Positions 1 through 64,000 of a stretch of DNA of 64,000 nucleotides are shown piece after piece. Positions within the stretch are counted from its first letter, which is position 1; each line of letters starts with the position of its first letter. The notes under the pieces were generated by a model. The model did no database searches. It was not told the DNA's origin and saw nothing but the letters and a program-made list of their open reading frames with translations. Source of the DNA: Obrimoposthia wandeli (taxonomy: Eukaryota); NCBI GenBank assembly GCA_977020255.1, contig CDROCS010001806.1, positions 372,001 to 436,000 on the forward strand, given 5' to 3'. Both the position numbers and the translations under genes were made by a program.

Positions 1-519
1 CACCAGGTAAGAGATACTTTGGTTGCTCAAAATATCAGATCGAAGAGTCCCACACAAGTCAATTTCTTTTGAGCGAGCAGCCCAACCTTTACGCTTATCA
101 TCATCATCATCATAACCTATACTCGACAAACAAGTGTCTTTAGTGTCTGTGCTATAGTTTAGTATGGTTTCAATCATAGCTTTTTGTGCATATTGAGGAT
201 GGGTTTCTACTACAGTATTATTCATTGTTATATCTATGCTTTTAAATAGGGAATGCATCAAGAAATTTGATGGGACCACATTATCTGCAACAGCTATTTC
301 TGTACCATCAGTTTTCGTTACTTTAATTTTCACAAACAACAAGGTATCATTCAAATCTAAGTACTCAATATCTGAACCTTGAATTTTAAACAGAATCTCT
401 GATGTTCTTGTTCCGGTAATATTGTTTGTTGGATATATATCTTCAAAGCTACCATTACTTACAACTACCTGGGGCAAAGCTCGATCAAAAATACATAATT
501 CAGATTTACCACAAGCCAT
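1..519 (-). CDS. Major capsid protein (double jelly-roll, hexon/PY), N-terminal 173 aa, open at window edge
   Basis: ATG at 519, 2 nt after the PZ stop. Manual translation MACGKSELCIFDRALPQVVVSNGSFEDIYP...EYLDLNDTLL...FEQPKYLLPG has no stop to position 1 and matches the element B ORF at 29548. Confidence 0.9.
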   Translation of the reverse strand, partial: MACGKSELCIFDRALPQVVVSNGSFEDIYPTNNITGTRTSEILFKIQGSDIEYLDLNDTLLFVKIKVTKTDGTEIAVADNVVPSNFLMHSLFKSIDITMNNTVVETHPQYAQKAMIETILNYSTDTKDTCLSSIGYDDDDDKRKGWAARSKEIDLCGTLRSDILSNQSISYLV

Positions 520-521
520 TA

Positions 522-944
522 TTAAGCAAATATAGTACCTTGTTTTCTTCGTTTGTTTATACTAGATGCTTTCTTTCTACCACTACCCTCTTGCTTTTTA
601 GTTTCGGGTTCAACCGTTTGTGCTGCTTCACTTGCTTTACGTTTACGTCGATTTTTAATAATTTTAACAACTGTACCAAAAGCTTCCTTAGCCTCCGGTA
701 TGGCTCCGGCAACTTCCCCTAGTGCATGTTGTTTAAGCATTGGTAACACAGATTTGTTGTTCATTATTACATCTTGAACTGTTTTAACTCCAACACGACC
801 TAATCTTTTCAGTATAGGGAATGCTAACCGTCCCAATGTTTTCAACCATCCCGAACCGTACTGTTTACCTACAAAATATGGTAATTCACCACCTTGTTGA
901 TGTCCACTAAATGTCTCAATTATATTCATAACTGTAATGGACAA
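522..944 (-). CDS. PZ-like basic core protein with GG/GSG protease-site motifs
   Basis: QQGGELPYFVGKQYGSGWLKTLGRLAFPILKRLG motif; sits between minor and major capsid genes; homolog at 29174. Confidence 0.8.
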   Translation of the reverse strand: MSITVMNIIETFSGHQQGGELPYFVGKQYGSGWLKTLGRLAFPILKRLGRVGVKTVQDVIMNNKSVLPMLKQHALGEVAGAIPEAKEAFGTVVKIIKNRRKRKASEAAQTVEPETKKQEGSGRKKASSINKRRKQGTIFA

Positions 945-965
945 CTATTTTTGAATACAGATTGT

Positions 966-2135
966 TTATACCTGATCTATACAACGGACATGTATGGTAA
1001 GGGATACTTTTGCATTGTTGGAAAAACTTATTGGAACACCTGCATCGTTTCTAATATTAATTTCAATGTTTGAGATTACATTTGATGCTAAAGGGATATA
1101 CATGGGTCTGTATATTGCGATATTAACCGTGTCTCCTGGTGCTTTATTTTTATCTAACCATATAGATTTTAATAAGGGTATCATTTGACCTCCAACGTTT
1201 ACAGGTTCACACAGACTAGAATACAAGTACATGTGATCAAACTCGTAATTTAATCGAGGTAGTCCAGACCCGTTGCCCGTAAATCGTGATTTATCTAACC
1301 CTAATACATACATTAAACGTTGATCAAATCCAATATGCTCAATTCCATTCTTTAATACAAATTTTATTAGCTTATCATTATCATCAATATAAAATCTTTT
1401 AAATATGACGTCGCATTTAGATTTAATGTATGCTACTAATGCATTTACATTATTATTATTTAAATCTTCTGTAAATACAATTTTCTTGTTGTATGAACCG
1501 GTTTTATAATGCATATATTGTAAATTATGTGCACTGCAATCAGGTCTGATAGACGTTGATCCAAGTAAAACTCCTTTATCATCAGACTCGAAACCTTCTG
1601 AAGTTAATGTATTGAAAATGAATCCTAATTCATTTTTAGCGTCAGCATCCATCTTGATATAGAATTTTTTGTTGTTGACGGATTTTATTAGTACAACATT
1701 ATCCTTTTTATCAATACCTACACCAACTGTGCTTAAGGAAATAGAAAGCTTTGCAATCTTATCTTTAGACGTGACGGTGAGTTTTGATATTTTATTAATT
1801 GTCTTTTTAATAACTTTTGGTTCTGATTTATCACCATGCAATTGCGGTTCTTTCTTTTCTACTTCTACTTGAGTATGAATTACTGATAAAGATATTTGAT
1901 CAGTCTGTTGATTGGAGAATTTAATAGAATAATTAATTTCACTGCCCTTATTTAAAATAACAGGAGTGTTTGTGTACGTAAATTCAGTTAATGCCGCCTC
2001 CCATTTACCATTTAACGTAATTGGATTCTTCCAATCTACAGTGAATAATGAAGCCATATTATTAGGTTGAGTTTTCGGACAACTATTACTCGGTAAAATC
2101 ATATAGAAGTCTCTATCTGGCTTGCTTTGATCCAT
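966..2135 (-). CDS. Minor capsid protein (penton/PX)
   Basis: N-terminal FYMILPSNS...W.AAL.E and C-terminal YLYSSLCEP..VGG..IPLL...MYIPL...I.NIEINIR motifs typical of Polinton minor capsids. Confidence 0.85.
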   Translation of the reverse strand: MDQSKPDRDFYMILPSNSCPKTQPNNMASLFTVDWKNPITLNGKWEAALTEFTYTNTPVILNKGSEINYSIKFSNQQTDQISLSVIHTQVEVEKKEPQLHGDKSEPKVIKKTINKISKLTVTSKDKIAKLSISLSTVGVGIDKKDNVVLIKSVNNKKFYIKMDADAKNELGFIFNTLTSEGFESDDKGVLLGSTSIRPDCSAHNLQYMHYKTGSYNKKIVFTEDLNNNNVNALVAYIKSKCDVIFKRFYIDDNDKLIKFVLKNGIEHIGFDQRLMYVLGLDKSRFTGNGSGLPRLNYEFDHMYLYSSLCEPVNVGGQMIPLLKSIWLDKNKAPGDTVNIAIYRPMYIPLASNVISNIEINIRNDAGVPISFSNNAKVSLTIHVRCIDQV

Positions 2136-3133
2136 GTTGATTCAGAATATCCATGCCACTTTACGAGATATTGTTTATTCTTACCACGGCCTTTAGATTT
2201 TACGACTTCTTGGATACGGAAAAGTGTAGGTTTATCAATTACTTGTAGTTCAGGTTCATAAAATTTCCCTGTTATTACATTACAGTCATCATCAACTATA
2301 GAGTACATTACAGGATTTGCACGTTTGTCTATTTTCTCTATCCTAAACACTTCATCACTCCAATTCTGATCAAAGTTTTTAATAAAGGGGCTACCACTAA
2401 ACTTTGATATCCGAACATAATCACCAGTCTTATGTTTGGGTTTATTAACTTTATCGACTTGATTACGACTCAACCAAATTTCCATTGCATTTTTATCATT
2501 AATATCGACAGGTCTCAATCCGTCTAAACCTCTATGCTTACTGTGATTGTATGAAGTCATTACTTTTGGTAAAACGTCAACCCATCTTTTATTGCCTTGT
2601 GCAATAAAATGTCTTTTTAATCGATCTCTCAATGTTCTATTAAACCTTTCAACTAGGGCAGCTTTGAATTGTGAAACTACAGAGTAATGTTCAATATTTA
2701 ATTTTTTAAATAAACTACCTACATTTTTGTTGTAAAACTCTTTACCCTTATCAGTTTGCACATGTATGGGGACAGTTTTATCAGTCATTATACTTAGAGC
2801 AGCCTCTATATCCTTACCTGATTTAGATTTTACAGGTAATGCACGCGCATACCTTGTAAACACGTCAATACATGTTAAAATATACTTGTTACCATCATTG
2901 ATACTTGCATATGGTATCATTTCCATCAAATCGGCCTGCCATAAATCGTTAGGACCGCTTGTTCTGTATGCTCGAGTCGGGAACTTCCGCTTCATTGGCT
3001 TGTTTAGACTGTATGCTAGCTGATTGCTCAGCCATTTCTGAGTTTTCTTTTGAGTCGATTGACTTTTTAATGATAGTTTGCCAACGCCGCTGTACCCAGC
3101 TGGGTTTTCGGGATCGTACCATATCGTTTCCAT
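2099..3133 (-). CDS. int: Retroviral-like DDE integrase with C-terminal chromodomain-like segment
   Basis: WQADL, QTDKGKEF and ERFNRTL catalytic motifs; C-terminal YLVKWHGYSESTWI. Confidence 0.95.
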   Translation of the reverse strand: METIWYDPENPAGYSGVGKLSLKSQSTQKKTQKWLSNQLAYSLNKPMKRKFPTRAYRTSGPNDLWQADLMEMIPYASINDGNKYILTCIDVFTRYARALPVKSKSGKDIEAALSIMTDKTVPIHVQTDKGKEFYNKNVGSLFKKLNIEHYSVVSQFKAALVERFNRTLRDRLKRHFIAQGNKRWVDVLPKVMTSYNHSKHRGLDGLRPVDINDKNAMEIWLSRNQVDKVNKPKHKTGDYVRISKFSGSPFIKNFDQNWSDEVFRIEKIDKRANPVMYSIVDDDCNVITGKFYEPELQVIDKPTLFRIQEVVKSKGRGKNKQYLVKWHGYSESTWIKASQIETSI

Positions 3134-3184
3134 TACAACAAGTGAATTTAAAATCGATGTTTGGTATGTTATTACCCATTTTGT

Positions 3185-3514
3185 TTATGAGTTTATCAAT
3201 TTTGCAATCAAAGGAGATACTAAAGTAGCAATTATAGGTATTAATGCACCGATAAAACCACCTTTTTGTTTTAGAATTACTCTACGTTTACCAGTTTTAC
3301 TTTTAGTATTCACTAAATCAAGTAAAGCTTTTTGATGTTTTCTAAGGTTATGTTTATGATTACCGATTTTTACAGTACCTTTTGTAATATTAAACAAGAC
3401 TTCAACCAACTTATCAATAACAAAGGGTGGAAATGACTTGAGTATACGTTGTCTATATATGCTTGGAGCCTTGATTAAAGCCTGAAAGTAGGGAAGTATA
3501 GATTTTGATAACAT
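3185..3514 (-). CDS. Small virion protein ending in QKGG followed by an amphipathic peptide
   Basis: C-terminus LKQKGG-FIGALIPIIATLVSPLIAKLINS; decayed homolog at ~27130-27320 (QNGGFIGAVIPVVASIISSII). Confidence 0.7.
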   Translation of the reverse strand: MLSKSILPYFQALIKAPSIYRQRILKSFPPFVIDKLVEVLFNITKGTVKIGNHKHNLRKHQKALLDLVNTKSKTGKRRVILKQKGGFIGALIPIIATLVSPLIAKLINS

Positions 3515-3545
3515 ATTTAATGAATTAAACTATTTGCAATATTGT

Positions 3546-3856
3546 TTATAGTTTAATCCATTTACCAACTAGTTTATTTACACGCTTTTTATCCGACTTC
3601 TTAACCGACTTTCCAACTGCTTTCTTAACAGGTTTCTTCTTTAATGGTTTCTTTTTACAGGTTTTCTCTTTACTGTCTTTACCGATTTCTTTAATGATTC
3701 ATCGACTACTTTACGCTGATGAAGCACTGATTTAATAAGATTTTTAATATGAGCATTCTTCTTTAACATCAATTTGTTATCATTAGCGTGTAATTTATCA
3801 CCCGGTCTCCATTTAGGTCCAACTCCACTAGGCATTGTTTCTTTCATAAATGACAT
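3546..3856 (-). CDS. Lys-rich basic protein interrupted by a 1-nt frameshift
   Basis: ATG at 3856. One extra A in the A5 run (plus-strand T5 at 3652-3656) extends ...KPVK to KKPLKKKPVKKAVGKSVKKSDKKRVNKLVGKWIKL, with the stop at 3546-3548. Confidence 0.55.
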
Positions 3857-3858
3857 GA

Positions 3859-4509
3859 TTAACAAGTAGATAGGCTTTTCTTTTGTTTATATACAAAATC
3901 ATTATTGAAAATATCGGTTCTCACGCGTAAATCGTCTGGACATTCCTGTGTAAAATCTAAAAACAAGTATCCATGAGGGTTAGTTGTAGCATCTTGAAAT
4001 GCGTCAATCAAATATTGCTTATTACAAGGGAAAGCTTGACGGGCAACAAAGTCGATAACCGTTTGATCTCGCGGATTTTTAAATAATACTAGATAATGTA
4101 CATTTAAATTCCGAGTACGGTGTTGACCGCCTTGATGAAAGAGATTTTGAGTGATAAAAATCACTGTTACATTTCTATGTCTAGCTATTTTGGTAAACAG
4201 GTTATTAAAACCCGACTCTTTATTTGCTTCATCAAACAAATCATCAATTACAATGACATCTCCTGAATTTAACCTCTCAGACCATTTATTATCAAAACCA
4301 TTAATAAAATGAATACCCTTCAATTTACCTAATTCTGTTCGTGTTAGACCAGATTCACCTACACCTCCGTAATGCCAGTATATTCTACTAAACTTTTGAT
4401 TAAACATGTTTTTATTTTGAAGTAATTTAGTTACAAAATGTGTTTTCCCACTCCCACTAGGTCCTACTATTTGGTAAACCGCGTTATTTTTAAGTTTTAT
4501 CATCATCAA
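3859..4509 (-). CDS. Genome packaging ATPase (FtsK/HerA, A32-like)
   Basis: Walker A GPSGSGKT, Walker B VIVIDDL, ARH...VIFITQNLF motif. Confidence 0.95.
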   Translation of the reverse strand: MMMIKLKNNAVYQIVGPSGSGKTHFVTKLLQNKNMFNQKFSRIYWHYGGVGESGLTRTELGKLKGIHFINGFDNKWSERLNSGDVIVIDDLFDEANKESGFNNLFTKIARHRNVTVIFITQNLFHQGGQHRTRNLNVHYLVLFKNPRDQTVIDFVARQAFPCNKQYLIDAFQDATTNPHGYLFLDFTQECPDDLRVRTDIFNNDFVYKQKKSLSTC

Positions 4510-4536
4510 TAATAATAAATCAAAAGAAACGATTGT

Positions 4537-4803
4537 TTATATACGTTTTATTAATATATACAACAACAGAGAATTAAAAATTGATGCAGAAAAGGTTATA
4601 TACATCATGTTTGAACGATTAATTTGAACAAATTTTTCAAAATCCTTAATCCGTTTGATATCTCTATAGACATGGGTGCAAACAATTTCCTTTATATTAT
4701 TACGAGAAAGTCCATCAAAACTAGAAAAGTATTGAACTCCATTTATTGTTCCGTTTATAATTTCCTCGACTGCATCATCAACTAATTTATCGTTTTTATC
4801 CAT
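4537..4803 (-). CDS. 88-aa hypothetical protein with C-terminal hydrophobic segment
   Basis: ATG-started ORF packed between IAP and ATPase; ends YITFSASIFNSLLLYILIKRI. Confidence 0.55.
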   Translation of the reverse strand: MDKNDKLVDDAVEEIINGTINGVQYFSSFDGLSRNNIKEIVCTHVYRDIKRIKDFEKFVQINRSNMMYITFSASIFNSLLLYILIKRI

Positions 4804-4821
4804 TTATATAAATCATAAATT

Positions 4822-5721
4822 TCAATTGTTTATATCATGAAATTTTACATTTCTTACTCTCCGTTCGATCAGACATCTGCATACTGGACATGAATGTAAC
4901 ATTCTAGAACATGATATACATGTATTTACATGTCCACAAGGGAGAAATACTACTTCAATATGATTATTTAAACATACTACACATTCAGGTACCTTTAAAA
5001 TGTATGAAAGTATATTTATATATTGTTTTTCAGGTTTCATTTCTAAATTAGATAAATCACAAAGCAATTCAAATAGTGAATTGTATTCACCATATCGCAT
5101 CATTTTATATTTTAAAACAGATTTTATTCTATCTTTCATGAAAAACTTTTTCAAATATCTGATTTGGTTTGTATCCATCAACATATCGAATTTCTCAATA
5201 GTCAAAGGATATTCAATTATACAATCTGTTTCGATTTTCTCAATAACATTAGCCTCATTATAAAGTCCTAAACATTTTGAATAGCATATATCAGGTAATT
5301 TTACATCAATATCTGATACATGTACTTTTCCAATCAATGGTGATGTATCAAAATCGATTTTCTTGTCCATAGTTTCAATTATTGGCACATTTGAAACATT
5401 TAACTTTAAAAGAAATGGACATGTAGGAAAAAATTTCATATGTTGCTTCATTGGTTTAAGATACCATTCCCATTCGGATAACGCACCTTGACAGTATATA
5501 CATTTTACTTTATCGGTTGAATCATCATCATGTTTATAAAATCCGGCTTTAGCTAAATCATTTACAGATTGTTTCCCTTTAAAATTTATAATTAATGATC
5601 TTAATCTTTCACTTTCACGTCTATATTTCCAATGTAAAACTTTCATTCTAGAATAACCTACTTTTCGTCTAACTAAAACATCATCAACAGTTGTATAATG
5701 AAGTATATAATCAACTAGCAT
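4822..5721 (-). CDS. iap: Inhibitor of apoptosis protein (one BIR + C-terminal RING)
   Basis: BIR: LAKAGFY...DKVKCIYC...W...H..FFPTCPF. RING: CVVC...FLPCGH..TC..C...L.SCPVCR. Confidence 0.93.
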   Translation of the reverse strand: MLVDYILHYTTVDDVLVRRKVGYSRMKVLHWKYRRESERLRSLIINFKGKQSVNDLAKAGFYKHDDDSTDKVKCIYCQGALSEWEWYLKPMKQHMKFFPTCPFLLKLNVSNVPIIETMDKKIDFDTSPLIGKVHVSDIDVKLPDICYSKCLGLYNEANVIEKIETDCIIEYPLTIEKFDMLMDTNQIRYLKKFFMKDRIKSVLKYKMMRYGEYNSLFELLCDLSNLEMKPEKQYINILSYILKVPECVVCLNNHIEVVFLPCGHVNTCISCSRMLHSCPVCRCLIERRVRNVKFHDINN

Positions 5722-5762
5722 TTCAAATCATGTAAGAATAAAATTCAACTAAAATTTATTGT

Positions 5763-6259
5763 TTATATCAAAAGTAAAATATCAGTTATTATCAAAGTCA
5801 CATCAAAGTGATAATCCAAATCCTTGAGACCGAGTATGACCACTTTCCCGCTTGCAAATATGTTGACGCACAGAGGATTGTGTTTTGTAAACCTTAAAGC
5901 AGGAAACAACTCAGGTTCGAACATGCATGCAGCTCCACACTTTTGAGACAACTTGTATAGGTTCACCTTCTTACCTAAATCGACAGTAACCGTTACTGAT
6001 TGAATACGATCAATCTTTATTCTAAATGGACACTTGAGCAAAGTTGTAGTAATAGGTTTCTTGCAACCCATTATCCTGCATGCTCCTAATAATAACTAAC
6101 TAACTAACTAACTAACATAAAAAACATACCTGAACGGAAGATTATAAGGGTATAATCCTTACACCTGTGCACGTACTGACATGGTTTCCCGGTTTTGAAG
6201 GGTAAGTGACTGATGTCTCCTTTAACTTTACCTTTATAATTAATATTTGCAAGATTCAT
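5763..6259 (-). CDS. Minimal two-repeat TATA-binding-protein (TBP)-like protein, 150 aa, two exons
   Basis: Exon 1 6259-6130 (43 codons +1), GT-AG intron 6129-6086 (44 nt), exon 2 6085-5763. Spliced product has IIFRSGACRIMG (repeat 1) and FEPELFPALRF...VNIFASGKVVILG (repeat 2), matching TBP YEPELFPGL...LIF.SGKVVLTG. Confidence 0.88.
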
Positions 6260-6360
6260 GATTGAATTGATGGAAATAACCCAATCTATATATAAAATTT
6301 TTAAGCTAAAGATTATCCAATCAGAATCGAGTATGATATATATATATAAGCTACCACTTT

Positions 6361-7035
6361 TGGTATAGAATTCATTATTTTGATATAAACTCTAAACAAA
6401 CTAAATCTCTTAAGTTCGAGAAGCCACCACCAACAAGGCTTACAGGCACAGATGTGGATACCGATGATGATGATGTAGTTTTTATATCAAAACCAAAGAA
6501 GCAAACTATGACAAGCAACAACCATAAACAAACCAAGACTATCAAGATTGAGAAGCAAGCAACAAATGAGGATCTCTTTATTGATGATATAGTCTCTACA
6601 CCTAAACATAAGAAACCGTTCAACAATAAACCATCAGATGTAATATTTGAGTCTAACGATTTGAAGTATACCAAGCCGGTTATGTTTTATAACTGGCAAA
6701 TGAATTTTTTGAAGACTCCAATCATATATGGATTCATGTTTCCGGTGGCTCTGAATAAGTCAAAATACGATTTCAAGATACATAGATTAAATCCGTCAGA
6801 TATTGATGATCTTAACAAAACTTTTGAGTCGATGCATCTCAACATCATAGTTGGGAATCATATAATAATTCGAGCTGATCCTAATCTTTTCAAGCGAGAT
6901 CACGACTTTAATGTTGACAATATGGGAACTGGACTCAAGTGGATGATCGTCATTTCAATACAGGGATACAAAATCAACTGTACAGGTCTTCATAAACCAA
7001 TCTGGAAAATTACTGATGGACAAGTTCGCTTATAA
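6361..7035 (+). CDS. Conserved hypothetical Polinton protein divergent from the TBP-like gene; start uncertain
   Basis: Frame is open from 6337 (after TGA at 6334-6336). Repeated peptide KQTKSLKFEK / KQTKTIKIEK supports coding upstream of the listed GTG at 6454. Two homologs in element B (25420-26352). Confidence 0.7.
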   Translation, partial: WYRIHYFDINSKQTKSLKFEKPPPTRLTGTDVDTDDDDVVFISKPKKQTMTSNNHKQTKTIKIEKQATNEDLFIDDIVSTPKHKKPFNNKPSDVIFESNDLKYTKPVMFYNWQMNFLKTPIIYGFMFPVALNKSKYDFKIHRLNPSDIDDLNKTFESMHLNIIVGNHIIIRADPNLFKRDHDFNVDNMGTGLKWMIVISIQGYKINCTGLHKPIWKITDGQVRL

Positions 7036-7262
7036 TTGTACTAATATATATTTATCGATGTTACTTTGCTTTCTTCAATATAGACTCCTACTATAAACAA
7101 AAACGTTTCTTAAGATAAAAACTGCGATAGCTGTCCGGTTATGCGGGGCAGTCTAACTCCTGGAATGAGGTCGCAGTACTAAGTAAATGAAATAGTTGCA
7201 AATAAAAATTTGGGACGGTCAATTATGTTTAATTTCAAAATTAAAATTTTTTAATTTCAAAA

Positions 7263-7420
7263 NNNNNNNNNNNNNNNNNNNNNNNNNNNNNNNNNNNNNN
7301 NNNNNNNNNNNNNNNNNNNNNNNNNNNNNNNNNNNNNNNNNNNNNNNNNNNNNNNNNNNNNNNNNNNNNNNNNNNNNNNNNNNNNNNNNNNNNNNNNNNN
7401 NNNNNNNNNNNNNNNNNNNN
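7263..7420. other. Assembly gap (158 N)
   Basis: Run of N bases. Confidence 1.
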
Positions 7421-7534
7421 AGTTTTTTAATTTTAAGTTTTTGAAATTTGAAATTTTTAAACTATATACAAATGTTACAAAATATTAACCTACATAATCG
7501 TAAGTGACGCATAAGTCCAAACAAATTTCGAGAC

Positions 7535-7696
7535 GTAAAGTGTCGGTTCTAAAACAATAGCACACAGCCCCCCGAACAAGGCACAAGGAACAAAGCACAT
7601 CTGTATGACTAATCAAATTTCAGATGTGCTTTGTTCCTTGTGCCTTGTTCGGGGGGGGGGGCTTTGTGTGCTATTGTTATAGAACCGACACTTTAC
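7535..7696. repeat. Long near-perfect inverted repeat (fold-back/MITE-like)
   Basis: Arm 7535-7603 is the reverse complement of 7621-7696 apart from a few mismatches and a longer G run; 17-nt spacer. Confidence 0.9.
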
Positions 7697-7699
7697 ACT

Positions 7700-9070
7700 T
7701 CTCGGTAGTTCGTTTGTTTCCTTGTTGTCTTGAGTTTTCTTCGTTGACGGTTTTTGTGAAGTAGGTTTTAGTTAATATTGTTCTGTCTTTGCAGTCTATC
7801 ATAAAGTTGTGTTTTACAAGGAAATCGGATCCTATTATCAGTTGGGATACGCCCGCGATGATAAAATTCCATTGGTATGCTGTATTACTTATAATTAAAT
7901 TCTGTTTTGTTTCGCCGTACGTTTTGATTGTGGTGTTGTTTGCTGCGATGAGGCTAATGTAATGTGAGTGGTATGTCTTAAAATTTTGTTGAATGCATAG
8001 TGTATATGGTTTTAGTGATAACGATGAAATGGAATCTATTAAAAATTGATATGTGGTGTTGGATGGTTGCACCTTGAAAGTGGAATTTATACCGTCTTAT
8101 AACGGTGAGTTTATTCGTTTTTTGAAATGAACACGGTGCTACACATTTATATGGATTGTTTCCGTAGGTTTTATGGTAGTAACACATGTTTCGTTGTGAA
8201 GCTTTTTTCGATGTGTGTGGTGCATTAAATTTGAAGTGAGGTGAATGAGTTATCCGGTGAAAAGGTGGTGATTGATTTCTCTGGTGATGTTCAGGTGCTT
8301 GGTTTTTCTGGTTGAAGTGAGGTGGTTTGTTGTGGGTTGGATGGTAGTTTGAGTGAGGTGGTTGATGTCTGTTAGATGGGGAGTTGTTTCTGGAGTTATG
8401 TCTCTGGTTAATGTTTCGATTATTAAGAGTGATTTCCCTAAGGAGTTTGTTGATGACTGATGGCTAGTAATATTGCATTTTGGTGAGTGTCTTCGTTTTG
8501 TGGTGGGTGGCTGATGTGATTGGTCTCAGTGTGGACTCTGTTATGGTGGATATTGTCAGCTATTTCAGCTATTTTTTGAATATCGATGATGTTAGTGGCG
8601 GTGATGATATATCTTGTGTTTTGTGGAAGAGTTTTGAGAAAGCATTCTTTCAGGATTTAGGAGAAGTTGTGTGCTTGTTGTGGGTCGATTTTAGAAAGTT
8701 GTTTTTTAAGATGTTTGAGGGTTTGTGATGGTGTGGTGTTTTCCTTTTTGGACGGGTTGAGTAGTTGTTCTAAAGCGTTTTTTGGCTACGTTTCCTCGTA
8801 TTTTGTTGATTTTATCTATTAGCTTTATTGTTGGGTTGTGGGGCTCAATATGTCGTTTATCTCTTCCGCTATATTTTTTAATTGTTGTGGCGGGCAACTT
8901 GTTAATGATGTGCATTGTTATTTTTATTTCGGTGTGTTTGTAGCTGGTTGTCAGAATATTGTGTGTTAGGTTTATCCAGTCTATAGGGTTGTCAATTTCA
9001 TCTACAAAATATTGTGGGGATTTTATGTGTAAAGGATGGTGTTTGTTCGTGTCTAGGCATTTTAGATCGA
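7700..9070 (-). pseudogene. Degenerate Ty3/gypsy gag-protease
   Basis: Gag-like ILKECFLKTLPQNTRYI, zinc knuckle CYYHKTYGNNPYKCVAPC, aspartic protease FLIDS...IIGSDFL; many stops and frameshifts. Confidence 0.8.
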
Positions 9071-9904
9071 GAACAGTTTATGACAAAAGTTTATGACGAT
9101 CATCATGTAGATATATGGTCAAAAGATCAGAGATTATGTTAAATGATGTATTAGGTGTAGTGAGATGATAGTGACAATGAAAATGTGAGAATTGAGAATG
9201 AGATTTGTAGCGGCAGCGTTGATTAGGACTTATTGATGTAGTACAAGATATGTTAAAGAGCAGAAGGATATGAATACAGACCTTTAAAAAACAGATAAAG
9301 GACACATTGAGGAGTATTTTTTATTTGAGGCCTTATCAGGATATGAAATTGTTGTTGTAGAATATTGTGGGCCGTTGTAGTGTTTGTTTCTACTGACACC
9401 AATTTGTTGGGTTGGATAATTGTAGGAGTTGGAGATTAAACGAGAATAGAGTGAAGGCGACGAAGTAAACACATTGATATATTTTTTGTATTTCAATTAT
9501 TTTTAACTTTTCAAATTTTCGTAGGGAGGCTACTAATTACATTATCCAAACATTGGACTTAATTCAATTATCATCGATTAGGGATAATTATAATTAACAT
9601 TAATAATAAAAAAACATCAAATACAAATATACAAGTAACACAAAAAGAAAAGAGAGGTTGCAGGGGAAACATATCATAAAAATATATAACAATATATAAC
9701 AATATATATTAAAAAAATATATAACAATATATAATATATATATATATATAATACACATAAACTCATTTTTAGATTCAAATAATATAGTCAACTATAAACT
9801 GATCATTTCCGTTTGATTATTGTCCTGATCAAGGCTTTATGATTTATTATTATTTATTTCAGTTTGTTTTAATGATTTACTTTTTTGCTCTATGATAAGT
9901 TTTT

Positions 9905-11050
9905 AATGATCAACACTTTGGTTTTAAGAATATTCATTCTTCAAATCCTTCTCTGCCACCATTTTATCCTTAAATTTCCTGAATCACACTCTTAAATTTA
10001 TTAATAAATAATAGATGATCAGGAGGATAAATACTAGTGTCAAGAAACTCATCATCAATCATATCTTTAAGTAATATATTTTGATTTTCATTATGAACTT
10101 CAAATAAAAATGAATCAATGTCCATTTGATACAATCTTTATTTGACAATTAAATTGGTTCCTATATTTAACACATTTAATATATTGAAGCTGATACATTC
10201 TCAACTTTGATAGGACAGTTGTATATAGTCGATTAAGACGACTTCTTTTTCATATATATTAAATTTAATTCACCATAGATATTTCGGAACCAATGACTTG
10301 ACATAATTTAACTAATCTTCTATCATTATTATATAGCCGAATATCACTGCTATTTTCAATTTCTCTAATGTTTTACATTAGATTAAGGCTGTTTCAACGA
10401 ATTCATATTAATGTATTCCTTAAACTTTAAAAATCATGAAAGTATTATGTTTTGTTTCTTATTCTCATGAGTTAACAGTAACTTTTAACTTGAGAACTGC
10501 GAGAGCCCTGTTTGATTGGTTCGATGGCTTATTCATCAAGGAAATCATGAAACGGTTTTGGCATATGAAAGTCAATTTCAAGCAAAAACTCTCATGCTTC
10601 CTTAATAAGATGTATCATTTCCCTGGATATGGTTCCAGATCAAATATTCAATTGGTAAATGTTGGCTCAATGTTTAATCATATAAATGATTAATGTCTAT
10701 ATAAAGCAGTGATGTATCTGATGAAGTTTTACAATAATATTTGCTAATAAATATAATATATTCACGAATACCTGATTCAAATATGTTATACATTTCTGGA
10801 AAATGGTAAAATTCAATTTTATTTTCAAAAGATTTGATAGCACCCGACCAACTCAAACTAGGAATACAATAAATATCCACGGCATTCACCTATTCTAATT
10901 TATTTTCTAAATTCTTCAAATACATCACATAATAAATATACATCATGATTCATATATTCCAACATATAATTCTTCAATGTTTGATAATTTAATTTACTGT
11001 ACATTATAATGGTCTTATTATACTTATCATTAGATTCATCACTACCATAC
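9905..11050 (-). pseudogene. Decayed Polinton protein-primed DNA polymerase B fragment
   Basis: EMYNIFESGIR...LLYIDINHLY and FLDTSIYPPDH...GKFKD...LKPKC motifs. Confidence 0.75.
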
Positions 11051-11920
11051 TTATATGACAAAACCGAAATGTACATTAGACTTGGTGCTAAGCTAGATTT
11101 TGTCTATTGAGCAATTCAGTTTGCACAAACTAATGTTTTTTCTAAATACATTGAGGATAATTCGGCGAAACAAGCTGCAGCCACAACACATTTCGAGAAA
11201 GATAAAGAATTAACCTTCGGATTTGTAATACTCCCTAAAAACTGATTACCTATTGTAGTAAAGCTCAGTTTCGTACGACTATTGAAATTGATACTGACCT
11301 TAGTGCTATTCTACTGAATAAGGAAAATGTCGTTTTGAATTGTCTTAGTTACTTTGGCCAGACGGTTTTGGATTGAGGCAAATTGCACATTTATGAGGTG
11401 CCGTATATGCAGTTGGAGAAATATACAGCACAATTTAGCTACGATATGAGAATAATAGCAGGTGAAACAGATAGCTTTTTCTTTAGCGTAATAATTTAAT
11501 GTAAAACTGTAATAATATAATGCTACGATTGTTGATGGGTTGTTAGATACCTCGAAGTTTTCAACAAATCAATCGCTCTATACTATACTCAATACAGTGA
11601 CAGGTAAATTTAAGGATGAGAGCAAGGAATTGTTTAGCTAAAGACAAAGGTTATTTCTACATCCAAAATCATAAAGCTTAGAAACTACAAAATGAGAATC
11701 GCAGGTAAAAGTTATAGATATTAGACCCCTTTACGTACGCTAAATACTTGTCAATTTTCGAGAATGGAGTAAGCGAGCGAGTACAATAACAGTGCATAAT
11801 CTCGATAAATCATAAGCATTTTACTATTCCAATGAGTAGAATGGATTTGAGTAGTGCCGATAATAAGCATAAGTGGGTAGAAAAGAATCGATAAGTTGTG
11901 ACACTCACGTTTTATACCCC
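11050..11920 (+). pseudogene. Second decayed pPolB fragment in opposite orientation
   Basis: YIRLGAKL, FSKYIEDNS, RIIAGETDSFF, LLDTS...GKFKDES motifs, parallel to the element B PolB. Confidence 0.7.
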
Positions 11921-12129
11921 GATGAAAATGTTTAATCTTTTCATTTGTCTAATCAGGCTTGTAGAGATTTTATTATGATTTTCTATAATGTAGTTTTGGA
12001 TTATTTTATTTTTGTGTTGGAATTATTTAGTTATTATTTTAAATAAGATTTGAACAAATTTAGAAAATTTATTGAATTTTGAATTATTAATACCAATCTT
12101 ATTTAAAATATACATACACACATACATAA

Positions 12130-12960
12130 ATTGTTTATTTACACCTTTACCTTTAGATTTCAAGAATTCTTGAATTCTATATACCCCAGGTTTATCAATT
12201 TGCTGTAATTCTTGTTCGTAAAACGTACCATAAATTTGATTTTATCATCGTCTGTATTACTATACATTATTGGATAATCTTTTTTATCAATACTTAATAT
12301 TATAAATACCTCACCACTTAAATTTGGATAATTTTTTTAATAAATAGAGATCTGCTTAATTTAGATATACGAACATAGTTTCTAACATTATACTTTGGTT
12401 TCTTTTCCATTTTAATTTCATTATTTTGTTCAATATATAAATCAAATGATGTTGCATCAATCGATTTTCTATTGTTTAAACCACTATTATGTGACAACAT
12501 AAGCTTATGTAATATACCAAACCATTTCTTATTAACTTTAACTGGAAAGCTTTTCTTGAGTTTATTCCTTAATGTACAGTTAAATTTCTCAACCAATGCA
12601 GCTTTGAATTGAGAAAATACAGAAATGATTAAAACTTAGTTTATCAAATAAACGTTTTTCATTTTTATTATAAAATACCTTACCCAAATCAGTGTGAATA
12701 TTTGTAAGAAAAAAATCAACAACTTTTGTTTCCATAATATCTTTTGCCGACTTTGACTTTACTGCCAACTTTAAGTAGAATCAGTGTACATAATATGAAG
12801 TGTTTGCTGAATGAGAGCTCAAATCTGAATCCATGAAAATATCTATGGCATCCCTTATGCTTTATCCTAACCGATACGGCTCCATTATCTAGATTTAAAA
12901 GTCGATCGAAATTTAGAATTGGAGAATAGTGAAAGTTATTATTACGTCCAGGCAAGATTA
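12130..12960 (-). pseudogene. Decayed Polinton integrase (remnant C)
   Basis: IHTDLGKVFYN, FSQFKAALVEKFNCTLRNKLK and YVRISKLS segments align to the element A integrase. Confidence 0.8.
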
Positions 12961-15159
12961 ATTTGACCGAATCCCTCCATCTTTACTCCTGTAAATCACA
13001 TATAATAAAGGTTTTCTAAAATATTTCTTCTGTTAAATTTACTGTGTTAAATATTATATTTGAATACATCAATGCTCAAGTTATTCATGTGTTAAAATCT
13101 AGATATAATAGTTAATTTAACAAAAATCTCTATACCATGATAATGCTATTCATGTAAAAGTATATTTTCGCGCATGCTCCTGTCTTCAGTAATTACATTC
13201 CTTTTTTAAGATGACCAACATGATATACAGGAAGCAAATGTTATCATTATTCTGTCCGTTAACAATGGAACATGAGAGTTGGAGAGATCTGGGTAAAGGA
13301 ATGTATGAGCTCCTAAACAGATAAATCATGTCAGTGAATTTCGTTTAAACAAAGCTCACTTCGTGTAATCTACCCGGGGCCCATCCACTACTTAATTTGC
13401 TATAATTAACTTTTGTGTTCATCGACATTTCTCTCATTTACAAAGTTATCATATAAACTATTAATTTTTTGAAAATTATCCACCTTTTAAATTCATATTT
13501 AGTATTTTAAAATTATAATGTTGTGCAAAATTGAACATAAGCCTTCTCTAATATGATCACATCAGATTTTAAATATTTTTTATTACCAACGGCCTCTTTA
13601 TTATAATATATTTATCATTTAAATGCTACTCAAGTTGTAGGATAGTTCAGTTGATTCAGGAGATGTATGAAGTTTGGGTTGATACAACACTTGAATCAGT
13701 TTTTTATTTTCCTTTTAATTTGATCGTGTTTGACAGAATAATTTCAAGGCTTCAACGTATAAGTCTAAACGACTGAAATATGACTCTAAACGTGAGATGT
13801 TTGTACATTTCAATAAAGGTACAGCAACGCATTAAAGCTATAAAATAAAACTTTATAATAATCCTAACCTGGCAGGTCACTAGACCCTACTCCTGTAAAA
13901 ATTCATTGTCGAAGGCCTATGTCTGAATATCTGAATAATTAGACAACGCTGATAGTAGATTTTACATTGATTTATCATATTATTTTCCAATAACCAAATT
14001 TTGTTTTGACACTCTTGTTATGAGCAAGTATTTAATTTATGGAAATTCACATTTTAGGTATTGAGAATCGTAAAATTAACAGACTGTCAGTGTTATGCTT
14101 ATCGAAAAAAAATTCAAATTAATTCAAATTATTCATGAAAATCGTATAAATAATTAATTTAGAACCCAGCCATAAAAACGATTTACTTAATCGTAACTGA
14201 TCGATATTGAGTATTTACATTCGTAGCAGTTCTCGATTTATGTCCACCTCAAAACATAGATTAGGTTCAAATAAAATTAATCGAACTATTTCCAACAACT
14301 TCATTAGCCGAATGCAGCCTTAAAGCTGAATCCCAGATACTAATTGTGGAAAAATAAAACTGCTATTAAGCTGGCGAGTAAATCAGATTTGCTGAAAGTT
14401 TTCAGCATTGATGGCTTCCTGGAGTATGCCAACAATTTCAGCGGGGAAAATAATGCGAGTGTTGCCTGATGCTGGATGGTTATGTGGAGCGGCAGATGGT
14501 TGAGTGAGTTGGATGCTCGAGTCAGCTCGGATTGACGGCAGTCTGCTTCAGTTCGTTCCGGAATTGGTAGCGGCAGTGCGAGTAGGAGTCTACATCAAGT
14601 TGTCATATATACAGTCAATGACGTTGGTAGACAGAATCAGAGACTGTAATGAAGTGTGGTACTCGTAACACTTGCAGAATTTTGGCGTCTCATTCACGTT
14701 TTCAGATGGCCAGTGTGGAAAAACAGTGATATTACATTCTCATTACTAGTTTAATGAGAACAAGAAACTGGAGTATCGTCAAAACAGTAATTCTGGTCTA
14801 ATTAAGAAAAACTATTATGGATTTTTTAAAATAAAATATGGCTTTATCAAATATACAGATTTAGGCTAATAATATTATTAAATCGTTATTAAACATGTGA
14901 ACAACTTCCTTTTTCGTGTTTTTATTTCTAAAATATGTATAAAAATTAAAGAAAACACACTTGTGTTTTGTTAATATCGAAATATTTTGTCAATTATATT
15001 TAGCCCTATTTACTTAAAATTTCTTCCTCAATTTTCATGTAAGTTTTCAATAGTATCTCAATCAAAGATCCCATTTGTCCGGCGCCCCACAATAATGCAA
15101 ACACATTTGAAATTGCTGGGGTTTCTATTTGAAACTCTTTATTGAAGCAGATGCTCGTA

Positions 15160-15290
15160 TGGAGGCCCCCAACGTGAGTTCTGTAGCGATATGGCTTACA
15201 GATGGATGTGGCCTACCTGTTCATATCCTACTTAATTCTAGTCTCAAATATGAAGGTTTTATGTATCTTGGGATATGTTCAAGGAGTTGT
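15160..15290. repeat. Dispersed repeat fragment, second copy at ~18000-18130
   Basis: Shared TGGAGGCCCCCAACGTGAGTTCT core with similar flanks; family unknown. Confidence 0.55.
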
Positions 15291-15694
15291 GTTCACAAAC
15301 TAGCTTATAGGTTCCTAAAGCTAGTGTGGAGTGATGTAATGTAGAGGGGTTGTGTACCAGATAAGCTGGATATCAGTAAACAGGGTAGGGACCAATCGAC
15401 GCAGACAATACTCCTCTATATCTGTCAGCACTTGGAATATTGTCTCGTGGGTTGTCCCTCGGCTAGCCTATATGTTAGGGGCAAACGACTTTCGCAAGGG
15501 AATTGGTTCTAAATAAGTCTTCCCAACTATACAACTATATTTGACTTATATCCTACTTAGATACCCAAAATGCACTCTAAAATATAGTTATGATTCAATG
15601 TGGTTAATACTCAAATGCTACTTTAATTTTACGTAAAAATACTTGGAATAATATTGTTATATTTGATAATTATTTCCAACTAATTCATTAGCAA

Positions 15695-16050
15695 TAATTT
15701 CTGTTTTCAGTAATAACAGCAACAAATAATGATCAGCAAAATTATATTTTCAGAAATAACAATAAAATAATGATCAGTTAAAATTCTGTTTTAATCAGTA
15801 AATGCAATAACAATGGTCAGCAATAATTTTGATTTTCTGTAATAACCGTAATAATTATGGTCAGCAATAATGTCTGTATTCTGTAATAATTATGATCAGC
15901 AATAATTCCTGTATTCTGTAATAATTATGATCAGCAATAATTCCTGTATTCTGTAATAACAGTAATAATTATAAACATCAATAATTTCTGTATCGTTTTC
16001 TGTAATAACAATAATAAATATGATCAGCAATAATTCTTCTTTTCTGTAGC
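15695..16050. repeat. Degenerate minisatellite (~35-40 bp units)
   Basis: Recurrent AATAATTATGATCAGCAATAATTCCTGTATTCTGT units. Confidence 0.85.
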
Positions 16051-16231
16051 AATTTAAAAAAGTAGTTTTAGAAATTATATCAAATCTTTTTATGACAAAC
16101 AATTTTATATTAATTTTTCTATCATAAGTGACATTACATAAATTTGTAGACACACACGTAAATCGGCACCACTACACAGATAGAAGCAGTAAAATAACAT
16201 GTGTGTATGTAGTGCACTTAAAATTGGATAG

Positions 16232-16599
16232 GCAGAAAATCGATAGAGGATGCAGTCATTTCTTCTGTGTTATCTCCTACTTTGCAGGCAATTTTCCTAC
16301 TGCGAAGCACAAGATAAAACCTGAACATCACTGACAAAAATTGCTGTTCGACTGTGGGCACTTCGATAAATTAATTTAAATTTAAATTCTAATATTTTAA
16401 TTCCCAACAATATGCAGAAAAATCGATAGAGGATGCAGTCATTTCTTCTGTGTTATCTCTTACTTTGCGGGCAATTTTCCTACTGCGAAGCACAAAATAA
16501 AACCTGAACATCACTGACAAAAATTGCTGTTCGACTGTGGGCACTTCGATAAATTGATTTAAATTTAAATTCTTATATTTTAATTCCCAACAATATGCA
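16232..16599. repeat. Tandem duplication, 2 x ~183 bp
   Basis: Copies start at 16232 and 16414, nearly identical. Confidence 0.95.
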
Positions 16600-18489
16600 A
16601 ATTTCTTGGATTAATGCGTATGCTATACTTTGATTGATCCATTAAATACTTAATTTAGACACAAAATACTATACATAATTATCAACTCACGGATTAATTT
16701 ATATATCTCCCGTAATCTCTCCAAATCTTTGGTCAAACTCCACAATTTCAATTCCTGATTTCCGAAAAAACTGAATTTCTTGTCGCTTTTAAAAATAAAT
16801 TATTTTACTGTGAATCTGTCTTGTGTCTCGCAATTTATTTTTATGAATTTTGAATTAATAAATTTGTGTTATATAGAGTAATTTTATTCGTCTTACCTCA
16901 AGAAGGTCACAGGGAAAATCTCTGACTTATGCTCTACTAATGGGTTTGCAGATGTTGCAACTGTTTCTTTTCCCACAATAATTTTCTATTCACAGTCTGT
17001 TAATGGAGCAACTGCTTCTTTTCCAACAAATACATTTTTAATTAAATCAATTTATTTTCGTTTTTCTTTGCTTTTCTTATCTTCCTTTTTTGAACCCTTT
17101 ACTTATATACACATAATTTTAACCTTACTTAATTTTTTATTTATTTACAATTTCTAATTTCCGTAATTAATTATTTTATTTATTTTATTCTCCCAACCTT
17201 TATTATTTTAAGGTTAAATCTACCACTATCAATAACTTGTTTATTTAATTAATATTTAGTTTCCTAATCTCAACAGAATTTTTATAAACAATTTTAAACA
17301 TATATTTTAATTAATTAAAATGAACGATTATATTTGTGTCATTATTGTTTAAAGCTTTTTAAACAAAACATTAAAAAGCAAAAACATGAAAGAATAAATA
17401 TAAAAACCAATACTATGCAAATAATATTATTGTATTGAAAACATAACGTTTAAAAAAGTACATATATATTTTTATATGTATATAATCAACGTAAAAACGG
17501 TCGGTAGAGCATGTTTCAAGAAAAGTGTCCGGCATTACAATTTTAAAAATCTGGTAAACCTGATATCAATGGACTGATCATTTAATCTAAATTAAGATGC
17601 GAGTTTTGAATCGACTAACAAATTATCATAATTTTATTATTTTAAAAGTAATTGTAGGAAACTGCCATTTAAATTTAGCTTCAAACATCCGCAATCTTTG
17701 AAAAGAATGTGACGATTTTCGTATTTTCTACTTAGTGCGTTTGATTTTGTTATTTTAAGGAATTAGATTAAAAGTACTGCACGACATGACATTTGATATA
17801 TCGTCATATACTTAATGCAATCAGTGAAACATTTTTTAAAAAATGCATTGATTTAGCAAAATCCGTAATTTTGCATTTCTATATTTCATTTTTAATTAGA
17901 TGAACTCTATGGAATATTTAGATTAGATAAAGAAAGAAAATAATACAATAAATATGTTGGGTTTCTTTATGAAACTACTTTGGAGTTTAGATATAGATCC
18001 TCTGATGGAGGCCCCCAACGTGAGTTCTATAGAAGTAGGACTTGCAGTTGTTTATGGCCTACTTAGTTTGCTGCTTACTTGTCTCAATTCTTATCTGAAG
18101 GTTTGTTTATGTCTAGGTGTGGTGGGTCTGTAACAACGCTATTTAGTTGTAGGAAATCTTTATTTTATAACACATTAGTTACGTTCTAAAATACGTTCTA
18201 AAAATGACAACAGCAAATCCTAAGTACTTTTCACACCGTCTCTACACAAGTGGGAACGTTTCGTGTATCAATTTTAATTGAGGGTTTTTAGTTCAATAGA
18301 GTCTTTACTCTAAAAAATATGGGCAGTGTAGTTTATTTATTTTACGCAGAGTAAACACTCTAATTATGGGCAGTTAGTTTATTGATTTTAGGTAGGTCTA
18401 ATTATTTTACGGGTTCCGGTCCAGTGGGACTTGTTCAAATGTGGGAAAATCAACTTCCTTTTTTCCAAAAGATGGGACCATCTAATCAA

Positions 18490-18765
18490 AGTATGAATCA
18501 AATGTGGGCAAATTATAGATCAATTTATGAATCAATGGTGGTTAAATTATAGATCAATTTATGAATGAAAGGTGTGCAAATTATAGATCAATTTATGTAT
18601 CAAACGTGGGCAAATTATAGATCAATTTATGAATCAAATGTGGGCAAATTATAGATCAGACAAATTATAAATCAACTTATGAATACTATGTGGGCAAACT
18701 ATAGATCAACTTATGGATCTAACGTGGGCAAATTATAGATCAACTTATGGATCAAATGTGGGCAA
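18490..18765. repeat. Minisatellite (~31-32 bp units)
   Basis: Repeated ATCAAATGTGGGCAAATTATAGATCAATTTATGA. Confidence 0.9.
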
Positions 18766-21399
18766 CCAACAACACTCTCACCGTTTTTCGTAGAGATTGT
18801 CACCCTAGAGATTTCCAGGCACGGCTCGACCTCTGCGTCTCCGATCTCCTTCCTCGAACGCTAGTCTCAATTGAGATTTCCTAGCTCCACGAATCCACGG
18901 AAGACCCTTCTGGTACGATCAACTGTCTGTTTTCAATTGTACTGCAATTAATAAAGCTTAAATTTTCCTTTTATATTGGATTTACCTTGCTTTAAACTGT
19001 ATTTCTGGTACGATCAACTTTCTGTCTTCAACTGTCTGCTAGTACTAAAGCTTAAATTTTCCTTTTATATTACTTTTCTTACCTTGGCTGCTAATAGATT
19101 TTCTGATCTGCAGTCTACCGGCTGCTTGTTTCCCATATTTCTTCTCGCTGCTAAATGTTCTCCAGACAACACTAATGGATTCTGGTAATTGATTTCGTCT
19201 ACCGGCTGCTTGCTCCTAGGATCGCTTCTCAGATTGCTTCTCCGATAGGCTTCGCTAATTACACTCTCGATCACACTCGATTTTCGCTAATCCCACTCTG
19301 GGTTGATCTAATCTTTTTTTGGGGGTCCTTTTATAATTTATAAAATCTATTATATACTACGCACCAAACACTTGACCTCCTCAAGGTCCTAAAATACTTT
19401 TTTATTTTATTATTTAATTTTAAATTCTTATTTAAATTTTGATTTTATTTTTAACCTTGCTTTCAAGGATTTATTTCACTGTTTAATAAATAATTATTTT
19501 CTGAATTTTATTAATTTTCTAATCCTAACACATACTTGATTATTTGTACATGGTTTACGATTTCTCCATAATTTCAATAGCTTTGAACTAGAGAATTGGT
19601 ATTTATGTCTATCTAATATTTTATAATAGCAGACTTAATATGTTTATTTATACATATAATTGAGTTATGGCATATGTAGATGATGCATATAATTAGAAGG
19701 GAAACGTCAAAATTGATAATGTTTTAGTCTATTCTCAGCAGCATTGCCAAATTTCAAATGCAAAGAAAATGAAAATTTTCGGTGAAAGCTTGACTTGCAC
19801 CAGAAGCAAAACTCACAAATACATCTATAACTGTTTAGTTAGGGACAAAAAAAATTAGACATCTTTGCAACCTTCAGTAATGGTGTTTGCACTTCTCAAA
19901 GCGTTTCAGTGTCATCGATAAATAAAATTAAAAAAAGTAAACATGAAGGCATATAAAAGAAAACGTATCCATTAACTTTTAGTTTCTGACCGACCTAGAT
20001 TTCTTGAATTTTATTCAAGATTTACCGACAAGTTAATTCCTGCCGATGAAGCAACGTTAAATTATTAATACACAACAGCTTTTATTATTGCCTCAAAATT
20101 AGTGTAGAAGATTAGAAAACACATTAAAATGTCCATATAATATTGTTAGATTAAGAAAAATTAAGTTAAATAAATAATAAAAGTATTTATAAAAAATAAC
20201 CTTTTAAATTGAAGATAATAAAAAAGGTTGTGGAAGAAATTAGAAATAATAGTTAGGTGAAGAAATCGAAATTAAACCGAACGAAGCGGTGGGGTGGTAT
20301 GCCAACAATCATTAATCGCCGAAATCTGGTATTCACACAGATCGCGAAGTGTCCACAATCACTAATCTTCAACATTCGGCCTCGCGGACACTAACACAGT
20401 AATCACATAGATTGTGAATATCACAGAAGTTGTAACTGATAGCCATCCAAGCATAAGGAAATCAGGCCACTATTTGATTGGTGATTGCTTCGGGTCGTAT
20501 GGGGCTCACATCATAACAAATTCCCGCCCAGGGATTTAATCGCCAGATCGGACAAATAATCGAACTCCAGCCGATTACGCACATGCTGCAGTTCACCAAT
20601 TATCCGGCCCCTTAATTTCTGCAGACATCACTGTAAGAATATAAAGCGATCCTTAGCCGATTTACACTCAAACAATTAGAAGCACAATATTTAGGAACAG
20701 AATATTAGGTAATAGTGATCGAGACACTCAATGGACAAAATTGAACTACCGATCATACAGAGATAAATTCAAGCAGAAGGACTCAGTATCCAGTGAACTT
20801 AGATTCTTACGAAACCAGTTTGGAGTTCGAGACGATCAAGGCTAATTGGAATATTCTGGACGGAGAAGCAGCAACTGCGCAGCGACAACAAAGAATAACA
20901 AATCGCTGGGTGAGAGCGTTTGTCATTTGGAAAAGAGTAATTCTTATATTCATAAATAAAGAGTCTTTTCAACAAATATATCTATTGTCGATCTAAATTC
21001 CAATCAAATATGTGATTTCTAATCACATTATTTAAACAAACTTCTTCATCCCCCAGCTCGTGACTGTTGTCACGGGTTCAAAAGTTAAATATCCAGTCAC
21101 TGGATTCCTGCCAGGCGGCACGGTGAGAAGCCCGATGGGGCCGCGTAGGGTGGTTATTGTTGGTTGATCTGCTGAGCGTCGAGTTGTCGATTGGATCGGG
21201 GTTGTCGACAGGATTGGTGGGATCTCATCATGCATTTTACGAGGAGATGTCTGAGCTCTATGCAATCACGAATAACCGCATTACTTAGAAGAATATAATA
21301 CCTATAATCTTCTTTCTTTCTGCAGCTGAATATTAGTAAGCCTGGAACAGTTGGTTGTCGGTATTCCAGAACCCGAGGGTCCCTCCTCTAATGACAGAG

Positions 21400-21600
21400 T
21401 GCTGCCATCTTGTCACTATTGTCTTCCAAAGGACAAAACTTGCAATCAGCAGAACATTAGTGGTCTAAGAATGGACTGTGAATCATCCGTTGGCAAACAC
21501 GTCTTGAAACCGTGTAAAGTCAGCTCTATGTCGCTCTTTGTAACGGACACATTGCTAAAGTTTGTCAATCTACCGGGAAAGTTAAGTCTAGCAATTAGGT
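21400..21600 (+). pseudogene. Possible retroelement gag zinc-knuckle remnant
   Basis: One frame reads LCNGHIAKVCQS (GH....C knuckle); nearby CHYC; frames disrupted. Confidence 0.35.
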
Positions 21601-22650
21601 TCAAATCGAGAATTCAGGCGATAATCATGATATTTATTGCTTGTCTATTGCAGGCAAATCTAATCAGCATATCTGTCACAAAGCGAGACTTGAAAGTGGA
21701 CTTTTGGGTAGTTTTATTCTGAACCCAGGAAGCTCAATCTGCTCTATATTAATCGAACAGACACTAAGACTTGGGATTAAAGACGATCAGATCAACACTC
21801 CATTATATCATTATCAGTATCATCAGATTACGAAATTATCATATATATATATATTAAATGCATTAATAAAGTAAGTTTTTTATTGTAGTAGGTTTTTGTT
21901 TGTTGCCGGTAAATGATAAAAACACGTAATAGAGATTTAAAAAACGAAAAAAACGCTCTATGAATATCCATACGATTATTGCTATTTTTATTAAAAAAAT
22001 AATTCATGAATTCACTTAAAACTTTGGTACTCAGAACAGTAGAGTACTCCAATAATTTTAATTTGCCAAGAAAAATCATTAAAGTTTGACGGAAAATAAC
22101 TGAAAATGTCTATATGTCAAAAATCTATAAATCCCCAAAAGAAAATTGCCTCTCACTAGGCTCATTTCAGTGCACCAGGTTGGCACAAGCTGCTTTCTTT
22201 TGACTTTTCACAAAGAAACGAACACCTGACCAAAGTTTTCACAAATACTTCACCGTTCTATCAACGCGAGTAGAAAAGACAAATATGCCAAGCTCATCAG
22301 CTAAAAGCCATCTTTGATACTGATCTTTCTCTGATAAGTCAAATCTTAGTGATGCTGAAATAAAGAAGTGAAACTAAAGAAACTAAATTCATAATTAATT
22401 TCTAGTGGTTATCAATATTGCAATTGATGATTCATTAGGGCGAATATATTACTGTTATACCAACTTTTTACGAACGTTTCATTTAAATTAGTTTTACAAT
22501 TTACAATATCATAAAGCTAATTTTGTAAAATTAATTGTAAAGTTATTGCTAAAAGTCGAAATTATTTAAGCTACGTTTTATTTTACTCCATTTATTTAAT
22601 ATATAATATTATTTGATTGTTAAGCAATCATGATTATACAAAGTTATTAA

Positions 22651-22890
22651 CCCTCACTGTGCTATGTATTTAATACAGTAATCCTAATCTCGGGACCAAT
22701 TCAGTAATAAATCATTTGGAAGGTCGTTGTCGGTGTCAATCGGCACAGCATCATATTCTCGTACCCTTCTGCCAACGGCTTCGATGGAAATCGATGGGAT
22801 ATCCCCTGTCTAAAAACGAGTTAACTAGGTTCCCGTCACTGTATGCGTATTTGTCGGGACCGAGTTATCTCGGTTCCCGCGTATTGAGGG
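22651..22890. mobile_element. piggyBac-like MITE (240 bp)
   Basis: TTAA at 22647-22650 and 22891-22894 flanking CCCTCA...TGAGGG ends. Confidence 0.5.
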
Positions 22891-22974
22891 TTAACATCAA
22901 AATATTTTGAAGTCTGTCATTTCATGTTTTTAACATTTTAATTTTTTATTTCTTACGCTTCGAAATCTAATAAA

Positions 22975-23216
<242 letters not shown>

Positions 23217-24229
23217 TTAAATTTTAACTAATTTTATAAATTTCACTACCTCATCCAAAATTAACTTTAAAGCAACAAGTATATTTGTAGATGCAAGTGC
23301 CTCCCAGTGAATAATATTGTAAGTACTAGTGCATCTTGGTACAACATTATTTATTTGTGTCCCACCCCAGATAATTTTCTGATCATCGCCTTAGTGCATC
23401 AGTGCAAATATATGCTTTATTTCTTCTATATAAATATATGTACATGGTGACTTTTTCATTTAACAACATCTTCTGTACATGATTTTATCATCACAATGAC
23501 CAAAGATTATAAAAGTAAAATAATACGCGACAAAAGGCTTACAAAAGCAAAGAATTTAAAATTGTAGTAGAAAATGAAAGTATTTGTGATTTGTACGGGG
23601 AGAAATTGTTGATATCATTTATATTCGAAACGTTTGTAACAAAATCTATAAATTACATGGTTTAAAATTAAACGTATTTTGTAAAGCTACAAGATATGTA
23701 CAAGATAAAATTTATTTAGATAAATCGCAGTCTCGTTTACTTAATCGATTTAATTCGATTGGATTATTTCCATCAACTACTTTCAGACGATGAAATCGTT
23801 TGACTAAATATCTATTTATTCTGTTTGTTAGATAATCCACTTTGTTTCATATCGGTCTCATTTTAAATACATAATGTTTAGGAAACAAAATATTGTCAAC
23901 ATTCATAATAGCTCTTTAATTACGAATTCTTTATTGCAATTTATGAAAGCTTCAAATTCAATAAAATGAATATACATTTTAATTCAATTTATTTTATTGG
24001 AAATTGTTTATATTTGTGATTCCATGCCACTTAACTAGATATTGCTTTTGCTTTCCGAGCCCTATTGTCACTATTTCTCGAATTCTATATATTTAAAAAC
24101 ATCATATACTTACTCGCGTTAAAACATATCAAACATATTATATAAAGATAGAAAAATATATTTGATGCATTACAATTATTATACATAATACCATCTACAT
24201 AGTCTTGATCAATGTAATTCACTTTGAGA

Positions 24230-24930
24230 TTATTCAGTTGCTCCTTGTCTGGTCGTCTGTAATCTCTGATGAACCATGGTGTGTAATACTCGCAATTTCT
24301 CTATTAAACATAAATAAAGTTCGAATATTATATACTTGAATTCTAGGCTTTGACGACAATACTTGTAGATCTTCATGATAAAACTTATCACCAATTTCAT
24401 TATTTGTTTCATCTTCAATGAAATACATTACTGGGGTATGATGTGTATCGATTTTAGTTATTTGGAAAACCTCATCACTCTAATTCTCTTTGAAATTCTT
24501 TATAAAATAAGTAGTACTAATTTGAGACATTCAAACATAATCTCCAATCTCATATTGCGGTTTCTTTACAACCTACTTCTGATTACGCTGCCACCAAATT
24601 TCCGGTGCATTTTTTAATCAGAAATGTAAATTGGTATCTTTCCTAGCTAAGCTTCTGTGTGGACTATGATTATATGCTCGTATTATTTTAGGTAATTTTC
24701 CCCCATGTATTTTCCTCCCCTTCAGTGAAATACGTTTTCAATCGATCTCTCAATATTCGATTAATTCGTTCAACTAAAGCGGCTTTATATTGAGAAAACA
24801 CATAATAATTATTAATACCATGTTTCTTCAATCAGCCGCTAACATGTTTATTGTAAAGCTCCTTCCCTCTATTGGTTTAAAAATTAATTGGTTTCACATC
24901 TGAAAGTAATTTTTGATCCCTTTCAGTGCG
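24230..24930 (-). pseudogene. Decayed Polinton integrase (remnant D), truncated next to element B
   Basis: NRGKELYNKHV...FSQYKAALVERINRILRDRLK and KFYHEDLQV segments. Confidence 0.8.
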
Positions 24931-24979
24931 ACAAAGACCTGATTTAAACTTAAATGGCATAGCTCTTTAGGGGGTATAC

Positions 24980-25082
24980 CACTGTCCTTTAAAACCGTTT
25001 ATGTGAGTGGAGTGAAATTTCGTGCATATGTGTTGAGTGAAATTCCATGTATGTGTGTGGAGTGAAATTCCATGCATGTGTG
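24980..25082 (+). repeat. Left inverted repeat of element B with internal ~24-bp subrepeats
   Basis: CACTGTCCTTTAAAACCG..TGTGAGTGGAGTGAAATTTCGTGCAT matches the reverse complement of 38811-38876. Confidence 0.8.
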
Positions 25083-25419
25083 TCCACCCCACCCAACAAG
25101 GGGTACCCTCAACCTTTTTAATGTCACTTAGAATTTTACCGCCAATCTCAAAAGTGATTAGAGAAGACCACGGGAATCCATATTGACCCCAGCAGCTTAT
25201 CGCAGACGAGATTTCAAATAATACGTTTTTGTGAATATATAACTACTATTTTTAAGAAAGATTAATAAATTACTACAAGTATGTTAAAATATCTAAGTAA
25301 GATTTATATAATTTATAGGAGAAAGAAAATACGTTTAGTTCCGATTTATATAATTTATATGAGAAAATAAAAGAAAATATAAAACAAAATTCATTTCAAA
25401 ACATTTATTTAATAAATCA

Positions 25420-25810
25420 AACATAAAACACCATATTAGTTTTACTCAAAGTTCAAAGAGGCTGTATTTTTCCATCATTGAGTCGTATTGAAATATTCCA
25501 TAGTTCTTCGTCTAAAATTGGAGCAATCAAATAATCTAGATCATCTCTAAAAGCCAGACTGGGATCAGTTTCAAGCTGGAAAGAATTTCCTTCATTCACA
25601 TAATCAGGTATGTAAAATCCAAAAATAATTTTCAATTGATAAATATCAGATATTGTTATAATTTAGAGTAGATATTTATTTTCCACTTTTGATATTTTCA
25701 CAGGATTCATAACTCTTATAATTTGAAGCCTCTTAATATATTACATTTTTTCTTTTGAAATTCTTTCGGGATAATAAAGATTTCCTACATATTTCAGAAG
25801 AGAATTCATT
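25420..25810 (-). pseudogene. Homolog 1 of the element A 6361-7035 ORF
   Basis: VMNPVKISK...ISDIYQLKIIF...ETDPSLAFRD...LWNISIR...QPL(*)TL aligns with FPVALNK...PSDIDDLNKTF...ADPNLFKRD...KWMIVISI...KPIWKI. Confidence 0.6.
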
Positions 25811-25869
25811 TTAAAATAAATAAAATTGATTACAATTTATTACATGCAAAATGAAAGAAAAATAAATAG

Positions 25870-26352
25870 TTAAAACATAGGGATATGAGCACGTTCAATT
25901 TTCCACATAGGTAGCTTTGTTCCAATTTCATCTTTCTTTTAACAATAAAGCCGAATTGTTTCCGTCCATTGCTTCTTTTTCGTACACGCATCTACATCTA
26001 TTTCTTTTCAAAAGTAATCTAAAAATGCTGTATCAGCTCCTCAGATATAAAATTCGTTCTAATTGAATGTAAAATTTGGAACTGCTTTTTCAAATTTCTG
26101 TTTAAGATATTGGAAATCTGGTTTTTGAATATTCGATAGATAATAGCTAAACTTTCTTTTTTCAATTGTCACAGGATTTACTAAAGCAATCAGTTGAGCC
26201 TTCTTCAAGGAACTGACTTTGTATTTGAAATATTGTTTCACTTCTTCATATATATTCTTATCCGAATCTTCAAACATTTCTAAATATTCATCATAACTTA
26301 ATATCCGTCGGCTATCGTCCATCATTGATAATTGTCTTTTATATAAATGCAT
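25870..26352 (-). pseudogene. Homolog 2 (tandem paralog) of the element A 6361-7035 ORF
   Basis: LVNPVTIEKRKFSYYLSNIQKPDFQYLKQKFEK...GADTAF...KLPMWKIERA aligns with the same A protein. Confidence 0.6.
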
Positions 26353-26596
26353 TTCTTATGATTTGTCCTCCATTGGCGCATTCTTTTATACTAATTTGTA
26401 ACAAAGACATGAATCTCATTGTTTAATATAACTAAAGCATTGATTTTGATTGGACTAAATCCATATTAAAAATTGAAATTGAAAATTTATATCATCCAAT
26501 TATAATAGGTTTGCAAGATATTTACAAGAAATTTGCAATAAAAAAGCACGTTCAGACATGTATAAAGAATAATTTGTCGAAAACAATTTTAGTCTA

Positions 26597-27078
26597 ATGA
26601 AACTCATAAATATAAATTATAAAGGAAAAATAGAAGATGATACTTTGTACTTGCCATTCAATTATTGAAAGCCGAGACAATATGTAAAACATTTTGATGG
26701 ATTCACAGTTGTTATTTTCCCTCAGGTTAGTTTTTATTTTATTTTATTGAGTTCTTTTAGGAAGTTGTCATGTAATGTGATGCAAAACACCATTAAATGA
26801 GTTCAATTTACCATTTGGAATTCAAATCAGCGCCATACAATCTATACAAATTTCAGCTAATCTCGGGAAAGAAATAAATCTTTATAAAATTGCAGAGAAA
26901 ATGAAAGAAGTATGCATGTTTGAAATTAAAATTTTTCCTGCACTCAGATATTTGAAGTTTACAACGCTGTGTAAATATATTTTCCAGTGGTAAAGTTATG
27001 ATATTGGGATTGAGAAATATTTATTATCCAGACACTGTTGGATCGAATTTAGAAAATATATTTTATTACATTTGTTAA
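26597..27078 (+). pseudogene. TBP-like gene of element B, with intron 26726-26760 at the same position as in A
   Basis: MKLININYKGK...KPRQYV...VVIF.SG | GT-AG 35 nt | SCHVM*CK...CMFEIKIFPALRY...NIFSSGKVMILGL; two in-frame stops and two frameshifts. Confidence 0.88.
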
Positions 27079-27129
27079 CTTTTCTATAAACAAACCCGTT
27101 TAAACCTATTGTTTCAAATGAATAATACT

Positions 27130-27320
27130 ATAAATACAGACAATGGAAAACGGAAAAATGTATTAAAGAAATATAGAAAAACTCTTCTAGATATTGCTAA
27201 TGTAAAAAGAAAAAAAGGAAACGAAATATTATTCTTAAACAGAATGGCGGTTTCATAGGGGCTGTTATTCCAGTTGTTGCTTCAATTATCAGTAGTATTA
27301 TAGCTGCGACACGTACATAA
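27130..27320 (+). pseudogene. 3' half of the amphipathic-peptide gene
   Basis: KKYRKTLLDIANVK...ILKQNGGFIGAVIPVVASIISSIIAATRT*. Confidence 0.7.
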
Positions 27321-27369
27321 AGAATTATTTCAAATATCATCTTATGATATGGGTGCTAACCCTTCTTTA

Positions 27370-28160
27370 TCTAAATTAAAATTTTCTATATATTCAAATT
27401 GTTGTAATAGAGAAGATATGGTTCAATCCAAAAGATCTAATTGGCTACATAGGAGTTTCAAAATTGACAAAAAAAACAAAACAGAATTACAAGAAAATGC
27501 AGAAATGGCTGAGCGATCAGTTAGCCTACAGTCTGAACAAGCCGATGATAAGAGGGTTTCCTACTAGAGCATACAAAAGCAGCAGTCCTAATAATTTTAT
27601 GGTAAATGGATTTGATGGAGATGATTCCATATTCTTTTATAAATACGGGATATCGATATATTTACACATGTATTGATGTATTTAGCAGATTTGCTCGTGC
27701 AATTCCAGTTAAAGCAAAGTATTCAATAGCTATACTGAAGCCATTAAAGAAATATTAAAAGAGGACATTCCACAAAATGTGCAAACTGATTTAGGAAAAG
27801 AATTTTATAATAAGCAATCTCAATCATTATTTAAACAAAATAATATAAATTACTACTCTGTGTTTTGCAGTACAAAGCAGCAGTTGTAGAAAGATTTAAT
27901 CGTACTTTAAGAGATCGAATAAAATAATATTTCACAAAAGAAGGAAATACAAAAATGGATACCATTAAAGATGCTGACAATAATATCGTTCAGGGTAAAT
28001 TTTATGAGCAAGAACTACAAGTAATGTCAAATAAACCTAACGTTTTCCATATTCAAAAAATATTAAAATCTAAGGGTACCGGTAAACATAAACAATACTT
28101 TGTTAAATGGCATGGTTATTCAGATCCAACTTGGATATCAGTATCTAATATAATACGAAG
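27370..28160 (+). pseudogene. Integrase of element B (frameshifted, internally deleted)
   Basis: QKWLSDQLAYSLNKPM.RGFPTRAY, QTDLGKEFYNK, ERFNRTLRDR, YFVKWHGYSDPTWI. Confidence 0.9.
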
Positions 28161-28163
28161 TCT

Positions 28164-29160
28164 ATGTATATTGTTTTACCTAGTAACGGATGCCCGAAGA
28201 CTCAGCCGGATAATGACGCTAGTAGCTTTATTATTGCGTGGGAAAATCCTATAAATCTCCAAGAAGAATGGGAAGCGGCTTTAACAGATTTTTCTTTTTA
28301 TTATTCTCCAAGTACTATCAAAAAAATCACATATTTCGTTTACAAAATAAAATAATATTGAAAAAATAAATGAAGTTGAGACTAAAGGAAAATTTTATTA
28401 CAATTGTATAGATAAAGAAGTGAAAGTAATATATGAAAATAACAAAGTCACATTTAAAAATCTATTAAAATTTATTCAAGTTTTTCAAATTACATTTGTA
28501 TCTAAAAAAGAAGCTTTACAATTCGGTTTGATAGTGAACAAACAGTAGCTCGTAATAGACGGGATATAGTCTCATCTAAATCGGTTAGAAAAGTTCCTGG
28601 TAGTGTAGCAAGAGTGTTGTTACTTGAAACGAGAGTAAAAGATAAAGTGAAACTGAAAACGTTTTCAAAAGATTATAAAATAGATAATGAAGTGAATTTA
28701 TGTAAATTTATACAGAAGGAATTTAGTGAATATTTGGATAAATGTGTAACATTAAAAAATTGTAAAATAACGTTTACAGTAAAGAGCAATATAATACGAG
28801 TTTTATTTGATGATAAACTCACTAAAAACCTTGGTTTAAACAGAAATACCTTTGAAACCCATACAATAAAAACCATAAAAGCTAAAAATAAGGCAAAGCA
28901 TTTATATGCTATAAATCCTTTAAATATTTATACTAATTTAATAGAAACAGCGCTTGTAGGAGGACAGCAAGTTCCACTTTGAGAACAATATGGATATCTC
29001 AAACTCAAACTAAAGTTGGGGACGTTATCGGTATTCGTATAGATCAACCAATGTATCTTCCAGTTGCTATATTTTCTATAAACAATATTGAAGTAAATAT
29101 TAGAGATGATTCCGGACAACTAATAGATTTCACGATTCCAAGACATGTTTAACAATATAT
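28164..29160 (+). pseudogene. Minor capsid (penton) of element B
   Basis: MYIVLPSNGCPKTQPDNDASSFIIAWENPI...WEAALTDF; VGGQQVPL; MYLPVA...NIEVNIRDDSG. Confidence 0.85.
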
Positions 29161-29173
29161 TTAAGAAAACAAA

Positions 29174-29550
29174 ATGACGAATCCAGCAATAATTGAAGCT
29201 TATAGTCAAAGTCAACAAGGTGGAGAATTACCATATTTTGTTGGTAAACAATATGGATCCGGTTGGCTTAGAACATTAGGTAGATTTGCCTTTCCTCTTT
29301 TGAAGAGACTCGGACGATTTGTATCAAATTTAGGAAAAGACTACCTTTCATATAAGAACAATAAACTAATACCAACTTTTAAGAAGCATGCACTTAATGA
29401 ACTTGATAATGTTTTACCTGACGTTGCTAATGTGATTAGAAAAGGTAAATCAGATGAAAGCAAAGAAGGTAGTGGATTTTAACGTAAAAAGAAGCAAAAA
29501 TTTAATATAAACAGACGTAAGAAAGTTGAAGGAACAATATTTGCAAAATG
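29174..29550 (+). pseudogene. PZ-like core protein of element B
   Basis: QQGGELPYFVGKQYGSGWLRTLGRFAFPLLKRLG; frameshift near the C-terminus (..RRKKVEGTIFAK). Confidence 0.85.
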
Positions 29551-30543
29551 AGTTGCGCCAAAACCGAATTGTGTAGTTTTTATAAACCTCTTCCGCAAGT
29601 AGTTGTAGATAATGCTTCCTTTGAAGAAATATTTCTAGTTAACTCAGTTTCAGGAACCACTTTACCCGATTTAGAATTTAATATTAATGGTTCCAATAGT
29701 GAGTATTTAGATTTGAATGATACTTTGCTTTATGTTCACTCGCAAAGAATGGATTGCAGAATCTAAATCTTACGAAATGTGTGGGTCTATGAGATTGAAC
29801 TTTTTTGAACAACCGAAATATTTAATTCCCGGTGTTAATGTACATCTTCGTTTGAAACGTAATAAATGGAATTTTTCTTTGATAAACACAGACGTTTTAA
29901 AACCTAGACTTGATATTTTGGATGCAAAACTACATGTCCAAAGAGTTAAAACCGAGCAATCAGTTTTAATAGCACATAATATAGGAACGGCAAAAAACAA
30001 TGCTTGTTATTCTATTAGAGAAACTAAACTTATAACCTACTCTTTAGGTACGGGTATGCAAGCTTTTAATAAGAATCAAAATTTTGATGATGTAAGATTA
30101 CTTAAATTTGTTTTAATTTCTTTTCAAAAAACTGCAAAGTTTCTAGGAAATTATACGACAGATGTAACTCAATTTGACAATCTTAATGTAGGTACAGTGA
30201 CACTTTCAAGAAATATTGATTATCGCAAAACATATAAAACAGATTTCGAAGGTAGCGTTTATGCTCTAGCTTATACGCAATCTATTATTCGAAATTTGGG
30301 TCAACTAGATAAAAATATAAACAATTGCATATTTCTTTCATTGAGTTTAAAAGCAGCTGTCCGTTCTTCACATTTGTTTTGGCACCAGACTTTGATATAA
30401 ATCAATGCCAACTACCAAAGGATAGAAATTTACGATTAGAAATTAAGTTCAATGCAGCTTTAATACATCCTACTACGGTGCTTATTTACGGAGTATTTGA
30501 TTCGGAAATACAAATCAATAAAAACAGAACTGTCATATTATAG
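29548..30543 (+). pseudogene. Major capsid protein of element B (fragmented)
   Basis: MSCAKTELC...EYLDLNDTLL, FFEQPKYLIPGVNV, LRLEIKF...VLIYGVFDSEIQI; three ORF pieces. Confidence 0.9.
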
Positions 30544-30544
30544 A

Positions 30545-30923
30545 ATGAAGTAATACATTTTTTTTTAAAATTTATTAATTTTTATTTATTTCAGTACAAG
30601 TACAAGAATCAGCAGAGAAGGTCCTGGGTGATAAATTCAATGGAGTTTATCCTATTGATATGATACCATTTTTTCAATCTGGAGGTTACATTATCAATAC
30701 TCATACTTTGAATTTACCAGGAGAACATTGGATATCTATTTATGTTAGAGAGTGGACAATAGATGTATTTGATCCACTTGCAACGTATTATTCACACAAA
30801 CGTGTTTCAACTTTTCGAAAAGGACGAAGAAGAGTATTTTACAACAATATACTATACCATGATCCAGCGACGAGAAACTGTGGACATTTATATATTTTAT
30901 GGTTATCGTTGCCAAACGATTGA
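30545..30923 (+). pseudogene. Adenain/Ulp1-like cysteine maturation protease, probable 45-nt intron near the start
   Basis: IINT...PGEHW, FDP and NCGH catalytic motifs. ATG at 30545, GT at 30550, polypyrimidine-CAG ending 30594. Confidence 0.85.
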
Positions 30924-31188
30924 TGTGTTATAATAATAAATATTTATTAAAAACATGTTTTATTTTGAATTATTTTTTTAAACACTACAAAATTAAAATA
31001 TAAGGGTAAAATAATAAAAGACATAAGACGAAATTTTTTTAATACATTTATTAAACAAAATATCACAACGAGATCTGTCAGCAAAGATAAGGCCCAACCT
31101 AAAAAAGTATCGAAATAACAAAAAGTTAGAGTCAAGGTGCCATAGGGATTTGAAATTTAAAAAAATAAACAAAAAAAATGAAAACCGT

Positions 31189-32700
31189 TTAAATTCGGAA
31201 GTGTCCATAAGCCAGGCTAGCCTTCTTTTCTATCCAAAAGCGCTTGTCGTCATTACTACACAAAGCGTTTTTTGTTGATTTAGGGCAATACAGTTGATGG
31301 GCTCTTGAAATAAATCTAGTTTGCTCAACGCTTTCAATAAACCCAGTATCATAAACTTTCCGGTAGGCCTCATGTGTAAGATTGTTTCTTCCCACACCCT
31401 TTGCTCTCATTGAACATGTATTATTAGATGCATGTAAACTGTAGCATTTAGGGCGTAGGAAAATACAATCATCATACAAAACCTGTCCCTCGCTTTCATC
31501 CTTAAATTTCCCGATAATATCCTTAAAACTCATAGAGTGTAGAGGATGGTTAGCGGGATATTTATGGGTATCAAGTAAGTTATCCCTAAACATTGCTGGT
31601 AATAATTGATTATATAAACTAACATTCCTACATTCTAAAAAGAAAAAGTCAGTGTCCCCAGCTGCGATTTTGATCTCACAATTGATTTCTCTTCGATATT
31701 TCTCTAATTCTATATATTGAAGCTCGTACATTCTGAGTTTGGAAATGTCTAAAACCATTTGTTTGACCTATATAACTTGGTCGATCGAGAAAAATACTCT
31801 GTTTTCCTAATAACACTGCTACGAACTCATATGCAATTGTAAAACTACGCTTGAAGTTGTACTTTCTAGTATATGTTATTAGTTTACGCTCATCATTGCA
31901 AAACCGTAGACAAATACGTTTCCGCAAGTCCTCTACAGTTTTTCCAAATATACCTTTTCTTTTTAACTTGTAAAAATCTCGATCGAATTTGCTAGTGGCC
32001 AAATTAAGTTTTCTAGAATTCTTCTCAATATAGACTTTAAACACAAAGTTTTGACTAAAGCTTATAGCACGATGACTTTCGCTCCCAACTTTAAATATAA
32101 TTGAAGAAGCTGCCAATGCACCACATAATTCAACTTGTTTTCATGTGTTAACAATAATTTCTTAACATTTGAATTAGATTGATATTGATGAACAGGTGTT
32201 ACTGGAAGATCATCTAATTTATCATGCACATTGGAGGAATTTTTAAATCAACCTCAACCAAATAGCTGACGTTTGATAAAACTATATCAACAGTAGTCAA
32301 ATCTGTCATCAATTTATTCAACTGTTCCTCATCATAAACCCACTTAAAGTTGGCATGAGGTAGAGGTTGAGTAAGCGCCCACCCATTCAAATTATTAATG
32401 TCAGTGTACAGAATCTACTTGGATTGAATTTTGACAACATGATGTTTGTTGACAAAAGTCATTCCACCGCGTATACCATAATCATAGATTTGATACATCG
32501 CGGGATCTTGCAGTAATTCGATATTAATATTAAGAGTTTTTATTGCCGTTGCTCATGAAAGACCAGGTAAACTAAAGAAATGCATGGGATCTAGCCCATC
32601 TTCTGCTAAAGATTTTACACGAAAGGACTCAAACACATCAGCTAAAATATAAATGTCTAACTTCATATAATAAAGCATATAATCTAGAAGATTTCGACAA
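31189..32700 (-). pseudogene. Protein-primed DNA polymerase B, polymerase domain (fragmented)
   Basis: LADVFESFR, LDP..F.SLPGLS, GIRGG, YTDINNL.GWAL, GIFGKT, GDTD, GKFKDE, LRPKCYS and DDKR motifs. Confidence 0.93.
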
Positions 32701-32719
32701 TTATTCTCCAAAAAGCTAC

Positions 32720-33242
32720 GGGACTCATTATAGTACTCTTAAGTCATCGCCGGGTACAGTTTTGGGCCCCTCGGCAGTCTCGATTGTAGCGGGGCCACCT
32801 TTTCGCCCAATACCCGTAACCGACCGCAGGTCGGTTGTCGGGTACGATTTTTCTTCTTGTCCATGTCGAAGTTTTGAAATCTGATTATTATTATTCAAAT
32901 TTATTAACAAATTTGTCTGATCTTTGATAAAAGGTTTCTTTTTGGCATACGAATCCGTTGTTTCCCCTAGATTAGTGTTGTTTTTTGCCATTACAAGTTT
33001 GTCGATAATTGAACCTTAGCCTGTCCTTATTTAGTCACTTCTGATTTTAACATATTTTCAATATTTAAATCTACATCTACGTTTAATAAAATTTTATTTT
33101 CTAATGGCACCTTAACTATAACATATTTATTATTTAGGTGATACTCTATAGTAGCACCGTTTTCCCTACGTTTCTGTGGTGGGATATTATTAAGAAATTG
33201 GCTTCGCCCCTTTCTTCCTACAGTCGTTGACAAACCTCCACC
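32720..33242 (-). pseudogene. Probable N-terminal region of the pPolB ORF
   Basis: Co-oriented and directly upstream of the polymerase fragments; ...LKSEVTK*GQAKVQLST; no diagnostic motif. Confidence 0.4.
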
Positions 33243-33245
33243 TTA

Positions 33246-34005
33246 TTAAATGGGAAGACAACTATTTATATTAACAGTTGATACTGGTGCTGCTGATATT
33301 GAGGCAATCGCGGCTGATGTAGACGGTGCTGATGAGGCGATGGCGCTTGTATATGCTACATTTGAGGTTGGGGCCACTCAGTATCCAGTAGCTAATGTCA
33401 TTGAAGTTGAAGCTGACATTGCTGACGGGGAAGAACGGGAAGCGGGTGTTGTAGAGACCAATGATGCATTTGCTGAAATAAATATTTTGATTTTTTTTTA
33501 AAATTATTACCTATAAACATCGATGTAGGCACTCGCGATGGGGGAGGCATGGCTACCACAGTCAACGACGGAATCAGTTGTCTCAAAGTATTTCCTGAAA
33601 AAAAATAAAAAATAAAATAAAATATATTTAATTAGAATTTTAAAAAAATAATCAGAAAATAGTAATAAAAAATACCTGATGAAGCTGAATCAACTGTAGC
33701 TGGTTGGAAGTCTTCTTCATTGACAGAATCCATCCAGCTGTCGTCTGTTAATTAGACAAAGTCTGATTACTCGATGGCCTCCAACCAGCTGTTGTCACTC
33801 CCATGAGGCTGCTCTATCTCGAAATCTGACTGGGTAATATTTTCCATCCAGTCATTGTTCGAGTGTTGAGTTGCTTGCTTCAAAACCTCAAAATCTTCTT
33901 GGGAGATGACGTTCATCCACTCATAGGCTGGAAACAGGTTACACATAATCTGAAAAAATAAATATTAATAAAGAAATAAAAATTAAAGGTTCTTACCATA
34001 TTCAT
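33246..34005 (-). pseudogene. Four-exon ORF with W..I...DF repeats and a Ser/Thr/Ala-rich tail
   Basis: Exons 34005-33997, 33949-33676, 33594-33511, 33472-33246. GT-AG introns of 47, 81 and 38 nt with phase-consistent joins; three internal stops. Confidence 0.75.
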
Positions 34006-34852
34006 TATTTCAAATAGTCGTGGATTGAAATGAAAAAAGTGTTTGTTTATATAGTAAATTTTATGCACACATGCTCTTTTCTTATTGAATGAAAATATAA
34101 AATTTATTCCTCTAATGAGAAGAATTGTTTATTTGTTATTGGTTTTATAATATTATTTTTTATATATTATATTCCTCCAATTAAAAGGATTGTTCATTTA
34201 TATTTGTAATTGGATGAAAATTTTATTTTGTAATAATTAATTTCTCCAATAAAAAGTATTGTTTATCTACATGTCAAGTAATAATAAGATAGACTTAAAC
34301 ATTTTTATATTTGCAATGGTCACCTTGATCACGATATGGACAGCAAATATTTCGTGGAATTTTTAATAGAGGATCACGTGAAATATTTAAGGTATTTAAT
34401 CTCAATTTTGGAAAATATTTTTTTAAAGCCTTATACTTTATGCCATCCATTTCATCTAAAACATAAAAATTCCATTTTCAATATCAAAATTAGATTTAAT
34501 TGTATCGAAAATACATATTTCACAAAAATCCTTATGTCCTTCTTCATTTTAATAAATTAAAATAATTAGTTAGATATAAATTAGTAAATTTTTTCTTATA
34601 ATCTAAACTCCTAAACGGGATATCTACATGAAATATGAAATGCAAAGGATGGAAAACATCGCACATATCCATAATACGTAATTATTTTATAATATAATCT
34701 CTATTTTTTTAATGAAAGCCTTAAAGCTTATGATATATTCTTGCATCATTAGACATATATGTAACAAATCCCTTTGTTTATTACGAATTTGAAAAAAAAT
34801 AATAATCAAAATTTATTATAATATCAAAGTACTCCGTATTTATTTTTTCTCG

Positions 34853-35065
34853 TTAAGATTGGTACATATTTTCAATTATCCTATGAATATTAAAATAAAT
34901 TATATTAAATATAAATCTACCTAAATATTTCGAAAATAAATTACATATTTTATCTGCAACAATGTCTGGAGTATCATTTTTTGAGAAATAATTATTTTCA
35001 TAATCTTCCATTAAATCTGGAAATAATTTAATGTATAATTTATCCAAATTTATTTTATCATCCAT
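34853..35065 (-). CDS. Hypothetical accessory ORF fragment in element B
   Basis: ATG-started, protein-like 70-aa ORF; no motif recognised. Confidence 0.35.
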   Translation of the reverse strand: MDDKINLDKLYIKLFPDLMEDYENNYFSKNDTPDIVADKICNLFSKYLGRFIFNIIYFNIHRIIENMYQS

Positions 35066-35241
35066 GTTATAAAAAAATATTATATATAAAATTGTTTATA
35101 TTTAGTATGCTTATGCAAAATATTTAGTCAATTATGTAACACTATAGATAATCAATAAAGTCAAAATAAAAATAATTTTCAACATTTATTTTTTAGAAGA
35201 CCTTCTTTGGGTTTAATATTTAGGATTCTCTTTCTTGCAGC

Positions 35242-35502
35242 TCACCGATTGTCCTCCATCTCCACTCTTCTTTTCTCATCCAGTTGTCTTTGCTCCAATT
35301 CAATCTTCCTATTCCACTCCACGATCCGTCGTCGCCCAGCTAGACGCCTGTCTTGAATCTCCACCCGTCGATTCCACTCGGTCGCGACAGCTACGCACAG
35401 ATTCTGATTGAGGACCCTCTTTCTTAAATCTCCATTTTTATCATTTCTCCTGATGTTGTCTTCTTTATTCGTCACGAGACTTTGCATTTTAATAAATTCC
35501 AT
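35242..35502 (-). CDS. Arg/Glu-rich coiled-coil-like accessory ORF in element B
   Basis: Internal repeat EWNRRVEIQDRRL / EWNRKIELEQRQL. Confidence 0.5.
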   Translation of the reverse strand: MEFIKMQSLVTNKEDNIRRNDKNGDLRKRVLNQNLCVAVATEWNRRVEIQDRRLAGRRRIVEWNRKIELEQRQLDEKRRVEMEDNR

Positions 35503-35831
35503 TTTTATTTATGAAGAGGTTAATAAATTTGAACCTATATATATAAATTTAAAATATTTTTAATCCAATCACATTCAATTAAATGATATATTTTAATTTA
35601 TCAAACGAGAGTTTATAACTTAATAAATCTATAACTCATCATTGCATTTCTATATAAATTTTAAATTTATCTTTTTGAAATTAAAGAAGTTTAAAGACAT
35701 GTAAAATTTTATTATTAATTAATCCAATAACATTCGAATAAGTTAACTCTTTTTTATTTTTTAACTTTATATTTTAATAAACGTATGTTTGTATTTTAAT
35801 ATTACTAAATTTGTAAAAAAAATCCAAAATT

Positions 35832-38065
35832 TTAAAGTTTTTTATAAATTAAAAATAAAATTTTTTTAAAATAAAACAAACACATAAAGTTGTTTTTACG
35901 AGATATATTCTTTCCAAAACACTTCACAAAGTCTTCATTGGGATCATCCTCATCGATATCTCTCCTGAGTGTTATAGGAGTAAGCGGGACTGGCTCCTTA
36001 TACTTCTTTGGTAGCCCTGTCTTCTTTTTCGGCTGCACCGGTTGCTGTGCAGCAATTGGCCTTCCCTGAGGTTGTTTTGGCAGTAGTTGCCGCAACATTT
36101 TGGGAGGATGGCCGATGTTGATGGCCCCGACGTACAAGTTGTCGGTTTTGTAACCTTCCTCATCCGCGGAGCTTTCTTCAATTTTTCCTTCTTCTCACGT
36201 TGAAGCTGGCGTGAGACGGCATCCTGCTGCCCTTGTGAATCTGGAAGTATTGCTGGTTGCGGAGTATCCAGTTCCGGCAGGAATTCGTCCAACCCAGCTT
36301 CATCCCAGGCCCTCTTCTAGTTCTGGTTGGTTGTTGGACAAGGAGAAGCAGTCACCCAAGCCCTGGTCAAATTTTGGCTTATACTCAATGAAGCTGGTGC
36401 TGTCTCCTGCAAGTGTAGTTGACTGGGTGGCGGACTAATCTCGATCAGAGAGACTGGTATCCTCTCGTATAAAAATGGCCTGTCGTCCACTGGAGATGGG
36501 AGAATTTCCTGCTGGCCATTCACCGCCTCAGAAGAATTGAATTTTGCGGCTGTGCATTTTCTTGAATGTTTCGTCTTCCGCACCTCTGCTTGTTTCGTCC
36601 GTTTCCGCGGGAAAGGAGCAATTTCTCACCAAGTCTCCTCAATTACCTTTGAAGGACCCTGCATAAAAAATATATATGTAAAATAGTATAATTTTTTTTA
36701 ATTAATAAAATATAATAAAATATTTAAAAATTTACCTCAATAATAGGATATGAAAGTTTTTCCTGCCGCTCCATCGATATCTAGGTAGATTTGAGCAGAC
36801 AAGATTTCAATTTTTAGAGCGCCTCGTCTTCCACACTGCAGCCCCTTCACTCGACTATGCTGGAAAGTAGAAATTTCCCCCCACGTCTCTTCAGTTAATT
36901 GTATTGGTTCCTGCAAAAAACATCAATACAATTTATATATATTAGTAATTTACCTCAATAACAGGCAGGTTTGCCTGTTTCATCAACTTGGCCTTCTTCC
37001 GATGCACCGTCTGTATTTTGACCCGATGTCGTTGCGGTTTCCTCACTACCGCCTACTTCCTATTCACGGGTAGGTTGTGAGTTGCCTCCTCCATAATTTC
37101 TTCCACCAAGTCGGCTTCCTATGTGAATAATTATAATTATTATCTAATTTAAAATAATTTATCTCAATGTTATCCAGAGTCGCTATGTATTGCTGCTCAC
37201 TCCTTGGATCCCCCTCCCTGCATTGACTCACCCAGTACTGCAGTTATATGAGCTTCTCCGCCGTGGTCACAGACAGTGCCAAATCAAGTTGAAGTTTCTG
37301 AAAATGAAATTAAAAACATTTTAAATAAATTACTAGACTAACCTCCTTCGTCGCCTTTATTCTCCTAACAGCATGTATCGGAGATTGCGGCCTTCTGAAT
37401 GGTTCAGACACCGTATTGTCTGCTATCGGGGTTGGAGTGAGACCATCCCAATCGCCAGTGAACAGGCGCCATTCGTCCTCGTACACTTCTGCCACCATCG
37501 ACTCGTTTGCGGCTGGGGCTCCGATACTTGGCTGTATCCATTCGTCAATGAATGGAGTCAAGTCCTCCTCCCCATCCGACGGTACCTCATCGGTGAAGAG
37601 CTCCTCGTCTGAGTCTGGTGTGAGGACTATCTCCGACTGAGACAGCGGGATCAATTTCCAGATACGTTTGATTGTCGCCTCAAAATTGTCGAAGAGATTG
37701 GATCTCCTTGCTGATACTGCCGAAGTTGCTGGACGAGCGGCTTCTGTGTTCTGCTGGGGAGTACAGTCTTCCAAATTCTCAATCGAATCCTGACTAGTCA
37801 GGTCGATATATTGGGATCTCTGTACCCCACCTCTCGCGTCCATTGATTCTTCTCTCTGAGTTGAGCTGGCCAATGTCGATTCTTCTAACAGGTCCACTCT
37901 TGCTGTTGCATTTCCTTCGTCTCCTTCGCTCACCACCGACGATTCTTGACTAAGTAAGTCAATGTTCTGTGACGGTGGTGGCATTCGCTGCTGTACTGGA
38001 GAGAGATCCCCATACAGTTGAACCTCCATCTCTTCATCCAAATCGACGTTGTTGTAGAATGGCAT
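35832..38065 (-). pseudogene. Five-exon large low-complexity accessory gene with SIM-like motifs
   Basis: Exons 38065-37343, 37297-~37163 (donor apparently mutated to AT; an alternative GT at 37231), 37118-36954, 36910-36736, 36658-~35832. Short AT-rich introns; some stops and frameshifts. Confidence 0.72.
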
Positions 38066-38810
38066 CTTGATTTTGATTTATGAAAAATAATGAAAATAGG
38101 TCTCCTTATATACACAAACATCAGACTAACCCTCTTCTTGTCGTCCAATAAGAGTGGGTGATTTGAATAATTTATTTGAAAATTTATAGTATTTTCTTAA
38201 GTTTTTTGATGATGTTTAAATACATGTATATCATTGGATTAAAAAATTATTAAAAATAGTAATATTTAAAGGGTATTATGTAAGAAAAACAAACTTTTTT
38301 TGAGTGTATCTGGATATAAATACTTATAAGGAATATTTTTCGCGACCCTGTATATATATTCTTCGTCGGGTCACCACGGGCCCGAATGGCACGCGTTGGC
38401 CCTTAGATGGCCTCTCAGGAACTTCCTCACTCTGTGGGAGCATTATGAGATTTTCAATTTTAAAGGGTGTTAAATGGGGTTAGTTAGTTTTTTAGGGTGT
38501 TGGGGGTGGGGGAGATAGAAAAAACACGTATACGTTACTTTATATAATTCATAAAGTCATATATAAGGATTTAGTGGCAGTGGAATAGCACGGTCGGCAC
38601 ACGTGCAGACAAATTGGTGAATTTCCGAAGGTAATGGTAAGCCAGGAATCGCCAGGACCTGCTCAAATTCGCTCTTGACAGAATTCAAGTATCCCGTGCA
38701 CTTAATTTTCCAAATTCATTTCCCCACCTTGACCACCGTACCATCCACCGCCAGTAAACTGCACTTGTGCAGTTGAAAGGTATGTACACGTCTCAGGACA
38801 GGTATAGATT

Positions 38811-38876
38811 TTTTCACTCCTCACACACATGCACGAAATTTCACTCCACACACATGCACGGTTTTAAAGGACTGTG
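38811..38876 (-). repeat. Right inverted repeat of element B
   Basis: Reverse complement matches 24980-25042. Confidence 0.8.
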
Positions 38877-39699
38877 ATAGCCTCCCGGGACCCATCCACC
38901 TATTCTTGTTGCATGGTCACCATGTTAAGTCTGTATGATAATTCAAATTATATTCAACACCAAATCTGCCGTCCTCTTTCTGAGTGCTCTTTTAAGTAAA
39001 GCGCACTTTGGGGAAATGCAGGTAGTTGTGCAATAATATGAAGATAATTAGTTACGCAATCATTCAATTAATTAGTTTATTGTGAGATTATAATTATATA
39101 TCTAACACGTAATATAACACACAATGACCTACTTCTGAATTTGACCCTCAAAAATCATGTGTACTATGAGAAAATGTAACTTACAAAATGTGACCTTAAA
39201 AGATGGACGTACTATAATCATTACTATCACATTTTTTCTTTACATAAATACACATTCTTATGATCTTTTTAAGGTCTTAAATTGTTCCGTTTTTTTGCGT
39301 TTAAAAATCCTTTATTTTTATTTATTATTTTATAACCTTCAATTTAGAAGGTTATTTATTTACTATAAATAATTAAGTTATTTAATAAATCTTATTTTCC
39401 TAATTCCATCAGTTGTTTATTTAACACTCAATACAATATTGTACACATACAGTAATTATTCACCTATAAGGGGTCCCACCTATAAGGGTGTCCGGTCTCC
39501 GAAAATTTCACGCTTCACCTATAATAGTACCTTTCCAAGCTTTTAAATAATGCATCTATAAGTGATTCGGTGTCGGTCTCTCTCAAAAACATGTTTTAAT
39601 GAATACCCTTACAGGTGAATAACAGGTGTAATAGCTTAAAATCAGTACTGGATTAACCTTAAGGCAGGATAAGCCTCTGTCTATGACATACGATTTTTT

Positions 39700-40520
39700 T
39701 TCAAAAAATTATGCTTTACAACTCCTTTTAGAGGTAAATCCACAAATACATTTTTAAAAGAAATGGTTTTAATACACCAATTGAAAGAAGCTCAATGTTG
39801 AAACCAACCGTTCTCCTTCAGCATTTGATCTAATTATTGACCAATAAATTCTCAACGTAATGTCAACGTTTGGGAAACTGGTAACTAACTTTCCTTTTAT
39901 TTTGCGGTAATTATTTATGTCGCAAACCTTTTTAATCATATATTTTTGGAAATTATTGGAACTCTTCCACAAAGTACTCCTCCAAATGGGATAATATATA
40001 CTTTGCTTTTATTAGATGTGATTATTGGCCATATTTATGTTGAAAAGAAGATGAAAGTTTAGGCCTCTCGACGAGTTTTCTTTTCCATTTGCAGTTTGTC
40101 AATAATCCTGCAGAAAGCATTGATTCTGAAATTTTCTCTGGCATTTAGCTTAGGCTCTATTGAAAATAATTCATGATTTCTTTTGTGAATTTCTGTACTC
40201 CGAAAAAGATTTTTTTTGCTTTGGTCTCAAACTCGCCAAATTTATTTTGAGCTTTATTAAATTGAGAAATAATACAATCATATAATTTTATTACAGTGCA
40301 TAGTTCTTGTCAATGTCAATATTTTTAAGTAAGTCCATATGAAACTCATTAATCCTATTTCAAAGTTTTCGATATTCTTAATTCATCCATTTATCAAATG
40401 AGCAATTGCAGAAAGTTGCTGCTCGCATTCAGTAATGCCCAGAAATCATTTGTGAATTTCTAAATAGTTAACATAAAATTGTCGTGTTGACAATCTTGTA
40501 TGTGATAAATTTTGAAAGAT
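39700..40520 (-). pseudogene. hAT transposase C-terminal fragment
   Basis: FPNVDITLRIYWSIIRSNAEGERLVSTL resembles the hAT dimerisation motif FPNV.IALRI.LT.P.SNA..ERSFS.L. Confidence 0.75.
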
Positions 40521-42294
40521 GCAAGTGTTATCTCATGTTTTCTATTATTTTTAACCATTTTTGCGACGTTACAACGTTGTATACTAATTCTAACGGTTCA
40601 AAACAGTTAACTGTCTCTCCACATTTTGTATTTTGATTGGTGGGCTAAACGGCCGTGTAATACAGAATAAACTGTAACATAAGTTAGTAGTTAACATGGC
40701 ATAATACTTACAAACACAATTCACATGTAACATGAATGTCTGTGGGTTATTCCTGTAAATCTTTTGTGTGCCACCAGGCGAAACTCGTCACAATTAACCC
40801 ACAGCTCCCCACTGGCCGACTCAGAAAATAACTTCCCCAATAAAGACAAGTCTCACTGGCATCATTGTAGAACGCTTGGGCTGAGTGGTATAAATTGGAA
40901 CTGGTTTTATATGGACAGCTTTGATGCTTCCCGCTCCATCTGTAGACTTTAGTGCTTGCTGCTCTAGCAGTACCAGTGGAACCCTTTGGATATATAATTA
41001 TGGAACGATACGTTGCATTTATAATAGCAACTCGTTTTCCGCTTGCACTCGACTCTTTCTTTTTAATCAACGGGAGTGATTTCGGAAGATGAATTATGGT
41101 AACAGGTTGCATTGCAAGTTAGACGCCACCAAAGATATTTCGGTTACGAGGATATATACCTGTAGTTTTGAAATCCATCCTTTGCTGTATTTAGGACACC
41201 GCTTGAAGATATGCTTGACCAAACAAAGAAGTAACACAGTAAATCCCATTAATTTCTTGTATACTTTCTTTTATACTTTCTTATCTGTAATTAGATGTAG
41301 TAAAATAATAATAATTACTTACATTTTAAAAATTATCTCGGTATGGTATTTCTGGATTCTGATTTATATATTACATAACTATGGTGAAATTATTCATTAT
41401 AAATCGCCACTCAACTGAAAAAAGAATTTCCGGTTACATTGAAAGTTATGCTTGTTCATTATCTAGTCATATACTACTTCATTGATACAATACAAATTAC
41501 TTTTAGGGGTAGGAGAGAGTTGGCTGCACGACGTTCGGCATAATTCATACGTTAGAAGAATGGAAAATAATTTTTACAATTTCAATTTTTCAGAGCATGA
41601 ATTTTGGACACCAAATTTTAACCAAAATGAAAATCAGTTAAGTGAATCATGGAACTGGGATATGTGATGTTATACCAAGAAATCGATATCCGAGAGGCTG
41701 GGGCAATCTATGACGAGTCCAGTGAAGATAGACGCGTGGCGGAGAGCAGTGTGCTGGGCCGATGGAAGTAGCTCTGTGATTGGACAGTTGAGTTCAACTA
41801 AGTCAAGGTCAGATGTGGAATTTGACCTTGAGATTGACAAGGTAGGAGTGCAGTTGATTTGTACCGTTTCGATTTGGGAGCTGCCATTTGTTCGCCGGCC
41901 AATGCTGAATCCTGCAGGTTTTTAAATTTCAAATAAAATTTTGAAAGTGATTTTCATACAATGCTGAAATTCAAAAAACACTCCAACTAACGATAATATT
42001 TCTAATTATTCGTGATACCGTGCTTCCTCGATTATTCGAACAGTCATTCTTCAGTCAACCGTCTAGCTTCGTTTTAGTAGCCGTCCAAATAACGAAAATT
42101 TTGTATAACATTTATTTCTGTGAGTCTGATGCATTTTACACCCTATACAAGTTACATGTCAAGAACCTAACTCACGTGTAGCTCACCATACAACCCCCAA
42201 CCATCCACCAACAGGTCAGAGCTGTACTTGACCTAGCTGTGGTTTATTGGTTGCATCGTCCTTCTCAATCTCTCGCTTGACGTCATATCCCTAA

Positions 42295-42464
42295 TAGTGT
42301 AAAGCGTACTTTCATGCTAATTAAAATATTAGAATTGAATTCCCTGGGCAAGACATAGAAAAGGCACAGCTCACAGACAAGCCTTGATATATGCCTGTTC
42401 TATTTTGGCACGGATACAGTCTGTTCCAATGTTTTATAAAGCAGGAAAAGTACACTTTACACTA
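42295..42464. mobile_element. 170-bp MITE with 18-bp TIRs
   Basis: TAGTGTAAAGCGTACTTT (42295-42312) vs AAAGTACACTTTACACTA (42447-42464), one mismatch. Confidence 0.7.
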
Positions 42465-42864
42465 CTATATATAGGGTTTTTTACTCAGGAAAAATCCAAA
42501 TTTCATGCAAATATTCGAAATTTCATACATATACTCCAGAGAAACATCCGTTGATAAGTTCGGACTTGAAAGAAAGGGTTTTCATGAATGTTATTAAGTT
42601 ATAATAATGTCTTTAAATTTCATTCTTTCATTTTGTTTTACTGAACTACATTATTATTGTTAATTGTTAATATATTTATTTCATTTCAAATTTCTTTAAA
42701 ATATTTTTCATTTATACTTCTTCAAATGGATTTCTTTTCATTAAAGTTTTTAAATTTATTTATTAAAATTTATTTTTGAAAATTACATGTTTTATTATAA
42801 TTATTTTCTTATGACTTTCTCATTTCCCTATATAAATTTGATCTGAAAAATGCATAGAATAAAA

Positions 42865-43128
42865 TATATGTTAACTCACGTTTTGTAGATCTAATATTAG
42901 TAGGTAACCTTCCTTTCCATTATTGCATACAATATGGATGGATTTAAACAAAACATATGGAAAAAAGTGAATCCTCAAATCGATAGACCAATGTACTTGC
43001 ATGTTTCGAACGCGTCGATAAATAATATTGAAATTAATATTCGTAATGATAGTGGTGAATTTCTAGATTTTTTTTACGGTACAAAAACCATAATAACAAT
43101 TCAGTTTAAATATAAGCGATACGTATAA
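42865..43128 (+). pseudogene. Isolated Polinton minor capsid C-terminal fragment (remnant E)
   Basis: LVGNLPFPLLHTIWMD...DRPMYLHV...INNIEINIRNDSG. Confidence 0.8.
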
Positions 43129-43529
43129 TGTCAGTCAATATGGTGGTAACAGCTAAAGGTATTTCTATGTGTCAAACGGATATTAGAAATTATTACTATT
43201 TCAAATGTTTTCAAATGGTTAATGTAAAATCAAAAAATAAGAAGAAGAATTAAAGATATATATAGAATATTATCTGAAGTTAATGAAATCAAAAAAATGG
43301 ATTTCTCCTAAGTAGAAAATTCCATATATAGTTTTGTAAAGTGTACTTTACCGCTTATTAAAACATTAGAATCCCGCCCCTATAAGCCAGATATATTTTT
43401 TTATATGTCTGACTCAGATAGTATGAGCTGTTTTAATATTTTGATGAGCAAGAAAGTACACTTTAAACTACCATCCCTCGGTGAGTGAAGGTTCTGCAAC
43501 TACCCAACTGTATAGTCAAAGCCTACTCG

Positions 43530-43680
43530 TATTTTATTCCTTGAGACTCAGCTATGGATGCTCACTCTACTTCATTATATGTTACTATTGTCGTTTCATT
43601 TACCACCTTGTAGCAATATGTTTTCCAATTAGAATTCCACCCAGAAGGTTCACAATCTCCGAGCAGATATCGGAGCTTTG
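43530..43680 (-). pseudogene. Possible decayed C-type lectin-domain exon
   Basis: GDCEPSGWNSNWKTYCYKVVNETTIVTYNEVE* fits the C..GW......CY......tw.eA pattern. Confidence 0.35.
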
Positions 43681-44819
43681 TGTTCTTCAATTCTCTTCAG
43701 TCTGTTTCACACATCTTAGAGAGTTAATTCTGAAATCAACTTCCATACCTTGAAACCATTCTTATAAAATCAATGCACATGAGAAATTGGGTTATCTCAA
43801 GTCTCTGTTTGTGCATTTTCCTATACACAGTAATATGTTTTTTATGTTTCCATCTGCTGACCCCAACTCCTCCAGAACGGAGTGAGTTGAGCTGTTGTCA
43901 ATAACGAATATTACAGTGATCTTATTTAATCACTATTTAATCACAAAGGAGTCATTAACTGTTTGCACTAGCCTTTGCGAATGCAAGATACTGGAGAATG
44001 GGGCTAATAAGACAGCGGATAAGCAGATAGTTTATTGTAGTCAAATTAATTACGTTCGTGTGAGTGCACTTATTGATCAGTAGTTCATCTGGAGAAGTGA
44101 GGATTTATTGCAATTTGGTTATTCTGGAGTTCCACCTAACCCAGATTTCCTAGCAGATTTCGAGGCACTGTTATTAAAAGTCACGGACACTGACATATTA
44201 AATTGGTTCAACGCCGTCTGTTTTAAATCGTAATGAACAAAGTCATGCAGAGTATGCTACAAACTGAAGAGGAGGAAGAGGATTATAAAAACTATCATGT
44301 TACGACCGGATCTCAGCAGTATTATCCAATGTCATACTCAAAAGCAGTGGAAATGTTCGATAAATGCCGCACTTAGAAATGCACTTGCAATTGTAACTGA
44401 CATGAAATAGCAGAAAAAAAGCAGGAAGCCAGCCAAAAGGTAATGATACTAGGCATGTTTTGTTTGTAAAAATTATTTTGTTGTTTACATTTTGTCAAAC
44501 GTGTTGAGCCTTCTCTGGAACGAGAAACGAGATCAATAAAAGCTTCTACCATTAAATGTAGGAACTGTTTAAGTTACGAAAGGGTAGAGGGAAGACGATT
44601 AATGGTAAGATCATGTATCATCTCGAAGAGGCTTTGCGGGTGACAAAGGTTGTGAGACCTATGAAAAGACGAGTAGTGAAAGAAACCAGTTATCTCTTAA
44701 GGAAAGACCGGGTGAAATACGTTAAATGAGTTAGAAATTATCGAACTTCTGGAGAAAATTAATACAAAAAGGCGCTAAGGCCGTGGGCTCAGATTTTAGT
44801 CACGCAAGGTTGTTGAGAT

Positions 44820-45640
44820 ACTATCATCGTATGCGACAGTACTAATGCTGGCTTTGTTGAACCAATCATTGGAAATGAGATCGATTTCACAGAACTGAAT
44901 CGAGGAAAATATGGTATCAGTCCTCAAAGGACATTGCCTTCTAGGAGGTAATTACTCTTACCTCTATCATCGATAAGTGGATGGAAAGAGTTCTTAACCA
45001 TCGGCTGATGTACTTCCTAAAGAGAAGAGGACTACTGTAATTAAATCAGGCTGGCTTTAGATTAGGAATTTCCGTAGATTATTCGTTTCTGAGACTGCTG
45101 CACGATGTACATGATAACTTTCAAGCAAAAGAAGACTGAAAGATGAAATAATCCTCAAACTAGTGAGAGTAGAAATTAGCTTCAAATTTGTAAGATAAAT
45201 TCAGGGATGGTTGTTAAAAGGAGTAAATCTCAGTTAACCGGGTAGTCGTTGACAATCTCATGTTCCGATCAGGTCTTTCTGAATAGTTGAGGTTTCCCGT
45301 AAACTGTTCTTTATATCAACGACATACTGGATGGATGTTCTACACATGTAAAGTCGTAGATTACCTGATAGTGTGGGGGAAAGGCAAAATCATGAATGAA
45401 TGGAGCAGAAAGTGGCTGATGACACTGAATGTCAAGGAATAAGCCGATTTTTTATAAACGTCAAAGACGCAAGGTTAAGAAGTACCCAATCTTTCTAGGA
45501 ATTATCTATGACAAAATCATGCGATTTGGCGAGCATGTGAAGTGATCAAGAAAAAAAGAGGAAGATTAGACTACTAAAAGAGTGGTGTGAAGTACGAATT
45601 TGGGATTCTAGAAAGAATTTTTAAAGAAAATACTTGCCTT
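44820..45640 (+). pseudogene. Degenerate non-LTR retrotransposon reverse transcriptase
   Basis: TLTSIIDKWMERVLNHRL..FL...LL..NQAGFR and FLGIIYDK.MRFGEHV motifs. Confidence 0.75.
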
Positions 45641-46089
45641 TTTGACCAGTATGATAGTTGAGTATAACTTGTCCATATGAAGGCCATGGCTGTGGAGGAT
45701 TTCTAGGCAGAGATTGAAAGTATCTAGAAGAAAGAAGTACGTATTATTGTGATAGCTGAGAAAAGAACTCCTAGTAAAGCAGTAATGGAGAGTAGGTGGA
45801 GACTAGACACTTAATGTTAAAGGATTTTTCACAACATAAGGGTGTCACACCATAAGGGTATATTTTGACTCACCATAAGGGTGTCTTGCCACACCATAAG
45901 AATCTGGCTCAGAAAGGTTAAGATATGGGGGAGGGGGAAGGGTTAAGTGATCTAGTCTCCACCCTTCTTTTGGTCAACCACTAAAGGGTTGTTGTCGTCC
46001 ATAATTTAAAGGGTCAGGCAGAGTTTTGACTTGAAAATTTAAAGGTATAATTGAGGTCAACTATGGTTAGCCATCACATCTAAAGGGTC

Positions 46090-46330
46090 ATGGACGTTCA
46101 TAAATCAAAGGGTCGGGCTAAAAACAAAATCAAGTTTTAAATATCAAGATTTTAGTACATAGTTGGAATCATCTTTAGAAGGTGAATTCACCCATTAAGT
46201 ATGGTCATCCATAAATCAAAGGGTCGGGCTAAAGACCAAATCAAGTTTTAAATGTCAAGGTTTGAATACATGGTTGTAATCATCTGTAGAAGACGAATTC
46301 ATCCATATAGGTATGGTCGTCCATAGATGA
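46090..46330. repeat. Tandem ~110-bp repeats
   Basis: CATAAATCAAAGGGTCGGGCTAAA...AAATCAAGTTTTAAAT repeated. Confidence 0.8.
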
Positions 46331-47069
46331 ATGGTTAAAAAAGTTGGAATTTCATAGTTTTAAGTACATGGTTGTATTCGTCAATATATTACGAGTTTAA
46401 TCATGTAAAAATTTCATGGTCATTCACAAGGTAAGGGTTAGATTTGGCATAAGTTAAGGAATTATATATTAATTAATCAATTATTCTATGTGAAAGTTAA
46501 AGTTCACTCTTATCAATTAAGGAATGTGGTACTTAATAACACATACGTTATTCTATGTGAAAATTTAGATCAAAGTTTTTTCCAGGCTTATGCATCTAAA
46601 GAATTATGATAAAATTTATTTAAATAACTTAAATTATATATTAAAATAAAAATAAAATAAGAAAGAAGTCAGAGAATAATACAAAATTAAACACTTTTAT
46701 TATGTAATTTCATAATTTCATCTTCAAACTTAAGTGAATAACATTTACAAAGTAAGAAAATCCATTTTTTATACATTCTTTCCGTTTCAACGACTAAGTT
46801 ACAGCGGAATTAATAGAAAAAACAACACTAAGTTTAACGCTATGAATGAAAATTAGTAAAATATTAATGTATTTGAATATTTGAATAATAGTTTGAATAA
46901 ACGAGAGTTAGATTAAATGTAAATGAATGCAAGTATGAATGCAAATGAATGCAAATACAAGTAAGAGTCTTAGCAAGTAAATTTAATTTAAAAATAAGAG
47001 TGTCGAGAGTATGATTGAATTTTGAGTATAACTTAGACTATAAGTTAATTAAAATAGAGTTTTCGTAAT

Positions 47070-47302
47070 CAACTATAAGAAGCAGTGATACTGAGTTATG
47101 TTAAAAGTTAGAATAACTAAGTAACAGCAAGATTAATAGAAAACAATACTATGTTTGAAGGTATAAGTTAAATTAGTAAAATATTAATGAATTGAATGCC
47201 ATTTAGAATGATTAGCAACTATAAGAAGCAGTGATACTGAGTTATGTTAAAAGTTAGAATGACTAAGTTACAGCAAGATTAATAGAAAATAATACTATGT
47301 TT
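47070..47302. repeat. Direct repeat (~87 bp x2, related copy near 46790)
   Basis: AACTATAAGAAGCAGTGATACTGAGTTATGTTAAAAGTTAGAAT... duplicated. Confidence 0.85.
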
Positions 47303-47858
47303 TACGGCCATTCTAAACCTCTTTTTGGTAAAGGTTGATCAATCATTTAATAACATTCCTTAATTAATTAATTTTTTTTTAAACTGATAAATTTGAATTC
47401 TTTATTTTTAAAGAACTTTGTTAAAGAAATGCTGGGAAAATGCGGGGGCTCTCTACTTGGCACTGAAGTTGCTGGTGGAACACAGAGACGATTGTAAGAA
47501 AAGTAGCATAGCAACATACAGTAAGTGCCGTTTTCAGAGACTCTTGAGATTCAGATACAACACAAAGAATAACTTGTTCAAGGATGTATAATGATTCCAG
47601 GAAGATTTTATCAAAAAGGCAACAGCAATTAGTTGGTTTCTGATCCACTGTAGTGTGATATGTAATGCGTGGAGTGCGGTCACTGCAACTAGGAATGCAC
47701 TTAGGCCTAGGATGGAAAGAGGTGACATTTTGATGTTGTCATAGCAAGTATCAGGAACCCACACAAAAAGAGAACCATCAGAAACGACATGACTAAAAGA
47801 ACCTATAATTGTGGAGTGAATGAGAAGCTCGAGAGCAGCTGGCTAAAGAGCTTGATCA

Positions 47859-50800
47859 TTAATTTCCGGATATTCTGTATGGGACACTGACTTGAGCTGA
47901 GTTACCACAAGTTGATAGGGCTCCAAGAGGGTGGTTTCTGTCGCATATGTAGCAATGAGGATAAGGGTGGGCTTCAATCCCCATATTTGAACAAAAAACA
48001 ATAGCAGCAGCAGCAGTACCTTGCATGTTGAGTGGCAGAGGAAAGATCAAAGTAGAGTGTCTGCCCGATGCCGCGATGGCGGACAGTGCAAGCAAACAGT
48101 GCAACTGCAGCGGCACTGGCGACGACAGGCAACATAGCTGATGTGCCGCCAGCTGTAGTGATTTAGCTGCTAGCTGCTCACCACGAGCAGAGATGACCTT
48201 GGCCCGTGCAGCTCTGTTGGCTTGCGCTTCTGCTGCCAGTGTGCACTGTAGTGAGGCAGGAAGACGCAGCTCACGCACCTCTAGTCGTTCCACTCGTACT
48301 CCCCACACCTCTGTCTGGGCACTCACGCGACTCTGCAGTAAAATTAGGGGTCACTATGACCACAGACGTGCAGGAACTTGTTTCTAGACAAGGGGGAACC
48401 TTTTCATGTTGGCAGGCCGCTTAACTTTGGTTGTGCTCAAATAAAACTGTACTCAAGAAATTTCAATAAGATATACTTAAATTGTTCATCTTTCTTTAAA
48501 ATCCAAATACCATGTACATACTAAGTTAAAGGAATGATAAAAATAGTTAAATCAAAAATTAATTTTAATATAACTTTTTTTAAATATTTGGATTTTTTTT
48601 CGATATAATATATATATAATATATATACTATTGTTTTAAAAATTTTCTTTAAAATTTTGAATTCATAAAATGATAAAACATATATCGTACTACAAAATTT
48701 TCTAAGTAAGAAAGTTTTGCAGAATTTGAGTTCTAAAGGTAAAATTTATAAAATTTAATTTGTGTCGGCAGTTAGTTGTTCAATGAAAAAAATATTTGAG
48801 GCAAGTGAAAGTAGAATTACGCCAAAAATTAGGGTCTCTCATAGTTGTATTAGATTTTATTATAAGGATATTTTTTGTTGCTCTACGTAAAAGTATTTAA
48901 TAATTAATATCTAAATTTTGTAGGACCCTTGATTTCAGAGGCCCATGTCAAATGACCCATTGCCCCCCTCTTCCAGGGCCTGTATATATATATATATATA
49001 GATTTTGTTATACCTTGCAAAGAAATTATAAGAAAAATTCTAGACAATAGATATTTAGTTCTTTTATTTGTGTTTAATTATTTATTTCAAATATTATATT
49101 ACAAACACTAGCTAATTTCGGTATTCAAGGTGATTCCAAAATAAAAGTTACAACTTCAATTCTTAGTGATTCACTTATTTTTAAAAAAATTTCCCTTTCA
49201 AAACAAAAAACTTATCAGTTCTGGAGTGGTCACCAAACAACTCAATCTGATAAAAACATCTGTGGGAAATAAAGTTTTCATTAATGTATTTTATATGTGT
49301 AGGAAGTTATGAGACAAACAGTGTATTATTAGCCAATTAATATTCTTGTGAGTTGTAGGAAATTAGTTTATGGTTCAATCTTTCAGAGGATACGAGATGA
49401 ATTAAAGTTGAACTAAAGTAGTTAAAGTTAACAAAATAAATTCAAAAGCCTCAAAATAAAACTTTTCATTTTCATTTTCATTAAAAGATTATAGAAATAA
49501 AAGTTGAACAAAGAAAATGGAATCTGTACAAAGATTTCTGTATTTTATAATTTGGGCGTCCATATACAACCATTTTTTGGTTTTTGACACTGAGATTATA
49601 GCTCGTTCAGAGTTTTCTGTTGACTGAATGGATCCTTGGAAAATAGGAAAAGAAAAAAAGTAATAACAATAATCATATATTTTTAATTTTAAAAGACATA
49701 TTTTCTTTCCTGGTCATATTTATGCTTCGGTAAATACTGTAACTCAGTCCTACTTTCTAAAATTCCAGAAAACAAATCCATCAAGGTCAATAACAAGTTG
49801 ATTTTAATTTTAACGAAGCGATCAATTTATATTAACAAAGGAAAATCAAGGAAACGAAAACTTAAAGCCCAAGCTTTTACTATACAAGGCTTCGTCTACA
49901 TAGTGTAAGATACTGTAGCTTAAGCTTGAACTTCATCTTAATCATATGGCTTCATCGGTGTTGTGTTTGTTACTTTTTCAAAGTATCTAATGAGTTACTC
50001 TTTATAATACACAAGAACTTGTCACTTGCCATTACTCTCCACGGATTTTCAATAGTAATGAAGTTACTTTTAGCGTTATCTTCCTAAATAACTTTCCAAA
50101 TATTTTATTTAATCAAATTATAACCAATTTTGTTATATTTAAGTAATTATAGTTTGTAGAGATTTTCATCACTCATGCCATTTTTCTTGATTGCGATAAT
50201 ATGATTTTCCGTGCTGAAAAAGGTAGCTCAGCTGATGCATTTGGAGGAAGGCAATATTTATAATGCAGAAAAGGTATTTTTATTGTTGCAAACTTTTCTA
50301 AGTATTTCAATATATTTTTCAATTGAGTCCAAAAATTAATTTTCTTCATCCTCTAAAACATTAACTGTCGTTGAAGGTCGTTGTGCACAAACAAAACAGC
50401 CGCTTTCATTTGATACAACGTTTTCTTTGGGAACCGTTTTGTTTTATCAATTGATACATCTGCTTCATTTTCCACAAGATAAGACTTTTGACCAACTCAA
50501 AATTACATTTGACGTAAATAGTTTTCACCATCATAGTTGTCTTTTAAATATCATTTCGATATTTCAATTTTTAATGCACTCATTATTTACAATATAATAA
50601 ATAAAAGTAAATACAATATACCATTATATTGATAATTTTCCAAAGTCCAAATAAAAGAAGTGAGATTATCTTCATTGATTAACTTTTAAGAATTAGCGAT
50701 ATTGCACATCAACGTCACAACAAGAAAAATTCACATATTTCAAAGTAAATGGTAACGATGGAACAGTCAAAATTTAGAAACGAGTAATGTAATATTCAAG

Positions 50801-51879
50801 AATAAAAAATAATCTGGTACGGTATATTTATAAATTTATCCCCTTAGATTAGTCAAGAGAAATTTGTTTTCACAATGTGTTTCACAAGCGCTCAAAACCA
50901 TTTTGAAAACCAATTAAAATAAAAATAATTATTGCATACACAACACACATTAGATTGACGGGTTTTAAAAACGTTGCATTAAAGCAACGTGAGCGGTAAA
51001 TAGATCAATACACATTTCATACCGTTTTACTACTTCAAACGTCTTTAGTGCACAATCTCAACCACAAGGTCAAACACTTTAATATTGATGTTGATGCTAT
51101 GCAAGAGGCGAATAGTATCGAACCATTTCAATTTTTGGCAGCAAAAATTATCAGAAAGTAAACACAAAGTAGCAAAAGTTGAAATGTTGTTTCAAATCAC
51201 TACAGTCTTGGGTTTCATTAATCCGGACTGGTTATTTGTTTTGGGTCATGTGTGGTGCAATGAGAGTGACCAGTTGGACACTAACCTTGACTGTGGCGGC
51301 CAGCAGGCTTTTGTGCTGTAGCAGAGATTCGAGGTCCTGTGAGCCAAGTAAGGCATGCAGCTCGGTTTGTGCTCGCAGCTCAGTGGCCGAGACAGGGTCC
51401 CGGGTGACGAGGGCAGCACGGAGCGGATCTATGACACGGAAGTGCAGCACAGCAGAGACAGCCAGTGGCACAGCGTCCCTCGACAGGGCAGAACCGGTGA
51501 GCTCGACAGAGCGGGTTCGAATATCGAGTACTACGAGCAGACGGTCGAGGCCAGGCAACAGAAGGATGATGCCAGGTCCCACCAGGCAAAGACGACGTCC
51601 AAGGCGCAGCACCACAGCCCGCTTGTAGACGGGGACTACACGCACCGCCAACAGCAGACTCAGTGGCAGCAGCAGCACCAGCAACAAGCAGCATAGTACA
51701 CAGAGGACCGCTTCGCACCAGCGTATGCTTCTAGCAGACTCGACTGGGCTCGGCATTGTCTGGCTAACTGGGCCAGCGCAGCCGCCATTCTCCAGCTCAC
51801 CTTGTGCCACTTCTTCTATTGGCGGAGATAAGGCCAATTGCAGCCGAGGACGCAGTCTAGACCCAAAGAGAGGCAACAG
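47859..51879 (-). CDS. Stomatin/band-7 (SPFH) family protein, host gene
   Basis: Exon 51879-51286 (YKRAVVLRLGR, GPGII..LP.LD, LDIRTRS, DAV..AV..FRVIDP) joins in phase 0 across GT-AG intron 51285-48333 to exon 48332-47859 (WGVRVER.E, AAEAQA.R.ARAKVI.A.GE, LQL, STLIFPLP). The listed start is TTG just after an AG acceptor, so an upstream exon or the Met at 51756 is needed. Confidence 0.9.
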
Positions 51880-52369
51880 CTAAACAGTGGCGAGAAAATT
51901 ATCGAATAAAACATATATATTAATATATATAAAAAAGATCAATTTCCTTGTAAATGATTGCCTATAACCCTATCATGGAAATCAATTTCATCGTATCCTT
52001 AAATCTAAAAACTTTAATTTTATAGAATAATACTATTAAATTTATGACAAATCTATGCTTAATATGTACTATATATGTTAAAAAAATTAATAGTTATAAG
52101 TTTGATAAATTTTAAATTCAATGCTAAATTAAGTCTTTTAAAAATGTAATTGTGTGTAAAAGGTTAAAAATCGTTTGTATGTTTATGTGTGTTTTTAAAT
52201 ATTCATTGTGTCGGGCTGGTGTTGTCTCCTAAATGTGGTGTGATTCTCAATTCCATGGTACAGTTATAAATGTTGGGTTTTCAATGTTTTGGACTTTCGA
52301 AGCTTGTTAGGCTTTAATTTATGTTCCGGTGTAAACTTTTTATGTTTCCATTTGACTGTGGGTTGTAAA

Positions 52370-53359
52370 TTGTAGTGGTGGTGTGTTTTCTTTTTTCATT
52401 TTTGCATAGGTAATTGAATTTGTGTTGAGATGTTGTTGACTTGTGGTATGCAGGAGAGTGTAGCAGCAATTATGTTGAGATTCCCTGGTATGTGCATTAT
52501 TTCGTAAGGGAATTGTGACAATTAATTAAATTTTCTTATTTGTCTTGATAATGGGATTTTCATATTGTTATTATGTTGTTTTGGCTTGTAGTTTGTGTAT
52601 TTTGTGAAAGGTTTGTCGATGAAAAAAATATTCGTAATGTTTGATGGTCTGGAGTATTGCTAAGAGTTCTCAGTCAAAGGTAGAGATTTTGTTTTATGTG
52701 TTTTTGTTGTTTTTGTGAGAAAAAGGCCCTAGTAGTTATATGATGAATTGTTTTCTAAATGATTTAATGTTGCTCCTATGGCATGGTTCAAAGCGTCAGT
52801 TGTAAGTTCTGTGTGTGTCTGAAGGGTTTGGATATGTTAACATTGAGACTTTGATAAGGGTTTCTTTTGTACCTTCGAAGTGTTTGATGTCATAGTCGAA
52901 TATGTTTATTTTTGTTTTTAGTATATTCGTCTAGTGGTGCAAAAATGGTGGCACATTTTTGAATGTGTTTGTGGTAGAAGTTGATCATGCTTAAAAATTG
53001 CCTCATTTATCTTTCTGTTGTTGGTGTTGGGAATGTTTTAAATACCTTTTGTCGATATTCAGTTTAATTTAGTTTTTTACTGTTGTTGTCAAGGTGTGTC
53101 CAAGGAAAGTTATTTCGTCTTTGTAGTACTGACATTTTAATTTTTTTATGATAAGGTTGTTATATTCTAATATTTTATGTGATTTTTAAGTCTTCTGTAT
53201 CTTGTTCTGTTATGGGACTTGCGATTAGTATATCGTCAATGTAGGTTGTTGTGGTTTGTGAAACATTTTGTCCATGAAGCGTTGGAATGTTGCTGGTGAG
53301 TTTTTTAAGGCGAATATCATTTTTATGTATTCAAACATTCTGAATTGAATGGTTATGAC
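52370..53359 (-). pseudogene. Degenerate Ty3/gypsy reverse transcriptase-RNase H
   Basis: FEYIKMIFALKNSPATFQRFMD, YIDD at 53243-53232, ITFLGH, and IMHIPGNLNIIAATLS. Confidence 0.85.
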
Positions 53360-53977
53360 TAGGGTCTGGATTTCGGTCACAAACCGAAAAATATCGGTTT
53401 TAAACGAAAATAGGCATTATTAAGACAATTAACCGAAATTTCGAAAATTGAAAATACAAAAAAATTAACCGAAATATACAGTATTTTTTTAAATTTTAAT
53501 TTCTTATAAAGTAAATAATTTTGTTTATATAATCTGAAATTGTAATATGAATAACTTTTTAAATAATAAGTTATTAATATTCAGAAATCTGAATGCAGAA
53601 ATCTTTAAAATCAAAATTGTTAAATGCTATTAAAGATTATGACTATTTGAAATATGATTTCGGTAAGATTTACTGTCAGTCAAGTTGGTTCACTTTAAAA
53701 ATACGCAAAAGTTATATATCCTATTCTATAAACGAGCACATAAAAAGTAGAACTCACAGATTAATTCAGAAAAGTATTAGTGATTCATTGAAAGAATCGC
53801 ACTCTAACAGAACCAAAACACAAGAATTTTATATGGATGTAGCTAAATTTTATACAATAGATGATATACCAATTGAAAAAGTAATTTAGATAATGTTTTA
53901 ACTAATTTCCTATAGGTAGGTAAAACTGGTTTCAGATATTTTGTCCTGAATATATAAATTTACCAATACCAGACCCT
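53360..53977 (+). mobile_element. Non-autonomous hAT-like element with a truncated BED-finger-type ORF (53593-53889)
   Basis: Ends AGGGTCTGGATTTCGGT / ACCAATACCAGACCCT are inverted. ORF shows IYC...INEHIKSRTH...FYMDV..F....IPIEK, as in CGGBP1-like hAT N-termini. No TSD seen. Confidence 0.6.
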
Positions 53978-55816
53978 TCTACATTGTGGAAAAATTATGT
54001 TGATGAAATTTATAAAGAGTAACAACAAAATTAACAATAAAAAGTATTCAAAAGAAAGTGGAGAATAAATATTTGTGTTTAACTTGCGGTATTTCATGAC
54101 CCTCATCAACTTTTAAAATATAATTTTTTTAAAGTTATGGCTCTCATAATATTTGATTTTACACGAATATTTAAATCAGTTTAGTAAAACAAACTGACAA
54201 TATAAAAGTAGGTCACTTGTTTAAAAAACAAAAAATTACTACCAAGACAATTAAGAAACTTTTTTTTTAAATTGTCACAATACATTTTGGAGAAAAAATG
54301 TTAAGATAATAGTATTTAGACTCAATTCTGTCAAAGAGATTCTGAGTATTACTCAAACGAAATTTGACTACAATATCTCAAGTTAATAAGATTTAAGACA
54401 CAATATCTCATTTTAATAACATCCAAACCGAGATTTGTCAAAACCGGACTCTTAAAACAGAGCACATATATCTCCCAGCTCTTGCCCCTCCCTGATGAGT
54501 CATGCACTCGGATCCATATTTCTTATCGTCGAAGGTCAAAGTGCAATTGTCTTAACATATAGCTCCAATTGATTAGGCTCCTTTATTCGAGCACACGACT
54601 CATCGGGGGAAATCTGTGATTTGTTGTGCTCCAGTGGTTGGAACGACACTTTACACTACAACTATTTCCACGTTATGGTGATTAAATTAGTCAAAATTGA
54701 TATGTTTACATAAAAACACTCTTTATGTGCCTTGGGGTAGATAAATACAACTATCTGATGACTAAGTAGGCAACGTATGATACGTTGGTAGGATGTGAAT
54801 CTATGAGCAGGAGGCAAAGGGTTGTTGAGCAGGCAAAGTAAGCTAGTCTAGCATTATTGTAAACAAGAAAATAGACAAATTCAAACGAACAACAATTTAT
54901 ACTTGGTATGTAGGCCCCCAATGCATTTAACTTTCATTTACAATAATAAAAAAATTATGTATCGAAAAATTAAACAATTTAAAAAGCAAAATAAAGTTGC
55001 ATCTAGGCGGTAAAAGGCTAAATTTATTTGATTTTATGAATACAATTTTGCTTAATTTAAAGCACGCATGACAATATACATCGTTCCTTCACTGAAAAAG
55101 TAGAACCTTTACAATTCCCGGAAAATAACTTTTCATTCCTACGGAGGCCCGTGCAAAGATAATGACAAGACCAAGCCAGGGAAGGACCCCCTTTGGATAC
55201 TTTGCAGATCGGCTTAATTCTCTGTATTAATCAGTGTGTTTCCTGTAACTCTTAGAGTGCTCTGTATATTGTTCAGACTGTAGTGTTGGTTAAACAAAGT
55301 GCTAATCGTGATAGCGCCATGATGGTATCCTGTGAAACCTTTCAACGCAATTCGACTATTTTACTAAAAGAATTACAAAGTAATATGTAAAGTAAAAATA
55401 CTTCATTTAAAAATGATTCGTTATTTCAGTAAATTACAAATGATTTTCATCAAAATATATTTGGTTTTTTAACAATACACACAGAAAAGGTTTGTTTTAC
55501 TGAAATTTAAGTAGTGCTTTGTAAATTTATTTCTTACTAATTGCACATTTATGGAACAAAATTTAAATACAATTATGTTAACATATCCTAAAGGCATTTT
55601 ATAATTTTCTGCCCAATTAAAAGGTAAATAGATCTTCAGGGAGCTTAGATAGAATGGTGGATAAAATATACTGAAAAAGAAAAATCCTGATAAAGTATAT
55701 TATACAGATCAAGAAAAAAGGTGTAAGCTCTAGTCTTTTTAGTCACAAAAATAGAAAATAACTGTAAATCTTGGAGTGGATCAAAATAGACCCGTTGGTT
55801 ACGATCCAAGGAGGTG

Positions 55817-58800
55817 TCAGTGTTTGTTGGCGAGAATCTGGGAAATTATCATTTTTTCACAGAATTTGAGCCATTGGAAGCTGAGAAATTGAGCGATTTC
55901 TTCGTGACTGGAGATGCAACACGATGAGTCTGTGTAGTCCACGCAGAACGGGGCATATTTTGGGTTTGAGAGGCAAACATGCTTTTCGGCGGCAACTTCT
56001 GCAAGGAGATCTCTCTGTGGAAGACTTACTGGTGCTGTACAATGCGTTGGTGGAGAACTGTGGCTGGAATCTATTGACGACTTTGATTCTTTCTCACAAG
56101 AACGTATAGAGTTCTTTAGTTGTTCTTCGTCTAGATTTTTAAAACCACATTTGAATTCAGGATCATAAATTAGGTCATCGTTGAAGAATGAAGCTTTTGT
56201 TTGCAAAGAAGTACTTTTTGACGTATATACCTCACTCACAGAAACGAGCCAATCATCGGTATGCTTATCCTTTCTAATCAATTCCTCGCTAAACTCAGTT
56301 ACATCTTGATCAAGGTAACGATCATCTTTATTTTTGTCAAGAGAGATTTCGGGAATATTTTTTTCTTTTTTATAGGAGAATTCAATTTTAGTTTCATTGT
56401 CCAATGGCACAGAGTCGTGTAAAATATTTTCTTCTTCGTAATTAAAGGCTTTTGAATCAATCACTAAGTTACTGGTTCCTTCTTTAGTCTTTCTAGCCTC
56501 TTTGAAATCTTTGCCCGGGCTGTTTTTAACTTTGTCTTCAACTTTTCCCAACTCCATATTTGGTCTCTTTTCGAAATTATCGTTTACCTTAATTTGTTCA
56601 TTGTTCAGTTTAATCCTTGTGTTATGATCAGAATCTGACTCTTCACTGAAAGGAACATCCCTCCGAGTAATGCTGAACTGAGTGTCGTCAAGGGTCCGAC
56701 CGGATATTATTGGACCAAACTCTATAGGCTCCATATCCGAGCTTGTGATGAGATAACAGTTGACAGAACTGGCCGTGTTGTTGTGGAAAGACGGGTGGAT
56801 AAAGCGGAAACGGTACTGCGACAGATCCAAGATGCTGTGAAGATGTGGATCCGACATGTCTTCTTTGCTATTGTCTGGTTCGTTGTAGCCACTGTCGCTG
56901 CTCTGTACAGTGTCCGTCTTTCCAGCTGCAATATTCTGCATTGGTTCGTTTATCTGGTCATCTACCGGAGTTTCTAAGTTTGTCTTGATGAACATTTCCA
57001 GGTTTATTTCAGCTCTTGTTTGAAGTTCTTTTGATTTAGAAAGCATTTTAGCTTCCCGGTCATCTGTATTTGGAACAATTTCAGTTATATTTGATTTTTT
57101 CTGTCTTTTCTTTCCATCTCGCTCTTTATTTGCTTTCTGTTCATTAGGTTTTTTAAGCGCATCTTGCACACCTTTAAGTACATTTGAATCCTGAACGTTT
57201 TCATTGTTCTTTAGTTCATAATTAGCTTCGTTGACGGTTATTTTCAGATCATCCGAATCTTCATTGATGTCCAGAAAGTTGCATTCCGTCCCAGTTGATG
57301 AATTTACTTTCGTATTTTCAATAATGTCTTCCTCGTATAGTATATCTCCTCTTTCGTTAACATAAGCACAGCTAAAGTCTCCGTTGGATAGCGCTTCAAC
57401 AACTTCTTCAGCAAAGTCCTCTTTCCCAATATCATTGTCTAAAATATCCCTCTTGTCAACAGTTTCCAAACTAGGAACAGATTTTGGTTCTTCTGCAATA
57501 GAAGAACCACAATTCTCGGAAGCATTATTTTGCTCTCTATTGTTATCAATCGTATTAGAAGATCCACAGACATCTTTCGAAAGCTTTTGGGTCGTCTTAG
57601 TGGTTCTTTGCTTCGGTTTCTTCTGGTTTTTGTTACTTTTAGCCTTTTTACGCTTACTGAGGCGTATAACTTGTTCCAATGACTTTACACCGTCTATATA
57701 GTCGCTCAAGAGGTCAACAGAGACACCAGAAATGTCCTGAAGTACAGCACCAGGCTCTTGCGTGTCTACGTCGTTCATCAGGGATTTGTGGAGGGTCTCC
57801 TTGTTGGGAGACAGATTTCGATGCATCTGTTGAGTGATAAACATTTTTTAAGGTTTTAATTAAATAAAATAAGTTTAGTTTAGATATTGGCATTAAACAG
57901 GGTCGTCTTAATGTAATACTTTTAAATTTTAAATGCGAATAATGTTTTTTAAATATGCTTTTTATAAACAATTAGGGTTTTTTTCTCGGACAGCTATTTA
58001 TCGAATTCCCCATCTGTCAATCCAGTAAGAAGGTACCGATAGGATCATCCCATGGTTGACATCGAGGACTTCGTTAGTTTCTTCTTCGACTGGGAGTTCT
58101 TCTCAAACACTAATTCCACTCACTATTAACGAAGCAGGCCACTAAACTAATACAGAACGCCTTTTGAAAATACCTTAACGTCAGGTCTATCTCTATGCCT
58201 TTGTTGGACCGTTTCAATTGCAGGTCATGCTTCACATGGAATCCATTTCTCTATTTTATGTAGACGAGTAGAGAAAACCCGCTCTCGCATAAATAAGGTT
58301 ACGGGAATTACACCAACCGGAGCAGAGTTTTGTTCGAAAGATATTCGAATTCTCCACGGGTGCTCATCGAGAATCCTTCCAAACATGAAGCCTAAAAAGG
58401 AGTCTTCGCTGCTAAATCATTTGGAATCTCAATGAAGTTCTCTTTGGATTTCAAAGGTAGATGAGCAGTGTTCAGAAATTTTTGCATGAAATCTATCCTA
58501 CGCCAATAGTTGTGGTGTACCAGTCTTCGGTATCACGTGGAATGCAGCATATGAAGCCTGCTTACCGGGTACCCCCCTCTCTGGAGCTAACAGTTGATGC
58601 CAACCGAGGTAAAACCCAATTCAATGCAGCACTGCTCATATTTCCGTGTTTCTGTGTCGGTTTCCAATTGTCTCTTCTTCATAACGAATCAGTCGGCGTG
58701 TAAGCAGTGAATTGGACAGTTTTCGATGAGCACCGTTGACTAGCTAGTTTGTTAATCGAGACTAAAATCCCAAGTATCATAACGGCACCCATAACCCATT

Positions 58801-59785
58801 TCTGCTGCACACCCTTTGGGAAACCCGGCCCTAGCAGGATCCTTTGTCACCTTTCCAGAGGTCAGATGATGAAGAGTTAAGCGCTTTGAATCCGTATCAT
58901 CAGCTAGTTCGAGTGGCAAACGGAGTCACTACATATAGTAAAGATTGACTCTAATTGTCGTATTTCACATATCACCATATTCGCTTGCTTAAAGGTTACG
59001 TGAAATTAAATACAAATGTTTAGAGAGTGTTAAATTTTGAGATAATTTGTTATTTCATGCCCAAGATTGGTTACATAAGTAAGCTTTAATTAGCCAAAAT
59101 GAAATGCTTTATAAAAATTCTTTACACTTTCATCATTTACATATTAACCAAAACACACTCATATCTCAAAAACAACGCAGAACTGCTTACCTCTTCTCCC
59201 GAATTTGTACCAACTGATTTGTCTAAACATTCCCTCGTAAATTTCAGTACAAATACCAAAATCTCACCTGATTTCTGCAGTATTCGCTGTTGTTTCTCTG
59301 AAATACTTTGTTGTGAAATGGCGTCTATTCTGTTACCACAAAGAGTTCCATTCAATTGAAATCTATCCACCTTCGGGAGTTTATAGTTATCATGGGTCAA
59401 AGCTTCCCTTGAGCCAACACTAACTTCCTTTATCAACTCTATGAATTGGGCACCATTATCTTCACTGCACACATCACTGACTTCACCTGATAATTCCACC
59501 TTTTCGTCATATATGACAGAACAGTCATTCATTGGTACCCGCTTTTTCTCAATCTTGAAGGATTCATCACTCTTTTGTCTTACAGAGATAATTTGTAATG
59601 GTTGATTCGGAAATCGATTACTTCCCAATTTAAATGTATCAACTGTATTATCTTCATTTTCACTTAAATAATCAGAAGATATAATTGATTCTGTATCGGA
59701 AACATTGAAAGAACAATCATAATTAATTAATTGATTATAATTTTTAATTTGACTATTTAAAAAATTAACATTATATTGTATATCA
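55817..59785 (-). CDS. Host gene, last two visible exons of a large acidic low-complexity protein of unknown function
   Basis: Exon 59785-59191 (TTCAG acceptor, GTAAGC donor) joins in phase 0 to exon 57826-55817 (CAACAG acceptor, stop at 55817); upstream exons not identified. Confidence 0.8.
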
Positions 59786-61205
59786 CTGAACATCACAAAA
59801 ATCACATATGTAAAATATTTTTATTTCAAACAAAACGCGAGATTCCATAGTAAATATAAATATATACAATCCCTAGAGCTACCAATGAAATTCAATTGCT
59901 ACATAAACTTTAAATCAAACCATTATTTACCAAATAAATGGATTAAAAAGATTCTAAATAAACTAATTTGTATTAACTTGAGAAACGTATACTGAAATTA
60001 AATTTTTAGGGATTTAAAAATGTAAATACAATTTTACCATATATAATATATGAATTATTTTTGAAAGCATAAACGTTTATGCTACTGCAAAATAACGGTA
60101 GTATGAATGAATGTGTCAGTAACCTCTTTATTTTATAAAGCTACAATAATTGATTTTGTAAATTAACTAATTTTTAACACATTGAACCAAACATTCAAAA
60201 AGCAATTTAAAGAATGTTTCTCTAGAAACCATTACACCAATTAGGAAAAAGTTCATAATATATATATATTTATAAAACTTGTTCGTTGTTATTGAAGAAA
60301 GTATTTAATTCCTTTGTATCATCAGAAAAAACGTTTATTTAATTTGATACACATTTAGAATATATGTAAAACTTTTATGTACGATTTTTAAATTTCCAGA
60401 TATATATTCTATTTTTGAACAAGCAATTCTTAAAAACGAACTTAAAAATTTCAAAATTTATCCAAAAAATATTATTATTTTAAAATTTAAATGCATAGTA
60501 AAAATAAAACTTAGTTCATTATTCGAGTTTTCATTCTCAACTATTTTATGTGAAATCGGTCAAATAACAATACATTGATCATAAGTTTCAGGTGTTTTAA
60601 ATGAAACTTTTCAAAAAATTTAAAATCTAAAGTAATTTTCATTGTTTGTCGATATCTTTAATGCTATAATTAGATTATTTAAACATATCAAAATACAAAA
60701 AGTATACAAACTTAATTTTTATTTATTTTCATTCTTGTAATTAGATTTAGCATGAATATATATAATTTTCATATCTTTAGCAAAATTAATATTTTATTAA
60801 AAATACCATTAGAATAATAATTGTTTAAGATTAATATTAGTGAACAATAAAGAATCAATATATTTTATACTATTATGATGATCATCATTAATAATTAGAG
60901 CCATACATTTCTCGCTAGATTTATGTATATTATAATTTATTTTACTCTTCAAGTTTGAGTATTTCAGAATGTGATGCATGTCATAACACATCAAATTGTG
61001 ACATACAACAAATAATGTTGGCGTCTTTGAATATTGACGATTAAGATTGCATTTATTACGAGCTGCATCCCTATATTTACTGCTAATATGATCAAAATCG
61101 CAAATTTATTAAGGTTATTTCTTACACAAGAGTAGATAGATGTGTCCAGTTCCGTTCAAACCGGGGGGTCTTTGTTCCGAAGTGCCACATCTACCTACTG
61201 ACTTG

Positions 61206-61560
61206 TTTTTTCAAACTTGAATAACTTTTTATCTAAAGGTCGTATTGACTTGCGGACTTAACTATTGGATAGCCCATTGAACTTTGCAGATGGTTCTTCG
61301 AAGGTTAATCCTCAAGGGTCTGACCTTTAAGGGTTAAAACATTTAAACATGTTATTTTTCCTTCTATTTATAGTATTATATTTTCTAACTTGAATAACTT
61401 TTTATCTAAAGATCGTATTGACCTGCGGTTTCAACTATAGGATAGCCCATTGAACTTTGCAGGTGGTTCTTCGAAGGTTAATCCTCAAGGGTCTGACCTT
61501 TAAGGGTTAAAACCTTTAAACATGTTATTTTTGTACTTTTCAAAGTTATATATAATAGGC
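61206..61560. repeat. Tandem ~180-bp duplication within a larger repeat (to ~61730)
   Basis: AACTTGAATAACTTTTTATCTAAAG...GGTTAATCCTCAAGGGTCTGACCTTTAAGGGTTAAAAC twice. Confidence 0.9.
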
Positions 61561-62563
61561 TTGGCCAGAACTTGGTTGGACCTTCGAAGCTTGACCTTTA
61601 AGGGTTCAAAACCTTCAAAAATTTTATTTTTCTACTTTTCAAAGTTATATATAATAGCGTTGATCTGACTTTGATTAGACCTTCGAGGGTGCAACTTCAA
61701 GGGTCAAAAACCTTCAAAAATTTATTTTTTCCAAAAAACTTTTGTTTAAATTTTTAAAATTTTTTGGCGTTCAAATTAAAAAGTTTTTAAATCACTTGTA
61801 CATCATTTTCACCAAAAATTTTTGTTCATGAAATATTTAGTTGTTGTTTTTTTTAATAGAAATTTAATGACTTTATATGATATTTTTAATATGATTTATT
61901 GATACATTTTATTAATTAAAATTGATTTGATATTGATTTAGAGTATTTTAATGTATTTATAGGATATTTTGTATATGATTTATTAACATTGATTTGATAT
62001 AAAAGATTTTTACTGTATTTGTCTTATAGGATATTTGTTGTGTTTTACTAGGGGTTTAACAGATTTACATGTATTTATTGATTAACTTAATGTATTTTAT
62101 ATCATATTTGAGTTATTTGATGTGTTTTACTTGGGTTTAACATATTTACATGTATTTATTGATTAACTTGATATTTGATGTGTGTTTTACAATGAATATA
62201 CAGATATTTGATGTATTTGATTAATTATCATGGATTTGGTATAATTGAGTCGATTTATGATTCATGAATTCAGTAGAATGAAAGGATTTCAATATATTTA
62301 CAAGTTCTCATTCATGACTTGTCACTGATAAGTATTTTCATTGATTTTCATAAGTATTTTCATTGATTTTCATAAGTATTAGGATATGAGATTACTAGTT
62401 ATGCAATTACATGAGAATAATTAGTACTATACGTTATTCTCACATATACTGATATATCGATTCTTGATGTAGAGTGTTCTTAACATGTGTTAAGTTTAAT
62501 TAATTAAAAGTTAATTAAAAAGTGCATTCGGGGCACATTTTTAGAATCATTTTATTTTGGTCA

Positions 62564-62615
62564 GTTCCCGACCGGATTATCACCGGTTTCGCCCTGCCGG
62601 GCTCATCAGGGGAAC
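62564..62615 (-). ncRNA. Type I hammerhead ribozyme
   Basis: Minus strand reads GUUCCC CUGAUGA GCCC GGCA GGGC GAAA CCGG UGAUAAU CCGG UC GGGAAC. Complete core, stems I/II/III all Watson-Crick, GUC cleavage triplet (cut after 62570). Confidence 0.92.
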
Positions 62616-63143
62616 GGCAGGTTATCTCTGACTTCGCGGTAGTTATTTCCGCGAAGCCAGAGATAAAAGTGACAGAAGAATGTCACTGTTTGGGATTCGG
62701 TCGCAGATCGACTGGACTAATTTGATTCAGTTCGATCTGCGATCGAGACAAATTTAGCCATATTTAGATGGCATTACAGATCGACTGGACTCTTGGTTAT
62801 TTCCTCTCTGCCCAGTTCCAATTGCCTGGAGATGCTGCCATTTCTCTCCCTCTATGCGTGGCTGTGTCGGGATGCATCTCCCCACAACCGCAGCTATCTC
62901 CCTCTGCTGTCAGTCTGTTGCTGCCACTGCTACTGCGACTAATGTATCTCTTCCCCTTTCTGGCACATACTGGTGACTAGTCAGATCATCTGCAGTGCAG
63001 CTGCACTTACTGGTCCCAGCCAATCTTCCTCGTCTACAGCTGACATTCACAACGACAGCAGCAGCGTTGGAAATCGACCATTTGATCGGTTGCTATAAAT
63101 AGCAACATAGATGAAATTTGTATCTCAATAATCTTACAAGTTA

Positions 63144-63311
63144 TATCTTACAATTTATTTTATTTGTGGAAGAAACAATATCTTACAATTTATTTTATTT
63201 GTGGAAGAAACAATATCTTACAATTTATTTTATTTGTGGAAGAAACAATATCTTACAATTTATTTTATTTGTGGAAGAAACAATATCTTACAATTTATTT
63301 TATTAGTGGAA
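63144..63311. repeat. 35-bp minisatellite, ~5 copies
   Basis: ATATCTTACAATTTATTTTATTTGTGGAAGAAACA repeated without spacers. Confidence 0.95.
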
Positions 63312-63399
63312 GAATATATGCTCATTATTTATTTATTCTAGACAATTGTAGGATACTAATTAATCATTTAGAATTTTGAACACATGCATATGTTTTCAA

Positions 63400-63860
63400 A
63401 TACTTGCACAATTAGAACACACACACATATATCTTTACATACATTTATGTCTAAATATATACATGCACCAACTCTCCTTGTTCTCGTCATCCGATTAGAA
63501 GCTTGTAATATTTTGTAAATACTTACATCAATCAATCAAATCATGTACATTTATTTATGTTCAAATATATATGTTCAGCAACTCTCCTTGTTCTTGTCAT
63601 CCAACTAGAAACTTGTAATATTTTGTAAATACTTGCACAATCAGACCACATCTTTACATAAATTTATGTCAAAATATAGACATGTTCACCAACTCTCCTT
63701 GTTCTTGTCATCCAATACGAAACTTGCATATAATTGCGTCAACCAAATCAGAACATGCACATATTCACATACATGCATGTCCTAATATAGACGTGTTCAC
63801 CAACTCTCCTTGTTCTTTCAAACAAATTAGAAACTTGTGAATTTTCTGTAAAACATTGAA
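63400..63860. repeat. ~110-bp tandem repeat, ~4 copies
   Basis: CAACTCTCCTTGTTCT..TCATCC..TTAGAA.CTTGT recurring near 63468, 63579, 63689 and 63800. Confidence 0.85.
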
Positions 63861-64000
63861 AGAGCTTTCACAGATCCCATCAAATATTAGTTGTTCATAT
63901 ATTGAGCATGGGAAAAATTGTGCTTATAAAACTTTTTGTTGTTGTTACTATAAGTAAAATGGAATAAATATATTATTTAAAAAAGTTACATAGTAAATTC

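Follow-up and report, generated by a model that had tools for sequence, protein, structure and literature searches.

Our findings suggest that a four-gene block at one end of a Polinton in Obrimoposthia wandeli does not form a single host-takeover unit. Instead, it appears to combine a likely transcription switch with a gene for a predicted replication protein and with genes that are optional passengers. We think it probable that the host transcribes two of these genes first, one for a compact TBP-like protein and one for a predicted ssDNA-binding protein (SSB), and that the element TBP then reads a TATAAACA box to drive the remaining genes. The block lies in the window, by which we mean the whole 64,000-nucleotide stretch of DNA that was analyzed (contig CDROCS010001806.1, positions 372,001 to 436,000), and all coordinates refer to this stretch. 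The initial annotation had described four ORFs here, within 4537-7035, placed between the terminal region of an element and its ATPase, integrase and capsid genes. Both the ORFs (6508-7035, +; 5763-6071, -; 4822-5721, -; 4537-4803, -) and their placement were confirmed, with the right terminal inverted repeat found at 7081-7702.

The host element is 15.2 kb long, starting ~7.5 kb upstream of the window and ending at 7702. As in Polintons/Mavericks, terminal inverted repeats, AG..CT ends and a 6-bp target duplication were found, both for the window copy and for two others. In the window, the right terminal inverted repeat (7081-7702, unstranded, partly masked) ends with the CT of the element and is directly followed by the target duplication at 7703-7708. 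Two further hallmarks of Polintons were identified with Pfam: a retroviral-type integrase with a chromodomain (2099-3133, -; rve E = 2.6e-12, Chromo E = 3.6e-5) and an A32-like packaging ATPase (3859-4506, -; Pox_A32 E = 5.8e-7). A polB-type ORF of 1511 aa is located upstream of the window and, at the level of motifs, appears to code for a protein-primed family B polymerase: ExoI, PolA and PolB motifs are present, the ExoII and PolC patterns were unmatched, and the sole Pfam match was to Endonuclease_7. The capsid-type ORF (407 aa in other copies; at least 400 aa in 26 of 38) may encode the double jelly-roll major capsid protein typical of Polintons, as suggested by a weak match to Pfam Capsid_N (E = 0.003), its size and its position; searches beyond Capsid_N returned no match for it. 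Another frame we take, from its motif, to be protease-like. The element family is young and abundant, with at least 40 matches (counting the window copy) that span ~2.4-2.9 kb and are 98-100% identical, and with a TBP exon-2 peptide that is identical (100%) at no fewer than 149 of 150 scored places in the genome (G000). With introns and with no RNA polymerase gene of its own, the element must depend on the nucleus of its host. In its size of ~15 kb, its terminal inverted repeats, its 6-bp target duplication and its complement of polB-type, integrase, ATPase, protease-like and capsid-type ORFs with an accessory IAP, it resembles the Polintons, Mavericks and adintoviruses of the available text of two reports (PMC8502044, PMC6431247). 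The conserved compact TBP, the SSB and the element-wide promoter box, in contrast, were not found described in that text.

We assessed whether the block is inherited with the element in 38 copies, taken from at least 40 copies matched by capsid-side DNA after exclusion of the window copy and one other. The whole block was carried by 35 of the 38; among the remaining three, one extends beyond the fetched stretch, one ends inside the IAP gene and one is without the block. Reading frames were mostly intact for the SSB-like gene (29/35), TBP exons 1 and 2 (35/35 and 35/36), the IAP (26/36) and the small ORF (35/37), as compared to 30/37 for the ATPase and 26/35 for the integrase. Variants common to at least three copies gave pN/pS values of 0-0.38, based on few changes, which are signs of purifying selection on the block genes. 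Given its presence in 35/38 copies with largely intact frames, the block is part of the element, and its origin as a separate insertion is ruled out. The inheritance of the block with the element, its apparent selection and its virus-like organization support the earlier proposal in part; its reading as a single host-takeover unit is not supported. The slot between the TBP and ATPase genes is variable, with different genes in different elements, or none at all.

The TBP-like ORF (5763-6071, -) is a TBP according to Pfam (PF00352, E = 2.9e-13) and to comparison with solved TBPs (E down to 5e-13), yet the ORF initially annotated is exon 2 only of a spliced gene encoding 150 aa. Exon 1 (6130-6259, -) codes for a shortened first TBP repeat (family profile E = 1.9e-14) and, by itself, has no Pfam match. 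Exon 2 (5763-6085, -) codes for the end of repeat 1 and the full repeat 2, including an EPELFP stirrup. Both TBP repeats are therefore present: Pfam and solved structures recognize repeat 2, and repeat 1 is recognized solely from the family alignment and from motifs in common. The 44-nt intron between the exons (6086-6129, -; GT-AG, phase 1) is predicted from genomic comparison: its ends, GTATGT..TAG, were kept in 36/36 copies and its length varies between 35 and 44 nt. In three other local families (E, F and G) and in element B, a GT..AG gap was found at the same TBP position, and none was found in families C and D, where the same two repeats are encoded in a single frame.

An intronless TBP gene was used as the query against a protein collection, in which 43 of 50 candidates were TBP relatives, mostly of 145-155 aa. 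We fetched 81 TBP loci (98 metagenome loci qualified, of which 80 were kept) and found Polinton core genes at 34 of them, and at 22 of the 31 loci of at least 3 kb. The compact TBP family is found beside Polinton core genes in both the genome and the metagenomes. It diverges in step with the packaging ATPase, with correlated distances for the two proteins across 21 elements (rho 0.74, reached by 0 of 2000 permutations). The window TBP is ~29-32% identical to two host TBP-family ORFs, compared to a median of 53% to the other element TBPs; the tree itself was poorly supported (1/20 branches starred). Recent capture of a host TBP is ruled out by the identity and co-divergence comparisons.

Element and cellular TBP/TRF proteins (PF00352) have in common a two-repeat saddle, as judged by sequence, the EPELFP stirrup and three of the four phenylalanines (F39, F98 and F114). 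The fourth, the first of repeat 1, is presumably replaced by a K-P-x-Q loop, a mapping that is partly assumed. The element TBP differs in its low identity (~30%), its lack of an N-terminal domain, its shortened repeat 1 with loss of most of the outer helices of that repeat, and its fixed substitutions on the DNA face. The stretch of repeat 1 up to the R-x-M-G strand is ~42 residues long in compact members versus ~50 in distant ones. On the DNA face, V and T of host repeat 1 are replaced by R and M, both fixed (82/82 each), and L of cellular repeat 2 is replaced by N in 83 of 84 element TBPs; Q (82/84) and F39 (75/77) are also conserved. R, M, Q68, S69, N4 and F39 were outside the seed patterns of the TBP search, whereas the conservation of E96, F98, N112 and F114 is partly by construction because these residues were in the seed patterns. 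TBP and TFIIB are a textbook pair, and the element TBP is predicted to bind both DNA and TFIIB. The roles of its DNA-face positions are those we assume from TBP structures, with the exception of V203 and L205. These two residues of TBP are placed at base pair 2 in the available text of PMC1636458.

Nearly all other genes of the element sit behind one common TATAAACA box. ATAAACAA is present at 12 sites on the coding strand of the window's element, and nine of these are just upstream of consecutive genes. Eight have a spacing of 30-45 nt, and the distances are 55 nt to the integrase and 9 nt to a small overlapping ORF; the other sites, one each, are ahead of the likely polB leader, within the capsid frame and in the terminal repeat. 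Within and next to the block, TATAAACAA boxes on the minus strand are located 45 nt before the IAP start (5759-5767, identical in 36/36 copies), 30 nt before the small ORF and inside the end of the IAP frame (4826-4834, identical in 37/37 copies), and 34 nt before the ATPase start (4533-4541). Further TATAAACAA boxes begin at 3891, 3550, 3189, 2179, 970 and 561. All nine boxes tested were invariant across 35-38 copies each.

The same distribution was found across element families and metagenomic loci. Near-duplicate upstream regions were removed, leaving 49 of 59 for the ATPase, PW (core-protein) and capsid genes and 56 of 72 for TBP genes. ATAAAC was present 25-60 nt before the ATG in 40 of the 49 (shuffle mean 1.8, maximum 5) as opposed to 2 of the 56 TBP genes (Fisher p = 8e-18), and ATAAACA preceded none of the 56. 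A canonical TATAWAWR was found instead before 21 of the TBP genes (shuffle mean 2.4), with strict TATA at the tested spacing absent from the other 35. An unbiased count of 7-mers also ranked ATAAACA first. The 49 do not include integrase, penton or orf135 genes; in relatives, box spacing is looser for penton and orf135, the penton box often coincides with integrase K-Q-Y codons, and a small ORF intervenes before the integrase. In a gene-independent test on 31 metagenomic contigs of at least 3 kb, an ORF followed at box spacing after 69/173 ATAAACA and 64/129 TATAAAC sites, in close as well as distant clades, compared to 3-7% for six control words at that spacing and a window-flank background of 25/1452. 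The distance from the box to the next ATG clusters at 31-44 nt and is kept even when the box is inside an upstream frame (penton, capsid). Every element examined for the box was chosen for having a TBP. A search of viral contigs for TBP-less Polintons, with the ATPase itself and with alignments of ATPase and capsid sequences as queries, returned four remote ATPase matches only. The box was found before 0 of 82 ORFs in these four and in one TBP-bearing non-Polinton contig, all of which are too distant to serve as a control.

The TBP and SSB genes are arranged back to back around a common, putative divergent promoter region (6260-6384, unstranded) that has two CCAAT words (at 6281 and 6317) and, from its sequence, canonical TATA tracts at 6287-6294 and 6337-6350. 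A p53-type element was not found in this region or in the terminal repeat. We propose that host Pol II and host TBP would transcribe these two genes from TATA tracts 35-42 nt upstream. The element TBP would then bind TATAAACA, recruit host TFIIB via its kept stirrup and activate the packaging and structural genes and, in family A (the window's family), the polymerase, integrase and IAP genes, in a second wave of transcription. Its fixed polar or bulky DNA-face changes would suit the C at position 7 of the box, and the SSB would serve strand-displacement replication. The split between early and late genes is not clean: polB and integrase are behind the box in family A, polB has a canonical TATA in families C and F, and the SSB gene has boxes in family F. 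The initial annotation had suggested transcription hijack; our findings point elsewhere, as the TBP tracks a promoter box on the element's own genes and not host shut-off.

Alternatively, the box may be read by host factors, either TBP/TRF or forkhead proteins, with the element TBP doing something else, for example acting as a TFIIB decoy or repressor. The box is one base off a canonical TATA (C at position 7, compared with TATAAAAG) and fits what we take to be the forkhead consensus, RYAAAYA, and therefore a host factor could read it. The host also has TBP-family genes of its own, and the absent outer helices and unusual DNA-face residues of the element TBP could reflect lost binding. Nonetheless, we regard this alternative as unlikely. 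The fixation of the DNA-face changes together with the three retained phenylalanines argues for selection on DNA binding, the box is excluded from the promoter of the TBP gene itself, and its narrow spacing suits a core-promoter element. A C at TATA positions 6-8 is disfavored by the yeast TBPm3 mutant, according to the available text of PMC1636458, which fits the need for a dedicated box reader but does not prove it.

The divergent gene (6508-7035, +; frame open from 6337) is predicted to encode an OB-fold ssDNA-binding protein. Compared with the 218-aa ORF that other copies have, the ORF in the window copy is shortened at its 5' end. No link at the sequence level was found by word-based homologue searches, Atlas, Pfam or solved-structure profiles. 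A structural model built from a 26-sequence alignment had a pLDDT of 91.7, versus 31.7 for a single-sequence model. The best four rows in a VIA-align comparison with 48,161 chains were T7 gp2.5, DUF2815, ASFV CP312R and the Enc34 SSB, with 102-117 of 125 residues aligned (Z 6.3-6.9, rmsd 2.8-3.5), and the OB fold is superimposable on those of gp2.5, Enc34 and CP312R at middling Z (<8). With Foldseek, CP312R had a probability of 0.75 but an E of 0.47; seven viral models were matched at E of 0.001 or less, mostly from giant viruses where named, and a baculovirus DNA-binding protein was matched at E = 0.015. The family includes 117 representatives at 50% clustering, and an alignment of 90 rows revealed conserved aromatic and basic columns. 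The model thus has in common with the gp2.5, Enc34, DUF2815 and CP312R proteins both the OB fold and conserved aromatic and basic positions, and differs from them in its low identity (6-12%), its lack of a profile match and its C-terminus. An acidic C-terminal tail is a feature of gp2.5-like SSBs, and it was found in just 2 of 89 relatives of the divergent ORF. Based on the structural model, we predict that the gene encodes a T7 gp2.5-type ssDNA-binding protein for strand-displacement replication, and this prediction fills a gap in how Polintons may carry out such replication. Because an SSB is a replication protein, the divergent gene does not support the takeover role initially given to it.

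An SSB-like gene was found near the TBP gene, in tandem or divergently, at 19 of the 81 loci outside the genome. The divergent pair is also kept in element B of the window (26062-27075; SSB-like 26062-26355, -; TBP-like 26597-27075, +), as the initial annotation had noted. Element B is, however, a decayed member of another family (E/G) and has no IAP match.

Could the four genes nonetheless constitute a host-takeover cassette, combining transcription hijack with an apoptosis block in a nuclear virus stage? The block is intact within family A, and the IAP-like gene (4822-5721, -) encodes one BIR with CCHC zinc ligands (E = 1.9e-13), a weak UBA-like middle and a C-terminal C3HC4 RING (E = 6.2e-11), with all zinc ligands present. 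This is the domain makeup of an IAP, and ubiquitin-ligase activity is plausible from the sequence. The gene is also kept, at 41-46% identity, in family F, the second abundant family, and both IAP and Bcl2 homologues are reported in adintoviruses in the available text of PMC8502044. Three lines of evidence render a takeover cassette improbable. First, the survey of relatives that had been suggested as a check found the block intact in family A but different in gene order and content between families: the IAP comes after the TBP in A and before it in F, and was not found in families C, D, E and G or in element B. Outside the genome, there was no BIR-bearing match in 81 loci and one RING-only match. 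The IAP is a sporadic occupant of the variable TBP-ATPase slot. Second, the BIR lacks the acidic D-D-P-W stretch, reading WEWYLKPMKQH versus WESGDDPWVEH in cIAP1, with an acidic stretch also found in NAIP; the same change is present in the family F orthologue. The acidic groove of type II BIRs is the site of IBM binding, and without this stretch classical caspase/IBM binding is doubtful. Together with its sporadic occurrence, this speaks against the proposed apoptosis block. Third, as discussed above, the divergent gene is SSB-like.

The fourth gene (4537-4803, -) encodes an 88-aa protein whose C-terminal segment is hydrophobic, with a Kyte-Doolittle maximum of 1.75 (residues 67-85). The protein is likely tail-anchored and most likely a membrane-associated late protein. 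Families E and G encode relatives of it, at 31-34% identity (E = 1e-8 and 4e-6), that are also behind the box; it has no Pfam or convincing Atlas match. A role as a Bcl-2-like or other known death regulator had no support in the Pfam and Atlas comparisons. We infer that the variable slot carries the IAP and the small membrane protein as optional passengers, which in family A are placed behind the box. Planarian elements provide additional context: BIR domains are found in Burro retrotransposons (PMC6431247) and Polintons are silenced by PIWI (PMC8532177), in the available text of each report.

It is highly improbable that the box is instead a signal for termination or polyadenylation of transcripts from the gene upstream. 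In favor of such a signal, the box is rich in A, frequently overlaps the stop codon of that gene and has one copy after the SSB gene inside the terminal repeat. Against it, the box precedes the upstream stop codon by ~36 nt for the capsid gene and by ~77 nt for the penton gene, keeps its clustered distance to the downstream ATG, and is unlike AATAAAA, which has no such pattern (7/224).

The preferred reading, in which the element TBP serves a box on the element's own genes, has parallels in other viruses. Poxvirus VITF-3 and ASFV pB263R are also viral TBP-like factors for stage-specific promoters; they serve a virus-encoded RNA polymerase in the cytoplasm, whereas the element encodes none. A functionally closer likeness may be found in KSHV, where ORF24 reads TATTWAA late promoters (available text of PMC12529657). 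By inference, both systems have a viral TBP-fold protein paired with a variant TATA on structural genes, and both have early genes that keep host-type promoters. The element TBP lacks the Pol II-binding N-terminal domain, the C-terminal DNA-binding extension and the vTA partners of herpesvirus ORF24/UL87/BcRF1. At 150 aa and with no extra domains, it is therefore not a member of this family, and the likeness is one of function. Tentatively, and with somewhat less confidence than in the order of transcription proposed above, we suggest that a widespread Polinton clade may have evolved a minimal, re-tuned TBP that redirects host Pol II to a private TATAAACA code, independently of herpesviruses and giant viruses, giving rise to an early-to-late, lytic-type cascade and a naturally orthogonal TBP-promoter pair.

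In the available text of PMC8502044, TBP appears solely as a label in the legend to a figure on MELD viruses and elements related to them. The words TBP, TATA and promoter do not occur in the available text of a coral polintovirus paper or of a 2026 preprint on a PLV framework. Within the available text of non-subscription literature, we found no description of a Polinton TBP with its own promoter box, nor of a Polinton SSB. A compact TBP paired with an element-wide box would thus vary a viral strategy that is already known, in a form for which we found no published account. It is an open question in the field whether the Polintons of animals are genuine viruses that pass through a staged life cycle, and an element-encoded TBP dedicated to its own box offers a direct way to test for staged expression. 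If true, this would be a very small viral TBP system as well as a natural example of altered TBP specificity, illustrating how a TATA code may change. The four listed sequencing runs behave as DNA, with even cover across the spacers and the intron.

Distant relatives (stretches L120, L123, L127, L128, L130 and L133) retain a longer first repeat in the TBP, the compact TATA-binding-protein homologue, and have in common both the R-x-M-G strand and the box, the short promoter-like word that precedes most other genes of the window's 15.2-kb Polinton. Because relatives with a long first repeat already have this strand and the box, sequence comparison suggests that the change in TBP specificity is older than the shortening of the first repeat.

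In family F (L023, L025), the IAP gene lies ahead of TBP with a canonical TATA upstream of it, and several ATAAACAA boxes are found upstream of the SSB gene, the divergent ORF predicted to encode a protein that binds single-stranded DNA. This arrangement for IAP and SSB is the reverse of that in family A, to which the 15.2-kb Polinton with its right end near the window start belongs. A ATAAACAA box is also present at window position 6524 (+), where it falls within the SSB frame, in its 5' portion.

In L002 (~8200-8560) and the same region of L013, polB appears to carry a spliced leader as well as a short first coding exon, with a TATAAACAA box ahead of them, and the protease-like gene in L002 and L013 seems to have a tiny first exon overlapping the capsid stop. 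The polB frame contains, in its 5' portion, a 73-nt piece that matches the terminal repeat at 89% (window 7121-7193 and L002 7955-8026). A frame-changing indel sets the window's own capsid-type gene (1-519, -) apart from 37 of 38 other copies, and the window copy is therefore broken in this interval. A small ORF with an MG start and a CC motif (2949-3182, -) runs across the start of the integrase in a different frame; a Pfam search with it gave no match, and similar MG...CC starts recur ahead of integrase in many relatives.

Accessory genes in relatives (L025:5480-6253, L097:222-719, L118:1709-2170 and L134-L136) include a dual-specificity phosphatase (E 2.9e-11) and a ubiquitin-conjugating enzyme (E 1.7e-12), along with a RING-only protein and exonuclease-like ORFs that occur in pairs.

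Decayed Polinton fragments (polB, integrase) are dispersed in the window at 9880-13600, 23970-25000 and 60800-61100. In L001, the polB of an adjacent Polinton from another family is interrupted by ORFs (~6840-8120), which we take to resemble mitochondrial genes (cox2-like).

Follow-up and report, generated by a model that had tools for sequence, protein, structure and literature searches.

A Polinton/adintovirus-like element of Obrimoposthia wandeli carrying a predicted minimal TATA-binding protein

The stretch of DNA analysed here (the window) is 64,000 nucleotides from Obrimoposthia wandeli (assembly GCA_977020255.1, contig CDROCS010001806.1, positions 372,001 to 436,000 of the forward strand). 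Its left end contains a compact array of genes on one strand, headed by a TBP-like gene, and a second, decayed copy of the same element lies further along. The features are as follows, with positions counted from the first letter of the window.

5763..6259 (minus): TBP-like gene of copy 1, in two coding pieces (43 codons and 106 codons) plus one split codon, separated by one short GT..AG interruption; predicted product of 150 aa.
6286..6294 (minus): ordinary TATA box (TATATATAG) starting 35 nt upstream of the TBP ATG.
5759..5767 (minus): TATAAACAA, 46 nt upstream of the IAP ATG; its TAA is the stop codon of the TBP gene.
4826..4834 (minus): TATAAACAA, 31 nt upstream of the ORF88 ATG.
4533..4541 (minus): TATAAACAA, 35 nt upstream of the ATPase ATG.
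3883..3891 (minus): TATAAACAA, 35 nt upstream of the ORF74 ATG.
3542..3550 (minus): TATAAACAA, 36 nt upstream of the pX-like ATG.
3181..3189 (minus): variant CATAAACAA, 56 nt upstream of the integrase ATG.
2171..2179 (minus): variant AATAAACAA, 44 nt upstream of the ORF389 ATG.
962..970 (minus): TATAAACAA, 41 nt upstream of the pVI-like ATG.
553..561 (minus): TATAAACAA, 42 nt upstream of the ATG at 519 of the capsid-like ORF.
4822..5721 (minus): IAP homolog (BIR E 1.9e-13, RING E 6.2e-11), 299 aa, immediately downstream of the TBP gene.
4537..4803 (minus): ORF88, with no family hit.
3859..4509 (minus): A32-type packaging ATPase (Pox_A32, 29.7 bits against a cut-off of 22.8, E 5.8e-07).
3641..3865 (minus): ORF74, with no family hit.
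3185..3514 (minus): small protein with an adenovirus pX-like C-terminal stretch (Adeno_PX, E 3.1e-4, below the cut-off).
2099..3133 (minus): retrovirus-type integrase (rve, E 2.6e-12) with a C-terminal chromodomain (Chromo, E 3.6e-5).
966..2135 (minus): ORF389, with no Pfam hit and 8 unnamed metagenomic relatives; by position it may be a virion protein.
522..944 (minus): small basic protein (called pVI-like here), conserved in copy 2.
1..519 (minus): N-terminal 173 codons of a capsid-like ORF that runs off the left edge of the window (Capsid_N, E 0.0023, below the cut-off), colinear with copy 2.
6454..7035 (plus): divergently oriented ORF193, with no family hit, which shares the 6260-6453 intergenic region with the TBP gene.
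26597..27027 (plus): TBP-like gene of copy 2, a pseudogene with 3 in-frame stops and at least 1 frameshift, and with a short GT..AG interruption at the same position as in copy 1.
26561..26569 (plus): TATA box (TATAAAGAA) starting 36 nt upstream of the ATG of the TBP-like gene of copy 2.
26450..35100 (plus): approximate extent of copy 2 of the element (decayed), colinear, in reverse, with 1-6265 but lacking the ATPase-ORF88-IAP block.

The downstream part of the TBP-like gene is a 102-aa ORF at 5763-6071 on the minus strand. Upstream of it an ATG at 6259 opens a stretch of 43 codons, and the two are separated by 44 nt, which is not a multiple of three, begins with GT as part of an extended GTATGT donor and ends with AG after an AT-rich run. 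With one split codon the product would be 43 + 1 + 106 = 150 residues. The two pieces were searched separately throughout. The downstream piece hits Pfam PF00352 at 49.9 bits against a cut-off of 22.9 (E 2.9e-13), and it hits 35 distinct solved TBPs in the PDB at E about 1e-12, the best at E 4e-13. Its AlphaFold model has a pLDDT of 89.5 and matches TBP halves at about 2.2 A over about 76 columns, with all 40 hits at E<=1e-3 being TBPs. In contrast, the upstream piece has no Pfam hit on its own.

The link between the two pieces comes from their relatives. A protein search with the downstream piece found 76 clusters at 50-63% identity, most of them uninterrupted ORFs of 144-160 aa from ENA, Logan and JGI metagenomes, several of which carry the automatic IMG name 'TBP'. 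Of the top 150 clusters, 14 are ORFs of about 100 aa that start at the conserved Met. The upstream piece lines up with the N-termini of these relatives (conserved NINY, a Phe, and IFRS), and the downstream piece continues colinearly at CRIMGCKK. Against a profile of 57 full-length, uninterrupted relatives, all of which hit PF00352, the upstream piece covers positions 2-42 (E 1.5e-16) and the downstream piece covers positions 45-144 with its first residue at 44 (E 1.4e-49). This leaves exactly one profile position, which is the split codon. Chance is not a plausible explanation for this arrangement. Copy 1 also keeps every invariant residue of the family.

However, because these relatives have no interruption, on their evidence alone the 44-nt stretch could be an insertion. 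The window itself settles the question. A tblastn search found the second TBP-like gene, 46-51% identical, inside the decayed copy of the element. Its two homologous parts are separated by about 35 extra nucleotides at the same position, again with GT..AG ends. The two copies of the element are only 65-75% identical in DNA. Therefore, the interruption predates their split and differs in length and sequence, as an intron would. A word-based protein search with the 43-residue piece, intended to find short read-through ORFs in relatives that share the intron, found no candidates, although such a blank says little.

The architecture is that of a TBP with a reduced first repeat. A relative of 146 aa (P0004), which is 62-63% identical to both pieces, models at pLDDT 95.9 and pTM 0.84. 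All 44 of its PDB matches at E<=1e-3 are TBPs, aligning over about 170 columns of the whole core with TMq 0.71-0.78, and Pfam finds two stretches in it. The predicted two-repeat saddle therefore rests on this relative and on the downstream piece, which folds as a TBP half. In the model of the relative the first half has four strands and no helix of four or more residues, so that the strand-helix-strands-helix layout is absent from repeat 1, whereas the second half has it in full. Profile-profile comparison with a canonical TBP (hhalign, probability 98.1%) aligns strands 3-5 of repeat 1 and all of repeat 2, with a 13-residue deletion where helix H2 of repeat 1 lies. The internal repeat signal is limited to the FxSGK hairpin, which is present in both repeats. 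A HMMER search of the PDB with the family profile aligns only the second half, so evidence for the first half comes from hhalign, from Pfam on the relative and from the fold. There is no N-terminal tail, because the relatives start 1-2 residues before the conserved NINY.

Repeat 2 is complete and keeps both intercalating Phe and the acidic stirrup residues. F60 and F76 of the downstream piece align with F148 and F165 of Arabidopsis TBP, which are the two intercalating positions of that repeat. E-P-E-L in the stirrup aligns with E144, P145, E146 and L147 of Arabidopsis TBP (E56, E58 and L59 of the piece align with E144, E146 and L147) and is nearly invariant in the family. In the TBP-TFIIB-DNA structures these residues contact TFIIB. 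The second Phe of repeat 1 also aligns. The first is not alignable, but a nearly invariant Phe sits in the segment after strand 1 and may stand in for it. An observation that does not fit so easily is that several DNA-facing positions differ from cellular TBP. For example, Ser replaces the conserved Asn of strand 1 of repeat 2 and Leu replaces the Thr of strand 5, so recognition of any particular DNA sequence remains an inference.

The initial annotation of this locus proposed a hidden first exon, a 150-aa product with both TBP half-repeats, a shortened repeat 1 and no N-terminal tail, and that observation is confirmed. Its interpretation is only partly supported. The description of the gene as Polinton-encoded holds up, but two points need correcting. 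First, the annotation was not aware of any earlier description, yet the gene is not wholly undescribed: a 'TBP' gene, which may be of the same family, is labelled in the Fig. 5 legend of Starrett et al., 2021 (PMC8502044), in maps of MELD viruses with adintovirus-like PolB, and automatic IMG names exist. Second, the annotation held that repeat 1 keeps only its second Phe, whereas the nearly invariant Phe mentioned above means that the first may not have been lost. The annotation also offered two functions, a promoter-recognition factor of the element's own or a dominant-negative mimic that redirects host Pol II. Sequence does not decide between them, although the shared motif described below favors the first.

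The gene belongs to the element by position. It sits 41 nt upstream of the BIR-RING IAP gene in the same-strand array with the ATPase and the integrase, and it occupies the same place in copy 2. The integrase and the A32-type ATPase are both features of Polintons/Mavericks. Other hallmarks gave weaker signals. The polymerase of copy 1 would lie beyond the window edge, and decayed pieces elsewhere give only DNA_pol_B_2 at E 0.029 and nothing in PDB or NCBIfam. For the adenain/Ulp1-type cysteine protease, a piece of copy 2 gives Peptidase_C48 at E 0.014, below the cut-off. For the double jelly-roll major capsid protein and the penton protein there is only the Capsid_N match below the cut-off in the ORF cut by the window edge. 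No convincing pair of terminal inverted repeats flanks copy 2; one end of copy 1 lies outside the window and the other runs into an N run (an N run occupies 7263-7420). IAP homologs and pX-like proteins are features that Starrett et al. report for adintoviruses; here the IAP is clear, whereas the pX-like match is below the cut-off. There were no Rfam hits and no tRNAs, and Pfam on other large ORFs found only a Band_7/SPFH gene.

A further finding, which is new here, concerns the sequences upstream of the genes. TATAWA occurs 25-50 nt upstream of the start codon in 7 of 9 genes, against a background of 6.5% for random points (P about 1.6e-7), and the sequences share an extended motif, (T)ATAAACAA. 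Exact TATAAACAA occurs 17 times in the window against 3.2 expected, a count reached by 0 of 100 shuffles. Seven of these sites are in copy 1, all on the coding strand. When one-base variants are counted, all nine non-TBP genes of copy 1 have the motif 31-56 nt upstream of the ATG (mean 40.7, sd 7.5), whereas the distance to the previous stop codon is far more variable (sd 45.5). In the whole window, arrangements of motif, then ATG, then ORF occur only inside the element copies. The TBP gene is the exception, being the only one in the block without the shared motif and having an ordinary TATA box instead, in both copies.

What might a virus-like element do with a TBP of its own? The best explanation, to which we would give a probability of about 0.5, is that the gene encodes a 150-residue minimal TBP that belongs to a Polinton/adintovirus-like integrated virus and is not a host gene. 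Our analysis establishes the TBP fold (to the extent described above), the colinearity of the two coding pieces with uninterrupted relatives, the intron position shared with a second copy, the synteny in two diverged copies and the motif statistics. Expression, splicing, DNA binding, recruitment and timing are all inferred from sequence. In this view the TBP gene, being first in the block and behind an ordinary TATA box, would be expressed first by the host's TBP and RNA polymerase II. After splicing, the product would bind the variant TATA-like motif (T)ATAAACAA found about 35-45 nt upstream of the ATG of every other gene in the block. It would use its intact second repeat, with both intercalating Phe and the acidic stirrup, to recruit host TFIIB and Pol II. 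Both helices of repeat 1 are missing, and in cellular TBP these form half of the convex surface used by regulators and TFIID/TFIIA-type partners, so their loss would make the factor independent of host TBP regulation. However, the motif contains a perfect forkhead-type core and a TATAAA poly(A)-signal variant, both copies carry the gene and the motif together and so offer no test of their co-occurrence, and the element sits among decayed copies and may be silent.

One alternative, unlikely but not excluded, is that the protein is a working TBP-like factor but the motif is not its target. The motif would then be read by a host factor (host TBP or a forkhead-type protein), or it would serve as a poly(A)/gene-end signal in a tightly packed array. 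ATAAACA fits the forkhead core, and papers retrieved with the motif string concern FoxF/Biniou targets. TATAAA is a minor poly(A)-signal variant, and in four of nine cases the TAA in the motif is the stop codon of the upstream gene, so a gene-end role cannot be excluded. Nevertheless, the poly(A) reading ranks lower because the motif is positioned relative to the next start codon and not the previous stop. The distance to that stop ranges from 93 nt after it to 78 nt before it, and in three cases a poly(A) site there would cut inside or at the very end of the upstream coding region.

About as unlikely is a decoy, in which the minimal TBP competes with host TBP for TATA boxes or for TFIIB without assembling a productive complex. 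It would then damp or redirect host transcription rather than activate the genes of the element. The retained Phe and stirrup residues, the loss of half of the convex partner surface and the absence of an N-terminal tail are all compatible with this, and sequence does not exclude it. However, it does not explain why a single motif sits at a fixed distance upstream of every other gene, or why the TBP gene alone has a different TATA box.

Less likely still is a dead gene, in which the interruption is a disabling insertion in an old endogenous element and no full-length protein is made from this copy. The uninterrupted relatives lack it, the surrounding region is full of decayed element copies and the TBP-like gene of copy 2 is a pseudogene. 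Against this are the GT..AG ends with an extended donor, the interruption of different length and sequence at the same position in the diverged copy, the fact that all ten ORFs of copy 1 are open and the retention of all invariant family residues. Finally, a host TBP-related gene or recent host capture merely lying next to the element, to which the cellular nature of the TBP family, the intron and the ordinary TATA box might point, can be rejected as very unlikely because the gene is only 22-35% identical to any solved cellular TBP (with archaeal and microsporidian rather than animal TBPs scoring best), is 50-63% identical to metagenomic proteins of about 150 aa, lies 41 nt from the next element gene on the same strand and is syntenic in copy 2.

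How does this compare with other TBPs? The cellular TBP core, eukaryotic and archaeal, shares the saddle fold (seen here in the model of the relative), the complete repeat 2 and the FxSGK hairpin, but is about 180 aa against about 150 here and has the helices that repeat 1 lacks. TRF2/TLF of animals is likewise a divergent TBP paralog used at a subset of promoters, but it lacks the intercalating Phe and is not known to bind TATA, whereas this protein keeps at least three of the four; no TRF2 came back as a named hit. Giant viruses (Nucleocytoviricota) encode TBP-fold proteins that are the best matches in the viral structure library, and TBP genes are mentioned for mirusviruses (PMC10132985). 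Those proteins are 186-550 aa, at most 19% identical, and belong to viruses with large transcription gene sets, many with their own RNA polymerase, whereas here the genome is small and no polymerase subunit is seen. The proposed mechanism resembles that of beta- and gammaherpesviruses, in which a viral TBP-like factor (the BcRF1/UL87/ORF24 class) is drawn to a TATT motif at late promoters and uses host Pol II (PMC4893493; PMC7162547). The likeness is one of proposed mechanism and not of family, because there is no sequence relationship, BcRF1 and U58 are only weak fold matches (BcRF1 E 8.5e-3), and the herpesviral proteins are much larger and act in a six-protein complex. For Polinton-related midsize dsDNA viruses, the legend in Starrett et al. 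stands in a section on non-animal datasets and gives a label only, with no description of architecture, intron, family or promoters. In the literature searched, no paper links Polintons, adintoviruses or Polinton-like viruses with a characterised TBP. What is added here is an architecture, a family and a candidate target motif.

A more far-reaching reading, which is possible but more doubtful than not, is that viruses of this lineage carry a self-contained transcription-initiation code. This would consist of a minimal TBP that has shed the regulatory half of its upper surface and a dedicated variant TATA motif about 35-45 nt before the start codon of every other gene, with the TBP gene, behind its host-type TATA box, acting as the switch. 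It would be a small-genome counterpart of the herpesvirus late-gene system, in a virus group thought to be near the root of many eukaryotic dsDNA viruses.

Polintons are usually assumed to rely entirely on the host for transcription, and their core gene set contains no transcription factor. The family described here is diverse in metagenomes (60 clusters at 50% identity with E<=1e-30, on contigs up to 22 kb) yet has not been discussed in the literature we could search. The contigs that encode family members P0033, P0224 and P0024 are 16-22 kb long. This lineage carries a conserved, structurally pared-down TBP together with one promoter-like motif in front of each other gene of the block. It would provide a natural minimal TBP for asking which parts of the saddle are needed for DNA and TFIIB binding, and it would make the temporal programme of these elements directly testable from expression data. 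Above all, it would show that even 15-25 kb nuclear DNA viruses can bring their own promoter-recognition factor.

The element bearing the TBP-like gene is not alone in the window. A second, decayed copy lies in the opposite orientation and is 65-75% identical to it in DNA. This copy lacks the ATPase-ORF88-IAP block, but it carries a broken TBP-like gene, integrase pieces, an ORF389 homolog, a capsid-like region, a protease-like piece and polymerase-like pieces. In the first copy, by contrast, an intact inhibitor-of-apoptosis homolog lies directly downstream of the TBP-like gene. IAP homologs are already reported in adintoviruses (PMC8502044). Two further integrase-like fragments belong to related elements, and the region looks like a cluster of nested or adjacent element remnants. 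Perhaps a third element is the source of some decayed pieces that have a family-B polymerase signal, although this signal is weak (DNA_pol_B_2, E 0.029). The positions are as follows.

26450-35100 (approximate): second, decayed copy of the element.
4822-5721, minus strand: intact BIR+RING inhibitor-of-apoptosis homolog.
12125-12702, minus strand, and 24021-24892, minus strand: two integrase-like fragments of related elements.
9970-11100, minus strand: decayed pieces with a weak family-B polymerase signal.

The right side of the first copy is cut off by an N run at 7263-7420. Just before this run, downstream of ORF193, there is one TATAAACAA on the plus strand (7092-7100). This suggests another plus-strand gene of the element, one that cannot be read. 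Just beyond the run are ORFs (7677-8187, minus strand) that were read by eye as a retrotransposon-type aspartic protease region. However, a Pfam search found nothing for the ORF at 7677-8072.

Other features of the window were also recorded. Two ORFs about 3 kb apart (47859-48326 and 51232-51876, minus strand) have Band_7/SPFH domain matches and are probably exons of a host gene with a long intron. A 675-aa open reading frame (55817-57844, minus strand) has no Pfam match. In addition, GC skew measured in 2-kb bins is strongly positive at 8001-10000 (0.39) and at 52001-54000 (0.31).

One aspect of the relatives bears on the interruption in the TBP-like gene. Of the top 150 clusters of the family, 14 are ORFs of about 100 aa (range 103-223 aa) that start exactly at the conserved Met where the 102-aa ORF of the window starts. 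These are the clusters of proteins P0017, P0117, P0119, P0126, P0137, P0139, P0141, P0143, P0072, P0153, P0167, P0169, P0171 and P0182. The shared start could mean that the interruption is common in relatives. However, two of these clusters also contain full-length members of 153-154 aa.
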